Source: an uncultured Acidobacteriota bacterium (lineage in GTDB: Bacteria; Acidobacteriota; Thermoanaerobaculia; UBA5066; Gp7-AA6). Taken from it: a DNA stretch of 64,000 bases. The stretch is from positions 591,320 through 655,319 of the forward strand of contig CAWJKC010000003.1 of the NCBI GenBank assembly GCA_963843325.1, given 5' to 3'. Positions 1-64,000 of the stretch are shown here, piece after piece (position 1 is the stretch's first letter; the number at the start of each line of letters is the position of its first letter). The translations under genes were made by a program, and so were the position numbers. The notes beneath the pieces were generated by a model. The model was not told the origin of the DNA and did not search any database. It worked only from the letters and a program-made list of their open reading frames with translations.

Positions 1-780
1 GTGGCAGCCGTAGCCGTACGGGGTCGGGCTGACGAGCAGGTCCCCCGTCACCGCGACCTTCGCGTCGGGCACGAAGACGACCGTATCTCCGGCCGTGTTG
101 CCGTTGCCGAGAAACGCGATGCGGACCTCGCGCTTGCCGAGGTGGATGCGCAGCTCGTGGTCGAACGTCAGGTCCGGGATCACCGCGGCGACGCCGGCGA
201 GCTCCGCCGATTCGAGCTGGATGTCGGCGACCTGGCTCGTGAGGTAGCGCTTCGACTCTTCCGACATCGCGGAGCCGTCGCGGCGCTTGCCCTTGGCAAC
301 GGCGCCCTGGAGGTATTCGACGTAGCCCCGGTCGGTCTCGACGAGGCCTTTCAGGTACGGCACCTGCTTCTCGACGATCTTGCGGCGCGTGAAGTCGGTC
401 GTGACGATCGCCATCTGCGGGAAGGCCGCCCGGAACACCTCGTCCGAGGCCATGTGATCGAGATGCCAGTGCGTGTGGACGAGATACCGGACCGGCTTGT
501 CCGTCTTCGAGCGGATCTCGGCGATCATCCGCTTCGCGAGCGTCGGGAAACGGCCCGAGTCCACGACGAGAACGCCGTCGTCGCCGACGATCGCCACCAC
601 GTTGCCGCTCGGGATCGGGCCGGCGGTCGGGGCGGCGATGAAAGCGTAGACGCCGGGGGCGGCCTCGACGGTCTGGAACATCCGGGCGGCGGGGAATTCG
701 GCGGCGGGAAGAGCGACGCGCCAGGAGAGCAACGCCGCGAGAACCAAGAATTTTCCCGATGAAGTTCGTGTCCGCATCAT
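1..780 (-). CDS. MBL-fold metallo-hydrolase with signal peptide (3' end runs off the window)
   Basis: Manual minus-strand translation: MMRTRTSSGKFLVLAALL...GVLVVDSG...HTHWHLDH...GNTAGD...VTGDLL, with the HxHxDH motif. Absent from the ORF track because there is no stop inside the window. Confidence 0.85.
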   Translation of the reverse strand, partial: MMRTRTSSGKFLVLAALLSWRVALPAAEFPAARMFQTVEAAPGVYAFIAAPTAGPIPSGNVVAIVGDDGVLVVDSGRFPTLAKRMIAEIRSKTDKPVRYLVHTHWHLDHMASDEVFRAAFPQMAIVTTDFTRRKIVEKQVPYLKGLVETDRGYVEYLQGAVAKGKRRDGSAMSEESKRYLTSQVADIQLESAELAGVAAVIPDLTFDHELRIHLGKREVRIAFLGNGNTAGDTVVFVPDAKVAVTGDLLVSPTPYGYGCH

Positions 781-841
781 GCGGAGTTGAACGAATCGCG
801 AGGCAGATTGTTGCAGTCGCCGCGGTTTGCTCCCTCGTCCC

Positions 842-956
842 GTAGGGGCGGGGCTTGCCGCCCGGGCGAGTGTCGCCACCGTACATGTCGAGCCGGCGGA
901 CGCATGCGCAAACCTCTTCGCAGCCAGCTCGCCCGGGCGGCCCAAGGGCCGCCCCT
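842..956. repeat. GTAG-type REP doublet (REPIN-like), copy 1
   Basis: Starts GTAGGGGCGGGGCTTGCC. Inner inverted repeat CCGCCCGGGCGAG (858-870)/CTCGCCCGGGCGG (928-940); outer AGGGGCGG/CCGCCCCT. Same leading sequence as the element at 30306. Confidence 0.75.
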
Positions 957-984
957 GGATTCCGTACAGTCGAATTGTTTGGGG

Positions 985-2388
985 CTACTCCCCCGGCATC
1001 ACCTGGAACTGCTCGATCAACCCGTCCGGCATGTCCCGCTCCCAGATCGCGACGGACTTGTCCGAATACTTGACCTCGAACAGGCGGAACTTCATCCCGC
1101 CCCGATCGTTGCTGGTCTCCTGCTTGATCTCCTTGATCGCGCCGAGCGGCCCGAGGCTCGCGGCAAAGTCGCCGAGCGCCTGGTCGGTGAAGTAGCTGTT
1201 CGCGTTGGAGGTGAAGATCGCGCGGTCGACCTTCCCCTTCTGCAGCCCCTCCATGACCTGCCGCGCCCGCGCCTCGGCCGGTCCCGCGCCGCCCTGGGCG
1301 AAGAGGATCCCGGCGATCTTCTGGCTGATCGTCCCGGAGGTGCCGATCGAGTCCTGGTTGACCAGCACCACGATCGCCGCGCGGTCGTCCGGGAACACGA
1401 CGTTCTCCGCCGTGAACCCCGAGACTTCGCCGCCGTGCTCGAGCATGCGCCGGCCGTCGCGCCGCGAGACGGTGATGCCGAGGCCGTAGCGGATGCCGAG
1501 GCCGTTCTTGAGCAGCGTATCCGTCTGCATCTGTTTGTACGAGGCGGGCTTCAGCAGCTTCTGGTCGATCATGCCGATGTCCCACCGCGCGAGGTCCTCG
1601 GCCGTCATCGCGAGCTCGCCCGCGGCAAACAGCCAGCCCTTGCCTTCCTTGGGCGCGACGCGCAGCGGACCGAGCGCGTAGCGCTTGTAGCCGATCGGGT
1701 CGTTCGGCCCGAGCGTCTGCCGGTCGATGTCCACGATGCTCGCCATCCCGAGCGGCGCGAACACGCGCGATCCGAGGAACTCGAGCAGCGGCTTGCCGCT
1801 CGCCTTCTCGACGATCACGCCCGCGGCGACGTACCCGGTGTTGCTGTACTGGTACTGCGTGCCCGGCTCGAAGTCGAGCGGCTTCTCGGCCCACTTGTCG
1901 AGGATCTGCGCCGCGGTGACTTCCTGCAGCATGAAGGGCGGCACGTAGTCCTGCGGCCAGTAGTCCTGGTAGCCCGACGTGTGCGAGAGCAGCTGCCGGA
2001 TCGTCACCTCGTTGGCGCGCGTGAGGTTGGGCAGGAACTTTCCGACCGGATCGTCGAGCGAAAGCTTCCCGTCCTCGGCGAGCATCAGGATCGCCGTCGC
2101 CGTGAACTGCTTGCTCACCGACCCGATGCTGTAGCGCATCGCGGGGCGCGCCGGCGTGCGCGGATCGACCTTCGCGTCGCCGTACGCCTGGACGTACGCG
2201 AGCTTCCCGTCCCGCACCACCGCGATGGACGCCCCCGGCGCGCCGGACTCCTTGAGCGCCGCGTTCGCGGCCGCGTCGATGGCGGTGCGCATCTCCACTG
2301 GCAGTTCCGATTGCGCGAAGGCGCAAGTCGCCCCGAGGGCGATGACCGCACCGAGGATCGGAAGGATCTTGCGAAAGGTCCGGCTCAT
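985..2388 (-). CDS. Serine hydrolase, beta-lactamase/D-Ala-D-Ala peptidase family, secreted
   Basis: SxxK (SVSK), YSN and HGG motifs; signal peptide from MSRTFRK; AAGGAG upstream of ATG 2388. Confidence 0.9.
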   Translation of the reverse strand: MSRTFRKILPILGAVIALGATCAFAQSELPVEMRTAIDAAANAALKESGAPGASIAVVRDGKLAYVQAYGDAKVDPRTPARPAMRYSIGSVSKQFTATAILMLAEDGKLSLDDPVGKFLPNLTRANEVTIRQLLSHTSGYQDYWPQDYVPPFMLQEVTAAQILDKWAEKPLDFEPGTQYQYSNTGYVAAGVIVEKASGKPLLEFLGSRVFAPLGMASIVDIDRQTLGPNDPIGYKRYALGPLRVAPKEGKGWLFAAGELAMTAEDLARWDIGMIDQKLLKPASYKQMQTDTLLKNGLGIRYGLGITVSRRDGRRMLEHGGEVSGFTAENVVFPDDRAAIVVLVNQDSIGTSGTISQKIAGILFAQGGAGPAEARARQVMEGLQKGKVDRAIFTSNANSYFTDQALGDFAASLGPLGAIKEIKQETSNDRGGMKFRLFEVKYSDKSVAIWERDMPDGLIEQFQVMPGE

Positions 2389-2429
2389 CCTTGCTCCTTG
2401 TCGTTGCGCGAGGTTTCTGGCGGAGGAGT

Positions 2430-2876
2430 CTACAGGGGGTGCGTGTCCGTCAGGCGGTCGCCGCTTTTCCACTCATTTCCGCAGCTGCGGCACTGCACCC
2501 GATTCCGCCAGATGAAGAGGGGCAGCGGCGCAAACAGCATCGCGGCAGCCGCGTAGCGGGACCACCGGACCGTGACGAGATCGTCCGAGCCGCAGCGCGG
2601 GCAGACGTCATCGTCCCTGCGAGCCGGAAAGTCCGCGTCCATCTCGACGAGGGACGCTTCTCCGTCCGCCGCGAGCAGGGCAATCGCTTCCTCGGCCCGG
2701 TCCGGCGCGACCTGCAACTGGACGCCGCCAACCGCGGTCGAATACGTCCATACGACTCCGACCACCCACTCGTTGGCCAGGACGCACTCGATGCCTTCGG
2801 CCTCCAGCAGTGCGGCCGCCGCCTGCGCGTCGAGAACGTCGCGAAAGGTCAGCACGGTGGGTACGCCGTTTGCCAC
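2430..2876 (-). CDS. DUF2007-like (PII-like) protein with Zn-ribbon and membrane segment; possible gene cassette
   Basis: AxxxxxLLEAEGIEC...GGVQLQV pattern; CPRC...CRSC; starts 4 nt downstream of a decayed attC. Confidence 0.7.
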   Translation of the reverse strand: MANGVPTVLTFRDVLDAQAAAALLEAEGIECVLANEWVVGVVWTYSTAVGGVQLQVAPDRAEEAIALLAADGEASLVEMDADFPARRDDDVCPRCGSDDLVTVRWSRYAAAAMLFAPLPLFIWRNRVQCRSCGNEWKSGDRLTDTHPL

Positions 2877-2880
2877 GATC

Positions 2881-2947
2881 GGCTACCGTTTCCCTGGGCA
2901 GGGGCGAGGCCGAGCCGAGCCCGAGTCCGCTGCAACCTGGGCCAGGT
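2881..2947 (-). mobile_element. Strongly degenerate attC-like site (attC3)
   Basis: Plus strand keeps CAG.GGCGAGG and CGAGTCCGCTGCA, both shared with the intact attC at 5381-5456. The R boxes have decayed. Confidence 0.4.
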
Positions 2948-3738
2948 CAGTGTCACAGCAGGCCGACGAATCGAGGTCGTCGCATCGCCGGCGTTGAATT
3001 GTAGACAGCTCCCACGACCTGGAGCCGTCGCAGTAGGTCAGCCAGCCTCGTTGCAGCGGGAATCGCGGCCGTGAGGCAGTCGCGTCACGTAGTCGGACCG
3101 ACTCGCCACCCGACCAGTTCCGTTACTGCCTCAATGGCCTCGAATTCGCCCAGTCGAGCCAGCGCATGCAGCACAGCGTCGACTGACGACGGCCAAGTAC
3201 CAACCGCTCTCGAGCGCGCTAGCATCAGCCGTGGACGGGTCCCATGTCTGCTCGAACGACGCAGGTCCTGGTCGAGAAAAGGCCGGAGACGTATCGGCAC
3301 GTCTTGCGATCGGCAAAAGTCCGCTGGCCTGGCGCCTCAGTCCCGGCTTCCGCAGGCCGTTCAGCCTCGCCTGAGCCATGATGCGGCGCTGTCGTGCATC
3401 ACGTAGGTCCATCGGTACTTCGTCCCTGGAAAGGGTCGACCGGGCCGAAGGTCTCGTCGTAACCCCGACCGCTCAACCGAATCTGAAGCGAGTGGCGTGA
3501 GGGCAGCGATCTCCACGATGCCGCCACTCGATGGCCGGCCTCGCGACGATGCGCGCCAGAGCTTCGACGCGCGTGTAGGCGCTCACAGTGCTCGCGCTCC
3601 CGACACGGGGCCACCGCGTCATCGTAACGAGAACCTCAGGAGGAATCGTGCGAGGAGTCGGCAGCAGCTGACGACCAGCCGCCGCGAGAGGCCCAACAGC
3701 ACGAGGACGAGCAGCAAGTAGCGGACTCTCGTACAGCC

Positions 3739-3812
3739 GCCGAACGGCAGCGCATCGAGCGAGCGAACAGCCGAAGGCGAGCGAGCGAGTCCGCCGCACC
3801 CGCGTCTTGAGC
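3739..3812 (-). mobile_element. Degenerate attC site (attC2)
   Basis: Minus strand GCTCAAGACGCGGGTGCGGCGGACTCG...TCGCCTTCGGCT...GATGCGCTGCCGTTCGGC is collinear with attC1. Lies 10 nt after the stop of 3823-5334. Confidence 0.65.
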
Positions 3813-3822
3813 TGCCTGGACA

Positions 3823-5334
3823 TCAATTCTCCAAACGCCGGACGTTCGACGCCGCGTCCAGCCGGCGAACGAGGACCCCCGCGTCCGCTGTGGGAAAGAG
3901 TGTGCCTGTTGCCGGGCTCGAGGCCGGGAGGCTCGTGGGCACCGCGCCGACCGGAGTCACCAGCCAGGCGCTGCCTGTCCGTGGCCACTCTTTCGAGAGT
4001 CCAGCGGCGTCAGCGCCAACGTCGATGATCGGTCGAGTGCCTGGGCCGGAGCAACACAGCCAATCAGGCCCGTTCACGTAGTATCCAACGCACAGCTGCG
4101 TATAGGCGCCCGCCGTGAGGATTGGCACATCGCCCGGCTGACCGCGCAGGAAGGCCGCGACAGGCCGCCAATCGGGTCGGCCTCTTTGAAAGTAAAAGAC
4201 AAGGGCGCGCGCGTCGAGGAACAGGACGATTGCAATCGCGATCGGCGCGAGCCAGGCGCGGGGTCGTCGTTCCGCCAACCAGCCGATCGGGAGAGTCGCG
4301 AGCGCGGTCAGGGCGACACCAGCGGGCAGGAAATGAAAGATCGAGTCCCAGGCACCGTGGCGCTCCTCGAGCAACTCGATGATCGCGGCGCCAAGAACGG
4401 CCCAGACAACCAGGAATCGCAAGCGGTACTTCGAAACGGCAAGGATGCCGCCTCCGGCGACCAGGGCAATGAACAGCACGCCCGCCCGGCCCAGGGGGTA
4501 CCAATCATGGAAGCCGAAACCAAAATAGGAGAAGAGGCGCGCGACGCGCCTGGCTGCGAACACAGGAGGCGGCGTGAAGGGAGGAGCGCCCAATAGCTGC
4601 CAGACCGGAGCCAGCCAAGGCAAGTAGGCCACGGCGATGATCAAGAGCAAGCCCGGGCTCCACCAAAGGAGTCGGCGCGCCGCCTGCCTGCGGATGACAG
4701 ACCCCGTCAACGCATCGTCCAGGACGAGCGAGCTGCCGGCGAGCAAGAGAACCAGCGTCGCCAGAATCATCGTGTAAGCGACAGCGACTGCACTGACGAG
4801 AACCGCGACGAGTCGGACCCAACCCGGCCGGCTCAGGTATCGATCGATGAGAAGAAGTGTCAGCGCCGTCAGGAACATAGCGAGTGAATACGGTCGTACC
4901 TCCTGAGAGTAGTGGACATGGAACGGAGCAAAGGCCAGACACAGCGCCGTCACGAGTCCTACACGTGGATTGGCCCGCCGACCGACCAACAGTCCGAGGA
5001 CGACCACGCAACCCGTGCCCCACAAGGCTGGCAAGATCCGTCGCGCGGCATCCGACGGACTCAGCAGGTCGAACGCCTTCTCCAGGATGTAGTCGAGCGG
5101 TGGATTAAAGCGCTGCACTTGAAGCGTGTGCAACATCGTGCCCCAGGCCGACCGGATCGTGAAAACCTCCAGCATCTCGTCCAGCCAGTACGAGAAGCGG
5201 TTGAGTGCCGTGAGCCGAATCGCGAGTGCAACCGTGCCGATCAGGGTCCATGGAATCCACCGCGTGCTGTGAGCAGCCGTCCCTGGCTCCTTCGCGGCGT
5301 CGCCGTCAGCCGGCAGGGTTGCGTTAGCACTCAT
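3823..5334 (-). CDS. GT-C membrane glycosyltransferase (family 39/PMT-like), inside the cassette array
   Basis: SYWLDE, NPPLDY, YSQEVRPYSL and RPDWR motifs; many TM segments. Confidence 0.85.
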   Translation of the reverse strand: MSANATLPADGDAAKEPGTAAHSTRWIPWTLIGTVALAIRLTALNRFSYWLDEMLEVFTIRSAWGTMLHTLQVQRFNPPLDYILEKAFDLLSPSDAARRILPALWGTGCVVVLGLLVGRRANPRVGLVTALCLAFAPFHVHYSQEVRPYSLAMFLTALTLLLIDRYLSRPGWVRLVAVLVSAVAVAYTMILATLVLLLAGSSLVLDDALTGSVIRRQAARRLLWWSPGLLLIIAVAYLPWLAPVWQLLGAPPFTPPPVFAARRVARLFSYFGFGFHDWYPLGRAGVLFIALVAGGGILAVSKYRLRFLVVWAVLGAAIIELLEERHGAWDSIFHFLPAGVALTALATLPIGWLAERRPRAWLAPIAIAIVLFLDARALVFYFQRGRPDWRPVAAFLRGQPGDVPILTAGAYTQLCVGYYVNGPDWLCCSGPGTRPIIDVGADAAGLSKEWPRTGSAWLVTPVGAVPTSLPASSPATGTLFPTADAGVLVRRLDAASNVRRLEN

Positions 5335-5380
5335 CGAAAGTGCAGGGCGCGGTCCGTATCGCCAAGAACGGTCCTGGGTG

Positions 5381-5456
5381 ACCTAACGGGCAGCGCATCA
5401 GCGGCGAGGGAGGAGCCGAAGGCGATGAACGAGTCCGCTGCATGCGCGTGTTAGGC
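5381..5456 (-). mobile_element. Integron attC site (attC1, intact)
   Basis: Minus strand GCCTAAC ACGCGCATGCAGCGGAC...CCGCTGATGCGCTGCCC GTTAGGT: RYYYAAC...GTTRRRY ends with paired inner boxes, 76 bp. The upstream gene's TAA stop is inside R''. Confidence 0.9.
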
Positions 5457-5711
5457 AACCGGCCCGCGCCGCTTTCCGGCGGCCAACTCAATCGCAACCA
5501 CTAGGAGCGACCACCAGATCAGAATATTGACAACGATGCCTGCCACGATCACGAGGCGAGGGCTCGTGCCCGTGTGATCGATCGACCACGCGACCGCGGG
5601 AGCAAGCAACCGCACTAGAGCCGAGGATCCGACCAGAACAGCGGCGACTGGCCCCGCAATGGTGACGACAACTGCCCCAGCTAAGGCCCAGGCCCATGGA
5701 CGTTTCACCAC
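5451..5711 (-). CDS. Small membrane protein, integron gene cassette
   Basis: 86 aa with hydrophobic segments. Stop within GCCTAAC; bounded by GTTAGGC at 5729-5735 and by attC1. Confidence 0.7.
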   Translation of the reverse strand: MVKRPWAWALAGAVVVTIAGPVAAVLVGSSALVRLLAPAVAWSIDHTGTSPRLVIVAGIVVNILIWWSLLVVAIELAAGKRRGPVA

Positions 5712-5728
5712 CGGCTGAACTTCCGGTT

Positions 5729-5747
5729 GCCTAACAGTGTCTTAGAC
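5729..5747 (-). mobile_element. attI-like simple site heading the cassette array
   Basis: Minus strand GTCTAAG-ACACT-GTTAGGC: L box, 5-bp spacer, R box. Resembles the attI1 core CCCTAAA-ACAAA-GTTRRRY. No attC-like hairpin precedes it. Confidence 0.6.
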
Positions 5748-5912
5748 ATCACGGCCGTTGTCGACTGCACAGCATCGCGACCATCGGATCTGCGCCCGCT
5801 CCCCGCTGTCCAACATCTGTTCGACCGCTGATCGAATTCCGCCCTGCATCGGCTCGCCTCCCGGCTCACCTCGAGGTTTTCCGAATGATACCGCCGCGCC
5901 GGAAATGCCGGC

Positions 5913-6326
5913 CTAGTCGTCGTCCCCGGTTCCCTTGCTGACGCGGAAGACGTGGCCGTCGGGGTGCCGCACGTGCATCTCGCGCACGCCCCACGGCTCG
6001 TCGGTGGGCGGGAACGTGACCTCGACGCCTTGCGCGATGCAGTCGGCGTGGATCTTGTCGACGTCGTCGACCCAGATGGACATCCACACGCCGCGGTCGC
6101 CCGTCGCGGACGCGTCGCCGTGCTCGGTCGACGCGTTCGTGCCCCTGCCACGGCCGCCCTGGGCGCCGAGGCAGAGGAAGATCTCGCACTTGCCCGAGCA
6201 GACCGCGCCGAAGGTCGGCGGGGTTCCCCAGTCCCACTGCTTCTCCCAGCCGAGCTTCTTGAACCAGGCGAAACTCTCCGCCATGTTCGAGACGTTCAGG
6301 ATCGGTGTGAGGGCCTTCGCATGCAT
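5913..6326 (-). CDS. VOC/glyoxalase/bleomycin-resistance family protein
   Basis: LTPILNV...VDDVD...PTDEPWGVREMHVRHPDGH; GGAGG RBS. Confidence 0.9.
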   Translation of the reverse strand: MHAKALTPILNVSNMAESFAWFKKLGWEKQWDWGTPPTFGAVCSGKCEIFLCLGAQGGRGRGTNASTEHGDASATGDRGVWMSIWVDDVDKIHADCIAQGVEVTFPPTDEPWGVREMHVRHPDGHVFRVSKGTGDDD

Positions 6327-6409
6327 GTCCGACCTCCCGGCGCTCAAATCCCTGGGCGGGATTCATCGTATATAAAGCCGAGCCGCCGACCGAAACCGAG
6401 GAGTTGCCG

Positions 6410-6946
6410 ATGCCGGTCCGAAGACTTGCGTGGAATCTGGCCGCCGCCGCCCTGTTCGCGGCGTCTGCGACGCCGGCCGAGGTCGTGGAGTCGGGCGACA
6501 CGGGTTTCACGGTGAAGGAGACGGTCGTCGTCCAGGCCGACGCGGCAGCGGCCTACGCGGCAGTCGTCGCCGTCGGCAAGTGGTGGGACCCGGCGCACAC
6601 GTACTCGGGCGACGCCGCCAACCTCTCGATCGATCCGCGGCCGCAAGGCTGCTGGTGTGAGAAGTTGCCCAACGGAGGCGGCGTGCGGCACATGGACGTC
6701 GCGTCCGCGATGCCCGGCAAGATGCTCCGCTTCGTCGGCGGCCTCGGCCCGCTCCAGGGCATGGGCGTGCACGGATCGCTGACCTGGACGTTCAAGCCCG
6801 TCGAAAAGGGAACCACCGTCGAAGTGACCTACGTCGTCGGCGGGCACGCCGCGAACGGATTCAAGGAAATCGCCGCCGGTGTGGACGGCGTCCTGCACGG
6901 GCAGGTCGAGCGCTACGGGCGCTTCGTCGACACCGGCAAGCCCTGA
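6410..6946 (+). CDS. SRPBCC (START/polyketide cyclase-like) protein, secreted
   Basis: Signal peptide; WWDPAHTYSGDAANLSID...GGLGPLQGMG pattern. Confidence 0.8.
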   Translation: MPVRRLAWNLAAAALFAASATPAEVVESGDTGFTVKETVVVQADAAAAYAAVVAVGKWWDPAHTYSGDAANLSIDPRPQGCWCEKLPNGGGVRHMDVASAMPGKMLRFVGGLGPLQGMGVHGSLTWTFKPVEKGTTVEVTYVVGGHAANGFKEIAAGVDGVLHGQVERYGRFVDTGKP

Positions 6947-6957
6947 ACAGAAAGGCC

Positions 6958-9078
6958 ATGATGAAAACCCAGCGGATCTTCTCCCTCGCCTCGATCCTCG
7001 CCCTCGCCGCCCTGCCCGCGATCGCGCAGCTGCCCGCCTCCAACCCCTTCGCCGCGCCGAGCACGCTCCCCTTCCAGGCGCCGCCCTTCGACCGGATCAA
7101 GGTCGCCGACTATCAGCCGGCGATCGAGGAAGGGATGAAGATCCAGCGCGCCGAGATGGAGACGATCGCGAACGATCCCGCGCTCCCCACCTTCGCGAAC
7201 ACGATCGAGGCAATGGAGAAGACGGGCGTGCTGCTGACGCGCACCTACAAGGTCTTCTCCAACATCGAGCAGTCCGACACGAACGAGGCGATCCAGAAGA
7301 TCAAGGCAGAGGTCGCGCCGAAGCTGTCCGCGTTGAACGACGCCATCTACCTGAACCCGAAGCTGTACGCGCGCGTCAAGGCGATCTACGCGCAGCGCGC
7401 GACGCTCGGGCTCGACCCCGAGGCGAAGTACCTCGTCGAGCGGATCAACCTCGCGTTCGTGCGCGCGGGCGCGGACCTCTCCGACGCCGACAAGAAGACG
7501 TTGATGGCGCTCAACGAGGAGGAATCCAAGCTCGACACCGAGTTCGAGGAAAAACTCCTGGCCGACACCAACGCCTCCGCCCCGGTCGTCTCGGACAGGA
7601 AAAAGCTCGCCGGCGCGACCGAAGGTCAGCTCGCCTCCGCGGCCGAAGCCGCAAAGGAGCGCAAGCTCGACGGCAAGTGGGTCCTCGCGCTCCAGAACAC
7701 GACGCAGCAGCCGGTGCTCTCCTCGCTGACGGACCGGGCCCTGCGCCAGCAGGTCCTCGCGGCCTCGGAGAAGCGTGGGGACCACGGCGGCAAGAACGAC
7801 ACGACGGCCATCGTGGCGCGCCTGGCGCAGCTGCGCGCGCAGAAGGCGAAGCTGCTCGGCTTCAAGACCTACGCGGACTACGTCCTCGACGACCAGATGG
7901 CGAAGACGCCCGAGAACGCGAACAAGCTGATGAACGACCTCGTCCCCGCGTCGACCTCCAAGGCGCGCGGCGAGGCGGCCCGGATCCAGAAGCAGATCGA
8001 CGCGGCGAAGGGCGGGTTCACGCTCAGCGCCGCGGACTGGGACCTCTACGCCGAGAAGGTGCGCAAGGCGGAGTACGCCATCGACGAGGACGAGGTGCGG
8101 CCCTACTTCGAGCTCGACCGCGTCCTGAACGACGGCGTCTTCTACGCCGCGAACAAGATGTACGGGATCACCTTCAAGCCCCGCCCCGACCTCCCGGTCT
8201 ACCACCCCGACGTCCGCGTCTGGGAGGTGTTCGACGCCGACGGCACTTCCCTCGCGCTCTACTACGGGGACTACTACCAGCGCCCCTCCAAGCAGGGCGG
8301 CGCGTGGTGCGACACCTTCGTGGACCAGAGCCGCCTCATGGGGACGAAACCCGTCGTCACGAACAATCTCAACCTGACCAAGCCGGCGGCCGGCCAGCCC
8401 GCGCTCATTTCCTTCGCCGACGCGACCGTGGTCTTCCACGAGTTCGGCCACGCGCTCCACGCGATGTTCCAGAACATCACCTACCCGACGCTCGCCCAGA
8501 CGCCGCGCGACTTCGTCGAGTTCCCGTCGCAGTTCAACGAGCACTGGGCGACCGAGCCGACCGTCTTCGCCAACTACGCGAAGCACCACAAGACCGGCGC
8601 GCCCATGCCGGACGAGCTCGTCGCGAAGATCAAGAAGGCGAAGACGTTCAACCAGGGCTACGCGACGACCGAGTACCTCGCGGCCGCGCTGCTCGACATG
8701 GCCTGGCACTCGCTGGCCTCCGACGCGCCGAAACAGGACGTGAACGCGTTCGAGAAGGCGACCCTGGAGCGCGCGAAGGTCGCGCTCGCCGAGGTGCCGC
8801 CGCGGTACCGCACGACCTACTTCGGGCACATCTGGGGCGGGGGCTACGCGGCGGGCTACTACGCCTACCTCTGGGCCGAGGTCATCGACGACGACGCCTA
8901 CTACTGGTTCAAGGAAAACGGCGGGATGACGCGCCAGAACGGCCAGCGCTTTCGCGAGATGATCCTCTCGCGCGCCGGCAGCCAGGACCTCGCCGCGATG
9001 TACCGGGCGTTCCGCGGACGCGACCCGCAGGTCCAGCCGCTGCTCGAGGAAAGAGGCTTGATCGCGGAAAAACCGTGA
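6958..9078 (+). CDS. dcp: M3 family metallopeptidase (peptidyl-dipeptidase Dcp-like)
   Basis: HEFGH zinc motif, RDFVEFPSQ, GGYAAGYYAYLW; signal peptide. Confidence 0.9.
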   Translation: MMKTQRIFSLASILALAALPAIAQLPASNPFAAPSTLPFQAPPFDRIKVADYQPAIEEGMKIQRAEMETIANDPALPTFANTIEAMEKTGVLLTRTYKVFSNIEQSDTNEAIQKIKAEVAPKLSALNDAIYLNPKLYARVKAIYAQRATLGLDPEAKYLVERINLAFVRAGADLSDADKKTLMALNEEESKLDTEFEEKLLADTNASAPVVSDRKKLAGATEGQLASAAEAAKERKLDGKWVLALQNTTQQPVLSSLTDRALRQQVLAASEKRGDHGGKNDTTAIVARLAQLRAQKAKLLGFKTYADYVLDDQMAKTPENANKLMNDLVPASTSKARGEAARIQKQIDAAKGGFTLSAADWDLYAEKVRKAEYAIDEDEVRPYFELDRVLNDGVFYAANKMYGITFKPRPDLPVYHPDVRVWEVFDADGTSLALYYGDYYQRPSKQGGAWCDTFVDQSRLMGTKPVVTNNLNLTKPAAGQPALISFADATVVFHEFGHALHAMFQNITYPTLAQTPRDFVEFPSQFNEHWATEPTVFANYAKHHKTGAPMPDELVAKIKKAKTFNQGYATTEYLAAALLDMAWHSLASDAPKQDVNAFEKATLERAKVALAEVPPRYRTTYFGHIWGGGYAAGYYAYLWAEVIDDDAYYWFKENGGMTRQNGQRFREMILSRAGSQDLAAMYRAFRGRDPQVQPLLEERGLIAEKP

Positions 9079-9101
9079 GAGGCTGAAGCCGGCAGGCCGG
9101 C

Positions 9102-9806
9102 ATGTTCATCGGGCACTACGGCGTCTCCCTCGCGGCAAAGCGCTACGACCCGCGCATCCCACTCGGCGTGCTGTTCCTCGCCGTGCAGCTGCTCGACGTC
9201 CTGTTCGCGATCTTCGTGCTCTTCGGGATCGAGAAGCTGAAGATCGTCCCCGGATTTACGGCGTACAACCCGTACGACCTGTACTGGATGCCGTACTCGC
9301 ACAGCCTGGTCGGCGCGCTCGGATGGTCGCTGGTCGCCGCCGTCGTCTGCCTGCTCGCCGCTCGGCGCCTGCCGCGCGGCGCGCGCGCCGGGGCCGCGGC
9401 CGTCGTCGGCGCGGCGGTCTTCTCGCACTTCCTGCTCGACGTCCCCATGCACACGCCCGACCTGCCGATCTCCCTCGGCGCGGGCTCACCGAAGATCGGC
9501 TTCGGCCTCTGGAACCACCGCGGCGCGGCCCTCGCCGCGGAGCTCGTCGCCCTGGGAATCGGTGGCGTTCTCTACCTGCGCGCCACCCGGCCGAAGAGCC
9601 GCGGCTTCGCGCGCGCGACCGCCGCTTTCGGCGTCGCGCTGGTCCTCACGACGCTGGCGACGCCCTTCATGCCCGACCCGTCGAGCGCCCGGGCCTTCGC
9701 AATCCAGGCACTGGCGCTCTACGTCGTCCTTGCCGTCCTCGCCGGCCTCGTCGACCGCGGAAGGACCCATCCGTCGCCTCCGCGTCGTGGGGAATCTGCG
9801 CCCTGA
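9102..9806 (+). CDS. Membrane-bound metal-dependent hydrolase
   Basis: MFIGH..., YSHSL, SHFLLD...H motifs; multiple TM segments. Confidence 0.75.
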   Translation: MFIGHYGVSLAAKRYDPRIPLGVLFLAVQLLDVLFAIFVLFGIEKLKIVPGFTAYNPYDLYWMPYSHSLVGALGWSLVAAVVCLLAARRLPRGARAGAAAVVGAAVFSHFLLDVPMHTPDLPISLGAGSPKIGFGLWNHRGAALAAELVALGIGGVLYLRATRPKSRGFARATAAFGVALVLTTLATPFMPDPSSARAFAIQALALYVVLAVLAGLVDRGRTHPSPPRRGESAP

Positions 9807-9839
9807 CGTCGCTTCCGCTCGCTGCGCTCGCTCCGCGGC
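9807..9839 (-). repeat. Short copy of the CGTC-ended structured repeat
   Basis: Reverse complement GCCGCGGAGCGAGCGCAGCGAGCGGAAGCGACG matches the 3' part of the 11742-11834 copy. Confidence 0.6.
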
Positions 9840-9880
9840 TAAGTCAGCGTGTGGGCTCGAGAAGCAGTATCCTGACTCCC

Positions 9881-10117
9881 GTGGAAGGTCTTGACCTCGA
9901 CGGACTGCTGTCCGGCTTCTCGATCTGGACGATTGTTCTCGCCCTCGTTTTCAGCCTCGTCGGCTGGATCGCCTTTCGCAACGGGAGAAAGAACCACGAG
10001 CCCAAGCCGATCTTCATCGGCATCGCCCTGATGGCCTACGGCTACTTCGTGACCAACGCCTGGGTCTCTCTCGCGATCGGGTCCGTGCTCACGCTCGCGC
10101 TCTTCTTCCCACGCTGA
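9881..10117 (+). CDS. Small membrane protein (78 aa)
   Basis: GTG start 7 nt after TATCCT; hydrophobic; FSLVGWIAFRNGRK...GIALMAYGYFV. Confidence 0.7.
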   Translation: MEGLDLDGLLSGFSIWTIVLALVFSLVGWIAFRNGRKNHEPKPIFIGIALMAYGYFVTNAWVSLAIGSVLTLALFFPR

Positions 10118-10143
10118 CGATCGACTTCGAGGAGGTTGTCCGC

Positions 10144-11649
10144 ATGAACCGACGTGAGCTCCTCCACGGCGCGGCCGCGAGCGCCGCGACACTGGCGTGG
10201 CCCGCGCGCGCGTCCGGCGCTTCGTCGCCGCTCGATCCCGTGCTCGCCCAGGTCGAGAAGCAACACGCCGAATCGGTCAAGCGCCTCCAGGACTGGATCC
10301 GCCTGCCTTCGATCGCCGCCGAGAACCGCGGCGTCGGCGAAGGCTGCGATTTCCTGATCGCGATGCTCAAGGAGGCGGGATTCGGCCGAGCGGAGCGGGT
10401 TCCGACGGAAGGATCACCGGGCGTCTTCGCCACGCTCGACGCCGGCGCGCCGCGCACGGTCGGCGTGTACTTCATGTACGACGTCAAACAGGTCGACCCG
10501 GCCGAGTGGTCCTCGCCTCCCTTCGACGCCGCGATCGTGGAGAAAGCCGGATTCGGAAAGGTGGTCATCGGCCGCGGCGCGGTCAACCAGAAGGGACCCG
10601 AGGCCGCGTTCCTCGCGGCGCTGCACGCCTTCCGCGCCGCCGGCCGGAAGCTGCCGGTCAACCTCGTGCTCGTCGCCGAGGGCGAGGAGGAGATCGGGTC
10701 GCCGCACTTCCCGCAGATCGTGCGGCGACCGGACGTCCAGGCCGCGCTCGCGAAGTGCACGGGCGTCTTCATGCCCACGGCGGCGCAGGGCTCCGACGGC
10801 ACCGTCACCGTCTCGCTCGGCGCCAAGGGCGTGATCGAGCTCGAGCTGACGTCCTCCGGCGAGCTCTGGGGCCGCGGGCCGAAGAAGGACATCCACTCGA
10901 GCAACAAGGCGCGCGTGGACAGCCCGGCCTGGCACCTGGTGACGGGCTTGTCGACACTCGTCTCGGCCGACGGGAACACCCCCGCGATCGAGGGCTTCGC
11001 CGACCGCGCCCGTCCGATCTCCGCGGCCGAGAAGGCCATGGTCGCCGACGCCGCGAAGCGGATGAACGAGGCCACGCTCAAGCAGCAGCTCGGCGTCGAG
11101 CACTGGATCGGCGACGAGGATTTCGTGACGTCGCTCGAACGCTTCGTCTCGCAGCCCACGGTCAACATCGAGGGTCTCGTCGGCGGATACACGGGGCCGG
11201 GCGGCAAGACGATCCTTCCGCACAAGGCCGTGGCGAAGCTCGACCTGCGGCTGGTGCCCGACATGACCGCGGCCGACGCGCTCGAGGCGCTGAAGAAGCA
11301 CCTCGCGAAGAAAGGCTACGGAGACATCGAGGTGAAGATGACCGGCGGCTACGACCCGACGAGCACGTCCGCCGACACCGGTCTGATCCGCGCGGAGTTC
11401 ACCGTGTATCGCGGCTTCGGCATCGAACCGATCCTCTGGCCGCGCAACGCGGGCTCGTGGCCGGGGTACGTGTTCACGGGCGCTCCGCTGAAACTGCCCG
11501 CCGGCCACTTCGGGCTCGGCCACGGCTCCGGCGCGCACGCACCCGACGAGTACTACGTCATCGAATCCACAAACCCGGCGATCCAGGGCTTCGACGGAGC
11601 GACGCGGTCGTACGTTCAGTACCTCGCCGCGCTCGCGTCGGCCGTCTGA
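10144..11649 (+). CDS. M20/M25/M40 family metallopeptidase, Tat-exported
   Basis: NRRELL twin-arginine signal; GRGA.NQKG, EGEEEIGS, AHAPDE. Confidence 0.9.
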   Translation: MNRRELLHGAAASAATLAWPARASGASSPLDPVLAQVEKQHAESVKRLQDWIRLPSIAAENRGVGEGCDFLIAMLKEAGFGRAERVPTEGSPGVFATLDAGAPRTVGVYFMYDVKQVDPAEWSSPPFDAAIVEKAGFGKVVIGRGAVNQKGPEAAFLAALHAFRAAGRKLPVNLVLVAEGEEEIGSPHFPQIVRRPDVQAALAKCTGVFMPTAAQGSDGTVTVSLGAKGVIELELTSSGELWGRGPKKDIHSSNKARVDSPAWHLVTGLSTLVSADGNTPAIEGFADRARPISAAEKAMVADAAKRMNEATLKQQLGVEHWIGDEDFVTSLERFVSQPTVNIEGLVGGYTGPGGKTILPHKAVAKLDLRLVPDMTAADALEALKKHLAKKGYGDIEVKMTGGYDPTSTSADTGLIRAEFTVYRGFGIEPILWPRNAGSWPGYVFTGAPLKLPAGHFGLGHGSGAHAPDEYYVIESTNPAIQGFDGATRSYVQYLAALASAV

Positions 11650-11741
11650 ACGCGCGAATAAACAATCGCGGCCGCGTTGCCGAGGAACCGCCCCGTCGCC
11701 CCCAGTGAAGAGGAGGCTATTCGGCCGGTACGGCTCATCTG

Positions 11742-11834
11742 CCCGCGGCGTGAATAGTCTCCCGACCGAAGGGAGGGAGGAGGTTCACGCCGCGGGAGCG
11801 TGAGCGAGCGAGGAACGAGCGAGCGGAAGCGACG
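11742..11834 (+). repeat. Structured dispersed repeat, copy A
   Basis: 13-bp stem CCCGCGGCGTGAA/TTCACGCCGCGGG around TAGTCTCCCGACCGAAGGGAGGGAGGAGG, then a GAGC-rich tail ending GCGACG. Confidence 0.8.
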
Positions 11835-11905
11835 GAAACCCGCGGCACGCGCGCCCGTATGTGAACGCGGGCGTCGCCGCGCCTCGCGGTCGCCGGGAGG
11901 TTCGC

Positions 11906-13066
11906 ATGACTCGTTCGCGTCGCATCGAACGCTTCGTCCTTCGTTCCGCGGCTTTCGTCCTGCTCGTGTCCTCGGCGGGCCGCGCCTTCGGCGCGCAGGG
12001 ACTCACGTTTCCGCCCAACGGCGACAACCCGCAGGCTTCGGTCATGCAGGCGATCGGGCCGGTGCGGGTCACCATCGACTATTCGAGCCCGCGCGTCGTG
12101 CGCGGCGACAACGACCGGCGCGGCAAGATCTGGGGCGAGCTCGTGCCGTGGGGCCTGTCCGACCTCGGCCTGAACGAGTGCAAGAGCTGTCCCTGGCGCG
12201 CCGGGGCGAACGAGAACACGACCTTCACGATCACGCACGACGTCCGCATCGAGGGCCAGCCCCTGCCCGCCGGAACCTACGGGCTCCACATGATCCCCGG
12301 CCAGGACGCCTGGACGATCATCTTCTCGAAGGACGCGAGCTCGTGGGGCAGCTACTGGTACGACCCGAAGAACGACGCGCTGCGCGTGCAGACGAAAGCC
12401 GCGAAGAGCGATTACCACGAGTGGCTCACCTACGAGTTCACCGAGCGCGATCCGGCCAAGGCGACGGCCGTCCTGAAGTGGGAAGAGCTGCAGGTACCCT
12501 TCCACATCTCCGTCGACGACGTGAACGCGCTCTGGGTCGCCGACATCCGCCGCGACCTGCGGCAGTGGTCCGGCTTCTCGTGGCAGAACTGGCAGCAGGC
12601 CGCCGACTTCTGCGCCCAGAACAAGATCAATCTCCCCGAGGCGCTGGTCTGGTCCGAGCGCTCGGTCTCGGATCCCTACGTCGGCGGCGAGGAGAACTTC
12701 CTCACCCTCTCGACCCTCTCGAAGCTCCAGGAGCTGAACGGGAAGCCGCAGGACGCGGCGAAGACACTCGATCGCGCGCTGAACAATCCGACCGCCACCG
12801 CGATCCAGATCCACGTCGTCGGCCGCCAGATGATGGCCGCCGGCAAGAAGGATGAGGCGCTGAAGATCTTCATCCTGAACGCGAAGAAGCATCCCGACCA
12901 GTGGCCCGTCCACGTCGGGCTGATGCGCGGTTATGCGTCCGTGGGCGACAAGAAGAAGGCGCTCGCCGAGGCGAAGCTCGCCCTGGCCCAGGCGCCGGAT
13001 CCCGGAAACAAGAAGAACCTCGAGGGGATCATCACGAAGCTCGAGGCGGGCCAGGACATCAACTGA
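11906..13066 (+). CDS. DUF2911 domain protein with C-terminal TPR-like helices
   Basis: IDYSSPRV...IWGELVPWG...WRAGANENTT; GGAGG RBS; signal peptide. Confidence 0.85.
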   Translation: MTRSRRIERFVLRSAAFVLLVSSAGRAFGAQGLTFPPNGDNPQASVMQAIGPVRVTIDYSSPRVVRGDNDRRGKIWGELVPWGLSDLGLNECKSCPWRAGANENTTFTITHDVRIEGQPLPAGTYGLHMIPGQDAWTIIFSKDASSWGSYWYDPKNDALRVQTKAAKSDYHEWLTYEFTERDPAKATAVLKWEELQVPFHISVDDVNALWVADIRRDLRQWSGFSWQNWQQAADFCAQNKINLPEALVWSERSVSDPYVGGEENFLTLSTLSKLQELNGKPQDAAKTLDRALNNPTATAIQIHVVGRQMMAAGKKDEALKIFILNAKKHPDQWPVHVGLMRGYASVGDKKKALAEAKLALAQAPDPGNKKNLEGIITKLEAGQDIN

Positions 13067-13087
13067 TCGGAGCGACCGGATGTCTCG

Positions 13088-13111
13088 CCCCCTCTCCCGC
13101 CGGGAGAGGGG
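13088..13111. repeat. CCCTCTCCC/GGGAGAGGG hairpin repeat
   Basis: CCCCTCTCCC GCC GGGAGAGGGG; related copies at 19067, 34116 and 62269. Confidence 0.7.
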
Positions 13112-13123
13112 GTAACGCGCGGA

Positions 13124-13293
13124 GCTGCGACTAGCGCTCGCGGCGCAAATAGTCTCCCGACCGAAGGGAGGGAGGAGGTTTGCGCCGCGGGAGCCGCAGC
13201 GGAGCGGAGAGGCCAGGCGAACGGTCGAGCCCTCAGGCGAGCCGTTCGCCGGTGCGCCGAAGGCGCAGGCCTCGGAGCGAAGCGCAGGCGACG
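13124..13293 (+). repeat. Structured dispersed repeat, copy B (long form)
   Basis: Same core as copy A with a compensated stem, plus a three-way junction; ends GCGACG next to the stop of 13294-13941. Confidence 0.8.
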
Positions 13294-13941
13294 TCAGAGC
13301 ATCCCGACCGCGCGCGAAGCGAGGATCGCGATGATCGAGAGCGAGATGAGCGACTGCAGCATGCACAACCCCTTCGCCCAGCGCGAGAGGATGGCCGTGT
13401 CCGTCGGCGAGAAGGCCGTGCTCGTGTTGAACGCGAGGAACAGGTAGTCGACGAAGCGCGGCATCCAGGTCTCGGGGTGCTCGATCGGCACGCCGTCCAT
13501 CATCTGGGGAAAGAAGAAGGCGCCCGCCGTGTGGGCGCCCCGCTTCTCCCGCGCGTGCGGGCCGCCGGCGTCCAGGCGCCAGTACCAGATCGCGAAGACC
13601 AGGACGTTCGTCGCCCACAGCATCGCCGCGGAGCCGAGCAGCGATCCGGGTGACTCGGTCTTCGACGGCAGGCGAACGATCAACAGCGTCAGGGATCCGG
13701 CGAGCGCCAGGGTGATGATCGTGCTGATGGCATAGCCGAAGAGCGTGTCGATCCGGTGATTGCCGGCACGATGCGCGAGCGTCGCCGGAACGAGCATCAC
13801 GAGGACGAGGGCAAGCAGAAGCCAGCGCGGACCCACCACCAGCGTGTGCGGCAGCGAGAACGAGATCAGCCCGACGCCGACGAGCGCGACGAGGACCGGC
13901 CAGCGGCCCTCGGGGTTGGAGATCGGGCTCTTGCCTGCCAT
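13294..13941 (-). CDS. DUF1345 family membrane protein
   Basis: YWRLDAGGP, FFFPQM, W.PRFVDYLFLAFNTSTAFSPTD motifs. Confidence 0.8.
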   Translation of the reverse strand: MAGKSPISNPEGRWPVLVALVGVGLISFSLPHTLVVGPRWLLLALVLVMLVPATLAHRAGNHRIDTLFGYAISTIITLALAGSLTLLIVRLPSKTESPGSLLGSAAMLWATNVLVFAIWYWRLDAGGPHAREKRGAHTAGAFFFPQMMDGVPIEHPETWMPRFVDYLFLAFNTSTAFSPTDTAILSRWAKGLCMLQSLISLSIIAILASRAVGML

Positions 13942-13978
13942 CGGCGTCAGAGACTAGCAGGCCGCCGCGCCGCCCGGC

Positions 13979-15814
13979 CTACCAGGCGACCCCGTAGTCG
14001 TCGCCGTAGTCGCTCGAGCCGCCCCACATCGTGCCGTGCTCGCGGTCGAAGTAGATCGCGTTGATCGGCCCCGACGTCTTCGCCGCCGTGCGGATCCGGT
14101 AGCCCATCTTCTTCAGCTCGTCGCGCACGTACGGCGGCGTCGACGTCGTTGATCTCGATCAGGCCCGGCTTCGACTCGTGCGCGCCGAAGGAGCTGCGCA
14201 TCTGGTAGCTGTTGATGTTCGGGGCCTCGACGGCCTCCTGGACGTCCATGCCGAATTCGACGAAGTTCAGGAAGAACTGGAGCAGGTTCTGGTCCTGCGT
14301 GTCGCCGCCCTGGACGGCGAAGGCGAGGAACGGCTTGCCGTCCTTGAGCGCCATCGAGGGCGTGAGCGTCACGCGCGGGCGCTTGCCGGGCTCGAGGACG
14401 TTGTAACGGATTCTCGGCCGGATCGAGCACGAAGCTCTGCATGCGCTGGCTCATGCCGATGCCCGTCTTTCCCGCGATGCAGACGGGATTCCAGCCGCCC
14501 GACGGCGTCACCGAGACGACCCAGCCCTCCTCGTCCGCCGCTTCGATCGACGTCGTGCCCGCGAGAAAGCCCTCCTCGAAGGAGCGCGCCTCGCTCACCT
14601 TCGGGACGGGCGCGTCGCTCTTCCACCGCCCGAGGTATTCCAGGTACGGGTTCTTCCCGTTCTGGAACGGGTACGGATCGCCGGGCTTCGCGTTCGCGTC
14701 GTTCTTCGTCCAGTCGATCCCCTTGCGGCGCGCCTCCGCGTAGTCCTTGGACAGCAGCCCGAGGCGCGGCTCGGCGCGGCGGACGATCGGGATCGCCGTA
14801 GTAGAAGTCGCGGTCGGCGAACGCGAGGTTCATGACCTGGTAGAGCGCGTGGATGTAGCGCGCGCTGTTGTAGCCCATGCCCTTCAGGTCCATCGGCTCG
14901 AGGAGGTTGAGCGCCTCGAGCATGGCGGGGCCCTGCGTCCACACGTCGAGCTTGTAGACGGCGATGTCCTTGTAGTTCGTCGAGACGGGCTCCTCGAAGC
15001 GCGGGCGCCACTTCGCGAGGTCTTCCATCGTCGCGAGGCCGCCCTGCTCCTTCGAGCCGCGCACGAACTCCTGCGCGATGTCGCCCTTGTAGAACCGGTC
15101 GTAGGCCGCGTAGATCGCCTCCTTGCGGCCCATGCCGGCGGCGCGCGCGCTCTGCTCGGCGTCGACGAGCTTCTGGAGCGTCGCGAGCAGGTCCGGCTGG
15201 CGGAACATCTCGCCCGGGCGCGGCGCCTCGCGCGCCTCGCCCGGGTGCGTCAGGAAGAGCTTCGCCGAGTACGGCCACTGCCGGATCTGCTTCTTCTCGC
15301 GCTCGAGGCCGTCGGCCAGCTCCTGCTCGATCGGGTAGCCCTCGGCCAGCTGCATCGCGGGCGCGAGGACGTCCTTGAGCGACAGCTTCCCGTACTCCGC
15401 CAGCATCATCATCAGGCCGCCCGGCGTCCCCGGCGTCACCGCCGCGAGCGGTCCGTATTCGGGCGGATACGCCATGCCGCGCCCGTGGAAGAACTCCGGC
15501 GTCGCGCCCGTCGGCGCCACGCCGAGCGCGTTGACCGCGATGACCTTGCCGGTCTTCGGGTTGAAGATCAGCGCCTGCGTCTCGCCGCCCCAGGAGAGCG
15601 TGTCGAACATCGTCGTCGTCGCCGCGAGCATCGCGCACGCCGCGTCGACGGCGTTGCCGCCCTTCTGAAAGATCATGGACCCGGCCGTCGCCGCGAGCGG
15701 CTTGCCGGTGATCGCGACCCAGTGCTTGCCGTGGAGGACCGGCTTGTTGGAGGCGCAGAGCGGCGGCACGAAGGCGAGCAGCGCGGCCAGGGCTTTCCAC
15801 ACGTGCTTTTTCAT
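13979..15814 (-). CDS. ggt: Gamma-glutamyltransferase family protein (apparent frameshifts near 14765, 14405 and 14145)
   Basis: GGNAVDAA, AFADRDFYYGDP, catalytic GTTSI, TLTPSM, QGGDTQDQ and ...DYGVAW* spread over several frames. Confidence 0.85.
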
Positions 15815-15873
15815 GACGGGAACGATACAGCGATTGCCCCGAGGTCTCTATAATCCGGTGTCCCGAGAGCCCG

Positions 15874-16293
15874 ATGCTGACCGTCACCGCCACGATCGCC
15901 GTCCCCGAGCAAGCGCTCAGCGAGCGGTTCGTGCGCGCCTCCGGTCCCGGCGGCCAGAACGTCAACAAGGTCGCGACGGCCGTCGAGCTGCGCCTGGACG
16001 TCTCCGCCTCCACGCTGCCCGAGGACGTGAAGGCGAGGCTCGTCGCGCTCGCGGGCAAGCGGATCTCCGCCGACGGCGTCCTGCTGATCGACAGCCGCGC
16101 GTTCCGGACGCAGGCCCAGAACCGCGCCGCCGCACGCGAACGGCTCGTCGAGCTCATCGCCCGGGCCGCGCACCGGCCCAGGACCCGCCGCAAGACCCGC
16201 CCGAGCCGGGCCGCGAAGGAGCGGCGCATCGAGGCCAAGGTGCAGCGCTCGCACGTGAAGGCCCGTCGCGGACGCGTCCGGGGCGAAGACTAG
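15874..16293 (+). CDS. arfB: Alternative ribosome rescue peptidyl-tRNA hydrolase ArfB
   Basis: RASGPGGQNVNKVATAV GGQ motif; basic C-terminal tail. Confidence 0.95.
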   Translation: MLTVTATIAVPEQALSERFVRASGPGGQNVNKVATAVELRLDVSASTLPEDVKARLVALAGKRISADGVLLIDSRAFRTQAQNRAAARERLVELIARAAHRPRTRRKTRPSRAAKERRIEAKVQRSHVKARRGRVRGED

Positions 16294-16299
16294 GAACCG

Positions 16300-18465
16300 A
16301 TGCTCGCCGCGGTGCTGTTCGCTCTGGCCACCGGCGATGCGATCACGCTGGCGCCCGCGCCCGGTGCCGCGCCCGCCGCGACGATCGTGCTCGGCGGGCA
16401 CGAAGTCCCGCTCGACAAGGACGGCCGCGCCAGCATCCCGCCCGACGTCATGCTCGCGGCTCCCGGGCTGCGCTTCTACCAGCCCGTGGACGACGGTCCG
16501 GTCTTCTACTTCCCGAGCGACGACACGCTCGTCCTCTGGCCGCTGTCCGGTCCCGAGCGCGCTGTCCGCGCCGAGGTCGTCGTCAAGGCCGCCGACGCGA
16601 CGACCTGGGAGCACGCCCCCGCCTTCGAGGCGCCCGTGGAAGTGCGCAACGGCAAGGCCGGGGTGCGCTTCGTCGTCTCCGCGGGGGAATGGGACGCCGC
16701 GATCCTCGTGCCCGGGTTCGCGCCCGCCTTTTCGCGCGTCGCGGCGGGCGCACCGACCTTCACGAACGCCGCCTCGGCGTTGAAGCGCGGGGCCCGCGTA
16801 AAGGCGCGGATCCTGAGCGCTCGCACGGACAAGCCGCCCGAGCGCTGGCTCGCCCGGGCGTCGCGCACCGACCCGGCGCCCGACGACCAGGAGGCCCGGT
16901 TCTTCAAGACGCGGCCGATCGCGGCCGACCGCGCGGCGCTCGATTTTGCGAGCCTTCCCGTCGGAGCCTGGGAGCTGCGCGTCGAAGTTCCCAGCGGCGG
17001 CCGGAAGCGCCAGCCCTTCACCGCCCTGAAGCCGGGCGGCGTCACGGACCTCGGCGACTTCGTCATCCCGGACCTCGGGTCGGTCCGGCTGACCGTCGAG
17101 TTTCCGGTCGAACTGCCGAAAGGTGAGCTCACGGTGCGCGTCAAGGGAGTCTCCAACACGACGCACGCGATGGACGTCGAGCTCGGCTCGAAGACGATCC
17201 GCCCGAAGGACGTCTCGGTCGTCGAGATCGGCCAGATCGAGCCCGGCTTCGTCGAGGTCGGATTCGAGGCTGCGGCAAGCGGGCTTCGCCATGTGGAGGT
17301 CCGTCGAGGTCAAACCCGGCGAGACCGCCGAAGCCCGCTTCACCTTCGTCCCGGTCAGAGTCCGCGGAGTCGTCAAGCGCGGCGATGAAGTCGTTCCCCT
17401 TGCCGTGGTGAGCTCGCCGCTCGGGGGACGGCTTCAAGCCGCGTCCACGTCCTCGAACGACCTCGGCGAGTATGCGCTCCGGCTGTGGGCCACCGCCGAC
17501 CGGATCCCGCTGAGGACGTTGTCGCCCGGCGACGAGACGCACTTCGTGGAGGACGTCCCGATCGATCCGCGCGCCACCGAGGTGGAGCACGACGTCGTTC
17601 TGCCGCTGGCCGAGATTCGGGGCACCGTGCGCGACGCGGAAGTGGGGACACCCCTCGCCGGAGCAGAAGTCGCCGTCTCCACGTCGCCCGACAAGGGGGA
17701 ATCCAGGGGCGAGCTCTATGCCCATGCGTCCGTGACGTCCGACCGCGAAGGCCGGTTCCGCCTGCGCAACCTGGTCTCCCGCCGCGTCGACGTGCACGTC
17801 CAGCACGAGGGCTACGCCCCGGCCGACTTCTACGAGATCGAGGTGACCCCCGACGGGAAGGATCTCGACGTGCGCATGGAGAAAGGCGTCCGGCTCCACG
17901 GAGTCGTCACCGACGAGACGGGCGCCCCGCTGGCCGGCGTGAACGTGGGGATGGATCCCGACGCGCGCGGCCTCGACTTCGCCCGGGAGGTCATGACGTC
18001 GGGCGCCGGCGAGTTCGAGTTTCCCGGCACCGCAACGGGCTTTCACATCCTGGAGGTCATGGTGTGCGGCCACAGGATCGCGGTGCGGCCCACGGACGTT
18101 TATTTCTTCGGGGAGTTCATCGAGGGCAAGGAGATACGGGGCGGAGACGAGGCCAACATCCAGTTGGGGCCCCCAACCGACGTGGTGCGCGTGCACGTCG
18201 AGGACGACACCGGCGCGCCGCTCGATGGCTGGACCCTGCAGTGGACCGTCCACGGCGTCCTGCTTCCGCTCGGGGCCTGGCAGCAATACGCCACGAACTG
18301 CGGCCAGCGCGGTCGCGACCGACGGCGAAGGCAATCTCGAGTCTGCACGGCATGCCGAGGGACACGATCGGCGCAGTCGCGCCCGGGTCGACGCAGCCTT
18401 TCGGCACCTTCAACAACGACGGCACCCGGACCTCGTGGACGATCGTCATTCCAAAGGAGCAATGA
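16300..18465 (+). CDS. Secreted protein with carboxypeptidase-regulatory-like (prealbumin-fold) repeats; frameshifts near 17300 and 18310
   Basis: Repeated IRGTVRD..G.PLAGA.V...TSD.EGRF and GVVTDETGAPLAGV units across consecutive ORFs. Confidence 0.7.
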
Positions 18466-19134
18466 ACATGGGCAGGAAGGACCCCCGCGTCGACGCCTAC
18501 ATCGCCAGATCCGCCCCGTTCGCCCGGCCGATCCTCAAGCGCCTGCGCAAGCTCGTGCACCAGGGCTGCCCGCCCGTCGTCGAGCAGATCAAGTGGGGCA
18601 TGCCCCACTTCGACTACGACGGCATGTTCTGCGGAATGGCCGCGTTCAAGGAGCACTGCACGTTCGGCTTCTGGAACCGGGCGATGAACCTGAAGAAGAA
18701 CGAGGACGCGATGGGCCAGTTCGGGTGCATCACGAAGGTCGCGGACCTGCCTTCGGACACCGTGATCGTCGGCTACGTCCGACAGGCGAAAAAGCTCGCG
18801 GACGACGGCGTCAGGATCGGGCCCGTCCGCAAGGCGAAGAAGCCGCTGCCGGTGCCGGCATCGCTGACGGCCGCGCTCGAAGAAGAAGGCCGGCGCCGCG
18901 GCGCGATTCGCGAAGATGAGCCCGAGCCAGAAGCGCGAATACTCCGAGTGGATCGTCGAGGCGAAGACCGACGCCACGCGCGACAAGCGCCTCGGTATCG
19001 CCGTCGGCTGGATCGCCGAAGGCAAGTCGCGCAACTGGAAGTACCAGGCGCAAGGCGAAGGCGTAGCCCCCCTCACCCCAACCCTCTCCCCCCTCACGGG
19101 TGGAGAGGGAGACGGCTCGTCGAGCGAGCTGTGA
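18462..19134 (+). CDS. YdeI/OmpD-associated family protein (DUF1801 + OmdA); frameshift near 18880
   Basis: DPRVDAYI...FARPIL...IKWGMPHF and SPSQKREYSEWIVEAKTDATRDKRL...GKSRNWKY. Confidence 0.85.
19067..19109. repeat. CCCTCACCC-CCCTCTCCC hairpin repeat inside the 3' end of the YdeI-like CDS
   Basis: CCCCCTCACCCCAACCCTCTCCCCCCTCACGGGTGGAGAGGG, translated as PLTPTLSPLTGGEG. Confidence 0.75.
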
Positions 19135-19290
19135 CTCAGCTCGCGGCGCGAAAGTCTCCCGACGAAGCGAGGAGGAGGTCGCGCCGCGGGAGCCGCAGCG
19201 TCCGGGGATCAGGCGTCGGTCGAGCCCGCACCGGGCGAGCCGGACGCCGGTCGCCGTCAGGGCGCAGATCCCTGCGTCGCGGAGGCGACG
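19128..19290 (+). repeat. Structured dispersed repeat, copy C (long form)
   Basis: Collinear with copy B, with compensatory changes in several stems; ends GCGACG 1 nt from the DinB stop. Confidence 0.8.
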
Positions 19291-19291
19291 T

Positions 19292-19777
19292 TTATCCGTT
19301 TTCGTCCGCCGAAGGTCCGTAGATGGCCGGCACCTTCGCGCCCATCGGCCGCAGGTAACTCGACAGCTGCCCGCGGTGGTGGATCGCGTCGAACAGGAAG
19401 CCGTAGAGCATGTCTCCGACCGGCGCCTCCCACACGACGTTGCCGTCCATCAGGAACTGTGCGTTCTTCTCCCAGGCCGCATCGTCCAGCTTCGCGAGGC
19501 GCTTCTCGAGCTCGCCCGCGTTCTTCTCGAACGCGGCAACCGCGTTTTCGATCTTCGCCGGGGCCGGCTTCAGGGAAAAATTGACCTTCCCGTTGTCGAC
19601 GATCTCGCAGGCGTCGCCCCACTCGCTGGCCACGAGCCACACGATGTCGCCGGCGGTGCTGCACTTGTCGTGCGGGCGGTACGACTTCTTGTCGTCGGGC
19701 ACGGCTTGCAGCACCTTCACGAACCGGGGCTTTTCGGACTTGAAGCTGTCGACGAAGAATTCACGCGCATTTTTCAT
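19292..19777 (-). CDS. DinB family protein
   Basis: C-terminal HHRGQLSSYLRPMGAKVPAIYGPS. Confidence 0.9.
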   Translation of the reverse strand: MKNAREFFVDSFKSEKPRFVKVLQAVPDDKKSYRPHDKCSTAGDIVWLVASEWGDACEIVDNGKVNFSLKPAPAKIENAVAAFEKNAGELEKRLAKLDDAAWEKNAQFLMDGNVVWEAPVGDMLYGFLFDAIHHRGQLSSYLRPMGAKVPAIYGPSADENG

Positions 19778-19812
19778 CTCTCACGCTCCTTTCAGACCTG
19801 GAACTACGATAC

Positions 19813-21462
19813 TCATCGCTTCTCCGATTCCTTACGGACGTCGGGGGTGTAGGGTTTGACCCAGTCGCCGCACAGCGGCCGCAGCTCTCCGAGCGGCTCC
19901 ACGGGAAAGCTGTCCGCCGAGGCCGACGCGAGCCGCGCCGAGTCGCTCAGGTCGAAGAGCCCGATGCTGACCGGGTTCAGGGGCTTTGCGGAGGGCACCG
20001 CGACCTGCTCCCGCGAAATCCCGATGGTTCCGAGATACCGCTCGATGCTGCGCCGCGCGGGATGGAACGGCGGAACGCTCGAGGCGAAGAACCAGACGCG
20101 CGACCTTCCTCGCAACCGGTCGACGTCGCGGAGGTAGGGTCTCAGGTCGTCCCGCCAGCAACCGCCCACCACGTAGTCCTCGGGCGAAAGCCCGTACTCG
20201 GCGCCGTACCGCTCGATCGCGCCATAGGGGTTGGGAAACACGTAGACGACGTCGCCGGGCTGTCGGTGCGCGCGCAGAAAGGCGAGAACGGTCTTGTAGT
20301 CCTCGACGCGGTAGGGCGGCGGCGTTTCGACGAGCGCCAGCGCCGGCGCCACGAGCAGGAGGGCCATCACGACGCCTCCGACGGCGGGATGGAGCCGGGA
20401 CGCTCCGCGCCGGATTCCCTCCGCCGCCTGGGCCGCGGCGAGGACGAAGGACGGAAGCAGAAACAGGATCAGGCGGGTCCGAAACGGGTACTGGTGCGCC
20501 ACGGCGGCGAGGACGGTCACTCCGATCGGGCCGAGCAGGACGAGCGCCTTGAACCGGTCGCGACGCCAGAGCAGCACCATTCCCACGATGACGAGCACGC
20601 TGTAGAGCGCGGGCAACCGATACTGCAGCATCATCTCGTCTTCGAACAACTGCGTCAGGCGGTCCCAGAGCCAGAGCAGGTCGCTCGGCTTCTTCACCGG
20701 CCACGGGAAGAAGCTGGCGCGAGTGCGCCAGAACTGGTCCATGAACGCCCGGGTCGCGGGCGTGATGTGGCGGATGGAAACCGCCGTCGCGGCGAGCGCG
20801 GCCACCGCCCAGATCGGCACCGTCGTCCGGATCGCGCGCAGCGTCGCCCGGTCGCGATCGCGGAGCCACGCGAGCACGAGCGCCGCGCCGAGGCCCGCCA
20901 CCACCAGGACGCTCGCCTGGGAAAACCAGACGAACACGGCGCCGGCGATTCCCGCGAGGGCCGCCCGCGCCCGGGTCGCATCGGCCTCGCGCAGCCGGAG
21001 CGCGATCAGACTGAGCGCGAGCGTCGCCGTGAGGTCGAGGCCGTACTGCTTGACCTCGGCCGAAAAGCGAATGAAGGGCGCGCCGATGGCGAACAGCGCC
21101 ACGGCAAACGGGACCGCGTAACCGTCGAGCAGCCGCCGGGCCAGCAGCAGGAAGAGCGGCAGCGCCGCCAGGCCGCACAGCATCGGGAACAGCCGCAGCG
21201 CGAGGTCGCTCGGACCGAAGACCTGGCTGACGAGCTTCTCGGAGACGATGAATCCCACGGGCGCGACCTGGTTGTACGCGAGCGGCTCCAGCAGCAGCTG
21301 CCCGGCGGAACGGTGAGTGAGGTTGCGCGCGATCGAGAGCTCGTCGAACCAGAGCGACGTGTCCGACGCGTACTGAAAGATCCGCAGGGCCACGCCGAGG
21401 CCGAGGAGCGCCAGGAGAAAGGGCCGGCGGCAGAGAAAGGGAACGGGGGTGGCGGAGGCCAT
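19813..21462 (-). CDS. GT-C membrane glycosyltransferase (family 39-like)
   Basis: SLWFDE, QVAPVGF, FSAEVKQY motifs; multiple TM segments; start MASATPVP. Confidence 0.8.
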   Translation of the reverse strand: MASATPVPFLCRRPFLLALLGLGVALRIFQYASDTSLWFDELSIARNLTHRSAGQLLLEPLAYNQVAPVGFIVSEKLVSQVFGPSDLALRLFPMLCGLAALPLFLLLARRLLDGYAVPFAVALFAIGAPFIRFSAEVKQYGLDLTATLALSLIALRLREADATRARAALAGIAGAVFVWFSQASVLVVAGLGAALVLAWLRDRDRATLRAIRTTVPIWAVAALAATAVSIRHITPATRAFMDQFWRTRASFFPWPVKKPSDLLWLWDRLTQLFEDEMMLQYRLPALYSVLVIVGMVLLWRRDRFKALVLLGPIGVTVLAAVAHQYPFRTRLILFLLPSFVLAAAQAAEGIRRGASRLHPAVGGVVMALLLVAPALALVETPPPYRVEDYKTVLAFLRAHRQPGDVVYVFPNPYGAIERYGAEYGLSPEDYVVGGCWRDDLRPYLRDVDRLRGRSRVWFFASSVPPFHPARRSIERYLGTIGISREQVAVPSAKPLNPVSIGLFDLSDSARLASASADSFPVEPLGELRPLCGDWVKPYTPDVRKESEKR

Positions 21463-21467
21463 CCCGG

Positions 21468-22286
21468 CTACTTCTTGTGCGGGACGTGCGGGCGACCGAA
21501 GATCTCGTCGTACTCCGGCCAGTCGTCCACCAGGCGCAGGCCGAAGCCCGGCGCGGTCCGCGCGGCCGGCGCGCTCTCGACGTTGCGCACGACGCGGCCG
21601 GTCAGCGCGAGCTTGCGCCCGCCCGGAAGGTTGACCGTCAACCGCACCACGGGCCCGGTCCCCGGCGCGAGGTTCGAGCGGACGAACATGCCGCGCCGCG
21701 AGATGTCGCCGGTGACGCCCGCACCCTGCAGCGCGCCCTGGCTGAACTCGACCGTCATCTCGGCCTTGCGGCGCCGTATGGTGCGTGTCTGCTGCGTTCC
21801 GATCTTGCCGCGGCGCTTGGCCGCCGTCGGACCGCTTTTGGCCGCCGCGGCCGATACCGGCTCCTCGCGCGGAAATTCCACGCGGTCGATGCGGCCGGAG
21901 ACCATGCGGTCGTCGACCGGAACGAGACAGCGGAACGCGATCGGGAAGATGGAAGCATGCTCCTTCGCGAGCGCCCTCCACTGTTCCGACAGCACCTGCT
22001 CCGCCGGCGGGTCGTCGAACCAGAACGAGACGGGACCGGTCGTCGTGAGGATCACGGGCTGCAGGTAGTCCACGCCGCCGCTCTCGGCCGGAAAGCAGAA
22101 CCCGCCGTGGCGCGACGCGTCGAAAAGCTCGAACTCCGTCGCGGCAAGGAAAATCTCGTCGTCGGCCTGGGACAGCGCGTGGCGGTCGGTCGGCGAGACC
22201 ATGGCGTCGGCGCCGCTTCCCCCCTCGTAGCGCCAGACGAGGCTGGCGACGAGGTCTTCGACCGTCAGGTCGACGAGCCGTTTCAC
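21468..22286 (-). CDS. PilZ domain protein (unknown N-terminal domain plus C-terminal PilZ)
   Basis: RTIRR (RxxxR) and GDISRRG (DxSxxG) motifs; GRVVR...PGFGLRL. Confidence 0.8.
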   Translation of the reverse strand: MKRLVDLTVEDLVASLVWRYEGGSGADAMVSPTDRHALSQADDEIFLAATEFELFDASRHGGFCFPAESGGVDYLQPVILTTTGPVSFWFDDPPAEQVLSEQWRALAKEHASIFPIAFRCLVPVDDRMVSGRIDRVEFPREEPVSAAAAKSGPTAAKRRGKIGTQQTRTIRRRKAEMTVEFSQGALQGAGVTGDISRRGMFVRSNLAPGTGPVVRLTVNLPGGRKLALTGRVVRNVESAPAARTAPGFGLRLVDDWPEYDEIFGRPHVPHKK

Positions 22287-22351
22287 GCGCGTAGGTTATG
22301 TCAGGAACGCCCCGAAGGTGCGAAACCCTTTCGGCGGGCCGGCGTATAGGG

Positions 22352-22368
22352 ATGTAGGCTGTCTACAT
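22352..22368 (+). promoter_or_regulatory. Putative PadR operator overlapping the -10 box and start codon
   Basis: ATGTAG-GCTGT-CTACAT palindrome; TAGGCT lies 6 nt before ATG 22367. Confidence 0.55.
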
Positions 22369-22738
22369 GGTTGACCAAAAGCCCTACCAGAACCCGATCG
22401 AGCTGCTCCAGGGAACCCTGGACCTGCTGGTCCTGCAGACGCTGACCTGGGGACCGCAGCACGGCTACGGGATCGCCCACGTGATCCGGGCCGGCTCGCG
22501 CGAAGCCCTGCAGGTGGATACCGGCTCGCTCTACCCCGCGCTGCACCGACTGGAGCGCGAAGGCGCCGTGGCGTCCGAGTGGAAGACCTCCGAAAACAAG
22601 CAGCGCGTGAAGGTCTACCGGCTCACGCCGCAGGGCCGGCGGAAGCTCACGCAGGAGCGCTCGCGCTGGGACCGCCTGATGGAAGCGATGTCGGGAGTCC
22701 TCGACGCCCCGAAGGCGCCGGAGCCGGGGGAGGCATGA
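22367..22738 (+). CDS. PadR family transcriptional regulator (acidobacterial type)
   Basis: [11 protein letters not shown]...HGYGIA...[11 protein letters not shown]...YRLT. Confidence 0.95.
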
Positions 22739-25347
22739 ACCGGCGCCGCCGCGAGCGGGAACTGGACGAGGAGATCGCCGCGCATCTGGCCATGGCCGTG
22801 GCCGATCGCGTCGCCCGCGGACAGAGCCCGAAGGAAGCCGAGGCCGCCGCGCGGCGCGAGCTCGGCAACGAGGCGATCGTCAAGGAGACGACCCGCGCCC
22901 AGTGGGGCCGAGGATCCTTCGAGCGGCTCGCGCAGGATGTGCGCTACGGCCTGCGCCTGCTGCGGCGCTCGCCCGGATTCGCGGCGGTTGCCATCGTCAC
23001 GCTCGCGCTCGGCATCGGCGCCAACACCGCGATCCTCTCGGTCGTGGACGCGATCCTCCTTCGCCCGCTCCCCTACGCCGACCCCTCGCGCCTCGTCGTG
23101 CTCCTCCACGACGGCCGCAATCCCGTCGCGCCGGCGAACTACCTCGACTGGAAGAAGAGCGCAGCCGCTCCTTCGAGAGCATGGGCGCCGCGGAAAACTG
23201 GTCGGCGAATCTGACCGGCGGCGGCACGCCGGAGAAAGTCCCGGCCCTGCGCATGACGCCGGAGATCCTTCCGATGCTCGGCGTCGCGGCCTGCGCTCGG
23301 GCGCTTCTTTCTGCCTTCGGAGGCAACGGCGGGCCAGGACCACGTGGTTCTGCTCGGCGACGGTCTCTGGCGGCGGCGGTTCGGCGCGGACCCGAACGTC
23401 GTCGGCACGTCCGTGCAGCTGAACGGCCAGCCGTACGCCGTCGTCGGCGTCATGCCTCCGGGGTTCCTGTTCGCTCCCTTCTGGACCGCGGAGTCCGAGA
23501 TGTGGGCACCGCTCGACCTCCAGGCGCGCGCCGCCAGCCGCGATGGCTCGAGCCTGCGCATCTTCGGCCGCCGGAGAAAAGACGTCTCGCTCTCCGCGGC
23601 CCGCGCCGAGATCGCCGCGATCACAGCCGCGCTGGAACGGGATTTCCCCGGCACGAACCGGCGGGTGACGGTCACGCCCCTCCACGAGAAGGTCGTCGGC
23701 AACGTCCGGCCCGCGTTGCTGGTGTTGCTCGGCGCCGTCGGGCTCGTCCTTCTCATCGCCTGCGCGAACGTCGCGAACATGCTGCTCGCGCGCTCCTCCG
23801 CGCGCCAGCGCGAGATCGCTTTGCGCGCCGCGCTCGGCGCCGGCCGCGGCCGGACGATCCGGCAGCTGCTGACCGAGTCGCTCGTCCTCGCGGCGCTCGG
23901 AGGCGTGGCCGGCGCCGCGCTCGGCGCCTGGTCCCTCAAGGCCCTCGTCGCGCTCGCGCCCGCGTCGATCCCGCGCCTGACCGACGTGCACCTCGACGGG
24001 CGCGTCCTGTTCGCGACTTTCGCGGCGTCGCTCGCGACCGGAATCGTCTTCGGCCTCGCACCCGCGCTCCAGGCGTCGAGCGTGCACCTCCAGGACGCGC
24101 TCAAGGAGGGCGGCGCGGCCGGCGCAGGTCGCGAGGGCGGACGCGTGCGCCGCGTGTTCGTCGCCGCCGAGGTCGCGATCGCCCTGGTGCTCCTGGTGGG
24201 CGCCGGCCTGATGACACGCAGCTTCCTCGCCCTCCAGGCGATCGACCCGGGTTTCGATCCGCGCGGCGTCATCACGTTCGAGGTCTCCGTCGCCGGCACG
24301 CGGCAGGCGGAGCCCGGACGCCGCCCCATCCTCTACCGGCAGATCCTGGAGCGGATCGCGGCGCTGCCCGGCGTCCGCTCGGCCGGCGCCATCAACCACA
24401 TCCCCATCGCAGGCGACATCTGGGGCTTCCCCTATCGGATCGAAGGCCGGCCCAAACCTGGACCCGGCGAATCGCCGGTGGCGACCTACCGTGCCGTGAT
24501 GCCCGGCTACTTCGCCTCGATGCGCCTGCCCATCCTGCGCGGCCGCGATGTGTCGGCGATGGACACGGCCGACGCGCCGGGCGTGGTCCTCGTGAGCGAC
24601 TACCTGGCCCGGAATGCGTGGCCCGGCGAAGACCCGATCGGCAAGCGCATCTCCCTCGACGGGACGGACGACGACCCGAAGTGGGTGACGGTGATCGGCG
24701 TCGTGAAGGACACGGTTCGCTCCGCGTGGAACAATCCTCCGGAGGACGAGGTGTATCTGTCGGTCCTCCAGCGCCCCGGGCTGGTCGGGTCGCAGGAGAC
24801 TCAGGCGGCATACCTCACCTTCGTCGCCCGCGCCGACGGCGATCCCGCGGCGCTGGCACCCTCGCTGCGCGCTGCCGTCTGGGGGCTCGACCCGACGCTG
24901 CCCATCTCGCAGGTCCTCACGATGGAGCAGATCGTCGCGAGCGCGAACGCGCGGGCGCGCTTCCAGATGCTCCTGCTCGCGGCGTTCGCGGTCGCGGCAG
25001 CCCTGCTCGCCGCCGTCGGCATCTACGGCGTCATGAGCTACGCCGTCGCCCGGCGCACGCGCGAGATCGGTCTGCGCATGGCCCTCGGGGCGAAACCGCG
25101 GGACGTCCTGCGCCTGGTCGTCGGACAGGGCATGACGGTCGCGCTGGCCGGCGCCGGGGTCGGGATCGCCGCGGCCCTGCTGCTGACGCGGCTGATGTCG
25201 AGCGTTCTCTATGGCGTGCGTCCCACGGACCCGGTGACGTACGCGGGCGTGGCCCTGCTTCTGCTGGCGATCGCGTTGCTCGCCAGCTACCTGCCGGCGC
25301 GCCGCGCGGCGCACATCGACCCGGGCAAGGCGCTGCGCGCGGAGTAG
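22735..25347 (+). CDS. ADOP-type duplicated ABC permease (MacB/FtsX) with N-terminal prefix domain; frameshifts near 23160-23320
   Basis: [10 protein letters not shown]...ARRELGN prefix, [37 protein letters not shown]; ATGA overlap with PadR. Confidence 0.9.
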
Positions 25348-25368
25348 ACGCCCCGGTACAATCGGGCC

Positions 25369-26235
25369 ATGCTCCGCCGTTTCGCCCTTGCCGGCGCCGC
25401 CCTGCTCGCGGCGGCAGCGTCCTTCGCCGCCGCCTCTCCCGCCCCTCCCGCGCCCGCCACGGCCTCGGGCACGTTCGAGGACGCGAAGTTCAAGCTCGAG
25501 ATCGGGGGCGCATACGCCTACTGGGGCAAGACGGGAGGGTTCGGCGACGACACCGTGATCCGCGTGGCCGTCTCCAACGCCGGGTTCAAGGCTTCGTCCC
25601 TCGACGCCTTCTACGACAAGGCCGGCGCGATCCGCTCGCGCTTCGCCGACGAGGACGCCAAGGTCGTGAACTTCGAGTTCGATCCGAACGGCAAGTACAC
25701 CGGTCTGTCGTACTACTTCGAATCCGGCGACGGCTGCGGCTTCTGCTACGACTCGAAGGTCAAGTCCACCGTCAAGGTCTCCGGCGGCCGCCTCGCGGGG
25801 ACCGTCTCCTACAAGGGCGACGACCGGCAGTTCGACGTGACCTTCGACGTCCCGATGCCCCCGAAGGCCTGGGGCGATCCGCTTCCGAAGGACGGCGGCG
25901 CGCCCGGCAAGGCGTGGCTCGCGTACCACGCGGCCCTCGAGGCCCGGGACAAGAAGGCGCTCTACGCCCTGCTCGACGCGGACATGAAGGCGATGTGGGC
26001 GCAGGACGAGAAGGAAGGCGACCTCGACGGTTGGATCGAGTACCTCTGGCACGACCAGCACACGATGCTCAAGACCATCCAGGTGGGCGGCGGCTTCGTC
26101 AACGGCGACCGCGCCGTGGTGCTCTTCACCGGAAGCAACTCGTTCATCGACCACCTCTACGGCGAGGCCCTCCTGCGCCGGGAGGACGGCGCCTGGCTCG
26201 TCCACACGGACATGGTCGACGTGGGCGAGCGCTAA
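25369..26235 (+). CDS. Secreted two-domain hypothetical protein (C-terminal NTF2/DUF4878-like)
   Basis: Signal peptide; host-like codon use; CGFC motif; ends EALLRREDGAWLV. Confidence 0.75.
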   Translation: MLRRFALAGAALLAAAASFAAASPAPPAPATASGTFEDAKFKLEIGGAYAYWGKTGGFGDDTVIRVAVSNAGFKASSLDAFYDKAGAIRSRFADEDAKVVNFEFDPNGKYTGLSYYFESGDGCGFCYDSKVKSTVKVSGGRLAGTVSYKGDDRQFDVTFDVPMPPKAWGDPLPKDGGAPGKAWLAYHAALEARDKKALYALLDADMKAMWAQDEKEGDLDGWIEYLWHDQHTMLKTIQVGGGFVNGDRAVVLFTGSNSFIDHLYGEALLRREDGAWLVHTDMVDVGER

Positions 26236-26321
26236 GCCCGGCCCGCAGTCTCTTCGGGTAATTCGCGCGCGCAGCGGAACCCTGGCCCGCCCGCTGCGTC
26301 TCCAGTCTCTGGAGGTGCGCT

Positions 26322-28746
26322 ATGGCAGAGCTCTGGCAGGACATTCGGTACGGACTTCGGGTCCTGGCCAAGAGCCCCGGCTTCACGGCCGCCGCGGTCG
26401 TCGTCCTCGCGCTCGGCATCGGGGCGAACACGGCGATCTTCAGCGTCGTCAACGCCGTCCTGCTCAAGTCCGCTCCCCTTCCGCGACGCCGACCGCATCG
26501 TCTCGGTCCCCCACGTGCCCCCGCAGGACATCTTCCCGGGCATGAAGACCTTCTCGGTCTCGCCCGCGAACTACTACGACTGGAAGGCGCCAGAACGACG
26601 TGTTCGAGCGGATGTCCATCTATACGGACGGCTCGGTCATCCTCACGGGATCGGGCCGGCCCGAGTCGCTGGCCGCCGGTTTCGTCTCGAGCGAGTTCTT
26701 CGCGGTCCTCGGCGTCCAGCCGCTGCTCGGCCGCCTGTTCGCCGAGGGCGACGACGAGCCCGGGCGCAACGTGGCCGTCCTTTCGGAGGAGCTGTGGAAG
26801 ATCGCGTTTTGGCGGCAGTCCGTCCGCCGTGGGTACCGCGATCGTCGTCAACGGCGAGAGCTCCACGATCGTCGGCGTCGTCCCGAAGGGGCTGGCCTAT
26901 CCCGCGGGCACGCAGATCTGGGTACCCCTCGTCTTCACGCCGGAAGTGCGCGCCCTGCGCGGCATCCACGACTTCCTGGTCCTCGCGCGCCTGAAGAAGG
27001 GGACGACGCTCGCGGGCGCGCGCGCCGCAGATGAACGCGATCTCCGCGCGGCTCGAGGCGACGTACCCGAAGGACGACAAGGGCTGGGGCGCCGCGGTCA
27101 TCCCGCTGCACGAAGACCTCGTCGGAGACGTGCGTCCGGCGCTGCTCGTGCTGCTCGGCGCCGTCGGGTGCGTGCTGCTCATCGCCTGCGCCAACGTGGC
27201 CAACCTCGTCCTCGCGCGGACGCTCGGGCGCCGCAAGGAGATCGCCGTGCGCGCGGCCCTGGGCGCCAGCCGCGCGCGGATCGTCCGCCAGCTCTTCGCC
27301 GAGACCACCATCCTCGCGCTCGCCGGCGGCATCCTCGGGATCGCTGTCGCCGTGGCCGGCGTCGGACTGCTCCTCTCGTCGTTTCTCGGTGAGCACATGC
27401 CGCGGGCTTCCGAGATCCGCGTCGACGCGCCGGTGCTCGCCTTCACGTTCGGGATCGCGCTCGTCACGGGGATACTCGCCGGGATGATCCCGGCCTGGCG
27501 CCTGACGCGCGAGGACCCGAACGAGGCGCTCAAGCAGGGCGGCCGCGCGGACGCCGACGCGGGCAGTCCGATCGCCCGCAGCGCGCTCGTCGTCGCGGAA
27601 GTCGCGCTGGCGCTCGTGCTGCTCATCGGCGCGGGCCTTCTCGTGCGCAGCCTCGGACGCCTGCGGGGCGTGAACCCGGGCTTCGACCCGCGCCACGTCC
27701 TGAGCGCCTACGTCTCGCTGCCCGACGGAAAGTACGCGACGCCCGAAGCGCGCAAGGCGTTCTTCGAGCGGGCGCTCGAGCGCGTCCGGGCGCTGCCCGG
27801 CGTCGAGTCCGCGGGCATGATGAACACCATTCCCCTGACCGACGGCGGATCCACCCAGCCGATCGCGGTCGAGGGACGCCCGGCCGCGAGCCTCGCCGAG
27901 CAGCCGGAGGTCGCCGTGCGCGTGCTCGCGCCGGGGACGCTGAAGACGCTTGGCATCCGCCTCGTGCGCGGGCGCGACTTCGCCGGCGCGGACGACGGCC
28001 GTGCGCCAGCCGCGATCCTCGTGAGCGAGGCCCTGGCCCGGCGGTTCTGGCCCGGCGAAGACGCCGTCGGCAAGCGCCTCACGCTGACGTTCTACCCGGG
28101 CGTCGTGCGCGAGGTCGTCGGCGTCGTCGGCGACGTGAAGCTGCGCGGCCTCGCGCAGACGCAGCCCCTCGACGCGCTCTACGCCCCGTACGCGCAGATG
28201 CCCCGCGGCACCATGTCGCTGCTCGTCCGCACGGCGCAGGACCCGCGCAGCGTGGCCGGGGCGCTCGAAGCCGCCGTGCACGCGATCGACCCGGAGCAGC
28301 CCGTCGAGGACGTCAAGACGATGGAGGAGCAGCTCGGCGCCTCGCTCGCGCACGCGCGCTTCAACATGATGCTGCTCGCCGTGTTCGCCGGCCTGGCGCT
28401 GCTGCTCTCGGCCGTCGGCATCTACAGCGTGCTGTCCTACAACGTCCGCCGGCGCACGCGCGAGATCGGCATCCGGATGGCGCTCGGCGCCGACGGACAG
28501 AACGTCGTGCGGCTCATCGTGCTCGACGGCATGCGCCCGGCCCTCATCGGCCTGGCGATCGGCCTCGCGGCCTCGCTCGCCCTCGGCCGCGCGCTCGAGA
28601 GCCTCGTCTTCGGCATCCGCGCGACCGATCCGCTCACGTTCGCGGCCGTCACCGCGCTGCTGGGGCTCGTCGCCCTGACGGCCTGCGCCCTGCCCGCGTG
28701 GCGCGCGTCGCGCGTCGAGCCCACGGCCGCGCTGCAGGAGGGGTAG
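26322..28746 (+). CDS. ADOP-type duplicated ABC permease without prefix domain; several frameshifts at 26470-27030
   Basis: [52 protein letters not shown]; GGAGG RBS. Confidence 0.9.
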
Positions 28747-28787
28747 ACGCCGCTCGGCTAAGATCCCGGCAGTTTTCGGGAGGCTCG

Positions 28788-30254
28788 ATGCCTGTCTGCC
28801 GGCGATTCCTGTCCGCTTTTCTCGTCCTGCTGGCCGGCGCGGCCGCCGGGCTCGGACAATCCGCTTCGGCGCCGATCGCCCAGGATCCGCGCGTCGCGTC
28901 GGCGCTCGAGCTCGCGCGCGCCTGGCTCGAGGCCCAGCGCGCCTACGAGCGGATCCCCGGCATCTCCGTCGCGATCGTTCGCGACCAGGACCTGCTCTGG
29001 GAGGGCGGGTTCGGGCAGGCGGACGTCGCCGACGGCCGGCCGGCGGCCGCCGACACGCTCTACAGCATCTGCTCGATCTCCAAGCTGTTCACCAGCATCG
29101 CAGTCATGCAGCAGCGTGATGCCGGGAAGCTGAGCCTCGACGACCCGGTCGGCCGGCAGCTGCCCTGGTTCCACCTGAAGCACACCGAAGGCGAGGGCGA
29201 CGTCACGATCGAGGGTCTGCTCACGCACGCCTCCGGGCTGCCGCAGGAGCCGAACATCGCGTACTGGTCGGCGCCGGACTTTCCGTTCCCCACTCGCGAG
29301 GAGATCGTCGCGAAGGTCCCGACCATCGATGCGCTCTACGCGCCCGAGTTGAACTTCCAGTATTCGAACATCGGATTCACACTGCTGGGCGAGATCGTCG
29401 AGGCCACGTCCGGGCAGGCGTACGGGGCTTATGCGAACGAGAAGATCCTCGCACCCCTCGGCCTGACCAGCACGACACCTGAAATCCCGGTTGCCGAGCG
29501 GGGCAAGCGCCTGGCGGTCGGCTATTCGTCGCGCGACCGCGAGGGCAAGCGCCAGCCGCTGCCCTTCTTCACGATCAACGCCGTCGCGCCCGCGGCGGGC
29601 TACGCCTCCGACGTCTCCGACCTCGCCCGCTTCGCATCGTGGCAGTTCCGCCTGCTCGCCAGCGGCGGCACGGAGGTGCTGAAAGCGACGACGCTGCGCG
29701 AGATGCAGCGCATCCACTGGGCCGAGCCCGACTTCGAGATGCTCTGGGGCCTCGGGTTCCACATCTGGCGCAGCGGCGACAAGACCTTCGTCGGCCACGA
29801 CGGCAGCTGTCCGGGATTTCGCACGGCGCTCCTGATCAGTCGCACCGACAAGATCGCGACGGTGTTCCTCGCGAACGCGCAGAGCCTCGACTCGCAGGAC
29901 TGGGCGCAGAAGCTCTACGACATCGTGGCGCCTGCCGTCGCGGCCGCCGTCAAGGAGCCGGGCAAGGGCAAGACCCCGGACGCGTCGCTCCGCGCGTACG
30001 CCGGAACGTACGACGCGCAACCGTGGGCGGGCGAGGTCGTCGTGCTGCCGTGGGAAGAAGGGATCGCGCTGCTCGAGCTGCCGACGATGACTCCCATGAA
30101 GGACCTCGAGCGATTCAAGAAGACCGGCGAGAACCGGTTCCGGCGGATCCGCAAGGACGAGTCGCTCGGCGAGGAAGTGGTGTTCGAAATGGGGGCGGAC
30201 GGCCGCCCGGTGCGGTTCGTCCGGCACAGCAACGTGTTGAGGCGGGTGCGGTAG
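28788..30254 (+). CDS. Serine hydrolase, beta-lactamase family, secreted
   Basis: SISK, YSN and HDG motifs; signal peptide. Confidence 0.9.
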   Translation: MPVCRRFLSAFLVLLAGAAAGLGQSASAPIAQDPRVASALELARAWLEAQRAYERIPGISVAIVRDQDLLWEGGFGQADVADGRPAAADTLYSICSISKLFTSIAVMQQRDAGKLSLDDPVGRQLPWFHLKHTEGEGDVTIEGLLTHASGLPQEPNIAYWSAPDFPFPTREEIVAKVPTIDALYAPELNFQYSNIGFTLLGEIVEATSGQAYGAYANEKILAPLGLTSTTPEIPVAERGKRLAVGYSSRDREGKRQPLPFFTINAVAPAAGYASDVSDLARFASWQFRLLASGGTEVLKATTLREMQRIHWAEPDFEMLWGLGFHIWRSGDKTFVGHDGSCPGFRTALLISRTDKIATVFLANAQSLDSQDWAQKLYDIVAPAVAAAVKEPGKGKTPDASLRAYAGTYDAQPWAGEVVVLPWEEGIALLELPTMTPMKDLERFKKTGENRFRRIRKDESLGEEVVFEMGADGRPVRFVRHSNVLRRVR

Positions 30255-30297
30255 GAGGTCGACCGATCGACTACTACTCACCCCAATCACACGCGCA

Positions 30298-30405
30298 TCG
30301 GTGCCGTAGGGGCGGGGCTTGCCCCGCGCGGGCGACGATCTCGAAAAGCAAAACTTCCCGCCGCAAGTCGCCGGGGCGGCCCGAGGGCCGTCCCTACGGC
30401 ACCGA
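30298..30405. repeat. GTAG-type REP doublet (REPIN-like), copy 2
   Basis: Perfect 14-bp terminal IR TCGGTGCCGTAGGG/CCCTACGGCACCGA; lies between convergent genes. Confidence 0.8.
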
Positions 30406-30425
30406 GGAACGGTCTCGCGACAGCG

Positions 30426-30848
30426 TTACTTCTTCGTGTTCGTCCAGCTCTGCTGGCCGATCTTCCACTGGCCGTCTTCCTCTTCGAGGTTGATCGTGCC
30501 CCAGTTGGCCTCGCCGCCGACCTTGCCGGTCGCGTCGAGGACGGCCTTCTTGCCGTCGACCTTCACGCCCGTGTACTTGATGTCCGTGGGCGTCATGGCC
30601 TGCAGCATGCCCATGACCTTCTTCGGATCGAGGCCCATCTCCTTGGTCTGCTTCTCGATCCCCTCGTTGGCCGCCTTCGTCATGCACTTCTTGTACGCGG
30701 CGTAGTCGCCGGCGGCGACCGCCTTGAGCAGCCCCTGGTAGGCCTTGGCCTGCGGACTGGACGCCGCGTCCTGGGCCGCGCGGGCCGGAGCGGTGATCGC
30801 GAGCGTCAGCAGGACCGCCGGGAGAACGCGAGTCAGGACCTTTCGCAT
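30426..30848 (-). CDS. Secreted NTF2/DUF4878-like protein
   Basis: Signal peptide; VDGKKAVL...GTINLEEEDGQWKI; GGAGG RBS. Confidence 0.75.
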   Translation of the reverse strand: MRKVLTRVLPAVLLTLAITAPARAAQDAASSPQAKAYQGLLKAVAAGDYAAYKKCMTKAANEGIEKQTKEMGLDPKKVMGMLQAMTPTDIKYTGVKVDGKKAVLDATGKVGGEANWGTINLEEEDGQWKIGQQSWTNTKK

Positions 30849-30904
30849 GGGTGTCTCCTCCAATTCCATCGTTGCGATTCGCGCATTTTCAACGGGTGTC
30901 GAGG

Positions 30905-31447
30905 TCAGCGGCCGCGGCGCTCCCCGAACCGGCGCTCCATCACGCGGCGGTCGAAGAGCAGGTCGTCGGGGCCGGCCGAGGAGCCGGGCGCGCGGCGCGC
31001 GGTGCCGCGGCGATCGCGCCCGCGGCGTTCGGGAGCGGTCAGCGTGTAGGGCCAGGACTCGGGCTCGGGCGCGGACTCGGCCGGCGCCGCCGGAACCGGG
31101 GCGGGACCGACGGCCGGAACGCCGTCAGGCGGACGCACGACGAAGGGCGAATTCTCGACCTCGTCGTTGATCGCGATCTCGAGGTCCGGTCGGCCGACGG
31201 GGTCCGAGACGTCCTGGACGAGCCAGTGCTCGAGGGCGTCGGTCGGAATGTCGCGGGTGGCGTTGATCGCGGCCACGATCCGCCGCGCGTCGGCCAGCGT
31301 GCGGCCGCGGACGACGATCGCCTCCTTCGCGTCCCGGATGTAACGGCCGTCCTGCGTCCAGGGCTCCGGCGAGTGGTACGTCTCGATCTCGTCGGCCGGG
31401 AAGGGCTCGGACGGCTCGGTGGGGACGCGTCTTTTCGTGCTCATCAA
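30905..31447 (-). CDS. Hypothetical protein
   Basis: Host-like codon use; HSPEPW...ADARRIVAAINA; low-complexity tail with ERR/DRR repeats. Confidence 0.55.
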   Translation of the reverse strand: MMSTKRRVPTEPSEPFPADEIETYHSPEPWTQDGRYIRDAKEAIVVRGRTLADARRIVAAINATRDIPTDALEHWLVQDVSDPVGRPDLEIAINDEVENSPFVVRPPDGVPAVGPAPVPAAPAESAPEPESWPYTLTAPERRGRDRRGTARRAPGSSAGPDDLLFDRRVMERRFGERRGR

Positions 31448-31536
31448 GGGCGCGGCGATCGAAACCGATTATCGCACGCGAATCGCAACCTTTCGCACCC
31501 CGGAGGTGTTTTGGGCAAAGAGACGAGGAGGTGAGC

Positions 31537-32007
31537 ATGACGGCATACCGGGTCCTGGCGATCAGCGAAGGTCTCGCGGAGAAAGTGCGCGGCGCGCGGA
31601 CGTCACCGGGGTACGGGCATCCGGTCCACGCGGAAGTCGCGACCGGCTACGGACCGTGTCGCCTCTGCCTGCGCGACTTTCGCGTCGGCGTCGACCGGCG
31701 CCTGCTCTTCACGCTCGACCCCTTCCACGGCATCGAGTCGTTTCCGCTGCCGGGCCCGGTCTTCATTCACGAAGAGGAATGCGACCGGCATCCGGAGCAC
31801 GGCGGCTTTCCCGAGGACCTGCGGTCGCACGACCTGACCGTCGTCGCGTACGCGCGCGGGCGGCTGCAGCGGGCCGAGGAGCGGGTCTCCGACGGCGCCT
31901 GCGTCGAGGACGCGATCCTGCGCCTGCTCGCCCGCGACGACGTGGACTACCTCCACGTCCGCGACACGCAGGCCGGCTGCTACGACCTGCGGGTCGAGCG
32001 GGCTTAG
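31537..32007 (+). CDS. DUF1203 domain protein
   Basis: GPCRLCL, GPVFIH..C, YLHVRD..AGCY. Confidence 0.85.
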   Translation: MTAYRVLAISEGLAEKVRGARTSPGYGHPVHAEVATGYGPCRLCLRDFRVGVDRRLLFTLDPFHGIESFPLPGPVFIHEEECDRHPEHGGFPEDLRSHDLTVVAYARGRLQRAEERVSDGACVEDAILRLLARDDVDYLHVRDTQAGCYDLRVERA

Positions 32008-33033
32008 GCCGGCTTCGCCTCGAGCAGGGCGAACGGGCTGTTCGTCGGAATCACGCGCGTCATCTCGAAGCCCGCCCGCGTGAACACGGCCTCGAACTCC
32101 TTGACGGTGCGCTCGCGGCCGCCGGTCATCACCAGCATGTTCAGGTCCATCAGCATCACGAAATCGGGGCGGATCTCTTCGGGCACGAGCATCTCGACCA
32201 CGAGCACCCTGCCCGAGGGCTCGAGCGCCTCCCGGCAGCACTTCAGGATCTGGACGCACTCGTCGTCGGTCCAGTCGTGGAGGATGAACTTCAGGGCGTG
32301 CAGGTCCGCGCCGCGCGGGCACGGCCTTGAAGAAGTCGCCCGACTCGAACCCGCAGCGGTCGGCCGCGCCGGCGGCGTGGATGCCGAGCTTCGCCTGCGG
32401 CTCGATGTACGGCAGGTCGAACACCTTGCCCTTCATCTCCGGGTGCTTCTCGAGGATCGCGAGCGCGAGGCTGCCGTTGCCGCCGCCCACGTCCATGATC
32501 GTCTTCACGTCCGAGAAGTCGTAGGCCTCGAGCACCGCGCCCGCGGCGAAGCGCGAGACGTTCTGCATGGCCTTGCCGAACTGTTCGCCCTCGGCGGGGT
32601 ACTTGGCGTAGTAGTCGAAGGCGGGCGTGCCGAAGACTTCCTTCGGCTGCGGACGGCCGGTGCGCACGGCGTCCGCCGCCACCTCCCAGGACCGCCAGTG
32701 CACCGTGTCCGACTCGGCGATGAAGGCGTCCCGGAAGGTTCCGGGCACGTCGGCGCGCAGGCGCTCGCCGACCGCGGTCAACGCGAAGCGGCCGTCCGCC
32801 TTGCGTTCGAGCACGCCGAGGCTCGCGAGAGCGCGCAGGAGCCGGTAGGTTGCGCCGGCGTCGGTCCCGGCCTTGCCCGCGACCGCGTCGGCCGTCATCG
32901 GGCCGGCGGCGAGGACGTCCGGAATCTTCAGCCGCGCCGCCGTCGCGGCCGCCTGCATGGCCCACGCACCGGACAGCAGCTGGATGAGGACCTGGTCGGT
33001 CGAAACGGCCTGCGTCTCCGTATCGGGCGTCAT
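32004..33033 (-). CDS. SAM-dependent O-methyltransferase (dimerisation + Methyltransf_2); frameshift near 32315
   Basis: DVGGGNG, FDLP, GDFF, ILHDW, DLNMLVMTGGRERT. Confidence 0.9.
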
Positions 33034-33083
33034 GCGCTACCTCCGCGAAGGCGCGCAGAATATCGCAGCGGGTCGCGGCCGCG

Positions 33084-33594
33084 TCAGCCGGCTTTCTCGT
33101 CTCCCGAGGGCCCGTAAATCGACGGGATTTTCGCGCCGAGCATCTTCAGATAGACCGTGAGCTGCCCGCGATGGTGCACCCAGTGCGAGAGCACGCCGTC
33201 GCGGATCTGGACGTGGCGGGGAGTTTCCTGAATGACGTGGCCGCCCGAGAGGAGCTTCCAGTTCGTCGCGAGGTGCGCGTCGTTCGTGCCCTGGAGAGCG
33301 GCCTTGCCCTTCTGTCGCCGCGGCATCGAGTGCCTGGACGAGATCGGCCGAGGTCTTCAGGGGCGGCGGGGTGAACTTCGGGCCGTCCTTCGGCGCGATG
33401 TCGAGCTCGTCCATCCCGACGACCATGCCGAGCCACTCCGGCATCGTCGCGACCATCATCGCGAGGTACCCCATGGGCATGGATTTCTCGTGCGGCTTCC
33501 AGTCGAAGTGCCCGTCCGGAACCCGCTCGAGAACGCGACGGCTGACGGGGATTTCACGCTCGAGGTCGGCGAGAAAAATGTCGGTGTAGTTCAT
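33084..33594 (-). CDS. DinB family protein; frameshift near 33320
   Basis: WKPHEKSM...; HWVHHRGQLTVYL...PSIYGPS. Confidence 0.85.
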
Positions 33595-33729
33595 GTGTGC
33601 TCCTCGTGAAGAGCCCCTGCAAATAATCTGCCTCTCTGCAGACTGGCCCAATCCGTGCAGGCTTTTTCTCCCCCTGGCGGTCGGAAACCTTTCGGTCCCT
33701 TCCACGAAAAAGAAGGATGGAGGTCATCT

Positions 33730-34089
33730 ATGGCAAACGCTTTCGTGCATTCGGAACTCGCCACCACCGACGTCGACAAGGCCAAGGCCTTCTACGGCAA
33801 GCTCTTCGACTGGAAGCTCGAAGACCTCCCGATGGATGGCATGAACTACACCACCATCGCGATCGGCGATGCCACGGGCGGCGGGATCATGCAGCAGATG
33901 ATGCCGGGCGCGCCGTCGGCGTGGATGCCCTACGTCGGCGTCGACGACATCCAGGCCGCGACGAAGAAGGCGAAGTCCCTCGGCGCCACGATCCTGCGGG
34001 ACGTCACCCCCGTGGCGGAGCTCGGGTGGCTGACCATCTTCAAGGACCCGACGGGGGCGGTCATCGGGCTCTGGCAGCCGAAGCTGTAG
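33730..34089 (+). CDS. VOC family protein
   Basis: FVHSELATTDVDKAKAFYGKLFDW...DPTGAVIGLWQ. Confidence 0.9.
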   Translation: MANAFVHSELATTDVDKAKAFYGKLFDWKLEDLPMDGMNYTTIAIGDATGGGIMQQMMPGAPSAWMPYVGVDDIQAATKKAKSLGATILRDVTPVAELGWLTIFKDPTGAVIGLWQPKL

Positions 34090-34115
34090 GGGCCAAGCCG
34101 GACCGCCCGGAAGCG

Positions 34116-34155
34116 CCCCCCTCACCCTTCCCTCTCCCCCCGCGGGGGGAGAGGG
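34116..34155. repeat. CCCTCACCC-CCCTCTCCC hairpin repeat
   Basis: CCCCCCTCACCCTTCCCTCTCCCCCCGCGGGGGGAGAGGG. Confidence 0.75.
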
Positions 34156-34210
34156 TCTGGACGAAGCCGGCGTCCCGATACGGGATCGAGGGGATTTCCC
34201 CAAACCCTTC

Positions 34211-34259
34211 TTGACACTCCCCGACATGTGCGCTACCAATATGTCGCAATGAAACATAT
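34211..34259 (+). promoter_or_regulatory. Putative sigma70 promoter and PadR operator
   Basis: TTGACA at 34211; ATATGT-N9-ACATAT palindrome (34239-34259) overlaps ATG 34258; extra half-site CGACAT at 34222. Confidence 0.5.
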
Positions 34260-34596
34260 GACCGCCCTCGACCGCCAGCTCAAGAAGGGCTCCACGGAGC
34301 TGCTCGTTCTCTCGCTCGTCGAGAACCGCGCCCGCCACGGCTACGAGATCGGCAAGCTCATCGAGACCCGCTCGCGCGGTGCGCTGAAGTTCAACGTCGC
34401 TTCCCTCTACCCGCTCCTCTACCGCCTCGAGGCGCGCGGCCTGATCGAGGGCAAGTGGGTCGAGAAGGCCTCGCAGCGCCGCCGCCGCTACTACAAGCTC
34501 ACGGCGGCGGGCCGGAAGATGCTCCGCATGCAGCAGAGCGCCTGGGCGGCCTTCGTCGAGGCGATGACGCGGATCACGGAGGCCGAAAATGCCTGA
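34258..34596 (+). CDS. PadR family transcriptional regulator
   Basis: LKKGSTELLVL...HGYEIG...SLYPLLYRLE...RRRYYKLT. Confidence 0.95.
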   Translation: MTALDRQLKKGSTELLVLSLVENRARHGYEIGKLIETRSRGALKFNVASLYPLLYRLEARGLIEGKWVEKASQRRRRYYKLTAAGRKMLRMQQSAWAAFVEAMTRITEAENA

Positions 34597-37345
34597 GTGG
34601 TCGAACGACATCCGCAAGCGCCTCGAGGGCCTCGGGCTCGATCCCGCGCGCGAGGCCTCGATCGTCGAGGAGATCTCCCAGCACCTCGACGACCGGTACG
34701 AAGACCTCGTCGCGCGCGGCGCCTCTCCCGAAGCCGCGCGCCGGACCGCGCTCGAGGAGCTCGCCGGCCCCGCCCTCACCGCCTCGCTGAAGGAGTCGCT
34801 GCCCCGCCCGGCGCCCTCGCGCACGCCCCCGCCCGAGAACGGCGGAGGCCTCCTCCACGGCGTGGCGAAAGACTTCCGCTACGGAGCGCGCCGCCTGCGC
34901 CTCGAACCGGCGTTCGCCTTCGTGGCCATCCTCTCGCTCGCGCTCGGCATCGGCGCGAACATGGCGATCTTTCAGCTGCTCGACGCCGTGCGCCTGCGCA
35001 GCCTTCCGATTACCAGCCCCGGAGAGCTGCTGAACGTGCGCATCGGTCCGAAGGAAGAGGGCCGCACCGGCAGCTTCACCACGAATTTTCCCCAGCTGAC
35101 CTCGCTGATCTTCGATCGGCTGCGCGCCGAGCAGAAAGCCTTCTCGAAGCTGGACGTCTGGGCGTCCAACCGCGTCAATCTCGCCACCGGAGGCAAGGTG
35201 CGCTACGTGAATGCGCTCTGGGTCGGTGGGACGTTCTTCGACACCGTCGGAGTTCCGCCGCTGCGGGGCCGGCTCCTCGGTCCGTCCGACGATCAGCCGG
35301 GCTGCCCCTCACCGTCGATCGTCGTGAGCGAGCCCTTCTGGCGGCGCGAGCTCGGCGGGCGGGAGCTCTCGCCCGGCCAGACGCTCATGGTCGAGGGACG
35401 CCAGTTCGAGATCGCGGGCATCACGCCCGCCCGATTCTTCGGCCTCGAAGTCGGCCACGCGTTCGACGTCGCGCTGCCCACGTGCGCCGAAAACCTCCTC
35501 GCGGACAAGCCCCGGACGGAGAGCCGCTCGGCCTGGTGGCTCTCGGCCGTGGGCCGGCTCGCTCCCGGCTGGACGCTCGAGAAGGCCAACGCGCACCTGG
35601 GCGCCATCTCGAAGGGGATCTTCGAGGCGTCGCTGCCGGAGAACTACGACGCCGACGACACGAAGCGGTTCCTGCGCATGACTCTCACCGCAGTCCCGGC
35701 CTCGACCGGCTTCTCGGACCTGCGAGAGGACTACTCCGACCCGCTGTGGCTCCTGCTCGGCCTCTCCGCCCTCGTGCTGTTGATCGCTTGCGCCAACATC
35801 GCCAACCTCATGATCGCCCGGGCGAGCGCGCGTCAGCGCGAGATCGCCGTGCGCCTCGCGCTCGGCGCCTCACGCGTCCGCCTGATCCGGCAGCTGCTCG
35901 CCGAGAGCCTCGTCCTGGCGTGCGCCGGCGCCCTGGCCGGCACCGCGCTCGCGCGGTGGCTCTCCCGCGTCCTGCTCACGTTTCTCGGCACGCGCGACAC
36001 GCAATGGTTCGTCCAGATGCCGCTCGACCTCCGGCTGCTCGCTTTCACGGCCGGAATCGCCGTCACGACGTGCGTCCTCTTCGGCCTCCTGCCGGCCCTG
36101 CAGGCGTCCCGAACCGACCCCATCGAGGCCATGAAGTCGGGTGGACGCGGCATCGCCGGCGGCGGCGCCAGGCTCTCCGTGCGCCGCGCCCTGGTCGTGT
36201 CGCAGGTGGCGCTCTCCCTCGTTCTTCTGGTCGGCTCGCTGCTCTTCGTGCGCAGCCTGCACAACCTGCTCTCGCTCGACGCCGGCTTCCGGCGCGACCG
36301 CGTCCTCGTCGTCACGGCGGATCACACGCGCCTGCGGATCCCGCGCGAGGGCCGGATCGCCCTGCGCAGCCGGACGCTCGAGCGCGTGCGGGCGCTCCCG
36401 GGCGTGACCGACGCGGCCCTGGCGCGCTTCGCGCCGCTCGGGGGACGCTACTGGAACGAGCACATCAGCGTCGAGGGCACCGAGGTGAAGCGCCAGAACG
36501 CCAACTTCAACCAGGTGGGGCCGGGTTATTTCCGGACCATCGGCACGCCGCTGATCGCGGGCCGCGACTTCACGGAGCGGGACGATCCGTCCGGCGAACC
36601 GGTCGCCATCGTCACGCAGACCTTCGTTCGCAAGTACCTCGCGGGCGCCGACCCGATCGGCCGGATCCTCCAGATCGACAACCAGGGTGGCGCCACGGTG
36701 CAGCGCTTCCGCATCGTGGGCCTCGCGCGCGACTGCAAGTACTACAACCTGCGCGAGGACTTCACGCCGATCGTCTTTCTCTCCCAGGCCCAGGACCTCG
36801 ATCCGCGCCCCTGGTTCTCGATCCTCGTCCGTTCCGACCTGCCAGCCGGGACGCTCGTGCCGGCGCTGACCGCGGCGATCGGCGCCGAGCGTCCGGAGAT
36901 CGACCTCGAGTACGCGCAGCTGAGCGAGATCCTGCGCGACAGCCTTCTGGCCGAGCGCCTGATGGCCCACCTTTCGACGTTCTTCGGCTCTCTGGCCGCG
37001 CTGCTCGCCATGGTCGGCCTCTACGGCGTCGTGTCGTTCATGGTCGTGCGCCGCCGCAACGAGATTGGAGTCCGCATGGCTCTCGGCGCCACGCGGCGCG
37101 ACATCCACATCCTCGTCCTGCGGGAGGCCGGAACGCTCGTCGCCATCGGGCTCGGGATCGGCATCGTCCTCGCCATCGGCGGGGCGTACCTCGGCCGCTC
37201 GCTGCTGTTCGGCCTGACGCCGAGCGACCCGGTGACGCTCGTGATGGCCTCCGTCGGCCTCGCCGCCGTCGCGCTCGCGGCAAGCCTCCTGCCCGCCCAC
37301 CGCGCGGCGACGCTCGACCCGGTGACGGCCCTGCGGGACGAGTAG
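34589..37345 (+). CDS. ADOP-type duplicated ABC permease with prefix domain
   Basis: IVEEISQHLDDRYEDL...AARRTAL prefix; [12 protein letters not shown]; LLIACANIANL; RRNEIGVRMALGA. Confidence 0.92.
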   Translation: MPEWSNDIRKRLEGLGLDPAREASIVEEISQHLDDRYEDLVARGASPEAARRTALEELAGPALTASLKESLPRPAPSRTPPPENGGGLLHGVAKDFRYGARRLRLEPAFAFVAILSLALGIGANMAIFQLLDAVRLRSLPITSPGELLNVRIGPKEEGRTGSFTTNFPQLTSLIFDRLRAEQKAFSKLDVWASNRVNLATGGKVRYVNALWVGGTFFDTVGVPPLRGRLLGPSDDQPGCPSPSIVVSEPFWRRELGGRELSPGQTLMVEGRQFEIAGITPARFFGLEVGHAFDVALPTCAENLLADKPRTESRSAWWLSAVGRLAPGWTLEKANAHLGAISKGIFEASLPENYDADDTKRFLRMTLTAVPASTGFSDLREDYSDPLWLLLGLSALVLLIACANIANLMIARASARQREIAVRLALGASRVRLIRQLLAESLVLACAGALAGTALARWLSRVLLTFLGTRDTQWFVQMPLDLRLLAFTAGIAVTTCVLFGLLPALQASRTDPIEAMKSGGRGIAGGGARLSVRRALVVSQVALSLVLLVGSLLFVRSLHNLLSLDAGFRRDRVLVVTADHTRLRIPREGRIALRSRTLERVRALPGVTDAALARFAPLGGRYWNEHISVEGTEVKRQNANFNQVGPGYFRTIGTPLIAGRDFTERDDPSGEPVAIVTQTFVRKYLAGADPIGRILQIDNQGGATVQRFRIVGLARDCKYYNLREDFTPIVFLSQAQDLDPRPWFSILVRSDLPAGTLVPALTAAIGAERPEIDLEYAQLSEILRDSLLAERLMAHLSTFFGSLAALLAMVGLYGVVSFMVVRRRNEIGVRMALGATRRDIHILVLREAGTLVAIGLGIGIVLAIGGAYLGRSLLFGLTPSDPVTLVMASVGLAAVALAASLLPAHRAATLDPVTALRDE

Positions 37346-37355
37346 AATCCCTCCC

Positions 37356-37739
37356 GTGAACCCGACCCTCGGCCACGGCAAGATCTGCTACGTCGGGCTC
37401 CCGTCGAGCGACGTCGAGCGCTCGGCCGCCTTCTACGCCGCGGTGTTCGGCTGGGAGATCCGCAAGCGCGGCAACGGGACGACCGCGTTCAACGACTCCG
37501 TCGGCCAGGTCAGCGGCGCGTTTATGCCGGGCCGGCCGCCGCAGGGCGAAGGCCTGCTCCTCTACATCATGGTCGACGACGCCGCGGCGTCCGTGAAGGC
37601 GATCGTCGCCCACGGCGGCGAGATCGTGCAGCCCATCGGTGTCGACGCACCCGAGGTCACCGCCCATTTCCGCGACCCGGGCGGCAACCTCCTCGGCATC
37701 TACCAGGAACCGACGCTCGTCGAGCGGCAGCCGTCCTAG
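37356..37739 (+). CDS. VOC family protein
   Basis: GKICYV...SAAFYAAVFGW...FRDPGGNLLGIYQ. Confidence 0.9.
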   Translation: MNPTLGHGKICYVGLPSSDVERSAAFYAAVFGWEIRKRGNGTTAFNDSVGQVSGAFMPGRPPQGEGLLLYIMVDDAAASVKAIVAHGGEIVQPIGVDAPEVTAHFRDPGGNLLGIYQEPTLVERQPS

Positions 37740-38368
37740 CCCCGCGGCGATCTCGAAGCGCGCGCCGGTCTCCCGTTCCGGCGAACGCGCGGGGAGGCCG
37801 ATCGCGACGCCGGAACTCCGGCCCTGCGCCGCCCGAGCCGAACCTCTTTGACTTGTCCCATCTCCGGCGTCTTGCCGGTCATCTTGCTTCGGACGATCTC
37901 GAACAGGACGAGCGCCTGCGGCTTGTCGACGGTCATGTAGTGCGCCGCGACAGCGCGCACGCCGATCAGGACCAGGCGCGGATCGTCGGGGCCGCCATCG
38001 CGTTTGCCGCCCTCGTCGGGGATCCAGATCTTCCAGTCCGGAGCCCATAGCTCGCGGATCTTCGACCGGTCCCGGGAGATCTCGGCGTCCCCGGATATGG
38101 AGACCCATTCGCGCGTGCGGTCCTTGTAGTACGAGAGGTTGACGCGCGGATCGGCGGAGATCTCGCCGACTTTCGGAAGGTCGGCCGTCGTCACGAACCA
38201 GAAATCCGCTCCCGCGGACCGTTTCTGCGTCGCCATCGGGCGCGACACGAGATGCCCATCCGCCCTCCGCGTCGTCAGCATCGCCGTTTCGATTCCCTCC
38301 ACGAGCTTCCAGAGCTCGTCGAGACTTCCCGTCTGGATTTCCTCGCGGTGCTCGCTGCGCTTTGTCAT
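37736..38368 (-). CDS. Pyridoxamine 5'-phosphate oxidase-like general stress protein
   Basis: TAMLTT...LVSRPMATQ...VNLSY...WVSISG...GPDDPRLVLI; GGAGG RBS. Confidence 0.85.
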   Translation of the reverse strand: MTKRSEHREEIQTGSLDELWKLVEGIETAMLTTRRADGHLVSRPMATQKRSAGADFWFVTTADLPKVGEISADPRVNLSYYKDRTREWVSISGDAEISRDRSKIRELWAPDWKIWIPDEGGKRDGGPDDPRLVLIGVRAVAAHYMTVDKPQALVLFEIVRSKMTGKTPEMGQVKEVRLGRRRAGVPASRSASPRVRRNGRPARASRSPRG

Positions 38369-38497
38369 GCGTCCTCCCGGGTCTCCGAAACCGCAAGTTC
38401 CGCGCCAGCGAAGGCGAAGGCCCGGGGATCGCGCAAAGCTCGACATCCCACGCGGCGAAACCGCCGATCGTGCTAGCCGAACGCCATCTGCTGGCAA

Positions 38498-38783
38498 CCC
38501 AACGGCGAGAGGGACTGGTTCAAGGTCGCCGGCAAGGACCCCGAGTACGATGCATGGACTCACGAGCAGGCCACCGGCGGCAGTACCCTCGTCTTCGGCC
38601 GGACGACCTACGACATGATGAAGAGCTGGTGGCCGACGCCGATGAATACGATCTCGTCGTGGTTCCGGTCGTTCTCGGCGAGGGCAAGCCGCTCTTCGAC
38701 GACGTGAAGAAGAAGGAGCTGAAGCTCGTCGAATCACGCTCTTCCAGAACGGCCTGACGCTGCTGCGATACCGGCCGTCGTGA
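38498..38783 (+). pseudogene. Internally deleted dihydrofolate reductase/RibD-C family pseudogene
   Basis: PNGERDWF...LVFGRTTYDMMKSWWPTP joined out of frame to DEYDLVVVPVVLGEGKPLF...NGLTLLRY; N-terminus and middle are absent. Confidence 0.7.
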
Positions 38784-38847
38784 ATCAGCGCATCGCCGGC
38801 CCGACGACGAGGTCGACCAGGAGCCGCTTTCCGCCTCGAGGGGATTT

Positions 38848-39978
38848 TTACTGGATCGGCGCGGGGTTCTTCGCCTCCCAGGCGCGCATGTTCTTGCGCG
38901 ACTGGTCGAAAATCCTGACGTAGTTGTCCCGCGCGATCGTCTGCGTGAGCTCCGGGCCGAGCTCGTTCCAGAGCGGCGCCCACGCGTCGTAGCTCTTGCG
39001 CACGAGCTGCCAGTCCGATGAAGCGGACTGGTCGGAGCCGAAGAGAAACCGGTCGGGATACTTGCGCATCAGATCTGCGGTCATCCTCACGTGCTCGGGC
39101 GTGTCGAGGATGGCCGGCGCGATGACCTGTCCCCACGCGATGTCGATGTACACGTGACGGTATGCGGGATCGCCGAGCATCTGGTCGAGGTACTTCCAGT
39201 GCTCCGGGTAAGGCCGCACGCCCCGACCATTGCCCATGAAATGCGCCCAGATCATCGTGACGTTCGGATGGCGTTTCAAGAAAGCCTGGAAGGTCTCCAG
39301 GTATTGCGGCTTCGGCGTCCTGCCGGCGTAGATCACGAGCGCCAGCGGATCTTTGAGCAGGTCGAGGCTGCCCGGCGTGTCGTGGTCGCAGTGAACGACG
39401 GCGGCAGCCCCCATCTCGCCAATCGCGTCGAAAACCGCGTCGAGCGACGGGCTGAAGAGGCTCGGGGGACCGCCGCTGATCTTTTCCGAGAACTCCTGCT
39501 TCTTGAAGTGGAGCTCGCCGAACCCGCTCCAGACGCCGGGATAGAGGCGGACCATGAGCTTGACGTAGTCCCCGGCGCGGCTGTCCTTGAGATTGAAGGC
39601 GCTCATCAGCGGGTCCAGCCGGGCGCGATCTTTTTCGGAGAGGGCCAGGAACTTGTGCGCGACGAGCACGTCCTGGATCGCGTTGTAGTAAAGCACCGGC
39701 CCGTCGGTCTGCGTGTAGTAGACGGGTGCGAACGGGCCGTCGACGGCGGGATCGTGGGCGATGGTGACGGCCAGACCCATCATCACCGACCGGCACACCT
39801 TGCCGTCCATCATCTTCAGCAGCTCGGGCATCGGCGTGCCCTCCGCCTTGAAGTCCTGGACGTGCCAGTGCGCGTCGTTGAAGAGACATGGGGGCGCGTC
39901 CTGCGCAGATACGGATCGAGCGGCGAGCGCGAGAACCAGCAGTGCTGCCCGGACGAGACGTGCGTGTGTGTTTCTCAT
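38848..39978 (-). CDS. Amidohydrolase family protein, secreted
   Basis: NDAHWH, GFGE, HCD, WAH and RFLFGSD motifs; signal peptide. Confidence 0.85.
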   Translation of the reverse strand: MRNTHARLVRAALLVLALAARSVSAQDAPPCLFNDAHWHVQDFKAEGTPMPELLKMMDGKVCRSVMMGLAVTIAHDPAVDGPFAPVYYTQTDGPVLYYNAIQDVLVAHKFLALSEKDRARLDPLMSAFNLKDSRAGDYVKLMVRLYPGVWSGFGELHFKKQEFSEKISGGPPSLFSPSLDAVFDAIGEMGAAAVVHCDHDTPGSLDLLKDPLALVIYAGRTPKPQYLETFQAFLKRHPNVTMIWAHFMGNGRGVRPYPEHWKYLDQMLGDPAYRHVYIDIAWGQVIAPAILDTPEHVRMTADLMRKYPDRFLFGSDQSASSDWQLVRKSYDAWAPLWNELGPELTQTIARDNYVRIFDQSRKNMRAWEAKNPAPIQ

Positions 39979-40162
39979 GCGAGGCGGCACGGTAGGGCCT
40001 GTGCGCGCGCTCGCGCTCGAGATTAATGAACGCCTCATCGAAGGCGACGCGCCGCGGCAAGAAGGGATGCTTGCGGAAAACGTCGTCGAACTTCTGTTTC
40101 CAGGCCTTTCCGGCGTCGGAGGAGGTGTCGGCGGTTTCGCGCACCTCGCGGGCGGGCTCGAA

Positions 40163-43100
40163 TCAGGGAAGTGCGAACGTCTTCGACAGGAACACGGCCA
40201 TCTGCCCGCGGGTGTTCGGACTCGACGGGCAGTAGTTCCCGCCGCCGCAGCCGCCGGTAATGCCCTCGTGGAAGAGCTGCTCGATCCAGTCCGCGAACGG
40301 CGCGCCGCAGGGAACATCGCCGAAGATCCCGGCGCAGGGCGGCGGCACATACGACGAGCCGTGCTCCGACTTGAGCAGGAAGGCAGACATCTGGGCGCGG
40401 TTCACGACCGCGTCCGGGCAGTAGTTGCCGTTCCCGCAGCCTCCCGTGATGCCTTCGGCGGCCAGCTGCTCGATCCAGTCGACGGCGAACGCTCCCGGGC
40501 ACGCGACGTCCGCGAAGACGCCCGCGCAGGGCGGCGGCACGTGGAAGAAGCCGTGCTCCGCCTTGAGAAGAAAGACGGCCATCTGCGCGCGGCTGACGGC
40601 GCCACCCGGACAGTAGACGCTCCCACCGCCGCCGCAACCCGCGGTGATCCCGGCGCGGAGGACCCTCATGATGTCGGCGTAGAACGGGTTCGACGAAGGC
40701 ACGTCGAGGAAGTCCGCCGCGAAACCGCGCAGGAGCAGTCCGTAGCGCCCATCCGTGTTGACGACGAGCACGTCGCCCACGGTGCCCGGCGCCAGCGAGG
40801 GCGTGACCGCGTCGATCGCTGACGCGCTCTCGAACACGACACCCGTCGCCGGCAGACCCGCGACGGAGACGCTGGCTCCCGTCTGGAACTTCGAGCCGGC
40901 AACGACGATCGGCGTGCCGGGGCCGGGGCCCGCGCTCGGAGAGATCGAGAGTACCGCCGGCGACAGGCAGGCCAGATCCTGCGGCGCGATCGTGACCGCG
41001 CCGCGCGACCGACACGCTGAGCCGTCGTCGAGGACGACGCCGTAGGTCGTGGTCTCCGTCGGATCCACCGTGATGGTCGGCGTCGTCTCTCCGCCGGGCA
41101 GCCAGCTGTAGCCCGCGAAGCTCCCCGACACGGACAGCGTGATCTGGCACGCTTCGTCCGTCGACGCCGTGATCGGAACCAGATCTGAGCCGGGGCCCAC
41201 GACCATCGTGAAGTCGCGGCTCGCGGACGCCATCGCCGCGTCCTGGACGCGGACCCGGAACGAGAATGATCCCTCCTGCGACGGAGCGCCCGCGAGGTGG
41301 CCGCTGGAGCCGAGCGTGACGTCCGGCGGCAGCGCTCCGGAAGCGATACTCCAGGCGTACGGCGGCGTGCCGTTCGACGCGACGATGGGAAGGTCGAGCG
41401 CGTGGCCGCACGCGGCGGCGGGAATGCCGTCCTGGATCGTCGCGATCCCGAGCGTCTCGTCGAGCGCCGTCACGATGAATCCGACGTCGCCGCGCGTCGC
41501 GCCGACGTAGATCGTGCTTCCCGAGGCCGCCAGTCCGTTGACGGTTTGACGGGCGATGTTCTGCCCGATCGGCCCCCATCGCAGAGCTCCCGTGGCTCCG
41601 TCGTACGAAAGCGTGGCCGTGCGCCGCTCGTTCGAGCCCGCGCCCGCCGTCCCCGCGACGGCCGGGTTGCCGTCGCCGTCCACCGCGACGGCGTAGGGAC
41701 CGTCGTTTCCTTCACCACCGTCGTAGGTCACCGGCCCCCAGAGAACGGCGCCGTCGCTGCCGCGATACTTGATGGTCGCGTAGTCGAAGCGCGTGGCCGG
41801 CCCTCCGTAAAGACTGCCGGTCGCGAACACATTTCCGGAGGTGTCGACAGCGACCCAGGCTCCGTAACCGCTGCCCGGGCCTCCGACCGTCAGGGGCCCC
41901 CAGAGAAGCTCGCCCGTCGCCCCGTCGTATTTCGTCGTCGTGATTCCCTCGGAGGTCTCCTCGAAGAGGTCGCCCGCCGCGTCGACGGCGATGCCGGAGG
42001 GCTGCCCGCCCGCGTGAATGATGGGACCCCAGAGCAGCGACCCGTCGACTCCGGAGTACTTCAGCACGAGATTCGGATACCCGTCCGAATCCGAGTGACC
42101 GATCACGAAGACGTCTCCCGACGGGCCCGTCGCGATGCGATCGGGGAAATCACCCGCACCGCTGTCGAAGATCGCCGGACCCCACAGCACCGATCCATCC
42201 GCGCCGGAGATCTTGGTCGTGTAGATGTCGTCGCCGCCCCCCGTCCCGCTCCAGCCCGTGATGAACGCGTTGCCGCTCGCGTCGAGGGCAAGGCCGTACT
42301 CGGACCCGCTGATGGCCGTCGAGACCCAGAGCTGAGCTCCCGTCGACCCTGAGTACTTCACGACCTGCATGCCGCCATTGCCGCGGCCGGCGACCAGCAC
42401 GTCTCCGGAAGCGTCCGCGAGGACCTGGAAGGGCGACGCGCCCGGGCCGCCCGACGGAAAGAACTCGGGCCCCCAGAGTATGTTGCCGGTCGCCTTTTCG
42501 TACTTGAGCGTCGCCCATGCCCCGCCGCTTGCCGCGTTTGCGCTGCCGGTGACGACGACGTTGCCGTCCGGCGAGGCCGTGAGGTCCCAGAAGTGCGTGT
42601 AGCCGGCGGCGGCGCCGTCGAAGGTGATCGGCCCCCAGGCGGGCGCACCGGTGGATCCGTTTCTCTCCAGCAGCACCAGGTCGAGGTTCGTCCCGTTGAA
42701 GACGGACGCGGTCGCGAACACGCGCCCGTTGGAACCGACGAAGGAGCGGACGAAGTCGGCATGGGCAAGGCTCTGCGGCCCCCACACGATGCTGCCCGTC
42801 GATCCGACGAAACGCCGGGATTTCACGTCCTGGAACGATTGTCCGGAATTGAAGGGTACGTCCAGGATCGGATCGCCATCGCCGGCAAGGGTGAGCCTTG
42901 CCTGCTGAAAATTCTCGGTGGGATCGGTGACGGAGCTCACGGCCCAGGCTTGTCCGCCATCGGCCCCGCGAAGCTTCACAAGCAACTCCGAAACCGACTG
43001 CACGATGTTGGTCTCGGACCCGAACATCACGACACTCCCGTCGGAACCAATCGCCGCCGCGCTCAGGCTCACGGTCTCCGAGTCCGCCGTGTACCTGGCG

Positions 43101-43936
43101 GGGCCCCAGATCCTCTGGCCCGTTGCGCCCGCGTACTTGCACGCTTCGAAGCTGTCCGGGTAGAGCTGGCCCGCCACGAGAACATTGCCGGATGCATCGA
43201 GACCGATGGCGACCGGCCTCATCCCTTCCTCCGGGTCCTTGAGACTCCACACGATCTCGCCTGTGGCCGCCGCGAACTTCGTCACGAAGAAGTCGAGCGC
43301 CCGCCCGGTCAGATACACGTTTCCGTCGCCATCGAGGGCCGCCAGGGGGATGTTGGACTGGTACATGAGTACCTTCACCGGACCCCATGACAGGTTTCCC
43401 GAAACGCCGCCGTACTTCAGAAGCGACGTCGCGTTTCCCAGGATGTCGGTTACCTGCAGGACGACGTCGCCCGCCGGATCCACGAACAGGTTCATGATCT
43501 CGTCGTCCTGCTGGTTCCCCGCCCCGAAGACGACCGCGGCCGGCCAGAGCGCCCTTCCGGTCAGGCCGTCGTATTTCATGACCCAGAGGTCGGTCTCGTA
43601 GAGGTATCCCGCCGTCGCCTCGGCCACGACGAACACTCCTCCGAAGGGATCGATCGCCGCAATCGTCGCGCCATAGACGGGGTAGAAGGAGCTGCTTGCG
43701 AGCAACTGCCCCGCGTGGTCGTAATTCAATGCCGTGACCCCGCTGTTGTCGCTGGTGACGGTCAGCGTCGTGCCGTCGGCCAGCTCTCGCGCCGTCATCG
43801 GCCACTGGTTCCCGGCTCCCTGGACTTCGCGATGAAACGTCTTTTCCCAGACGGTGACGCCGTCGATCGCGTAAAGCGGCAGGGCGGCGAGCGCCAGCAG
43901 AAGACCGGCGCGAACGATGTGAATCGTCGACTTCAT
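40163..43936 (-). CDS. Large surface protein: beta-propeller repeats, Ig-like, IPT/TIG and C-terminal SLH-like repeats
   Basis: Repeated KY.G.TG..LWGP units; GTPPYAWSIASGALPP; three GIT.GCG.G..YCP...R.QM..FL repeats. Confidence 0.85.
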   Translation of the reverse strand: MKSTIHIVRAGLLLALAALPLYAIDGVTVWEKTFHREVQGAGNQWPMTARELADGTTLTVTSDNSGVTALNYDHAGQLLASSSFYPVYGATIAAIDPFGGVFVVAEATAGYLYETDLWVMKYDGLTGRALWPAAVVFGAGNQQDDEIMNLFVDPAGDVVLQVTDILGNATSLLKYGGVSGNLSWGPVKVLMYQSNIPLAALDGDGNVYLTGRALDFFVTKFAAATGEIVWSLKDPEEGMRPVAIGLDASGNVLVAGQLYPDSFEACKYAGATGQRIWGPARYTADSETVSLSAAAIGSDGSVVMFGSETNIVQSVSELLVKLRGADGGQAWAVSSVTDPTENFQQARLTLAGDGDPILDVPFNSGQSFQDVKSRRFVGSTGSIVWGPQSLAHADFVRSFVGSNGRVFATASVFNGTNLDLVLLERNGSTGAPAWGPITFDGAAAGYTHFWDLTASPDGNVVVTGSANAASGGAWATLKYEKATGNILWGPEFFPSGGPGASPFQVLADASGDVLVAGRGNGGMQVVKYSGSTGAQLWVSTAISGSEYGLALDASGNAFITGWSGTGGGDDIYTTKISGADGSVLWGPAIFDSGAGDFPDRIATGPSGDVFVIGHSDSDGYPNLVLKYSGVDGSLLWGPIIHAGGQPSGIAVDAAGDLFEETSEGITTTKYDGATGELLWGPLTVGGPGSGYGAWVAVDTSGNVFATGSLYGGPATRFDYATIKYRGSDGAVLWGPVTYDGGEGNDGPYAVAVDGDGNPAVAGTAGAGSNERRTATLSYDGATGALRWGPIGQNIARQTVNGLAASGSTIYVGATRGDVGFIVTALDETLGIATIQDGIPAAACGHALDLPIVASNGTPPYAWSIASGALPPDVTLGSSGHLAGAPSQEGSFSFRVRVQDAAMASASRDFTMVVGPGSDLVPITASTDEACQITLSVSGSFAGYSWLPGGETTPTITVDPTETTTYGVVLDDGSACRSRGAVTIAPQDLACLSPAVLSISPSAGPGPGTPIVVAGSKFQTGASVSVAGLPATGVVFESASAIDAVTPSLAPGTVGDVLVVNTDGRYGLLLRGFAADFLDVPSSNPFYADIMRVLRAGITAGCGGGGSVYCPGGAVSRAQMAVFLLKAEHGFFHVPPPCAGVFADVACPGAFAVDWIEQLAAEGITGGCGNGNYCPDAVVNRAQMSAFLLKSEHGSSYVPPPCAGIFGDVPCGAPFADWIEQLFHEGITGGCGGGNYCPSSPNTRGQMAVFLSKTFALP

Positions 43937-44025
43937 GAACGTACCCCTCTCGAAGGCGTGCAGGGGCCAATCATTTCCGATTTCGGCGCTCCGCCGCAAC
44001 CCCGCCCCGAGGGGCCGCGCGGGCG

Positions 44026-46728
44026 TTATTCGCAGCGCAGCGCGAGGGTCGGCGGGATCCGGGTGGCCTTGCGCGCGGGCACGTAGGCCGCCAGGATCGT
44101 CACCAGGAGCATCGCCGGCACGATCGTCAGGTAGACCACGAAGTCGACTCCCCCCGCGTTGAACAGCATGGAGTTCATCAGCCGCTCGAGGCCGATGCCC
44201 ATCGCGAGGCCGATGACGGTTCCCACGGCGACCAGCATGAGGCCCTTGCCCATGATCAGGCGGATCACATCGCGGGGGCGCGCACCGATCGCGATCCGGA
44301 TCCCGATTTCCCGCGTACGGCGGCTGACGTTGTACGCGACCAGCCCGTAGAGTCCGGCGATGGCCAGCAGCAGGCCGACCGCGCCGAGGGTGCCGACCAG
44401 GCGGACCCCCACGCCCGGTCCCTCCACGGTGGAGTATCGGTAGAGGTCCTCGTAGGTCCTCGTCTCCAGGATCGGCATGTTCGCGTCGAGCGAACGGACC
44501 GCGTCCTGGACGGGCTTGATCAGCTGCAGCGGGTCTTCACTCGACTTCAGCAGCAGGATCATGCGCGCGATGGGGTGCTGCGCGAGCGGCAGGTAGAGGA
44601 AATCGTCGGCCGACGTCGCGGGCCCGCTGCTGTACTTGATCGTGCGCGCGATGCCGACGATCTCGACGGGCGCGCCGTCGGCGCCATCGAGGCGGAGGCG
44701 CTTGCCGACCGCATCGGCGCCCGGCCAGTAGTGGTTCGCGAACTGCTCGTTGACGACGGCCACGAGCGGCGACGTCGCGGTGTCGGACGCGCGGAAGCCG
44801 CGCCCGTGCAGGATCGGGACGCCCATCGTCTCGAAGTAACCCTGGTCGACGGTGTCCATCGACGAAGCAAAGCTCTCGCGGTCGCGCGGCATCTGGAACG
44901 CCTCCGGCACGAAGGCCACACGGTCGAACTGGCCCAGGCCGCGCGGGGGATTCTGCGTGTATCCGGCGCTCACGATTCCCGGGATCTCTCGCGCGCGCTC
45001 AGCGAGCGTTTCGTAGAATCGGGCGGTTTGCGCCGCGTCGTACTGCACGAGGCGCGGGTCGAACCGCACCATCAGGATGTGATCGGTCGAATACCCGGGA
45101 CCGTCCCCGATGCTGTGCTGAAAGCCCCGGATCATCAAGAACGTCGCGGCCAGCAGCATCAATGACATCGCCACCTGCGCCACCACCAGCGCGTTCCGGC
45201 CCCACAGCCGCTTGCGGCCGGCGGGCTCGTCGCCCTCGGCCGACTTGAGACCCCGAACCAGGTCCGCGCGCGTGCTCTGCATCGCCGGAGCGAGGCCGCA
45301 GAGCAGCGCGCTCAGAACGGACAGGACGAAGCTGGCGAGAAGAATGCGCCCATCCATGCGGAACGGGATCCTCACCGGCAGCTCGGCCGGGATGCTGAAC
45401 GCCTGCATGAACCGGATGCCGACGTACCCGATCGCGACGCCGCCGAGCCCGCCGAGGAGCGCGAGGACCAGGCTCTCGGTCAGCAGCAGCCGGATCAGTC
45501 GGGAGCGCCCCGCGCCGATCGCCAGACGGATCGCGATCTCGCGCGTTCGCGTGCGGGCGCGGCTCAACAGCAGCCCGGCGGCGTTGGTGCAGGCGACCAG
45601 CAGCACGACGAGCGCGAGGGTCGTGAAGATCACGCCAAACTTCCAGTTGGCGTCGCTGTCCTGGGTGCGCATCTGGAACATGGTGCGCACCGCCGCGCCG
45701 CGTTCGCGGTTGAGCTTCGGATACGCGCGCTCGAAGTCGCGCGCGACCACGGCGAGCTCGTTCTGCGCCGATCGCAGCGTGACGCCGGGCGCGACACGCG
45801 CCCGCAGCGTCAGCACGCGATCGTCGCGGTCCGTGAAGAAGTCCTTCTGCGAGCCGGCCGAGAAGAAGCGCTCCATCGCGAGCGGCATGTAGAAGTCGGG
45901 CCGGTCGAAGACGTAGAGGCCCGTAAACGCCTCCGGGAGGATTCCGATGATCGTGAAATCCCGGCCGTTGAGGCGGACCACCTTCCCAACGGCGGAAGGA
46001 TGACCCGCGAACTCGCGCATCCAGAAGTCCCACGACAGGACCACCACCGCGTCGCGGCCGGGCGCCTCGTCCTCGTCCTGGCGGAAGCCGCGTCCGAGCT
46101 GCGGCTCGACGCCGAGCGCGCGGAAGTAGTTGCCGGACACCAGCATTCCGCCCCGCACCAGCGGCGTCGCCTCGCGCTCGGCGCTGAAGCCCACGGTCGT
46201 CAGGCTTCCGTTGGCGACGACGCCGTCGTAGCTCCTGGTCTTGTCGCGGATGTCCAGGTATTCGCGGTAGGAAAACTTCTCGAACCCGTTGTCGCGCGAC
46301 GTGCTGACGAGGGTGACGACGTCGCCCGGGTGGGGCACCGGATACGGCCGGAAGACCAGCGCATCGAGCATGCTGAGCGGCGTCGCCGTCATGCCGATGC
46401 CGAGCGCGATCGTGACGACGACCAGCGCAGTCAGCCCGGGCGTGCGACGCAGGCTCCGAACCGCATAGCGCACGTCGTCGACGAAATCCGTCAGCCAGTG
46501 GACGCGCCGCGCGTCGCGCATCTCTTCCTTCTTCTGATCGAGCCCGCCCATCGCGCGCAGGGCGCGGTACCGCGCCTCCTCCGGCGAGAGCCCCTCGGCG
46601 ATGCCCTGCTCGATCTTGTGATCGAGATGAAACTGCATCTCCTCGTCGAGCTCGTTCTCCGCCCGGTTGCGGCGGAAGATCGACTTCAGCCGCAACGGCG
46701 CCGTGAACCACCAGTGTTCCATGCGCAT
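44026..46728 (-). CDS. ADOP-type duplicated ABC permease with prefix domain
   Basis: ELDEEMQFHL...EEARYRALRAMGG prefix; IALGIG; LLVACTNAAGLLL; [13 protein letters not shown]. Confidence 0.92.
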   Translation of the reverse strand: MRMEHWWFTAPLRLKSIFRRNRAENELDEEMQFHLDHKIEQGIAEGLSPEEARYRALRAMGGLDQKKEEMRDARRVHWLTDFVDDVRYAVRSLRRTPGLTALVVVTIALGIGMTATPLSMLDALVFRPYPVPHPGDVVTLVSTSRDNGFEKFSYREYLDIRDKTRSYDGVVANGSLTTVGFSAEREATPLVRGGMLVSGNYFRALGVEPQLGRGFRQDEDEAPGRDAVVVLSWDFWMREFAGHPSAVGKVVRLNGRDFTIIGILPEAFTGLYVFDRPDFYMPLAMERFFSAGSQKDFFTDRDDRVLTLRARVAPGVTLRSAQNELAVVARDFERAYPKLNRERGAAVRTMFQMRTQDSDANWKFGVIFTTLALVVLLVACTNAAGLLLSRARTRTREIAIRLAIGAGRSRLIRLLLTESLVLALLGGLGGVAIGYVGIRFMQAFSIPAELPVRIPFRMDGRILLASFVLSVLSALLCGLAPAMQSTRADLVRGLKSAEGDEPAGRKRLWGRNALVVAQVAMSLMLLAATFLMIRGFQHSIGDGPGYSTDHILMVRFDPRLVQYDAAQTARFYETLAERAREIPGIVSAGYTQNPPRGLGQFDRVAFVPEAFQMPRDRESFASSMDTVDQGYFETMGVPILHGRGFRASDTATSPLVAVVNEQFANHYWPGADAVGKRLRLDGADGAPVEIVGIARTIKYSSGPATSADDFLYLPLAQHPIARMILLLKSSEDPLQLIKPVQDAVRSLDANMPILETRTYEDLYRYSTVEGPGVGVRLVGTLGAVGLLLAIAGLYGLVAYNVSRRTREIGIRIAIGARPRDVIRLIMGKGLMLVAVGTVIGLAMGIGLERLMNSMLFNAGGVDFVVYLTIVPAMLLVTILAAYVPARKATRIPPTLALRCE

Positions 46729-46731
46729 GGC

Positions 46732-47068
46732 CTACGCCTCCGCGAGCTGCACGACGTGCGAGATGGCCGTCGACAGCCGCTTCCAGTTCGCCGTCTCCGA
46801 CTCGAGCTCTTTTCTCCCGAGGCGCGTGAGGGAGTAGAACTTCGCGCGCCGGTTGTTCTCCGTCTGCTTCCACTCGGCTTCGATCCACCCTTCCTGCTCC
46901 AGCTTGTGGAGCGCCGGGTAGAGCGAGCCCTCGCTGACCTGCAGCACGTCGCCGGAGATCGTTCCGAGGCGAAGGCTGATGGCCCAGCCGTGCAGCGGTC
47001 CGAGCGCGAGGATCTTCAGATAGCAGCAGGTCGAGAGTGCCCTGGACGAGGTCGGTGGGTTTGCTCAT
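46732..47068 (-). CDS. PadR family transcriptional regulator; frameshift near 47020
   Basis: MSKPTDLVQGTLDLL / KILALGPLHGWAIS...[11 protein letters not shown]...RRAKFYSLT. Confidence 0.9.
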
Positions 47069-47069
47069 A

Positions 47070-47118
47070 TCGGTTTCCGAGGGGAGTCTACGCCAGACTC
47101 CCCTCGGTAAGCAAGGGG
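47070..47118 (-). promoter_or_regulatory. Putative tandem PadR operators
   Basis: 13-bp perfect IR CCGAGGGGAGTCT/AGACTCCCCTCGG (47077-47107), built from boxes TCG-N5-CGA and CCCCTCG-N5-CAAGGGG; contains TAGACT on the minus strand. Confidence 0.55.
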
Positions 47119-47204
47119 TGTAAATCCTAAGAAAAATGCCCCCGGGGGACAATCTGCCGTCATACGAAACCCCGTTCGGGCCCACTCATTTGCGCAAGGA
47201 CTCA

Positions 47205-47696
47205 ATGACGCCAGCCGAAACCAGGGCCGAAATCGAGAAGCACCACCCGGCCGGTTTCGCCTGGTCCATGGCTTGTTGCGATCGGAACAGGGAGAGAGCC
47301 GAAGACGTGTTGCAGGCGAGCTACCTGAAGATCCTCGACGGACGGGCGCGCTTCGCGGGCCGCTCGAGCTTCCGGACTTTTCTCTTCGGCGTCATCCGCC
47401 GCACCGCCGCCGAGGAGCGGCGCAGAACCGCCATCGCCCGCGTGCTCTTCGGGCGGTCGATGCCTGAAGAACCCTCCAGCGGCGTTGGCGGCTCGGATGA
47501 TCGACTGGCGTTTCAAACGGCGCTCGCGCGTCTGGCCCGACGGCAGCGGGAAGTTCTCGAGCTCGTCTTCTCCATGGGTATGACGGTCCAGGAAGCCGCC
47601 GACGCGCTGTCGATCTCCGCGGGATCCGCCCGAGTGCACTACGACCGCGGCAAGAAACGCCTGGCCGTGATCCTGGGAAGGAGGCAGAGCGCATGA
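47205..47696 (+). CDS. ECF sigma factor
   Basis: AEDVLQ..YLK, F.GRSSFRTFLF, L.RRQREVLEL...EAA..L.IS.GS. Confidence 0.9.
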   Translation: MTPAETRAEIEKHHPAGFAWSMACCDRNRERAEDVLQASYLKILDGRARFAGRSSFRTFLFGVIRRTAAEERRRTAIARVLFGRSMPEEPSSGVGGSDDRLAFQTALARLARRQREVLELVFSMGMTVQEAADALSISAGSARVHYDRGKKRLAVILGRRQSA

Positions 47697-48088
47697 GCCC
47701 GGAAGATCTGGACCGCGAGATCGCACGCCTCTTCGACGAGCAGCGCCGGGCCGACGAGGCATCCGCGCCGGCCTTGCGCGAGCTGATGGCACGCCCTCGC
47801 CGGCTCCAGACGTCCTGGAGCCTCGCGCGGATTGCGCTCGTCGGAGCCAGCGCCACTGCCGCGATCGCTGCGATCCTCCTGCTGCGGCCCGGGCGCCCCC
47901 GCGACGCCGGCACGGAAACTCCGCTGCCGCCGGCCGCCTCGCAGCTGGCGAGCTGGAAAGCGCCGACGGACTCTCTGCTGCGCATCTCCGGCTCGGACCT
48001 CTTGACTCGCGTTCCCATTCTCATTTCACCCATCACACGCGTCGAACCCGCGCACCCCGCCCAAACGACGAAAGGAGTCGGAGAATGA
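47693..48088 (+). CDS. Single-TM putative anti-sigma factor
   Basis: Overlaps the sigma stop; one TM segment; W.APTDSLL motif. Confidence 0.6.
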   Translation: MSPEDLDREIARLFDEQRRADEASAPALRELMARPRRLQTSWSLARIALVGASATAAIAAILLLRPGRPRDAGTETPLPPAASQLASWKAPTDSLLRISGSDLLTRVPILISPITRVEPAHPAQTTKGVGE

Positions 48089-48510
48089 AGACCCTGCTGG
48101 GACTCTGCCTGCTTGCGCTCCTGCCCGCCGCCGCGCCGGGCCAGGGCGCGAACGCCGGCGACGATCCGTTCGCCGCGTATCTGTTTCCCCCCGAGCGCGT
48201 CATGAGCCACGGCCTCGAGATCGGTCTCGATGACGCACAGAAGACCGCGATCCGAAACGAGGTGCAGAAGGTCCAGCACAAGTTCCTGGACGTCCAGTTC
48301 GAGCTGCAGGGCGAGTCGGAAAAGATGGTCAAGCTCCTGCAGGAAAAGCCGGTGGACGAGACGCGGGTCCTCGCTCAGGTCGACCGGATCCTGGCGCTCG
48401 AGAAGGACATCAAAAAGATGCAGGTCGGCCTCCTCGTGAGAATCAAGAACCTGCTGACCCCGGCGCAGCAGGCAAAACTCACCGAGATCCAGAAGGCAGC
48501 CGGAAAGTGA
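48085..48510 (+). CDS. Spy/CpxP/periplasmic heavy-metal-sensor-like protein
   Basis: Signal peptide; helical; GLDDAQK and LLTPAQQAKL (LTxxQ) motifs. Confidence 0.8.
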   Translation: MKTLLGLCLLALLPAAAPGQGANAGDDPFAAYLFPPERVMSHGLEIGLDDAQKTAIRNEVQKVQHKFLDVQFELQGESEKMVKLLQEKPVDETRVLAQVDRILALEKDIKKMQVGLLVRIKNLLTPAQQAKLTEIQKAAGK

Positions 48511-49601
48511 GGTTGCGCATCCTCGCCGCCACGCTGGCAGCCCTCGGGCCCGCCGTCTGGATCCCGGCTCAGACGCCCCGTGAGCCCGTCGTTCAAGCCC
48601 GGCCGCGGCCAGAGCCGCGCGTGGAGAACGACCGATCCGCCGCCGGCCCGGAGATCGTCTTCATGGCGCCCGGCATTCCCGGGGGCGGCCTCGTCCAGGA
48701 AATCTTCACGATGAACCTCGACGGCTCAGACCTCACGCAGATCACGCACGACGGCCTGAGCAAGTTTCTGCCGCACTTTTCTCCCGACGGGAAGCGGCTG
48801 CTCTACACGAAGTTCTTCGTGGGTCAGTACAACGACCCCGACGCGCAGACCGACGTCGTGGTCTACGACTTCGCCACGAAAGCCGAGACGCAGCTCACGC
48901 ACACCGGCCATTCGTTCCAGCCCGTCTGGTCACCCGACGGACGGCGCATCGCCTTCGGCTCGTTCAACGGCGAGGCGCTGTGGATCATGAACGCCGACGG
49001 CTCGGACCTGCGGCTGGTCGGCGCGCCCACCGGAGCCGATTCCGACAAGCGGTGGAACGACTTCGCCTGGTCGAGCGACGACTGGATTCTGTTCACGGTC
49101 GCGCAGTTCACCGGCGATTGCTTCAAGGCGCGCATGGACAAGATCCGTCCCGACGGAACCGCTCGCACGCAGGTGACCGACGGCGGCCCCAACTGCACGC
49201 CCCACGACCGCGAGCAGAACGGCGACGCCGATCCCGGCTTCAGCGCGGATGGCAGGAGGATCTACACGTCGCGCGGGTTCCCCCTCGCGCCGGCGGGACT
49301 GCCGGACAACACGGTGCGCCGCCTCTACGCGGTCTCGAGCGACGCCTGGGCGCCGGGTAAGCCGGAGAATGACCTCAGCCTGCCTTCCGCGCCGGACTGC
49401 ATCGAGGGCGTGCCGAAGGGCTCGCCGGACGGCACGCGGGTTCTGCTCTTCCGCGCCTGCGCCGGCGAGCCACATCTCGGCGTGACCCTCACGGACACGG
49501 CCGGCTCTTATCGGACCTGGATCATCGAGGGATTTGGAGCGGACTGGAACCCGGCTTTCCGAAACGCGTCGAAGCCGGCGAAGTCTCCCGATCCCGACTG
49601 A
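48507..49601 (+). CDS. TolB-like PD40 beta-propeller protein
   Basis: PHFSPDGKR, PVWSPDGRRIAF and MNADGSD repeats. Confidence 0.8.
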   Translation: MRLRILAATLAALGPAVWIPAQTPREPVVQARPRPEPRVENDRSAAGPEIVFMAPGIPGGGLVQEIFTMNLDGSDLTQITHDGLSKFLPHFSPDGKRLLYTKFFVGQYNDPDAQTDVVVYDFATKAETQLTHTGHSFQPVWSPDGRRIAFGSFNGEALWIMNADGSDLRLVGAPTGADSDKRWNDFAWSSDDWILFTVAQFTGDCFKARMDKIRPDGTARTQVTDGGPNCTPHDREQNGDADPGFSADGRRIYTSRGFPLAPAGLPDNTVRRLYAVSSDAWAPGKPENDLSLPSAPDCIEGVPKGSPDGTRVLLFRACAGEPHLGVTLTDTAGSYRTWIIEGFGADWNPAFRNASKPAKSPDPD

Positions 49602-49616
49602 CGGACGCCGCCGGCG

Positions 49617-50099
49617 TCAGCGAGTCGGGGCGGCGATCGTGATCTTGAATCCGTCGGGATCCGTCACGGAGATGTCGCGCACGCCCCACGGCTGATCGCG
49701 CGGGCCCGAGTCGAGCTTGCCGCCCCGCTGCTCGATCGCCTTTGCGAGCGCGTCCACGTTCTTGTCGGTCATGCAGAACATTCTGAAGCCTTCTCCCTTG
49801 GCGCGATTGCGCCCCTTCTTCCAGTCGTCCTGCCCGATCAGGAAAGAGACGCCGCCGGCGCGGAGAGATACGCCCGTCACCTCGCCCTCCTCGTCCCACG
49901 TCTGCTCGACGGCGAAGCCCAGCACGTCGCGGTAGAACGCCAGGCTCTTGCCGAGGTCGTTGACCGTGAAACTCGGCGACGCCGAGCTCAATGCCAGTGA
50001 GCGCCCGGCGGAACGGGATTTCGTCGCTGCTGCCTTCGTCCTGCGGGGAGCGGCTTTCTTGGCACGAGCGGTCTTCTTCGCAGCTTTCTTTGTCGCCAT
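49617..50099 (-). CDS. VOC family protein with Lys/Ala-rich N-terminal tail
   Basis: MATKKAAKK...; SLAFYRDVLGF; DQPWGVRDISVTDPDGFKI. Confidence 0.85.
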   Translation of the reverse strand: MATKKAAKKTARAKKAAPRRTKAAATKSRSAGRSLALSSASPSFTVNDLGKSLAFYRDVLGFAVEQTWDEEGEVTGVSLRAGGVSFLIGQDDWKKGRNRAKGEGFRMFCMTDKNVDALAKAIEQRGGKLDSGPRDQPWGVRDISVTDPDGFKITIAAPTR

Positions 50100-50209
50100 G
50101 GTTGTGGCCTCCAGGCGAACGAGGCTATGGCCGCGGCGAATTCGAGTCAATGGGCCAGGCGCCTCAACTTTCGCGCCGTCCTTTCGTAACCTGAAAACGG
50201 GAGGTCTTC

Positions 50210-50812
50210 GTGACACGACGCACCACTCGACGCCCCGGCCCTGCCCTCCTGATGCTCCTCGCGCTCCTCGCCGCCGCCGGCACACCCGTCCAGGCCGCGC
50301 CCGAGCCGACGCCGAAACCCGCACCCGAGCTGCCGGCCCTGCCCGACGGGCAGCGCGACTTCGACTTTCTCATCGGCAAATGGAAGTACCACCTCAAGCG
50401 CCTCGAGAATCCCCTGACCGGCTCGAAGAGCTGGATCGAGTTCGACGGCACCGGCGTCTGCCGTCCCGTCTGGAACGGCAACGCGCAGATCGACGAGCTC
50501 GACGTCAACGGTCCGAGCGGCCACGTGCAGGGACTGACGCTGCGCCTCTACAACCCGCAGTCCCGGCAGTGGAACCTGAACTGGGCCAACGCGAAAGACG
50601 CCACCCTCGGCGTGCCGACCATCGGCTCCTTCAAGAACGGCCGCGGCGAGTTCTACGACCAGGAGACCTACCGGGGCCGGACGATCCTCGTGCGGTACGA
50701 ATGGACGAAGACCACGACGGATTCGCCCCACTTCGAGCAGTCGTTCTCCGACGACGGCGGCAAGACCTGGGAGGTCAACTGGATCACGGACCAGGTGAAG
50801 GTGAAGGACTAA
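50210..50812 (+). CDS. DUF1579-like secreted protein
   Basis: DFDFLIGKW...LRLYNP...FEQSFSDDGGKTWEVNW. Confidence 0.75.
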   Translation: MTRRTTRRPGPALLMLLALLAAAGTPVQAAPEPTPKPAPELPALPDGQRDFDFLIGKWKYHLKRLENPLTGSKSWIEFDGTGVCRPVWNGNAQIDELDVNGPSGHVQGLTLRLYNPQSRQWNLNWANAKDATLGVPTIGSFKNGRGEFYDQETYRGRTILVRYEWTKTTTDSPHFEQSFSDDGGKTWEVNWITDQVKVKD

Positions 50813-50816
50813 CCGG

Positions 50817-52367
50817 CTAGATCCCCACCTCGACCCGGTCGAGCTCCTCCTCGAGGCGGTGGAAGGCATCGTCGCCGATCTCGTCGCCGTCCCGCATCGC
50901 GAGGACGGTGCGGCGGGCCGCTTCGAGGGCGCGCCGGTGGACGTCTTCGTGTGACGCGTGGGCCTCGCCGACTGCCTCGCGCGATCCGCCGTGTGCGCCG
51001 AGGTGCTCGGTCAGCTCGAGGCGAACGGCTTCCGCCGCCGGAGATTCGTCTTCCCCGATCGAGGCAAGGGCTGCTTCGAGCGCGCGCCCGCGAGCGGCCT
51101 CCACTTCGCGGCCGACCGGATCGTCGTCCCCGAGGCGGAGCAACCGGATGAGCGGCTTCAGCGTCAGCCCCTGCAGGACGAGCGTGCCAAAGACGACCGC
51201 GAACGCCGTCAGGACGATGAGATCGCGGTACGGAAACTCGGAGCCCGGAGCGTCGGGCAGCGCGAGCGCGGCGGCCAGCGTGATGATGCCGCGCATGCCC
51301 GCCCACGAAATGACCAGGCCGCCTGCAAAGGTCGGCGGCGGCTGCCCGGGACGCTTGGGACGGTGGCCGAACAGGCGGTTCTTCGTCAGCACGACGCCGT
51401 TGTGCAGCAGCACCCAGCAGATCCGCGCGACGATCACGGTCAGGAGGACCAGACCGGCGAACCGCAGGTACTGCATGCGCACGTCCGGGTCGAGGGCCGC
51501 GAGGATCGGCCGAACCTGCAGGCCGATGAAGACGAACGCGAGAACGTTCAGCAGGAAGACTGCCGTATCCCACACTGCGTACGACGGCAGGCGCACTCGC
51601 GCGGGCGTTCGAACGGGCGCCCGCCGCGCGACGAAGACGGCGAAACAGAACATCGTGAGGACGCTCGAGAGGCCGAGGCGGTCCGCGATGATCCAGACGC
51701 CGAACGTCGAGATGAACTGGAGGATGATCGCCGTCGGCACGTCCTCGACGGAATTCGTGACCTTCAGCATCAGCCATCCGAGGACAGGGCCCACGACGAT
51801 GCTGCCCACCACGACCAGCAGCAGCGTCGGTCCGAGGCTGCCGAGCGTGAACGCCTGCATCGCCACCGCGCCGACGGCCAGCCGGTAGATCAGCAGCGCG
51901 CTCGCGTCGTTCAGGAGGCTCTCGCCCGAGAGGATCGTGAGGATCCGGTGGGGCGGCCGCAGCTGCTTCAACACCGCCATCGCGGCCGCGGCATCGGGAG
52001 GCGACACGATCGCCCCGAGCGCGACCGCCGCGGCCCACGGCATCCCCGGCACGAGCATCCGCGCGACGTACGCGACCGCGAACGTCGTCAGCGCCACGCT
52101 CACGACCGCGAGACTCGCCACCGGGACCCAGTAGTCCTTCAGGTCCCGCGGCGACGAGTCGTACGCCGCGTCGAGCAGCACCGGCGCGACGAAGAGCGCC
52201 AGCGCCACGGCCGGATCGATCGTGAACTTCGGCGCGCCCGGCACGAACGCCAGCACCGCTCCGCCGAGCGCGAGAAACGCGGGGTACGGCGCCCCCAGCC
52301 TCCGCGCGAGCGCGGCAAGCACGACGGCGACGAGGAGGACACCGAGGAGGGATTCGAAGCCGGTCAC
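50817..52367 (-). CDS. CPA1 family Na+/H+ antiporter
   Basis: SPPDAAAA, GESLLNDA, WAGMRG, QGLTL motifs. Confidence 0.92.
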   Translation of the reverse strand: MTGFESLLGVLLVAVVLAALARRLGAPYPAFLALGGAVLAFVPGAPKFTIDPAVALALFVAPVLLDAAYDSSPRDLKDYWVPVASLAVVSVALTTFAVAYVARMLVPGMPWAAAVALGAIVSPPDAAAAMAVLKQLRPPHRILTILSGESLLNDASALLIYRLAVGAVAMQAFTLGSLGPTLLLVVVGSIVVGPVLGWLMLKVTNSVEDVPTAIILQFISTFGVWIIADRLGLSSVLTMFCFAVFVARRAPVRTPARVRLPSYAVWDTAVFLLNVLAFVFIGLQVRPILAALDPDVRMQYLRFAGLVLLTVIVARICWVLLHNGVVLTKNRLFGHRPKRPGQPPPTFAGGLVISWAGMRGIITLAAALALPDAPGSEFPYRDLIVLTAFAVVFGTLVLQGLTLKPLIRLLRLGDDDPVGREVEAARGRALEAALASIGEDESPAAEAVRLELTEHLGAHGGSREAVGEAHASHEDVHRRALEAARRTVLAMRDGDEIGDDAFHRLEEELDRVEVGI

Positions 52368-52397
52368 GCGGCAAAGCCTACCCCGGAGCCCCTCGCG

Positions 52398-53063
52398 CTA
52401 GAAGGCGACGACGATGCCCGCGGTCACATCTCCATTGAAGAGCCACTTATTGCCGCACGACGTTACATAGATCCGGCCATTTGCATCCGGCGTCGTGTAG
52501 CACGGGAAAAAGAAGTGGTCGGGCACAGTCGACGCATAGCCCCTGGCCTCGACCCGCAATCCGAAATTCGGCGTGATGAACGTTTTGGCTCCGAGGCCCA
52601 CGCTGACGGCGAAGTCCGTCGACGGGGTCAGAGCGCCCTGGCTCAGAGGGTCGTCGATACGGATGTTCGCGAGTCTTGCCGCGCCGACATCGAGGGATGC
52701 ATAAGGCCTGATCTTCCCGGACGAAAAGTTATAGCTCGCACCCGCAAGGAAATAGTCGATGGTCAACGGAAACGGGGGGATCCCGGAGGTCCCTCCGGGT
52801 ACGTCTTCGAAGACCATTTTCGTATCCGTGCGCACCCACCGAAATTCCGGCTCGATCGCGTTCGTGAGGTTGAACCCCACGCTGACACCAAAGTCGAAAT
52901 GGTCGGCGACATTGATCTCGGAGATCGCGAAGTTCGGCGGGACACGCGAAAACGACCCGGCAAACATGTATCCAATGAGCGGAGAGAACTCGATTCGCTC
53001 CGTCGGGGTCTGTGCACGCACGGGCAGAGCGGCAAACAGCCCGAGCACAAGGAAGTATTTCAA
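52398..53063 (-). CDS. Outer membrane beta-barrel protein
   Basis: TTG start with signal peptide; alternating beta strands; RPYASL.VG; C-terminal Phe. Confidence 0.75.
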   Translation of the reverse strand: MKYFLVLGLFAALPVRAQTPTERIEFSPLIGYMFAGSFSRVPPNFAISEINVADHFDFGVSVGFNLTNAIEPEFRWVRTDTKMVFEDVPGGTSGIPPFPLTIDYFLAGASYNFSSGKIRPYASLDVGAARLANIRIDDPLSQGALTPSTDFAVSVGLGAKTFITPNFGLRVEARGYASTVPDHFFFPCYTTPDANGRIYVTSCGNKWLFNGDVTAGIVVAF

Positions 53064-53134
53064 ATGGGCCCCCCCTCTGCGCGTGTATACGGAGCGAACA
53101 GCCAGGCCGTCACGCCAGAGTTGGGGCGACACGC

Positions 53135-54289
53135 TCAGTTCTTGAAATCCCCCAGCCGGCAGATGAACCCCCATCCGCCGCCGAGCTCGCTGACCGCGAG
53201 CACCAGCTCGTTGCTCCCCTTCTTCAAGGGCAGGTAGAGCACGTCGTTCTCGGGATTCACGATCCCCAGAAACCCGGGATCCCGGAAATTCTGCGCGCTT
53301 CTTCCGCGAAAGAGAATCTTCCCGTTCAGAAACACGCTCACCTCGTCGCTGTAGCCGATCTCGAGCTTCCTCACTTGGTCGCGGTCGCTGTCGATCGTCG
53401 TCCGCGCGTAGACGAGCTGCGTTCCGGCCTGTGGCTCCAGGCGCTTGGTGAAGTCGGTCGCGAACGTCACGCGCAGGTGCGGCGCCTGCAGATAGCGGTA
53501 CAGCACCACGAATCCCGGCGGCTCTGCCTCGACGCTCTTCCACTGGATGGCGGCGCTTTCGGCCGCCGTCAGCGGCCGCTCGACGTTGCGCGCGAGCGCG
53601 TCGTAGGACGGCGAGATCTGCCACTTCGTCACCATCCCGGCCGGCATCGTCGGCTCGTGGCGCTGCCAGGGCGCGTCGGGCGTCGTCCGGATCTCGAAGT
53701 TCGAGAAGTAGGTCGCGCCGATCAGGTCGTGCAGCGCGAACTCGCCCTTCTGCACGCCGCTCTTCAGATCGTCCATCACGAGCGCCGGCTTCTCCATGTC
53801 CTTGACGTAGAGCTTCGCCTGCGCGCCCGTCACCGCGAGGCGCAGGTGGAACCACTCGCCCTTCGGAATGTCGACCGCGCCGGTGAAGCCCTCGCCGTTG
53901 TAGAGCTGCCAGTTGGCGCCCGTGTTGAGGATCGGCGTGTACTGCATGGCGTCCGGGTAGCCGGACTTGTGCTGGCGCAGGTACACCCACTCGCCGTTGG
54001 CGCCCTCGTCGGCCAGCCGGAACTGGAAGCCGAAGAACCCGCGGGCCGCGGGCGTCGCGACGTCCACGTCGATGACGGCGTCGCGCATCTCGAAGTCCTT
54101 CAGGATCGCGGCTCCCCCGTCGAGGAGCACGCACTTGCGGCCGAGATAGTCCGCGAGCTCCGCCTTTCCCTGCAGGTCCCAGCGCGGGGAGTCGGGCGGG
54201 ACGGAGATCGTCTGGGCGTGCGCAATGGAGGCGCAGAGCAGAGCAAGGACACAGCTGGCAAGGCGACGGCGCACGGCGAGCCTCCTCAT
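53135..54289 (-). CDS. Secreted protein, DUF1080/ConA-like N-domain plus beta-sandwich C-domain
   Basis: Signal peptide; EWFHLRLAV, FSNFEI; GYSDEVSVFLNG...LKKGSNEL. Confidence 0.7.
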   Translation of the reverse strand: MRRLAVRRRLASCVLALLCASIAHAQTISVPPDSPRWDLQGKAELADYLGRKCVLLDGGAAILKDFEMRDAVIDVDVATPAARGFFGFQFRLADEGANGEWVYLRQHKSGYPDAMQYTPILNTGANWQLYNGEGFTGAVDIPKGEWFHLRLAVTGAQAKLYVKDMEKPALVMDDLKSGVQKGEFALHDLIGATYFSNFEIRTTPDAPWQRHEPTMPAGMVTKWQISPSYDALARNVERPLTAAESAAIQWKSVEAEPPGFVVLYRYLQAPHLRVTFATDFTKRLEPQAGTQLVYARTTIDSDRDQVRKLEIGYSDEVSVFLNGKILFRGRSAQNFRDPGFLGIVNPENDVLYLPLKKGSNELVLAVSELGGGWGFICRLGDFKN

Positions 54290-54389
54290 ATGTATTGAGG
54301 GTGACTACGGCGCCGCGGCAGGAAGGTTTGGCGCCAGGAAGTCGCCAAGCAATCCGCTACGCGCTCCTCATCCCCGTGAAGATCGCCCG

Positions 54390-54527
54390 CTGCCCGGCGA
54401 GAATCCGCTGCTCCGCCTCGAGATCGGGCTCCAGCGTCTCGACTCCCCTCTCGTGCGTGCCGCCGAGAACTTCGATCCCCTCCGCAAGAACCCGCGATTC
54501 CAGAAGCTCGTCGCGAAAGCGAAGTAA
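54390..54527 (+). pseudogene. Orphan C-terminal fragment of a TPR-containing kinase/cyclase-type protein
   Basis: FDPLRKNPRFQKLV* resembles the terminal DPLR.DPRF motif of such proteins; no coherent upstream frame. Confidence 0.45.
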
Positions 54528-54533
54528 CGTCCC

Positions 54534-55219
54534 TTACGCCGGCGTTCTTTGGGGAGTCGCGGCCCCCCGGACGATGAGCCGGAACGCGAGCAGCAGCTCG
54601 AAGGCGAGCATCGGGATCCACATGAAGTCCGTGATCGGACGTCCCACCACACCGACGAGCTCCAGCGGAAGACAGACGACGACCAGGATCGATGCGACCA
54701 CGCCGAGCCCCGCGAGCCATGCGGGAACGATCCGGCCGCGCAGGAGCAGCCAGGCGAAGAGCAGGCTGCCGACGGCGAAGAAGGTCGCGGGCAGGGTCGA
54801 GCCCCAGCCCGGCAGCTGGAACAGGTGGGCGCCGAGCGCGGTCGCCGCCGCGGGGTCCGGCGCGTCCGCTCCCGGCGGCCGTCGCGAGCCAGAGCCTCCC
54901 GAGGCTCCTCGGCAGCGCCACCGCGCCGATGACGCCCTCGGCGACGCGGCAGACCATGGCGAGCAGCGCGAGGTCCGGGTCCGCGTCGCGCGTGATGGCG
55001 TAGAGCGTCACGGCCAGCACGAGGGCGCAGAAACACCCGACGAGCTCGAGCAGGATGGCCGTCCGCATGACGGCTGAGGTGGCTCGCGATGCTCGCCAGC
55101 CTGGCGGCGTTGCCCTCCCCGCTCGACGCCCGGCCGGACAGGACCATTCCGGTCAGGGCGGCGGCGATGTAAAGGAGGAACGCGTATCCGGCGACCCGGG
55201 AGTTCGTCCTGAGCGTCAT
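54534..55219 (-). CDS. DUF4386 membrane protein; frameshift near 54880
   Basis: SRVAGYAFLLY...; FFAVGSLLFAWLLLRGRIVPAWLAGLG...FELLLAFRLI. Confidence 0.8.
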
Positions 55220-55343
55220 GGGCTTCCCCCCTTGCGTGAGAAAAGGTTAGGCTTGAGAGCAGGTACGCATGTCGCAGCCCGGGAGTTCTCAGGGTGGGCA
55301 CGCGCGGGAAGAATCGCCGCCCCTCGCGCGTTTTCTCATCGTC

Positions 55344-55931
55344 ATGAAGAGGTGGGCGGTCCCGTTTCTCGTTCTCTTCCTCTGTGCCAGCGCCGCGAGC
55401 GCCGCCCCCGAGCCGCCCGCTCGGCCGGCGGACTGGGCCACTCCCGTGTCCGGAACCTGCGTCAAGAACCTGTATCTGATCGAGGACGGCTTCTATCGCG
55501 GCTCGCAGCCGACGGCCCAGGGATTCCAGGAGCTCCAGGACCTCGGCGTCCGGACCGTGCTCGACCTGGCCGGCGGCGGGGGCGACGCCGTCTACGTCCC
55601 CGGCGGCCCGCTGAAGCTCGTCCACATCCCGATGACCGCCTTTGAGCTCCGCGACGACCGTGTCCTCGAGGCGCTGCGCGTCATGGTGGACCCCGCTAAC
55701 CGGCCGCTCATGATCCACTGCAAACAGGGAGCGGATCGCACGGGCGCGCTCGTCGCGCTCTACCGGATCGTCGTGCAGGGGTGGACCAAGCAGAAAGCCG
55801 TCCTCGAAATGAGCACGGGCGGATACCACCACAGCGCGGTGTGGCGCAACCTCGACTACTACGTCATGAAGGCGGACGTGGACGCGCTGCGCCGGCAGCT
55901 CAATCTGAGCGGCCCGCCCGCAAAGCCTTAG
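55344..55931 (+). CDS. Cys-based (dual-specificity/tyrosine-type) phosphatase with signal peptide
   Basis: HCKQGADRTG CX5R loop; FYRGSQP. Confidence 0.9.
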   Translation: MKRWAVPFLVLFLCASAASAAPEPPARPADWATPVSGTCVKNLYLIEDGFYRGSQPTAQGFQELQDLGVRTVLDLAGGGGDAVYVPGGPLKLVHIPMTAFELRDDRVLEALRVMVDPANRPLMIHCKQGADRTGALVALYRIVVQGWTKQKAVLEMSTGGYHHSAVWRNLDYYVMKADVDALRRQLNLSGPPAKP

Positions 55932-56863
55932 CTCGCTCCCCGGAGAAATGCGCGGATGATCTCCGCGATCTGGTCCGCCGCGACGTCGAGGGCGAAGTGG
56001 CCCGCTTCGAGCACGTGGACCTCGGCCTTCGGCACGTCTTTCCGGTAGGCCTCGGGCTCGGTGAGCTCGAAGGACAGGTCGTACTTGCCCCAGATGACGA
56101 GCAGCCGCGGCTGCTTCTCGCGCATCCAGGCCTGCCACTTCGGATACGCCTCGACGTTCGTGCGGTAGTCGTAGAAGAGGTCGGACTGGATGTCGGGCTG
56201 CGCGGGCTGGCTCAGAAACGCGAACTCGTCGGTCCAGAGATCCGGGTCGTAGCGCTCGACGTTCGGATCGCTGCCGACGTGGCGGGTCTTCGTCGTCGCG
56301 AGCGAAAAGAGGTTCGTGCGCAGCAGGGCCTCGTTGGCGGCGCGATCGGCCCAGAAGGCCCGCCGGGCTTTCCAGTTCGCTCCCAGGCCCTCGTCGTGCG
56401 CCACGGCGTCCTGGACGATGAGCGCCTCGATCCGGTCGGGATGGGCCAGGGCCATCCGGAATCCCACAGGGCCGCCGTAGTCGTGCATGTACAGCGTGTA
56501 GCGCTTGAGCCCGAGCGTCTCGGTGAAGTGATTCATGAGCTCGGCGATGTGGTCGAACGTGTACGCGAACTTCTTCGGATCCGGCCAGTCGCTGTGCCCG
56601 AAGCCCGGGTAGTCGGGCGCCACGAGGTGATAGTGGTCGGCGAGGCGGGCGAAGAGCGGTTCGAACTGCCGCGACGCGCTGGGAATGCCGTGCAGCAGGA
56701 GAATCGTCGGCGCGTCCTTCGGGCCGGCCTCCCTGTAGAAGATCGAGAGACCGTCGATCTGAACGGTGCGGTACGCAGTCGGGTGTTCCACGGAATGCTC
56801 CTTTCCCTCGGCAAACAGTGGAGCCGACGCGAGCAGCAGAGAAACCACGCGAGCCAGGCGCAT
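55928..56863 (-). CDS. Alpha/beta hydrolase (Asp nucleophile; epoxide hydrolase/dehalogenase-like)
   Basis: LLHGIP, APDYPGFG, MHDYGG, AGHFAL. Confidence 0.9.
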   Translation of the reverse strand: MRLARVVSLLLASAPLFAEGKEHSVEHPTAYRTVQIDGLSIFYREAGPKDAPTILLLHGIPSASRQFEPLFARLADHYHLVAPDYPGFGHSDWPDPKKFAYTFDHIAELMNHFTETLGLKRYTLYMHDYGGPVGFRMALAHPDRIEALIVQDAVAHDEGLGANWKARRAFWADRAANEALLRTNLFSLATTKTRHVGSDPNVERYDPDLWTDEFAFLSQPAQPDIQSDLFYDYRTNVEAYPKWQAWMREKQPRLLVIWGKYDLSFELTEPEAYRKDVPKAEVHVLEAGHFALDVAADQIAEIIRAFLRGAS

Positions 56864-56871
56864 CCTCCGCC

Positions 56872-57438
56872 TCACTTCGCGACTTCGAAAATGAGCTCCA
56901 CCTCGACCGGGGCGCCGAGCGGGAGACTCGCGACGCCGTAGACCAGCCGGCTCGGATTCTTGTCTTTTCCGAAGATGTCCTGCAGCAGCTCGGAAGCGCC
57001 GTCGGCGACCTTCGGCTGGGCGCGCACGTCTCCCGACGTCGCCACCGAGACGCCGATCCGGACGATCCGCGTCACGCGGTCGAGCGATCCCAGGTACTGC
57101 CGCGCGACGGCGAGGCCGTTGAGCGTCGCCAGGCGCGCCGCCTTGCGCCCCGCTTCCACGTCGAGCTCCGCTCCGACGCGCCCGAGGTATCGCGCCTCGT
57201 GGCCTTCGGTGGGGAGCATCCCGCTCAGGAAAAGGAGGTTGCCCGTCTGCACTGCTTCCGCGTAGGCCCCGAACGGCTCGGGCGGCGCCGGCAGCTTGAT
57301 GCCGAGCTCCTTGAGCCGCTGCTCGGGGCACGATTTCGATTCGGTGTTCATTTGCGTTTCCCCCGTGGACGCCTGGGCGAGTGATCGACCCGGCGCGAGC
57401 GCCAATGAAACCACGACAGCCAGACTGAAAAGACGCAT
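56872..57438 (-). CDS. RidA/YjgF family protein with N-terminal signal-like extension
   Basis: GNLLFLSG, VADGASELL..IFG, RLVYGVASLPLGAPVEVE. Confidence 0.85.
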   Translation of the reverse strand: MRLFSLAVVVSLALAPGRSLAQASTGETQMNTESKSCPEQRLKELGIKLPAPPEPFGAYAEAVQTGNLLFLSGMLPTEGHEARYLGRVGAELDVEAGRKAARLATLNGLAVARQYLGSLDRVTRIVRIGVSVATSGDVRAQPKVADGASELLQDIFGKDKNPSRLVYGVASLPLGAPVEVELIFEVAK

Positions 57439-57452
57439 CGGTTTTCGCTCCT

Positions 57453-58917
57453 CTAGTTGGTCTGCCGCTCCAGAACCGACCGAACGGCGTTCACTGTAGT
57501 GTTTTCATCCGCATCCTCCGCGGCAAACGCAACATATCCGTCGGGCCGGACGAGCCGGATCCCGCCGCCGGGACCCGGGCGAAGGTCGACGACGTCAGCA
57601 GAGCGACTCGGCCAGCCGCCCCGCGGCCTGCCGGGCCGCCGAATCCGCAGTGTCGCCGACGATGAGCAGGAAACGGCTCCGAATGCCGTCCCCGCCGCGC
57701 AGCGAATCGTCGAAGTACCGCTCGCCGGACCCTTCGACGATCGGGCTTCCGCGATAGGCGATCCCGAGCCCCGAAAGCGTCTGCACGAAGGCGTGCTGAA
57801 AGGGCGGCAGCCGCGACACGACGGGGATGACGGCGTCGCGCACGGACTGCGCCAGCCGGTTCGCCGTTCCCATCGCCTTCGTCAGCCGATGCGTGGTCTC
57901 GATGACGTGCCGGATCACCGGAAGGCGCTCAGCTTCGTAGCTGCCGAGCAGCGTTTCGTTGCCCCGGCCGCGCAACGCGAGGTCGAGCTTCCAGACGAGG
58001 TTCCAGGCGTCCTGCAGCCCCGTGTTCATCCCCTGCCCTCCGAACGGACTGTGGATGTGCGCGGCGTCGCCGGCGATGAACATCCGCCCGACGCGCAGCT
58101 GCCCCGCATGCCGGTGATGAATGCGGAAGTAGCTGCTCCAGTGAAGAGCTTGCGCCTCGATTCCCGCGGGCGCGCGCTCCGCCAGGATCCTTCGCACGAG
58201 ATCGAGCGACGGGGCATCGCCCTCAGCGCTGTCGACCGTCGCGACGATGCGCCGCCGCGTCGCGCTCATGGGAAAGATGGCGCAGGGACCGAGCTCGCTC
58301 GGGCACAGCTGCAGCTCGTCGGCAGGGAGGGCGTCGTTCGTCTGGACGTCGGCCAGCATGAACAGGGCTTCGTACGCGGCGCCTTCGAACGGCAGGTTCA
58401 GCAGGTGCCGCACGGCGCTGTGCGCACCGTCGCAGCCGACCACGAATGCGGCGGTGAGCTCCTCTCTCGTGCCCTTATGGTCGAGCGTTGCGCTCACGCG
58501 GCCGTCGCGCTCGACCGCCGATACGAACGAGGTCTCGTACTCGACGGCGGGGCCCCTGCGGCCGAGCTCCTCCGCGAGGAGCTTCTCGGTGACGTCCTGG
58601 GGAACCATGGCGATGAAGCGGTAGGGCGTCCCCTCCGGCGCGAACCGGAGGTGGGCCAGGCCGCGCTGGTGCGCCACGATGGCAACCCGCGTCGCGCGGT
58701 TCGCCTTTTCGAGAAATGGGCCGGCGACCCCGGACATGTCGAAGATCTCGAGCGTCCGCGGAAAGATGGCGAGCGCCTTGGAGTGCTGCGATTGGGTCGG
58801 GTGCGTCTCGACGATCCGGTACCGGAGGCCGCGCCGGGCGCACTCGTTCGCGAGGAAGAGTCCCACGGGCCCTGCGCCGACGATCAGGACATCCGTGTCT
58901 CCAGCGCCGGCAACCAT
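57453..58917 (-). CDS. FAD-dependent monooxygenase; frameshift near 57598
   Basis: GAGPVG, GCDGAHS, GDAAHIHSPFGGQGMN; C-terminal LVRPDGYV in another frame. Confidence 0.9.
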
Positions 58918-59003
58918 CGCCCTTCTTTATCAAAAACCCGTGAAGCGTTTCACCTCTCGCGACCCCCGCTCCGGCAGATTGATAAGTTAGCCGCGGAGGC
59001 AAC

Positions 59004-59441
59004 ATGGCCAGACTCATCGAGCGCGTCGAGGCGATGGTTCGCGGAGAGATCCCCATTCCCGCGGTCAATCGCCTGATCGGGTTCCACCTCGTCAGCGTCG
59101 AGCCCGGGAAGGCCGTCTTCGAGCTCGAGACCGGCCCGCAGCACGCGAACCTGATGGGGACGCTCCACGGCGGGGTCCTCTGCGACATCGCGGACGCGGC
59201 GATGGGCGTCGCCTTCGCGTCGGATCTCGCAGACGGCGAGACCTTCACGACGCTCGAGCTGAAGATCAACTTCCTGAAGCCGGTCTGGACCGCACGCCTG
59301 AACGCCGTCGCCCGCGTCGTCAAGCGCGGCAAGACCGTCGGCCTCGTCGAATGCGACGTCGTCGATCAGACCGGGAGCCTCGTCGCCCGGGCGAGCAGCA
59401 CGTGCCTGACGCTCGCGGGCAAGAAGGCGGAGGGACGGTAG
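59004..59441 (+). CDS. PaaI family thioesterase
   Basis: HAN.MGTLHGG...D.AMG; TLELKINFLKP. Confidence 0.92.
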   Translation: MARLIERVEAMVRGEIPIPAVNRLIGFHLVSVEPGKAVFELETGPQHANLMGTLHGGVLCDIADAAMGVAFASDLADGETFTTLELKINFLKPVWTARLNAVARVVKRGKTVGLVECDVVDQTGSLVARASSTCLTLAGKKAEGR

Positions 59442-59464
59442 GAACGGAACGCGTCCGTCCCTAC
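59438..59464. terminator. Hairpin between convergent stop codons
   Basis: GTAGGAACGGA-ACGCG-TCCGTCCCTAC includes both TAG stops. Confidence 0.45.
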
Positions 59465-60048
59465 TTTTCCCGGCTCGCGGGCGGCACGATCCCGTTCATC
59501 CGCAGGTACTCCACCATCTGTCCGTAGTGATCGAACGCGTGGGCGACGGCGAACGTCGCCCTCTCCAGGCGCGACGACTTGCTGCCCTCCGGCAGCTGCA
59601 GCATGTTCTGCGTCGTGAGCGTCGCCACGGCCCGGTGGCCCAGAGCGAATGAATCCCTCAGGAACCGGAGGATCTCGGCCTTCGATTTCACGTCCTCCGG
59701 ACCGTTGCCGCCCTTGAAGTTGGCCGGCAGCGCCTCGCCCGTCAGCGGGGCAAAGATCGCGTTGTTGGAAGCCGCGATGTGCCTGACCTGCAGCGCGAAC
59801 GTGCGCACGCCCTTGTAGTTGCTCCCCGGGATGCTCAGGCTCTCCGGAGAGAAGTTGAACCGGTCCTCGGGCATCGCTTCGGCGGCTTCGGTGACCAGCT
59901 TCTCGGCCGCGCTGAGCTGGCGGTCCAGGGCGAAAGCGAGGGTGGCGGGCGGCTCCGGCTGCGGCGTGCTTTTCGCTTCCTGGCCCGGCGCGCCGGCGGC
60001 CGCGAAGAGCGTTGCCGCCACCATCAGGAAGGCTCGCGTGCGTTTCAT
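59461..60048 (-). CDS. DinB family protein, secreted
   Basis: Signal peptide; VRTF..QVRHIA; HAFDHYGQMVEYLRMNGIVPPAS. Confidence 0.9.
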   Translation of the reverse strand: MKRTRAFLMVAATLFAAAGAPGQEAKSTPQPEPPATLAFALDRQLSAAEKLVTEAAEAMPEDRFNFSPESLSIPGSNYKGVRTFALQVRHIAASNNAIFAPLTGEALPANFKGGNGPEDVKSKAEILRFLRDSFALGHRAVATLTTQNMLQLPEGSKSSRLERATFAVAHAFDHYGQMVEYLRMNGIVPPASREK

Positions 60049-60085
60049 GGGAGGCCTCCTTCGACCTCGAGATCATAATCTCCGC

Positions 60086-60814
60086 ATGCAAGCCCCGGGC
60101 GTGAACCCGAACAGGAAGACCGCCCGTCTGGCGGGGCTTCTCTACCTGCTCGCGAGCATCCCCGGCGCCTTTGCGCTCATCTACGTCCCGGGCAAGCTGG
60201 TCGTGCCGGGAGCCGCCGCGGCGACGGCCGACCGCCTCCGGGCTTCCGGGACCCTTCTGCGCATGGGCATCGGGGCGGAGCTCCTCGGCTTCTCCATCTT
60301 CATCTGGGTTGCGCTGGTCCTCTACCGCCTGTTCAAGCCGGTGAGCGCGCGGCACGCCCTGGCGATGATGGTGCTGTTCCTGATCTCGGCGCCCATCTCG
60401 TTCATCAACATCGTCAACGAGATCGCCGCGCTCGAGCTCGCCGGCGGCGCGGGCCGCGCCAACTACCTGTCGGCGATCGACCCGCACGTGCGCGACGCAC
60501 TGGCGTACCTCTTCCTCAATCTGCACGACGCCGGAAACATGGTCGCTCAGGTCTTCTGGGGGCTGTGGCTCGTTCCGTTCGGGATCTGCGTCATCCGGTC
60601 GGGATTCATCCCGCGCTTGCTGGGAGTCCTGCTGCTGATCGCGGCCCCGGGCTACGTGGCGAGCTCGGTGGGCGAGCTCGTCCTGCCGGCCTACGCTCCC
60701 GCGATCAGCCAGTTCACGAGCGTCCTGACCCTCGCGGAATTGCCGATCATCTTCTGGCTCCTGATCTGGGGCGCAAAGCCTCAGCGCGCTGGCGCTGGAG
60801 TGTCCTGGACGTAA
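60086..60814 (+). CDS. DUF4386 membrane protein
   Basis: TARLAGLLYL; FWGLWLVPFG..VIRSGFIPRLLG; ELPIIFWLLIWG. Confidence 0.85.
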   Translation: MQAPGVNPNRKTARLAGLLYLLASIPGAFALIYVPGKLVVPGAAAATADRLRASGTLLRMGIGAELLGFSIFIWVALVLYRLFKPVSARHALAMMVLFLISAPISFINIVNEIAALELAGGAGRANYLSAIDPHVRDALAYLFLNLHDAGNMVAQVFWGLWLVPFGICVIRSGFIPRLLGVLLLIAAPGYVASSVGELVLPAYAPAISQFTSVLTLAELPIIFWLLIWGAKPQRAGAGVSWT

Positions 60815-60837
60815 GGACGCTTCCCGACCGCCTCCCC

Positions 60838-60864
60838 TGTCACGTTTCGACGACCCGCTCGGTC
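60838..60864 (+). promoter_or_regulatory. Putative ECF41-dependent promoter
   Basis: TGTCACG-N16-GGTC versus the ECF41 consensus TGTCACA-N16-CGTC. Confidence 0.6.
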
Positions 60865-60896
60865 TTTCTTGTTGGATCGCAGAAGGGAGACCGACC

Positions 60897-61319
60897 ATGA
60901 ACAGGAATAAAGTCATCTACTGGATCGCCACGGGGCTCGTTTGCGCCGTCATGGTGTACAGCGCCATCAACTTCAACCTCAAGAACCCGCTGGGCCCGAT
61001 GAAGGGCGCCTTTCGCCACCTGGGGTATCCGGACTATTTTCGGATCGAGCTGACCGTCGCCAAGGCGCTCGGCGTCCTCGCGCTCCTGATCCCCGGGCTG
61101 CCGATCAAGGTCCGTGAGTTCGCGTACGCCGGCTTTGCCATCACGCTGATCTCGGCGGCCATCGCGCACTTCGGGGTCGGCGATCCGTTGTTCTTCATCC
61201 TCGACCCGCTCATCTTTCTCGGAGCGCTGATCACGTCGTATGTCTACTTCCAGAGGCTCCATCGCCCGGAACGGGTCGGTCAGCTGCCGGCGGCGGCAGA
61301 GATGAGAAAGTCGGCCTGA
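60897..61319 (+). CDS. DoxX-like membrane protein
   Basis: IYWIATGL; HLGYPDYF; KALG; EFAYAG; AH motifs. Confidence 0.85.
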   Translation: MNRNKVIYWIATGLVCAVMVYSAINFNLKNPLGPMKGAFRHLGYPDYFRIELTVAKALGVLALLIPGLPIKVREFAYAGFAITLISAAIAHFGVGDPLFFILDPLIFLGALITSYVYFQRLHRPERVGQLPAAAEMRKSA

Positions 61320-61326
61320 CGTAGTC

Positions 61327-62256
61327 ATGAGACGGAACTTCGAGAACGACCCGGGAACCGTGGGGCGCCCACCCGACAATACGAAGGGCCTGGCGCTCTT
61401 CGAGGAGCATCGCAAGCTCCTGTTCTCGATCGCGTACCGCATGCTCGGCAGCGTGGCCGACGCCGAAGACGTGCTCCAGGAGACGTTCCTGCGCTGGCAG
61501 CGCGCCTCCGCCGACGACATCCGCTCGCCGCGATCCTTCCTGGTCACGATCGTCAGCCGCCTCTGCATCAACCAGCTCCAGTCCGCCCACGCCCGACGCG
61601 AGACGTACGTCGGCGAGTGGCTTCCCGAGCCGCTGGTCACCGACCCGGAAAGCAACCCCGCGGCGGTCGTCCAGGTGGACGAATCCGTCTCGATGGCGCT
61701 CCTGCTGCTTCTGGAGCGGCTGACGCCGCCCGAGCGGGCGGTGTTTCTCCTGCACGAAGTCTTCGACTACAAGCACGCCGAGATCGGGGAGGCGCTCGGC
61801 CTGACGGAGTCGAACAGCCGTCAGCTCCTGCGGCGCGCCCAGCAGCACGTCCAGCTCACGCGGCCGCGTTTCCGGGCGCCCACGGGCGAACACGGGGAGC
61901 TGCTCGAACGCTTCTCGGAAGCCGCGCGCCGGGGCGACATGGACCACCTGATCTCGCTGCTCTCGAGCGAAGTCGTGATGCACACGGACGGCGGCGGCAA
62001 GGCCTCGGCCCTCATGCTTCCGATTTACGGGCCGGAGAAGGTGGCCCAGGCGAGCGTGCACGGCTTGAGAAGGCTGCTGTCGCTCAACGTGACGCAGCGA
62101 TTCGTCGAGATCAACGGCCTGCCCGGCGTCGTGAGCTACCAGGATGGGCGGCCGCAGTCCGTGTTCACCCTCGAAGCGAAAGACGGGCGCATCGCGGCGA
62201 TCTACATCGTCACCAATCCGGAGAAGCTCTCCCGCCTCCCGCCTCCGCCGTCCTGA
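61327..62256 (+). CDS. ECF41 (SigJ-like) sigma factor with SnoaL-like C-terminal extension
   Basis: AYRMLGS..DAED, YVGEWLPEP, DGGGK, NPEKL. Confidence 0.92.
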   Translation: MRRNFENDPGTVGRPPDNTKGLALFEEHRKLLFSIAYRMLGSVADAEDVLQETFLRWQRASADDIRSPRSFLVTIVSRLCINQLQSAHARRETYVGEWLPEPLVTDPESNPAAVVQVDESVSMALLLLLERLTPPERAVFLLHEVFDYKHAEIGEALGLTESNSRQLLRRAQQHVQLTRPRFRAPTGEHGELLERFSEAARRGDMDHLISLLSSEVVMHTDGGGKASALMLPIYGPEKVAQASVHGLRRLLSLNVTQRFVEINGLPGVVSYQDGRPQSVFTLEAKDGRIAAIYIVTNPEKLSRLPPPPS

Positions 62257-62268
62257 CCGGCGGAAATC

Positions 62269-62292
62269 GGGAGAGGGAGCCAGGGCGAGGGC
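62269..62292 (-). repeat. Half copy of the CCCTC hairpin repeat
   Basis: Reverse complement GCCCTCGCCCTGGCTCCCTCTCCC. Confidence 0.45.
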
Positions 62293-62349
62293 TTTCGGGC
62301 CCTCCCGTCGGGTGGATAATCGCGCTTCGCCCCTTCGAAGGAGGTCTTC

Positions 62350-62874
62350 ATGCACACGCGACCGCGGTCCATCGTCGTACGCCGGATCCTTTCCATTGCC
62401 GCCCTCTCCCTCGTGGCGGTCACGGCCACCGGCCGAGGGGCCGACGCGGACTCTGTCACCGGCTCCTTCACTGCCGGCGGAAAAACCTACAAGCTGGCGC
62501 ACGTCTATGCCCGGCGACAGCCCAGCATGACCGACAAGGGCCAGACCGTCGTGGTCATCCTGATGACCGACACCGAAGTCCCGAAGAGCGTCGTCGACGA
62601 TCGGTACCGGCTCGAGCTGACCGACCTGGCCCGCGCGGGAAAGGTGCATGGCGTGTCGGTGACGCTCGGTCCGGATGGGAAGCCATCCGGCACCGGATTC
62701 ACGTACGCGAAGGAGTTCGACGGCGCCATCGTCAATCGCGCCGACCAGCAGACGTCCCAGGTGAAGGTCGGCGAAACGCGGGCCGAGGGAGATCTCTCCG
62801 GCAACGGGACCTTTGGCAGCGACAAGTGGCAGTACACCGCGAGCGTCAAGGCCACACTCGCGACGATCAAGTAA
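62350..62874 (+). CDS. Secreted hypothetical protein
   Basis: GGAGG RBS; signal peptide; similar to the N-domain of 25369-26235. Confidence 0.75.
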   Translation: MHTRPRSIVVRRILSIAALSLVAVTATGRGADADSVTGSFTAGGKTYKLAHVYARRQPSMTDKGQTVVVILMTDTEVPKSVVDDRYRLELTDLARAGKVHGVSVTLGPDGKPSGTGFTYAKEFDGAIVNRADQQTSQVKVGETRAEGDLSGNGTFGSDKWQYTASVKATLATIK

Positions 62875-63002
62875 GAAGGCTCGAGCCCTTCCCTCCGGTC
62901 CCCGTCCGCATCGGCGAAGGCGTTCGAACGAGGCCCGATGTGCGCCACCTTACCAGCCCGGCGCCGGGACCAGGCGCACAATGGGCTCCAAAGGAGCCTT
63001 GC

Positions 63003-63722
63003 ATGACCTCACGCCGATCCTCGCTTCTTGCCGCGCTGTTCGCCGGCGCCATCCTCGCCGTCGCGGCACCCGCGTTCCCGCAGTCCTGGGGACTCGGGGA
63101 CCAGGTCCTGACCCTCAGCTCCGCCGCCTTTCGCCCGCTGGTCAACGGGGCGATCACGAACTACAGCACCGGGTACATCTACGGCACCGCCCTCTACGTC
63201 GCGCCGCTCGAGCTGCCCGACGGGGCGGAGATCTTCCAGGTCTGCGTGTACGCCGACGATCCGGACGTGTTCTCGCTGGCCGTCGCGGCGATCGATCGCG
63301 TCCTGCTTCCCGGCAGCGGACAATTCAGCGGCGATGACGAAGTCGCCGGGTCGAACGTCGTCGCGGACTTCGACACCGGCCGCGGCGTGGTCTGCTCGGC
63401 GCCCTTCTCGTACGTGTCCCGGCAATACGACGGCGTCATCGGCGAGAGCCAGTTCCACCAGGTGCGGGTCACCCTCAACTCCAACGCGGGCCTCGGGGCC
63501 GTGCAGATCCACTGGCGGCGCCAGGTCAGCACGCCGCCCGTCGTCGCGACTTTCAACGACGTTTCCGTCATCGACCCGGGCTACAAGTTCATCGAGGCCC
63601 TCGTGTCTGCGGGCATCACGTCGGGCTGCGGCGGCGGCAACTTCTGTCCGGACGCTGTCCTCACGCGGCGGCAGATGGCCGTGTTCCTGTCGAAGGCTCT
63701 CGGTCTGAACTGGAGGGACTGA
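63003..63722 (+). CDS. Secreted protein with one C-terminal SLH-like domain
   Basis: Signal peptide; FNDV...IEALVSAGITSGCGGGNFCPD...TRRQMAVFL. Confidence 0.85.
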   Translation: MTSRRSSLLAALFAGAILAVAAPAFPQSWGLGDQVLTLSSAAFRPLVNGAITNYSTGYIYGTALYVAPLELPDGAEIFQVCVYADDPDVFSLAVAAIDRVLLPGSGQFSGDDEVAGSNVVADFDTGRGVVCSAPFSYVSRQYDGVIGESQFHQVRVTLNSNAGLGAVQIHWRRQVSTPPVVATFNDVSVIDPGYKFIEALVSAGITSGCGGGNFCPDAVLTRRQMAVFLSKALGLNWRD

Positions 63723-63743
63723 AGAAGAGGGTCGCGGACCGGA

Positions 63744-64000
63744 TCAGGAGTTCGCGACCTCGGCGCCCTCGGTCAGGGCCGCCTTGCGCTCTTCCATCTC
63801 TTCGCCGAGCTGCTCCAGCATCTCCTCGTCGATCCGCTTCTTCGTGTTCGGGAAGAGCTCGCCTTCCTCTTCCTCGACGTGGTGCTCGATGTTCTCCCTC
63901 AGGACCGTGACCTTGGCGTCGTATTGCTCGTCCTCGGGCTTCATCTTCGAGATCTCCGCGATCAGGAGCTTCGCGACGTGGTGCTCCTCGTCGGCCTCGC
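63744..64000 (-). CDS. Hemerythrin domain protein (5' part outside the window)
   Basis: EADEEHHVAK...VLRENIEHHVEEEE.ELFP. Confidence 0.85.
   Translation of the reverse strand, partial: EADEEHHVAKLLIAEISKMKPEDEQYDAKVTVLRENIEHHVEEEEGELFPNTKKRIDEEMLEQLGEEMEERKAALTEGAEVANS

Follow-up and report, generated by a model that had tools for sequence, protein, structure and literature searches.

An integrase-less cassette array with an attI-type head in an uncultured soil Acidobacteriota, probably served in trans by a distant integron integrase

The window, i.e. the whole 64,000-nucleotide stretch of DNA analysed here, carries a small array of gene cassettes headed by a short site that has the form of an integron attachment site (attI), away from any integron-integrase gene (intI). 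The array is best read as a short CALIN, the term for clustered attC sites without an integron-integrase (Cury et al. 2016, PMC4889954), and as an insertion between two resident genes, which encode a VOC/glyoxalase-family protein and a DUF2007 protein (Table 1). We consider it probable that the array is an attI-headed CALIN served in trans by an integrase (IntI) encoded far away in the same genome. The source organism is an uncultured soil member of the Thermoanaerobaculia (Acidobacteriota).

Table 1 Features of the array and its flanks in the window, and the integron on contig C6
Feature	Position	Strand	Description
DUF2007 and zinc-ribbon membrane protein gene	2430..2876	-	Pfam PF09413, E 5e-6
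Putative attC 3 remnant	2881..2947	-	Boxes gone; only core 12-mer GCAGCGGACTCG (2933-2922) left
Non-coding stretch	2948..3738	-	Flat GC1/2/3 (0.64-0.68)
attC 2	3739..3812	-	Decayed; R'' GCTCAAG, R' GTTCGGC, 3 deleted positions
Cassette 2 ORF	3823..5334	-	503-aa GT-C membrane glycosyltransferase; Pfam PMT_2 (PF13231), E 1.6e-7
attC 1	5381..5456	-	Intact, 76 bp; R'' GCCTAAC, R' GTTAGGT
Cassette 1 ORF	5451..5711	-	86 aa, hydrophobic, 2-3 predicted membrane helices, GTG start
Orphan attI-type core	5729..5747	-	L box GTCTAAG 5747-5741; spacer acact, 5 nt; R box GTTAGGC 5735-5729
VOC/glyoxalase-family gene (upstream flank)	5913..6326	-	Pfam PF00903
Complete integron	C6:42.7-46.2 kb	intI -	intI and cassette array

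Two significant attC sites stand 1.57 kb apart with intI absent nearby, in line with the definition of a CALIN by at least two attCs within 4 kb. The adjoining intI that would make the array a complete integron is not there, and a TIGR02249 profile search returned no match on the window's contig (C3). The genome encodes a single integron integrase, at C6:45247-46185(-), which is intact, without internal stops, and matches TIGR02249 from position 1 to 313 of the 315 in the model, at 452.8 bits against a cut-off of 265. This gene lies on the same strand as its cassettes and is transcribed toward them, and the canonical attI, GTCTAAG-tacat-GTTAGGC, begins 38 nt past its stop codon. The window array and the C6 integron share a common attC family, so that, with an intact intI on another contig, what service in trans requires is in place. 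The genome is a metagenome-assembled bin of 4.52 Mb (73% complete, 3% contamination); a second intI could be absent from this incomplete bin, and the intI-bearing contig could come from a close relative.

The assignment of the array head as attI-type is supported at the sequence level, because its boxes and their spacing are identical to those of the site beside the genome's own intI (14 of 14 specified positions, 5-nt spacing) and of sites in 10 further species. Counting both strands, the 4.52-Mb assembly contains 16 copies of GTCTAAG and 70 of GTTAGGC, which gives a rough chance expectation of ~1e-4 for a second full site (16 x 70/9.04e6). GTCTAAG-N5-GTT is found at exactly two positions, the window head and the canonical attI on C6, with GTT at that spacing in 0 of the other 14 GTCTAAG copies. 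The original prediction had proposed an attI-like site here, to be checked by searching the genome for intI and for further GTCTAAG-N5-GTT sites; the site is present as described, and the search returned one intI (C6) and one further site, beside that intI. An attC in place of an attI upstream of 5735, which had been named as the observation that would overturn this part, was not detected in 5748-5912 by a covariance model (R1, see below). The head thus has the L/R core of the cognate integrase's attI, with GTT in its R box, and opens an array without adjoining intI. Its crossover point is presumed to lie within GTT, as G/TT, at 5735/5734, and the first cassette starts there, as indicated by boundary complementarity and by a breakpoint between two relatives, G005:C68 and G041:C238. 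Because it has the whole attI core, the site does not fit attG sites, which have a short GWT and are otherwise unlike attI or attC. Canonical sites have a GTAGGCW element directly upstream of the L box, which is not kept at the window head, and an exact 30-mer spanning the head was absent from the metagenome contigs searched.

Orphan heads of this kind recur in the genus, in whose integrons intI and the cassettes share one strand and attI comes immediately past the intI stop. Among 44 genomes of the genus, the exact core GTCTAAG-N5-GTTAGGC was found at 17 sites, 11 of them directly past intI, in 11 species including the host genome, and 6 elsewhere, in five of the 44 genomes. We inspected these six together with two L-box variants (GCCTAAG; G005:C395 and G055:C2), and all eight have an attC within about 1 kb downstream; tblastn searches with IntI of the 2.5 kb upstream of the eight heads gave a best E of 3.6 and no IntI remnant. 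One genome (G005) has three orphan heads and no intI in a 94%-complete assembly of 720 contigs. At G037:C19, intI is reduced to its final codons (ending SDVDE and the stop) ahead of a core with the TACAT spacer, and phage/primase-like genes lie further upstream; at G036:C164 a 'gatgaatag' tail is kept.

The first cassette runs from 5734 to 5382. The TAA stop of its ORF (5453-5451) falls within R'' (GCCTAAC, 5456-5450), and its GC3 (0.69) is like that of array cassettes; the 86-aa product has no homologue among the searched proteins of 47-151 aa. Its attC has boxes of the form RYYYAAC/GTTRRRY around an imperfect palindrome, and folds as the expected hairpin with a more stable bottom strand (bottom, +, -20.9 kcal/mol, z -2.4; top -16.8 kcal/mol, z -1.9). 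Sites were scored with R1, a model trained on 19 attCs from contigs C2 and C6 that did not include the window copy, rather than with IntegronFinder's general attc_4; 97.5% of the 361 pair cells in its alignment are paired, against 22-49% in slid controls. With 98.8 bits by R1 (E 9.9e-25) and 79.1 bits by nhmmer (rank 18 of 40 genome-wide matches), attC 1 is as good as members of the active arrays. The cassette is bounded by a 13-bp inverted repeat (5735-5723 and 5462-5450). In the C2 array, the start flank of a cassette is complementary to its own end flank for 4-6 nt past the R box in 8 of 9 consecutive cassettes, against a mean of 0.86 nt in mismatched start/end pairs (n = 91), and window cassette 1 reaches 6 nt; the repeat is the normal cassette-boundary footprint. 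The original description of this cassette, as an 86-aa membrane gene with its TAA in R'', a canonical 76-bp attC and a perfect 13-bp inverted repeat as expected from integration, is thus borne out, the attC passing a model of its own genome's sites and the repeat behaving as the C2 cassettes do.

Beyond cassette 1 the array appears progressively eroded. The anticipated GT-C gene of cassette 2 was identified as such by its PMT_2 match, and has a GC3 of 0.75. Its attC, expected to be mutated, is still recognised by R1 (45.1 bits, E 5.7e-10) and by nhmmer (35.8 bits), with both R boxes broken and no stable hairpin found (z +0.7 to +0.9). In other congeners, GT-C homologues no more than 45% identical had no attC beside them (0 matches at 10 loci), and these loci say nothing on the window cassette. 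The following ~0.8 kb, which had been called scrambled, does show the flat codon-position composition listed in Table 1, and its ORFs have no Pfam match; similarity to it is absent elsewhere in the genome and in the loci compared, where it matches nothing beyond attC 2, and we take it to be what erosion has left of a third cassette body. The barely recognisable attC predicted at its far end stood in part. The segment is not among 113 R1 matches at E<=10, nhmmer on 2935-2904 is not significant (E 0.97), and no stable hairpin was found, but it keeps a 12-mer that is nearly attC-specific: the 31 genomic copies comprise 26 in two arrays, one in attC 1, the one at 2922-2933 and three elsewhere, i.e. 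28 of 31 in attCs if the copy at 2922-2933 is counted among them. The proposed polarity from intact to decayed is therefore real for attC 1 to attC 2, with attC 3 as a plausible third step. The third-best R1 match in the window, with 23 bits at 28428-28516, falls within a 571-aa ORF, has no R boxes and was rejected as spurious.

Both genes around the array look like resident flanks. The VOC gene, which likely starts at the ATG at 6326 (the alternative is a TTG at 6347), has a host-like GC3 of 0.95, and its product is 96% and 93% identical in L133 and L134, two metagenomic contigs whose flanks are ~92% identical to those of the window. Base composition breaks at the head, from 0.95 in VOC to 0.69 and 0.75 in the two cassette genes, and the longest ORFs of 26 C2-array cassettes have GC3 of 0.49-0.78. 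On the other side, the DUF2007 gene has a GC3 of 0.84 and 81% amino acid identity in L134, and in a distant metagenomic relative (L209) a DUF2007 gene of the same architecture directly follows the VOC homologue. Given the host-like VOC composition, its retention in two ~92% identical contigs and the VOC-DUF2007 adjacency in L209, the DUF2007 gene is probably the downstream flank rather than the oldest cassette. The original prediction had counted it in the array; the gene itself was confirmed, and it is its place that changes. The same prediction saw VOC as sitting where intI should be, a view that does not hold, as VOC is host-like and conserved in L133 and L134 and so is no substitute for intI. 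A sigma-70 promoter scan of 2300-6500 found none, and we infer that transcription would enter the cassettes from upstream, through VOC.

Comparison of cassette content, which the original prediction had proposed, showed that none of the relatives examined has the locus in the form seen in the window, as it is either missing or different; the invariant synteny without attC that it had named as contrary evidence was not observed. G005:C68 and G041:C238, which are orthologous orphan loci, share 92.8% identity over 181 nt, up to and including the final base of GTTAGGC, past which their sequences are unrelated. G005:C445 has an attI-type head, a different first cassette with an attC of 49.9 bits, then a GT-C homologue and a decayed attC of 37.5 bits; the GT-C proteins are 62% identical and encoded by the second cassette at both loci. 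L133 and L134, the closest relatives of the locus, have other content between VOC and a beta-lactamase-like gene; the ORFs unique to these two contigs are without homologues in the window's genome and in the other loci compared. The point in L134 at which homology to the window stops, ~115 nt past VOC, is precisely where a decayed attC of 33.1 bits begins. No intI was found on either contig and both are without an attI-type head, and therefore the differences among these strains could reflect homologous exchange of whole blocks rather than local IntI action. Four more distant contigs with VOC homologues were scanned and had no attC. Among public sequencing runs, the best matched at most 0.19 of the sampled words, and the contigs of four public soil runs gave short fragments only and no joint at the G/TT point; the one skipping joint in these runs, from 3726 to 5806, is carried by one contig with 32 letters on its shorter side, lies off G/TT and was discounted for that reason.

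Taken as an attI-headed CALIN served in trans, the locus would work as follows. IntI from the distant gene would release circular cassettes from the large arrays through recombination between attC sites, and insert them by recombination of the folded bottom strand of attC with attI, at G/TT, either at its own attI or at the orphan copy. Because insertion would occur at the head, the newest cassette would adjoin it, here the 86-aa membrane protein gene with its intact attC. Older cassettes would be pushed outward, and erosion of their attCs would fix their genes in place, as suggested for the GT-C gene with its decayed attC and then a dead cassette, with transcription presumably arriving from upstream through VOC. 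The satellite landing pad of the original prediction is thereby supported rather than observed, by the lack of a local intI, the one intact intI elsewhere and the common attC family; that IntI acts in trans here, at a site still active, is what we infer from these data.

Alternatively, the array may have been built in cis by an upstream intI that has since been lost, leaving the fossil of a second integron with a real attI that no longer receives cassettes. intI loss is listed among the origins of CALINs (Cury et al. 2016, PMC4889954), and the core at G037:C19 behind its last intI codons and the 'gatgaatag' tail at G036:C164 fit such a history. At the window, however, no IntI trace lies within 2.5 kb upstream, only about 0.6 kb (the VOC gene) lies between the head and an intergenic region that is conserved, and VOC itself has a host-like composition and is retained in close relatives; moreover, with all traces of intI eroded, attC 1 should not score like members of active arrays. 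We regard this history as unlikely. The head may also be a chance mimic, a secondary attG-like site with GTCTAAG 5 nt before GTT that captured a cassette and does not descend from attI. Insertion at genomic sites is documented (10.1101/2022.09.11.507474), and only GTCTAAG-N5-G would have to pre-exist, since TTAGGC arrives with the cassette; 16 GTCTAAG per genome and a P(GTT) of ~0.008 yield an estimate of roughly 0.1 sites per genome, or several over 44 genomes, similar to the independent orphans seen, and the upstream GTAGGCW element is missing at the window. Set against this, attG sites as published there share only GWT and weak flanking motifs and are broadly unlike attI, whereas the window matches 7 of 7 L-box positions and the spacing, with GTT so placed in 0 of 14 other GTCTAAG sites, and chance mimicry seems to us rather improbable. 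A site of such origin would still function as a landing pad served in trans.

The attI-like core could instead be the end of a decayed attC belonging to VOC, which would make VOC the first cassette of an ordinary attC-only CALIN. The decayed attC of L134 does begin at the end of homology shortly past VOC, positions 5794-5761 bear a weak resemblance to the attC consensus at its 3' end (as high a score was reached by 37 of 2000 shuffles), and CCGTGATG, immediately ahead of the L box, is similar to the attC arm CCGCTGATG. Yet R1 finds no attC between VOC and the head, and R'' in this attC family never ends in G (19 aligned) and lies 62 nt from R', not 5, whereas the 19-nt core equals canonical attI at 14/14 specified positions. 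Together with the host-like GC3 of VOC and the lack of attC on the four distant VOC-homologue contigs, this makes a VOC cassette very improbable.

The origin and activity of CALINs have been in question since they were defined, and to our knowledge it is not routinely asked whether a CALIN has a head, attI being unknown for most chromosomal integrons. The window array resembles CALINs as described by Cury et al. (PMC4889954) in having two model-positive attCs 1.57 kb apart on one strand of a contig without intI, with a complete integron elsewhere, as is reported there for the genomes of about half of CALINs. Unlike in that definition, which uses attC alone and leaves heads unannotated because attI is unknown for most integrons, its head is a recognisable copy of the resident attI core. 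A CALIN with its own attI has already been published for the Shewanella prophage M16-3 (Qi et al. 2023, PMC9892861), a single gammaproteobacterial prophage case presented in that account as an observation, whereas the pattern in the window recurs across an Acidobacteriota genus, with comparative signs of cassette replacement. Our literature search found attI copies lacking intI described nowhere else, leaving this as the sole relevant precedent. Insertion at attG sites and SALINs (Loot et al., 10.1101/2022.09.11.507474) likewise involve IntI acting in trans off its own platform and leaving cassettes in the chromosome, but attG sites as characterised there have GWT only, while the window site shows the attI core in full and stands before at least 2-3 cassettes in succession. 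Treponema-type integrons (PMC3607928) share the layout of the host genome and genus, with intI transcribed toward attI, but come from a different phylum, and their description there does not appear to extend to attI copies away from intI. Finally, Delta-attI cassettes (PMC12901181) contain attI-derived sites out of their normal place that are still recombined by IntI; those reported are partial attI1/attI2 sites closing a cassette inside clinical class 1/2 arrays, and the window site is a full core opening an array without integrase.

The attI core of this genus, being short, conserved and easy to spot, makes the question of CALIN heads testable. More tentatively, and with rather less confidence than for the attI-headed CALIN itself, integrons of the genus may be distributed systems in which one IntI serves several attI pads scattered through the chromosome, each behind a transcribed resident gene, and kept by selection, many CALINs are working acquisition platforms, and attI copies or mimics seed new ones. 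A sign of selection in such a system would be an L box that is conserved while spacer and flanks drift. If IntI does act on these copies, a single integrase could place cassettes at several expressed chromosomal positions, which would widen what integrons are capable of, and the annotation of integrase-less cassette arrays would change.

The window structure is an attI-headed CALIN, an attC cluster lacking an integron integrase (intI), whose features are listed in the table below. The source genome is a metagenome bin (16 contigs, 4.52 Mb, 73% complete, 3% contamination), in which a TIGR02249 search returned one integrase above cut-off (C6:45247-46185, minus strand; 452.8 bits vs 265), full length and without stops, and no match on C3, the contig of the window. 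A crude palindrome scan followed by nhmmer across the genome at E<=1 revealed a homogeneous 76-bp attC family with 40 matches: 29 on C2 (C2:16-29973, in an array beginning at the contig end), seven on C6 (C6:42710-44644), two in the window, and two weak ones on C16. Because the C6 attCs lie directly 3' of intI on the same strand, intI is transcribed toward its cassettes, an orientation shared with Treponema integrons as described in PMC3607928.

Features of the cassette array and its flanks in the window
Feature	Position	Strand	Remark
VOC/glyoxalase gene	5913-6326	-	upstream of head
Spacer, 165 nt	between VOC and head	-
attI-type head, GTCTAAG-acact-GTTAGGC	5747-5729	-
86-aa hydrophobic ORF	5711-5451	-	TAA inside GCCTAAC
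attC 1, 76-bp palindromic element	5456-5381	-
PMT_2/GT-C gene, 503 aa	5334-3823	-
attC 2, degraded copy of 76-bp element	3812-3739	-
Stretch without coding signal, ~0.8 kb	between attC 2 and attC 3	-
attC 3, trace of 76-bp element	2947-2881	-
DUF2007 gene	2876-2430	-
beta-lactamase-fold gene	from 2388 downwards	-

Window attCs were evaluated with a covariance model (R1) built from 19 aligned C2 and C6 attCs, excluding the window copy (mean column identity 89%), and given R''/R' and L''/L' helices; 97.5% of its 361 pair cells are paired, a value reached by 0 of 500 shuffles, against 22-49% in slid controls. With filters off, R1 matched attC 1 (5375-5462, minus strand; 98.8 bits, E 9.9e-25) and attC 2 (3733-3818, minus strand; 45.1 bits, E 5.7e-10; both R boxes broken), so that the original prediction of an integrase-less array with one canonical and one mutated attC holds. 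The next-best match in the window (23 bits) is spurious and falls within a 571-aa ORF. attC 3 is absent among the 113 R1 matches at E<=10 and reaches E 0.97 by nhmmer; it retains at 2922-2933 the 12-mer GCAGCGGACTCG, of whose 31 genomic copies 26 lie in the two arrays, one each in attC 1 and attC 3, and three elsewhere, in favour of an attC remnant. The predicted decay gradient thus runs from intact attC 1 through decayed attC 2 to, tentatively, the attC 3 remnant. Elsewhere in the genome, C2:16-20606 (L006) holds at least 27 nhmmer matches, intact across the first 9.6 kb and mostly lower-scoring beyond; with its head unassembled and no contiguity to the intI-linked C6 array, this large array could represent another CALIN or else a second integron. 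Inside the C6 array, three decayed attCs (C6:44034-44269, minus strand, or 8035-8270 of region L007; nhmmer 63.4, 35.7, and 43.5 bits) follow one another nearly without intervening DNA, and may be ORF-less cassettes or attC duplications.

The head has the same heptamers and spacing as the canonical attI of this genome (GTCTAAG-tacat-GTTAGGC), located on C6 38 nt past the intI stop and before the first cassette, as expected of the attI-like site originally proposed. The assembly has 16 copies of GTCTAAG and 70 of GTTAGGC, and GTCTAAG-N5-GTT occurs only at these two sites, the second adjoining the one intI. Across 44 genomes of the genus, the exact core GTCTAAG-N5-GTTAGGC is found at 17 sites in 12 genomes (one-mismatch sites, about equally frequent in a reversed-pattern control, were accepted only after inspection), 11 of them directly 3' of intI (TIGR02249) with the consensus intI stop, ~35 nt, cGTAGGCw-GTCTAAG-TACAT-GTTAGGC. 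In none of the 19 aligned copies does the R'' box of attCs (GCCTAAC and variants) have a final G, and it lies 62 nt from R'; by sequence and geometry the head is therefore attI-type. The reading of it as a decayed attC belonging to the VOC gene is weak. Seven of eight other congeners read carry a second attI form between intI and the first cassette (L023-L025 and L027-L030, in G006, G008, G002, G003, G010, G018, and G014), namely GTCGAAG or a 1-2-base variant, 17 nt ending in GCCTATG plus 5 nt, and the R box GTTAGGC; GTGTAAG replaces GCCTATG in G002, and the R box is GTTAGCC in G010. The attI of the source genome looks like this form minus ~12 bp, as if by deletion.

Six exact cores have no adjoining intI (the window, G005:C68, G005:C445, G041:C238, G036:C164, and G037:C19), and two further orphan heads have GCCTAAG as L box (G005:C395 and G055:C2:279748). 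Behind each of the eight lies an R1-positive attC within ~1 kb, and tblastn with the source-genome IntI gave no match better than E 3.6 in the 2.5 kb upstream of them. At G037:C19 (L046 1858-5784), intI is cut to its last codons next to a retained attI and three or more intact attCs, with phage-like ORFs upstream, among them a primase/helicase-like one of 839 aa, suggesting that a mobile element destroyed intI and left the rest. Cassettes differ between related orphan heads: in G005:C68 and G041:C238, a 181-nt stretch of 92.8% identity stops exactly at the final base of GTTAGGC, past which the two are unrelated (the G041 intI with canonical attI is on another contig), and 'gtttcacatgggc' precedes the heads of both G036:C164 and G055:C2, which differ past the R box. 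The first cassettes of the window and G005:C68 (L019) open with an identical 17 nt, GTTAGGCAACCGGAAGT (window 5728-5712; L019 6173-6189), and close with an identical CCGGTTGCCTAAC (5462-5450; 6444-6462), with common attC ends, but encode unrelated proteins (86 aa and 90 aa) that each end in PVA. At G005:C445, the first cassette behind the head is AT-richer (GC 0.52) and contains two small ORFs; past it come an attC scoring 49.9 bits, a GT-C gene, and a further attC, decayed, at 37.5 bits. This GT-C is 62% identical to that of the window, compared to 67% for the core protein M3 peptidase between the source genome and two congeners, so that the pair, homologues with different flanks and not necessarily strict orthologues, is about as old as the species; no attC adjoins the next-best GT-C homologues (<=45%).

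In the C2 array, bases after R', where the next cassette starts, are complementary to those before that cassette's own R'' over 4-6 nt in 8 of 9 cassettes (mismatched pairs: mean 0.86 nt, n=91, one reaching 4 nt). The first window cassette fits this rule with 6 nt, which make up the predicted 13-bp inverted repeat. GC3 is 0.95 in the beta-lactamase-like and VOC genes, 0.84 in DUF2007, 0.75 in GT-C, and 0.69 in the 86-aa ORF, against 0.49-0.78 for the longest ORFs of 26 C2-array cassettes, indicating a compositional break at the head.

In G006, G008, and G017, the beta-lactamase-like and SRPBCC genes are neighbours, with conserved TTCATCGTATATAA in the 120-260 nt between them, and compared with these genomes the window has ~3.9 kb inserted (2430-6335); at this position, unrelated DNA takes up 3.1 kb in G013 and 8.4 kb in G012 (congener tallies took in the unpublished genome G024, on which no claim rests). 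TTCATCGTATATAA, found at window 6350-6375 and in L031, L032, and L033, marks the divergent intergenic region 5' of SRPBCC in four species, possibly as a promoter or operator, and in the window now precedes VOC and with it the entire array. A close VOC homologue is absent from 43 congeners, and two near relatives of the locus came from soil metagenome contigs, L133 and L134 (VOC 96% and 93% aa; flanks ~92% nt), neither with intI after VOC. L133 reads VOC, 198-aa membrane ORF, beta-lactamase-like gene, with no attC. L134 shares VOC and ~115 nt with the window (down to 5793); next in order are an attC in decay (33.1 bits, R' GTTGAGC), a membrane ORF of 145 aa, DUF2007 (81%), 190 nt, and the beta-lactamase-like gene. 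It wholly lacks SRPBCC (window 6404-6946), and the region upstream of its VOC directly adjoins that of the M3 peptidase gene (L134 1028-1029 vs window 6386-6919). The interval after VOC is thus hypervariable among close relatives. In the single contig L209 (distant VOC homologue, 65% aa), one gene of the same DUF2007, zinc-ribbon, and membrane architecture begins 8 nt after VOC. This order, along with GC3, suggests an original VOC-DUF2007 adjacency that insertion of the array interrupted; on this reading DUF2007 would be a probable resident flank instead of the oldest cassette, and VOC its resident neighbour instead of a gene standing where intI was lost.

The simplest mechanism would be insertion of cassettes at the orphan head by the resident IntI in trans, the newest cassette adjoining the head and genes becoming fixed in place as distal attCs decay. 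Service in trans appears favoured by the intact attC 1, the absence of intI traces, the composition break, and the variation in cassettes both at orphan heads and at this locus; against it, the bin is incomplete, the closest relatives of the locus have no head, and insertion is read from sequence comparison. Strain differences at the locus could also reflect block exchange by homologous recombination. The head itself may descend from a displaced copy of attI; alternatively it may be a chance mimic that IntI came to use, for which the estimated ~0.1 pre-sites per genome is not negligible over 44 genomes.

CALIN origins listed by Cury et al. 2016 (PMC4889954) include secondary-site insertion, intI loss, and rearrangement, and attI is described there as unknown for most integrons; attG sites, as presented by Loot et al. 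(10.1101/2022.09.11.507474), are GWT-only, unlike attI. A CALIN with its own attI is reported in Shewanella prophage M16-3 (Qi et al. 2023, PMC9892861), hence this architecture is in print at least once; our literature search found no further attI away from an integrase, although supplementary files might hold some. New in the present case are the phylum, the recurrence of such heads within one genus, and the comparative evidence for differing cassettes at orphan heads.

Follow-up and report, generated by a model that had tools for sequence, protein, structure and literature searches.

In the 4.5-Mb genome of this soil acidobacterium, about 50 genes are followed by an element of 95-190 bases that folds into conserved hairpins. 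We read this family, at a probability of roughly 0.55, as a new lineage-specific extragenic repeat, similar to REP and BIME sequences and much exceeding the classical ones in size and degree of structure, and as a non-autonomous mobile element, either now or formerly. The repeat interpretation is favoured over that of a non-coding RNA by the REP-like context of the copies: they are intergenic, lie flush with gene 3' ends, occur as dimers and arrays, range in number among congeners from 2 to at least 43 and occupy sites that are filled in some relatives and empty in others. RNA and single-stranded DNA are both possible as the folded form. Some 52 copies are recognised by motif in this genome, and a covariance model gives 59 matches in it, 51 of them scoring at least 79 bits; the covariation first noticed in three copies holds for copies from many genomes. 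Each unit opens with a variable 5' arm of some 13-50 nt, continues with the constant hairpin P1 and a second rod, D2, and finishes in an unpaired 3' GACG(G). The inner part of P1, which includes an invariant inner hairpin of 30 nt, hardly varies and is closed by a covarying stem of 13 bp; the base of D2 is conserved and bears no tip, a three-way junction or another hairpin. The sequence-only reading had recognised no named family, in agreement with the Rfam searches, which gave 0 matches at gathering thresholds across the window (the whole stretch of 64,000 nucleotides that was analysed, or 64 kb) and nothing relevant over 9500-19600 at E values of up to 10. A literature search on Thermoanaerobaculia gave no paper on such repeats.

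The three main copies of the window were located correctly from the letters. Exact instances of the core AGTCTCCCGAC stand at 11756, 13151 and 19153, and the P1 covariance model finds exactly these three plus-strand copies (11739-11802, 13134-13197 and 19137-19196). With up to one mismatch, the core has eight matches in the window against 2.5 expected, a number reached in 0 of 100 shuffles. Copy A (11739-11835, plus strand) belongs to class S, with a short D2. Its P1 (11742-11796) is identified by an R1 model match of 90.5 bits and by pair counts, and is made up of the 13-bp covarying outer stem, a UAG/AGG loop, the 6-bp TCTCCC/GGGAGG, a GA/GA loop, CC/GG and a GAA triloop. The short D2 (11797-11835) is a basal GA-rich rod without distal tip (alignment pairs 110:147, 111:146, 116:140 and 117:139); GCGACG lies at 11829-11834 and the GACG(G) end is unpaired. 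The 5' arm of this copy (11693-11741) is variable, like the arm in general, with no pairing conserved across the family; it opens with CCGTCGC, complementary to the 3' end and present only here among the three copies, and in the folds of copy A 11693-11699 pair with that end. Copy B (13134-13293, plus strand) is of class L, with P1 at 13137-13191 (R1 match of 89 bits) and a long D2 at 13192-13293, in which a basal rod and the closing stem GAGGCC/GGCCTC lead to a three-way junction formed with P3 (a U bulge and a CGAG/CGAG tandem GA) and P4 (TGCGCC/GGCGCA with a GAA triloop). Its GCGACG (13288-13293) abuts, at a distance of 0 nt, a stop codon that reads TCA on the plus strand, that of the minus-strand gene 13294-13941. 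Copy C (19137-19290, plus strand) also has a long D2 (19191-19290, closing stem GGGATC/GATCCC); its P1 (19140-19190) has the variant inner loop TCTCCCGACGAAGCGAGGAGG and an R1 match of 57 bits, and its GCGACG (19285-19290) is separated by 1 nt from 19292-19294 (TTA), where the minus-strand gene 19292-19777 has its stop. A short copy had also been claimed at 9807; the repeat is indeed present there, as a minus-strand fragment of the tail alone (9807-9839), which comprises the 3' part of the P1 arm and the short D2, aligns to the tail of copy A and begins immediately past the plus-strand gene 9102-9806, whose TGA occupies 9804-9806. An intrinsic terminator (a GC-rich hairpin followed by a T run) was considered and rejected, no terminator-like site being found at the three copies on either strand.

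The claim that structure is under selection is borne out by an alignment of 84 long copies from many genomes, in which 96.7% of the cells of 49 pairs are paired and 24 of these pairs have changed in a compensatory way on both sides; no measure of pairing or covariation is reached in any of 500 shuffles, and slid controls are 38-50% paired. The compensatory stems proposed for copies A, B and C (GCGTGAA/TTCACGC, GCGCAAA/TTTGCGC and GCGCGA/TCGCGC, respectively) are real and generalise to the 84 copies, and so does the covariation between the closing stems of B and C across the family. The internal loop described as TCGA...GAG is conserved as TCGAG...CGAG, together with tandem GA loops and GNA triloops, the latter as C-GNA-G in 74 of 77 P1 tips and 40 of 73 P4 tips. 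The common GCGACG end is invariant in the aligned copies (84/84 long and 30/30 short), and the final GACG(G) is unpaired in folds. In the same alignments, the 5' arm shows neither consensus pairs nor consensus sequence; at one orthologous site in three species (L066, L073 and L117), however, it carries a compensated change. Because loops stay invariant over covarying stems in species that share just 72-86% identity in their genes, ongoing selection is needed, even in genomes without known transposase. Such a pattern would be expected of a host-selected RNA or of a protein-binding site, and would count against a mobile element.

Folding is strand-specific, as had been proposed: the purine-rich (plus) strand has the more stable fold in 108 of 108 copies. 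It bears the GNA triloops and the GA-GA loops, where the complement has pyrimidine mismatches, and T:G is fixed on it at three positions; in these features the claim of one-sidedness stands. In the other stems, on the other hand, sporadic G:T (31) and A:C (28) mismatches are equally common, so that the part of the argument based on wobble pairs is weaker. IS200/IS605 elements show a strand preference opposite to placement on the leading-strand template. Here the better-folding purine strand is the strand of negative GC skew in 33 of 47 copies, that is, the leading-strand template, which is the opposite of the IS200/IS605 pattern and counts against mobility.

The distribution of the family is restricted to one lineage. 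It is found by BLAST in 24 of 24 congeners and, in a class sample of 121 genomes, in family f1 (14/14) and its sister family f3 (3/3), whereas it is absent from the 103 other Thermoanaerobaculia genomes of the sample (f2, 0/12; 13 other families, 0/91). All the matches listed for the exact core (at least 80) are titled Acidobacteriota or Thermoanaerobaculia MAG, and searches of plasmids, phages and IMG/VR viral contigs gave no copy in any of the three. In two related families of Thermoanaerobaculia, the element has multiplied in the chromosome. Copy number differs by at least 10- to 20-fold among congeners, from 2-4 matches (G047, G019 and G091) to at least 43 each (G006, G060, G080 and G110). 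Both filled and empty orthologous sites were found. Locus B is filled, beside the same gene, in G000, G049, G053, G009 and G043, empty in G045, G051, G011, G010, G020, G041, G022 and G008, and represented by remnants in G017. In a DNA contig from run X2, 16 other letters replace 11651-11835 (copy A); at this sole clean empty site (across 11650/11836), which alone sets the boundaries and whose contig is about 90-95% identical with other differences nearby, no target duplication is visible. The majority of copies stand singly, scattered beside tRNAs and housekeeping genes; head-to-head pairs, mosaics, fragments and tandem arrays, with four units behind one gene, are also present, and copies of class T3 form clusters that point the same way (four within 4 kb on C1, five within 18 kb on C3). 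No two identical copies turned up in this genome, the best pair being 93% identical, and recent transposition is therefore unsupported.

The context of the copies is closely defined at the GCGACG end. The verified stop of a convergent ORF lies 0-2 nt from it in 56 of 157 copies, 3-5 nt in none and 6-59 nt in 19; a further 24 copies probably adjoin a stop, and at least five abut tRNA ends, GCGACG lying a few nt behind the tRNA 3' end. The adjoining stop is TAA in 27 of the 56 cases, against 9% genome-wide. Positions +2 to +4 of the flank reach 61-66% A+T in a genome of 69% G+C, and the flank is not one fixed sequence: GTTA occurs 19 times, GCTA 13, GTCA nine and TTTA seven (n=157). By their flanking genes, 64 clear cases divide into 25 convergent, 32 tandem and seven divergent. 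A mobile repeat might have reached these places if its folded single strand was copied by an enzyme acting in trans and landed beside A+T-rich sites, which in such a genome would mostly be stop codons, tRNA trailers and -10 boxes; copies would then survive at gene 3' ends, where they would be harmless. When transcribed from the adjoining gene, a copy would probably also function as a stabilising or blocking hairpin at the 3' end, in the way proposed for REPs.

The same data could be explained, with a probability that is low and yet not negligible, by a host cis-acting structured RNA, i.e., a 3' untranslated or intergenic part of the adjoining gene's transcript that binds a protein, blocks exonucleases or signals processing or termination, duplicated and kept by selection at each locus. 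The invariance of junctions and loops over covarying stems and the conservation at orthologous sites agree with it, as do the start of the element 0-2 nt past a stop codon, the gene 3' ends that face GCGACG in 49 of the 64 cases and the direction of tandem pairs, which follows the reverse-complement strand 24 times versus 8. One soil RNA library contains contigs that join P1 to two kinds of tail at a depth of 36-42, read without strand and possibly derived from DNA carry-over. However, in most cases the purine-rich strand runs antisense to the genes beside it, and the strand co-directional with the gene is usually the pyrimidine-rich one, with the worse fold in every copy and pyrimidine mismatches in place of the loops. 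Moreover, it is a gene start that stands at the GCGACG side in 15 of the 64 cases, the three window copies have neither a U-tract terminator nor a sigma-70 pattern, and both the difference between 2-4 and at least 43 copies in congeners and the four-unit arrays are hard to square with a needed RNA.

The lack of an associated transposase in searches for Y1, Y2, TnpB and IS110 counts against a mobile repeat and also speaks for a host RNA. Copies flanking a HUH/RAYT or other nuclease gene had been suggested as a place to look, and no such gene flanks or tracks the element. Neither G000 nor G020, the latter 97% complete and with at least 28 copies, has Y1_Tnp (PF01797), and no Y1 match was found in the high-copy genomes G020, G000, G009, G017 and G023, some of which are incomplete. 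None of four Y1 loci has the element within 1.5 kb, and two of three scanned for inverted repeats have other, unrelated flanking repeats. Neither Y2, TnpB nor IS110 follows copy number, G006 (at least 43 copies) having none of the three. A more speculative proposal, which we consider improbable at present, is that the family is a functional folded nucleic acid and not a passive repeat: a two-rod device of the purine strand, read by a type of protein not previously connected with repeats; this protein would be either a new single-strand DNA mobilising enzyme outside the Y1, Y2, TnpB and IS110 groups or a host factor at about 50-100 gene ends. The GA-GA loops, the GNA triloops and the invariant inner hairpin would be the parts of this device; the host factor could, for example, mark or protect 3' ends, and the preference for TAA stops would reflect targeting by that protein.

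Two other explanations are very unlikely. Trans-acting small RNA genes, transcribed from their own promoters on the purine-rich strand and exposing a GGAGG stretch that mimics a Shine-Dalgarno sequence, would fit the better fold of that strand, the AGGAGGT within P1 and the contigs of the RNA library; on the other hand, the GGAGG stretch is base-paired in the structure model, the 5' arm has no conserved promoter-like sequence in the 84 or 30 aligned copies, and about 50 copies per genome lie flush with stop codons, mostly antisense to their neighbours. A cut-and-paste MITE, with terminal inverted repeats, a target-site duplication and a DDE transposase, is suggested by the CCGTCGC...GCGACGG ends of copy A and by copies in G043 and G053 that also start with CGTCGC, near the upstream stop codon. 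Such termini are not general, since a 5' CGTCGC within 90 nt of P1 is found in 14 of 157 copies against 25 of 157 control windows; the 5' arm is unconserved, no duplication is visible at the single empty site, where 16 letters differ, and no longer, gene-carrying copy was met. Integron attC-like recombination sites marking gene cassettes can practically be set aside: the position directly past stop codons, the one-orientation T3 clusters and, by eye, GTTRRRY-like flanks in a few copies recall them, but copies are mostly single and dispersed, flanks are by eye mostly GATG and lack GTT/AAC in most cases, the 23 ORFs of the T3 clusters are ordinary, unrelated genes in Pfam with no integrase domain, and the size and two-hairpin layout are unlike attC.

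The extragenic repeat favoured here is of significance because most described REP-type repeats are short single palindromes, and this family, from an uncultured soil lineage, is a large, well-resolved version of them, with independent compensatory changes by the dozen, loops that do not vary and one end that is sharply defined. With so strong a signal, the protein that recognises such hairpins and their mode of action, as DNA or as RNA, become testable questions, and congeners with two copies versus more than 40 are a natural comparison for tracing the partner gene. In annotation, the covariance model flags about 50 intergenic sites per genome, and the repeat accounts for spurious ORFs and for gene ends that run into it.

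Several known systems share part of this behaviour. PATEs derived from IS200/IS605 and IS91-type elements insert beside a single fixed tetra- or pentanucleotide and depend on a HUH enzyme, Y1 or Y2. The element resembles them in its asymmetric ends, one of them sharp and beside a hairpin, in its single-strand fold, in having no general inverted repeats and in showing no visible duplication at the one empty site, where 16 letters differ; it differs in its variable flank and in the lack of Y1 and Y2 in high-copy genomes. A non-autonomous element of the IS200/IS605 type was accordingly rejected, the commonest 4-mer accounting for just 19 of 157 flanks and no cognate Y1 being found in these high-copy genomes. 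REPINs are two inverted REPs of 20-40 bp with a GTAG tag, flanking a single-copy RAYT gene, and the description of the present element as far more elaborate than a simple REP is apt, as it is one asymmetric module of two hairpins with no associated Y1 gene. Like the REP/BIME sequences of Escherichia coli and the REPIN-RAYT system of Pseudomonas, it forms modular palindromic mosaics at gene ends, in populations that persist and evolve within a lineage with their structure maintained. The closest parallel is that of the CGTC-tagged REPs, which are described as single stems of 8-9 bp with A/T at positions 1-2, loops of 4-5 nt and a CCA tail; these and the GTAG-tagged REPs lie less than 20 bp from ORF 3' ends and form head-to-head dimers, and the CGTC class, reported from five other phyla, is described as having no known transposase (Di Nocera, De Gregorio, Rocco 2013, PMC3733652). 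Both have an unpaired terminal CGTC adjoining a stem (GACG on our purine strand, CGTC on its reverse complement), an extragenic position a few nt from ORF 3' ends with mostly convergent or co-directional neighbours, head-to-head dimers, G-T pairs in stems and no dedicated transposase gene; in contrast, the acidobacterial element has 95-190 nt, two rods, often a three-way junction, the invariant inner hairpin, GC-rich stems and no CCA tail.

By its population behavior and placement, the element, a repeat of 95–190 nt composed of a variable 5′ arm, a hairpin (P1), a second rod (D2) and a GCGACG 3′ end, has the character of a REP/BIME-type extragenic repeat. The sequences claimed for it by the sequence-only reading are all present at the places named in the window, and the 11-nt core claimed for the three main copies stands unaltered at 11756, 13151, and 19153; if a single mismatch is tolerated, the core is matched eight times versus 2.5 expected. 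The covariance model R1, which describes P1 and was derived from the 77 copies of alignment A3, detects three copies on the plus strand of the window, with P1 at 11739–11802 in copy A (11739–11835, short class), at 13134–13197 in copy B (13134–13293, long class) and at 19137–19196 in copy C (19137–19290, long class). Repeat-related sequence does stand at 9807, where a short copy had been reported, but it is a fragment related only to the element tail (9807–9839) and lies on the opposite, minus strand.

The fold of the element is under selection, as had been proposed. Of the 84 long copies in alignment A2, 82 come from other genomes and 2 are those of the window; on this alignment RNAalifold predicted 42 pairs, 19 of them with compensatory changes. 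The structure tested consists of these pairs, the helix P4 and one extra basal pair, i.e., 49 pairs in seven helices. In this structure 96.7% of the cells are paired, 24 pairs are changed on both sides (293 cells with both-side changes), and 0 of 500 shuffles reached any of five measures; with the partners slid by 1–3 columns as a control, only 38–50% of the cells pair. The outer stem of P1 has 13 bp, six of which covary, and is followed upward by a 3 × 3 loop UAG/AGG, an invariant 6-bp helix UCUCCC/GGGAGG, GA/GA, CC/GG, and a G-N-A triloop. Directly 3′ of P1, D2 is a rod of 2–3-bp helices (GCC:GGC or GC:GC) parted by purine-purine loops of the GNA/GNA and GA/GA types. In the long class this rod leads to a closing stem, which covaries, and then to a three-way junction with two arms, P3 and P4. 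P3 shows up to four pair types per position, an invariant U bulge, a C:G pair, tandem GA and a free tip; the conserved internal loop noted earlier, read here as TCGAG...CGAG, corresponds to this C:G pair and tandem GA. P4 reads UGCGCC/GGCGCA. In short copies (n = 30; 25 pairs, 8 compensatory) D2 has the same basal rod, closed by a purine loop, and a third class, T3, has a different hairpin in place of the junction. The terminal GACG(G) does not pair, and GCGACG is unchanged at the 3′ end of all aligned long and short copies. The 5′ arm shows neither conserved sequence nor conserved pairing in the 84 long and 30 short copies; its pairing with tail or linker was rejected, consensus pairs being absent in the same copies.

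Folding was also claimed to be specific to one strand. The purine-rich strand (the one carrying P1 as written, plus in the window) is the more stable in 108/108 copies, and in long copies the mean folding energy is -105.6 kcal/mol versus -94.1 kcal/mol for the other strand with RNA parameters, DNA parameters agreeing in direction. This difference alone is weak evidence, because G-rich strands generally fold better. More telling are the hairpin tips: C-GNA-G triloops cap P1 in 74/77 copies, with only N varying, and P4 in 40/73. The internal loops are all purine-purine on the purine-rich strand and would be pyrimidine-pyrimidine on the opposite one. Both C:G-closed GNA triloops and tandem sheared G-A pairs are known for great stability, particularly in DNA mini-hairpins such as d(GCGAAGC). 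Sporadic mismatches in the other helices speak against folding confined strictly to one strand: G:T (31) and A:C (28) are symmetric, and this strand test was rejected. The supposed confinement of wobbles to one strand holds for three fixed T:G positions but not for the sporadic mismatches elsewhere.

The element has multiplied in its host genome, G000 (4.52 Mb, 69% G+C, 16 contigs, 73% complete), in which the window is C3:591320–655319. A motif search found 52 copies there, of three classes according to their 3′ part: long (n = 24, as B and C), short (n = 19, as A) and T3 (n = 9). R1 gives 59 matches at E ≤ 0.01, of which 51 score at least 79 bits. With copy B as BLAST query, matches were obtained in 24/24 genomes of the same genus, 5/7 of a sister family, and 1/9 of another family. 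Among 121 genomes sampled from the class, R1 detected the element in 14/14 genomes of the host's family (six genera) and 3/3 of one sister family (13/13 and 2/2 if G060 and G030, both flagged unpublished, are left out), with 0/12 in family f2 and 0/91 in 13 other families. An exact-core scan with one genome per species returned at least 112 stretches, and the 80 listed matches are all titled Acidobacteriota or Thermoanaerobaculia MAG. The element was not found in the plasmids, phages, and IMG/VR contigs searched. Shares are small (≤0.28) in all sample holders of the stretch, and therefore no habitat or strain is assigned. The claimed novelty stood up against Rfam, which gave no match at gathering thresholds and nothing relevant at E ≤ 10 over 9500–19600. 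A literature search on Thermoanaerobaculia and repetitive extragenic palindromic sequences returned nothing, and the element was not found in literature on Acidobacteria with REPIN/RAYT, MITE, or RNA motif/covariation, a scope outside which the supplementary repeat lists of PMC3733652 lie.

Copies are also turned over. R1 matches number 2–4 per genome in G047, G019, and G091 (each 95–97% complete) and at least 43 in G006, G060, G080, and G110. Seven congeners gave only 2–4 matches in total in a further search, the listed ones mostly to flanking genes, and hence contain few or no copies of the long type. Orthologous sites, proposed earlier as a check, are filled in some relatives and empty in others. 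At locus B, five genomes have the element next to one and the same downstream gene, with a varying upstream neighbor; it is missing in eight and persists as a remnant in one. For copy A, a contig from the DNA run X2 matches 11535–11650 and 11836–12112, with 12–13 other letters per piece, and skips 11651–11835, with 16 other letters between; this one contig represents the only clean empty site, and no duplication is visible in it. It is also without the 28 nt CGCGCGAATAAACAATCGCGGCCGCGTT (window 11651–11678), directly after the stop of the gene at 10144–11649, so that the empty allele departs from the filled one in more than the presence of the element. Tandem arrays (four units, 13-nt spacer), head-to-head pairs, solo tails, and mosaics (e.g., in G043, a short copy and then part of a long tail) occur as well. 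Class T3 forms clusters among ordinary genes of the host genome, four copies in 4 kb on C1 (342861–346846, L141) and five in 18 kb on C3 (318848–336900, L142). These copies share one orientation, a P1 stem CATCG/CGATG and the tail CCCGCAGCGATCGCGCAGCAGCGCGACGCGCGAAGGGCGACG, with a duplicated tail at C3:329826 and a replaced left arm at C3:334771, and the genes around them are unrelated (deaminase, NHL, TonB-receptor, SDR, TPR, permease). An attC/integron reading of the clusters was rejected, Pfam having returned ordinary genes only for 23 neighboring ORFs.

For the analysis of placement, copies whose 3′ end is defined were pooled (n = 157; host genome 51, other loci 106). In 75 of them a convergent ORF (≥80 open codons, GC3 ≥ 0.75) terminates no farther than 60 nt from GCGACG, typically flush with the element: the stop offset is 0, 1, or 2 in 4, 37, and 15 copies, respectively (56 in total), 3–5 in none, and 6–59 in 19. 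Another 24 copies failed the strict ORF test and have a stop triplet at 0–3. In the window, the stop distance is 0 nt for copy B, 1 nt for copy C, and 0 nt, on the opposite strand, for the 9807 fragment. TAA is in excess among the 56 adjoining stops (TAA 27, TAG 17, TGA 12), its frequency in the genes of the genome being 9% (247/2727). Positions +2 to +4 past GCGACG are 61–66% A+T, and no flanking 4-mer dominates (GTTA 19, GCTA 13, GTCA 9, TTTA 7). At locus B the stop codon of the gene keeps its position with or without the element; therefore, the stop is not supplied by the element. The 3′ end of a tRNA gene adjoins at least five copies; in five copies a -10-like hexamer stands next to GCGACG. 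Where the coding signal is clear on both sides (n = 64, leaving out 82/157 unclear copies and 11 at locus edges), 25 copies are convergent, 24 tandem with the reverse-complement strand, 8 tandem with the purine strand, and 7 divergent. Two crude GC3 gene callers covered only 72–73% of the genome. The purine strand is the negative-GC-skew strand in 33/47 copies with clear local skew, which is not a clean test because copies are clustered. On the other strand, at the 5′ arm side, 21/153 copies have, 5–70 nt away from P1, the start of a gene whose product has the N-terminus M(S/T)L..G(T/S)KLGPYEI (e.g., C16:561444–561589 and C16:566869–567015 in the host genome, and loci L083, L056, L036, and L045). 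This N-terminus appears, by eye, Ser/Thr-kinase-like, and CTCTCCC in the arm would be the putative Shine-Dalgarno sequence of the gene; enrichment near the arms is modest, because the motif occurs 276 times in the host genome.

Two other repeats accompany the element. A GC-rich hairpin CCCTCTCC...GGAGAGGG, often with CCCTCACCCC before it, lies at 13088–13112 and 19082–19109, just upstream of copies B and C, and likewise before many copies of the short class; counting both strands, the host genome has 132 occurrences of the pattern (about 66 loci), and an ORF at 19070–19133 runs through the hairpin into a tail ...GEGVAPLTPTLSPLTGGEG. A canonical GTAG-tagged REP (GTAG + GGGCGGCC..GGCCGCCC; other strand ...GGCCGCCCCTAC) is found upstream of long copies at loci L006, L012, L029, L041, and L053, and in genome G045 at locus B (L130); its sequence GTAGGGGCGG occurs 122 times in the host genome. 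Therefore, the lineage has at least three repeat families. Elsewhere in the window, the coding frame of 17370–19066 shifts twice, near 18400 and near 18880–18920; judged by eye, the pieces resemble a YdhG/DUF1801-like part and a YdeI-like C-terminal part, and may be either assembly frameshifts or separate small genes. The stretches 22972–23926, 26376–27352, and 34907–35954 (families D1–D3) are paralogous, 66–75% identical and spaced by about 3.4 and 8.6 kb; 41-nt repeats occur in addition at 25053 and 28452. The stretches are probably gene duplicates encoding, at a guess, FtsX/MacB-type permeases.

Multiplication of the element is inferred to involve copying of the folded single strand by an enzyme; A+T-rich targets would be preferred, and the element may serve secondarily as a 3′ hairpin. 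The flanking HUH/RAYT or other nuclease gene that had been suggested did not appear among Y1, Y2, TnpB, and IS110. Y1_Tnp (PF01797) is present in 20/31 congeners and absent from the host genome and from G020 (97% complete, at least 28 element matches). The element is absent within 1.5 kb of four Y1 loci in relatives, and 2/3 Y1 loci scanned for inverted repeats are flanked by repeats of their own, GGGGTCAGTC(C/T)TGA.... The Y1 genes L124 (G018:C2:1289082–1292417) and L126 (G008:C178:11604–14930), open frames of about 320–350 aa with several such copies alongside, resemble the TIR-associated tyrosine transposases mentioned for Acidobacteria in PMC3733652. Of five genomes searched for other candidates, three of high and two of low copy number, low-copy G019 alone has Y2_Tnp and G020 alone has TnpB; IS110 is found in G042 and G019, and G006, with at least 43 copies, lacks all three. 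RAYT/Y1, Y2/IS91, TnpB, and IS110 were thus rejected as movers, none of them flanking the element or tracking copy number. A terminal inverted repeat CGTCGC...GCGACG, hinted at by copy A, G043, and G053, is not general (14/157 copies versus 25/157 control windows).

The main rival is that the element acts as a host cis-acting RNA, which would fit the invariant loops, the orientation bias and the element's conservation where a genome has no known transposase. The copy-number swings, the arrays and the poorer folding of the strand that usually runs with the genes all argue against it. X19 is the only RNA library with words of the stretch, and its contigs join P1 to two tail kinds of other copies at a depth of 36–42. 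Since they carry no strand, ends, or level (DNA carry-over is possible, and parts uncovered in X19 and in the further run X20 are uninformative), they do not decide between an RNA and a mobile repeat. The REP-like reading can be compared with described families. The CGTC-tagged REP class shares with the element the formal "tag plus hairpin" layout, although its structural definition excludes the element, which is also without a RAYT. Because REP/BIME behavior and this layout are combined with departure from that definition and lack of a RAYT, the element is filed as a new, much more elaborate variant of the REP/BIME kind, outside described families. Finally, GTAG- and CGTC-tagged REPs are described in PMC3733652 as mostly separated by <20 bp from the 3′ end of each of the two convergent ORFs, and placement near ORF 3′ ends is thus common to them and to the element.
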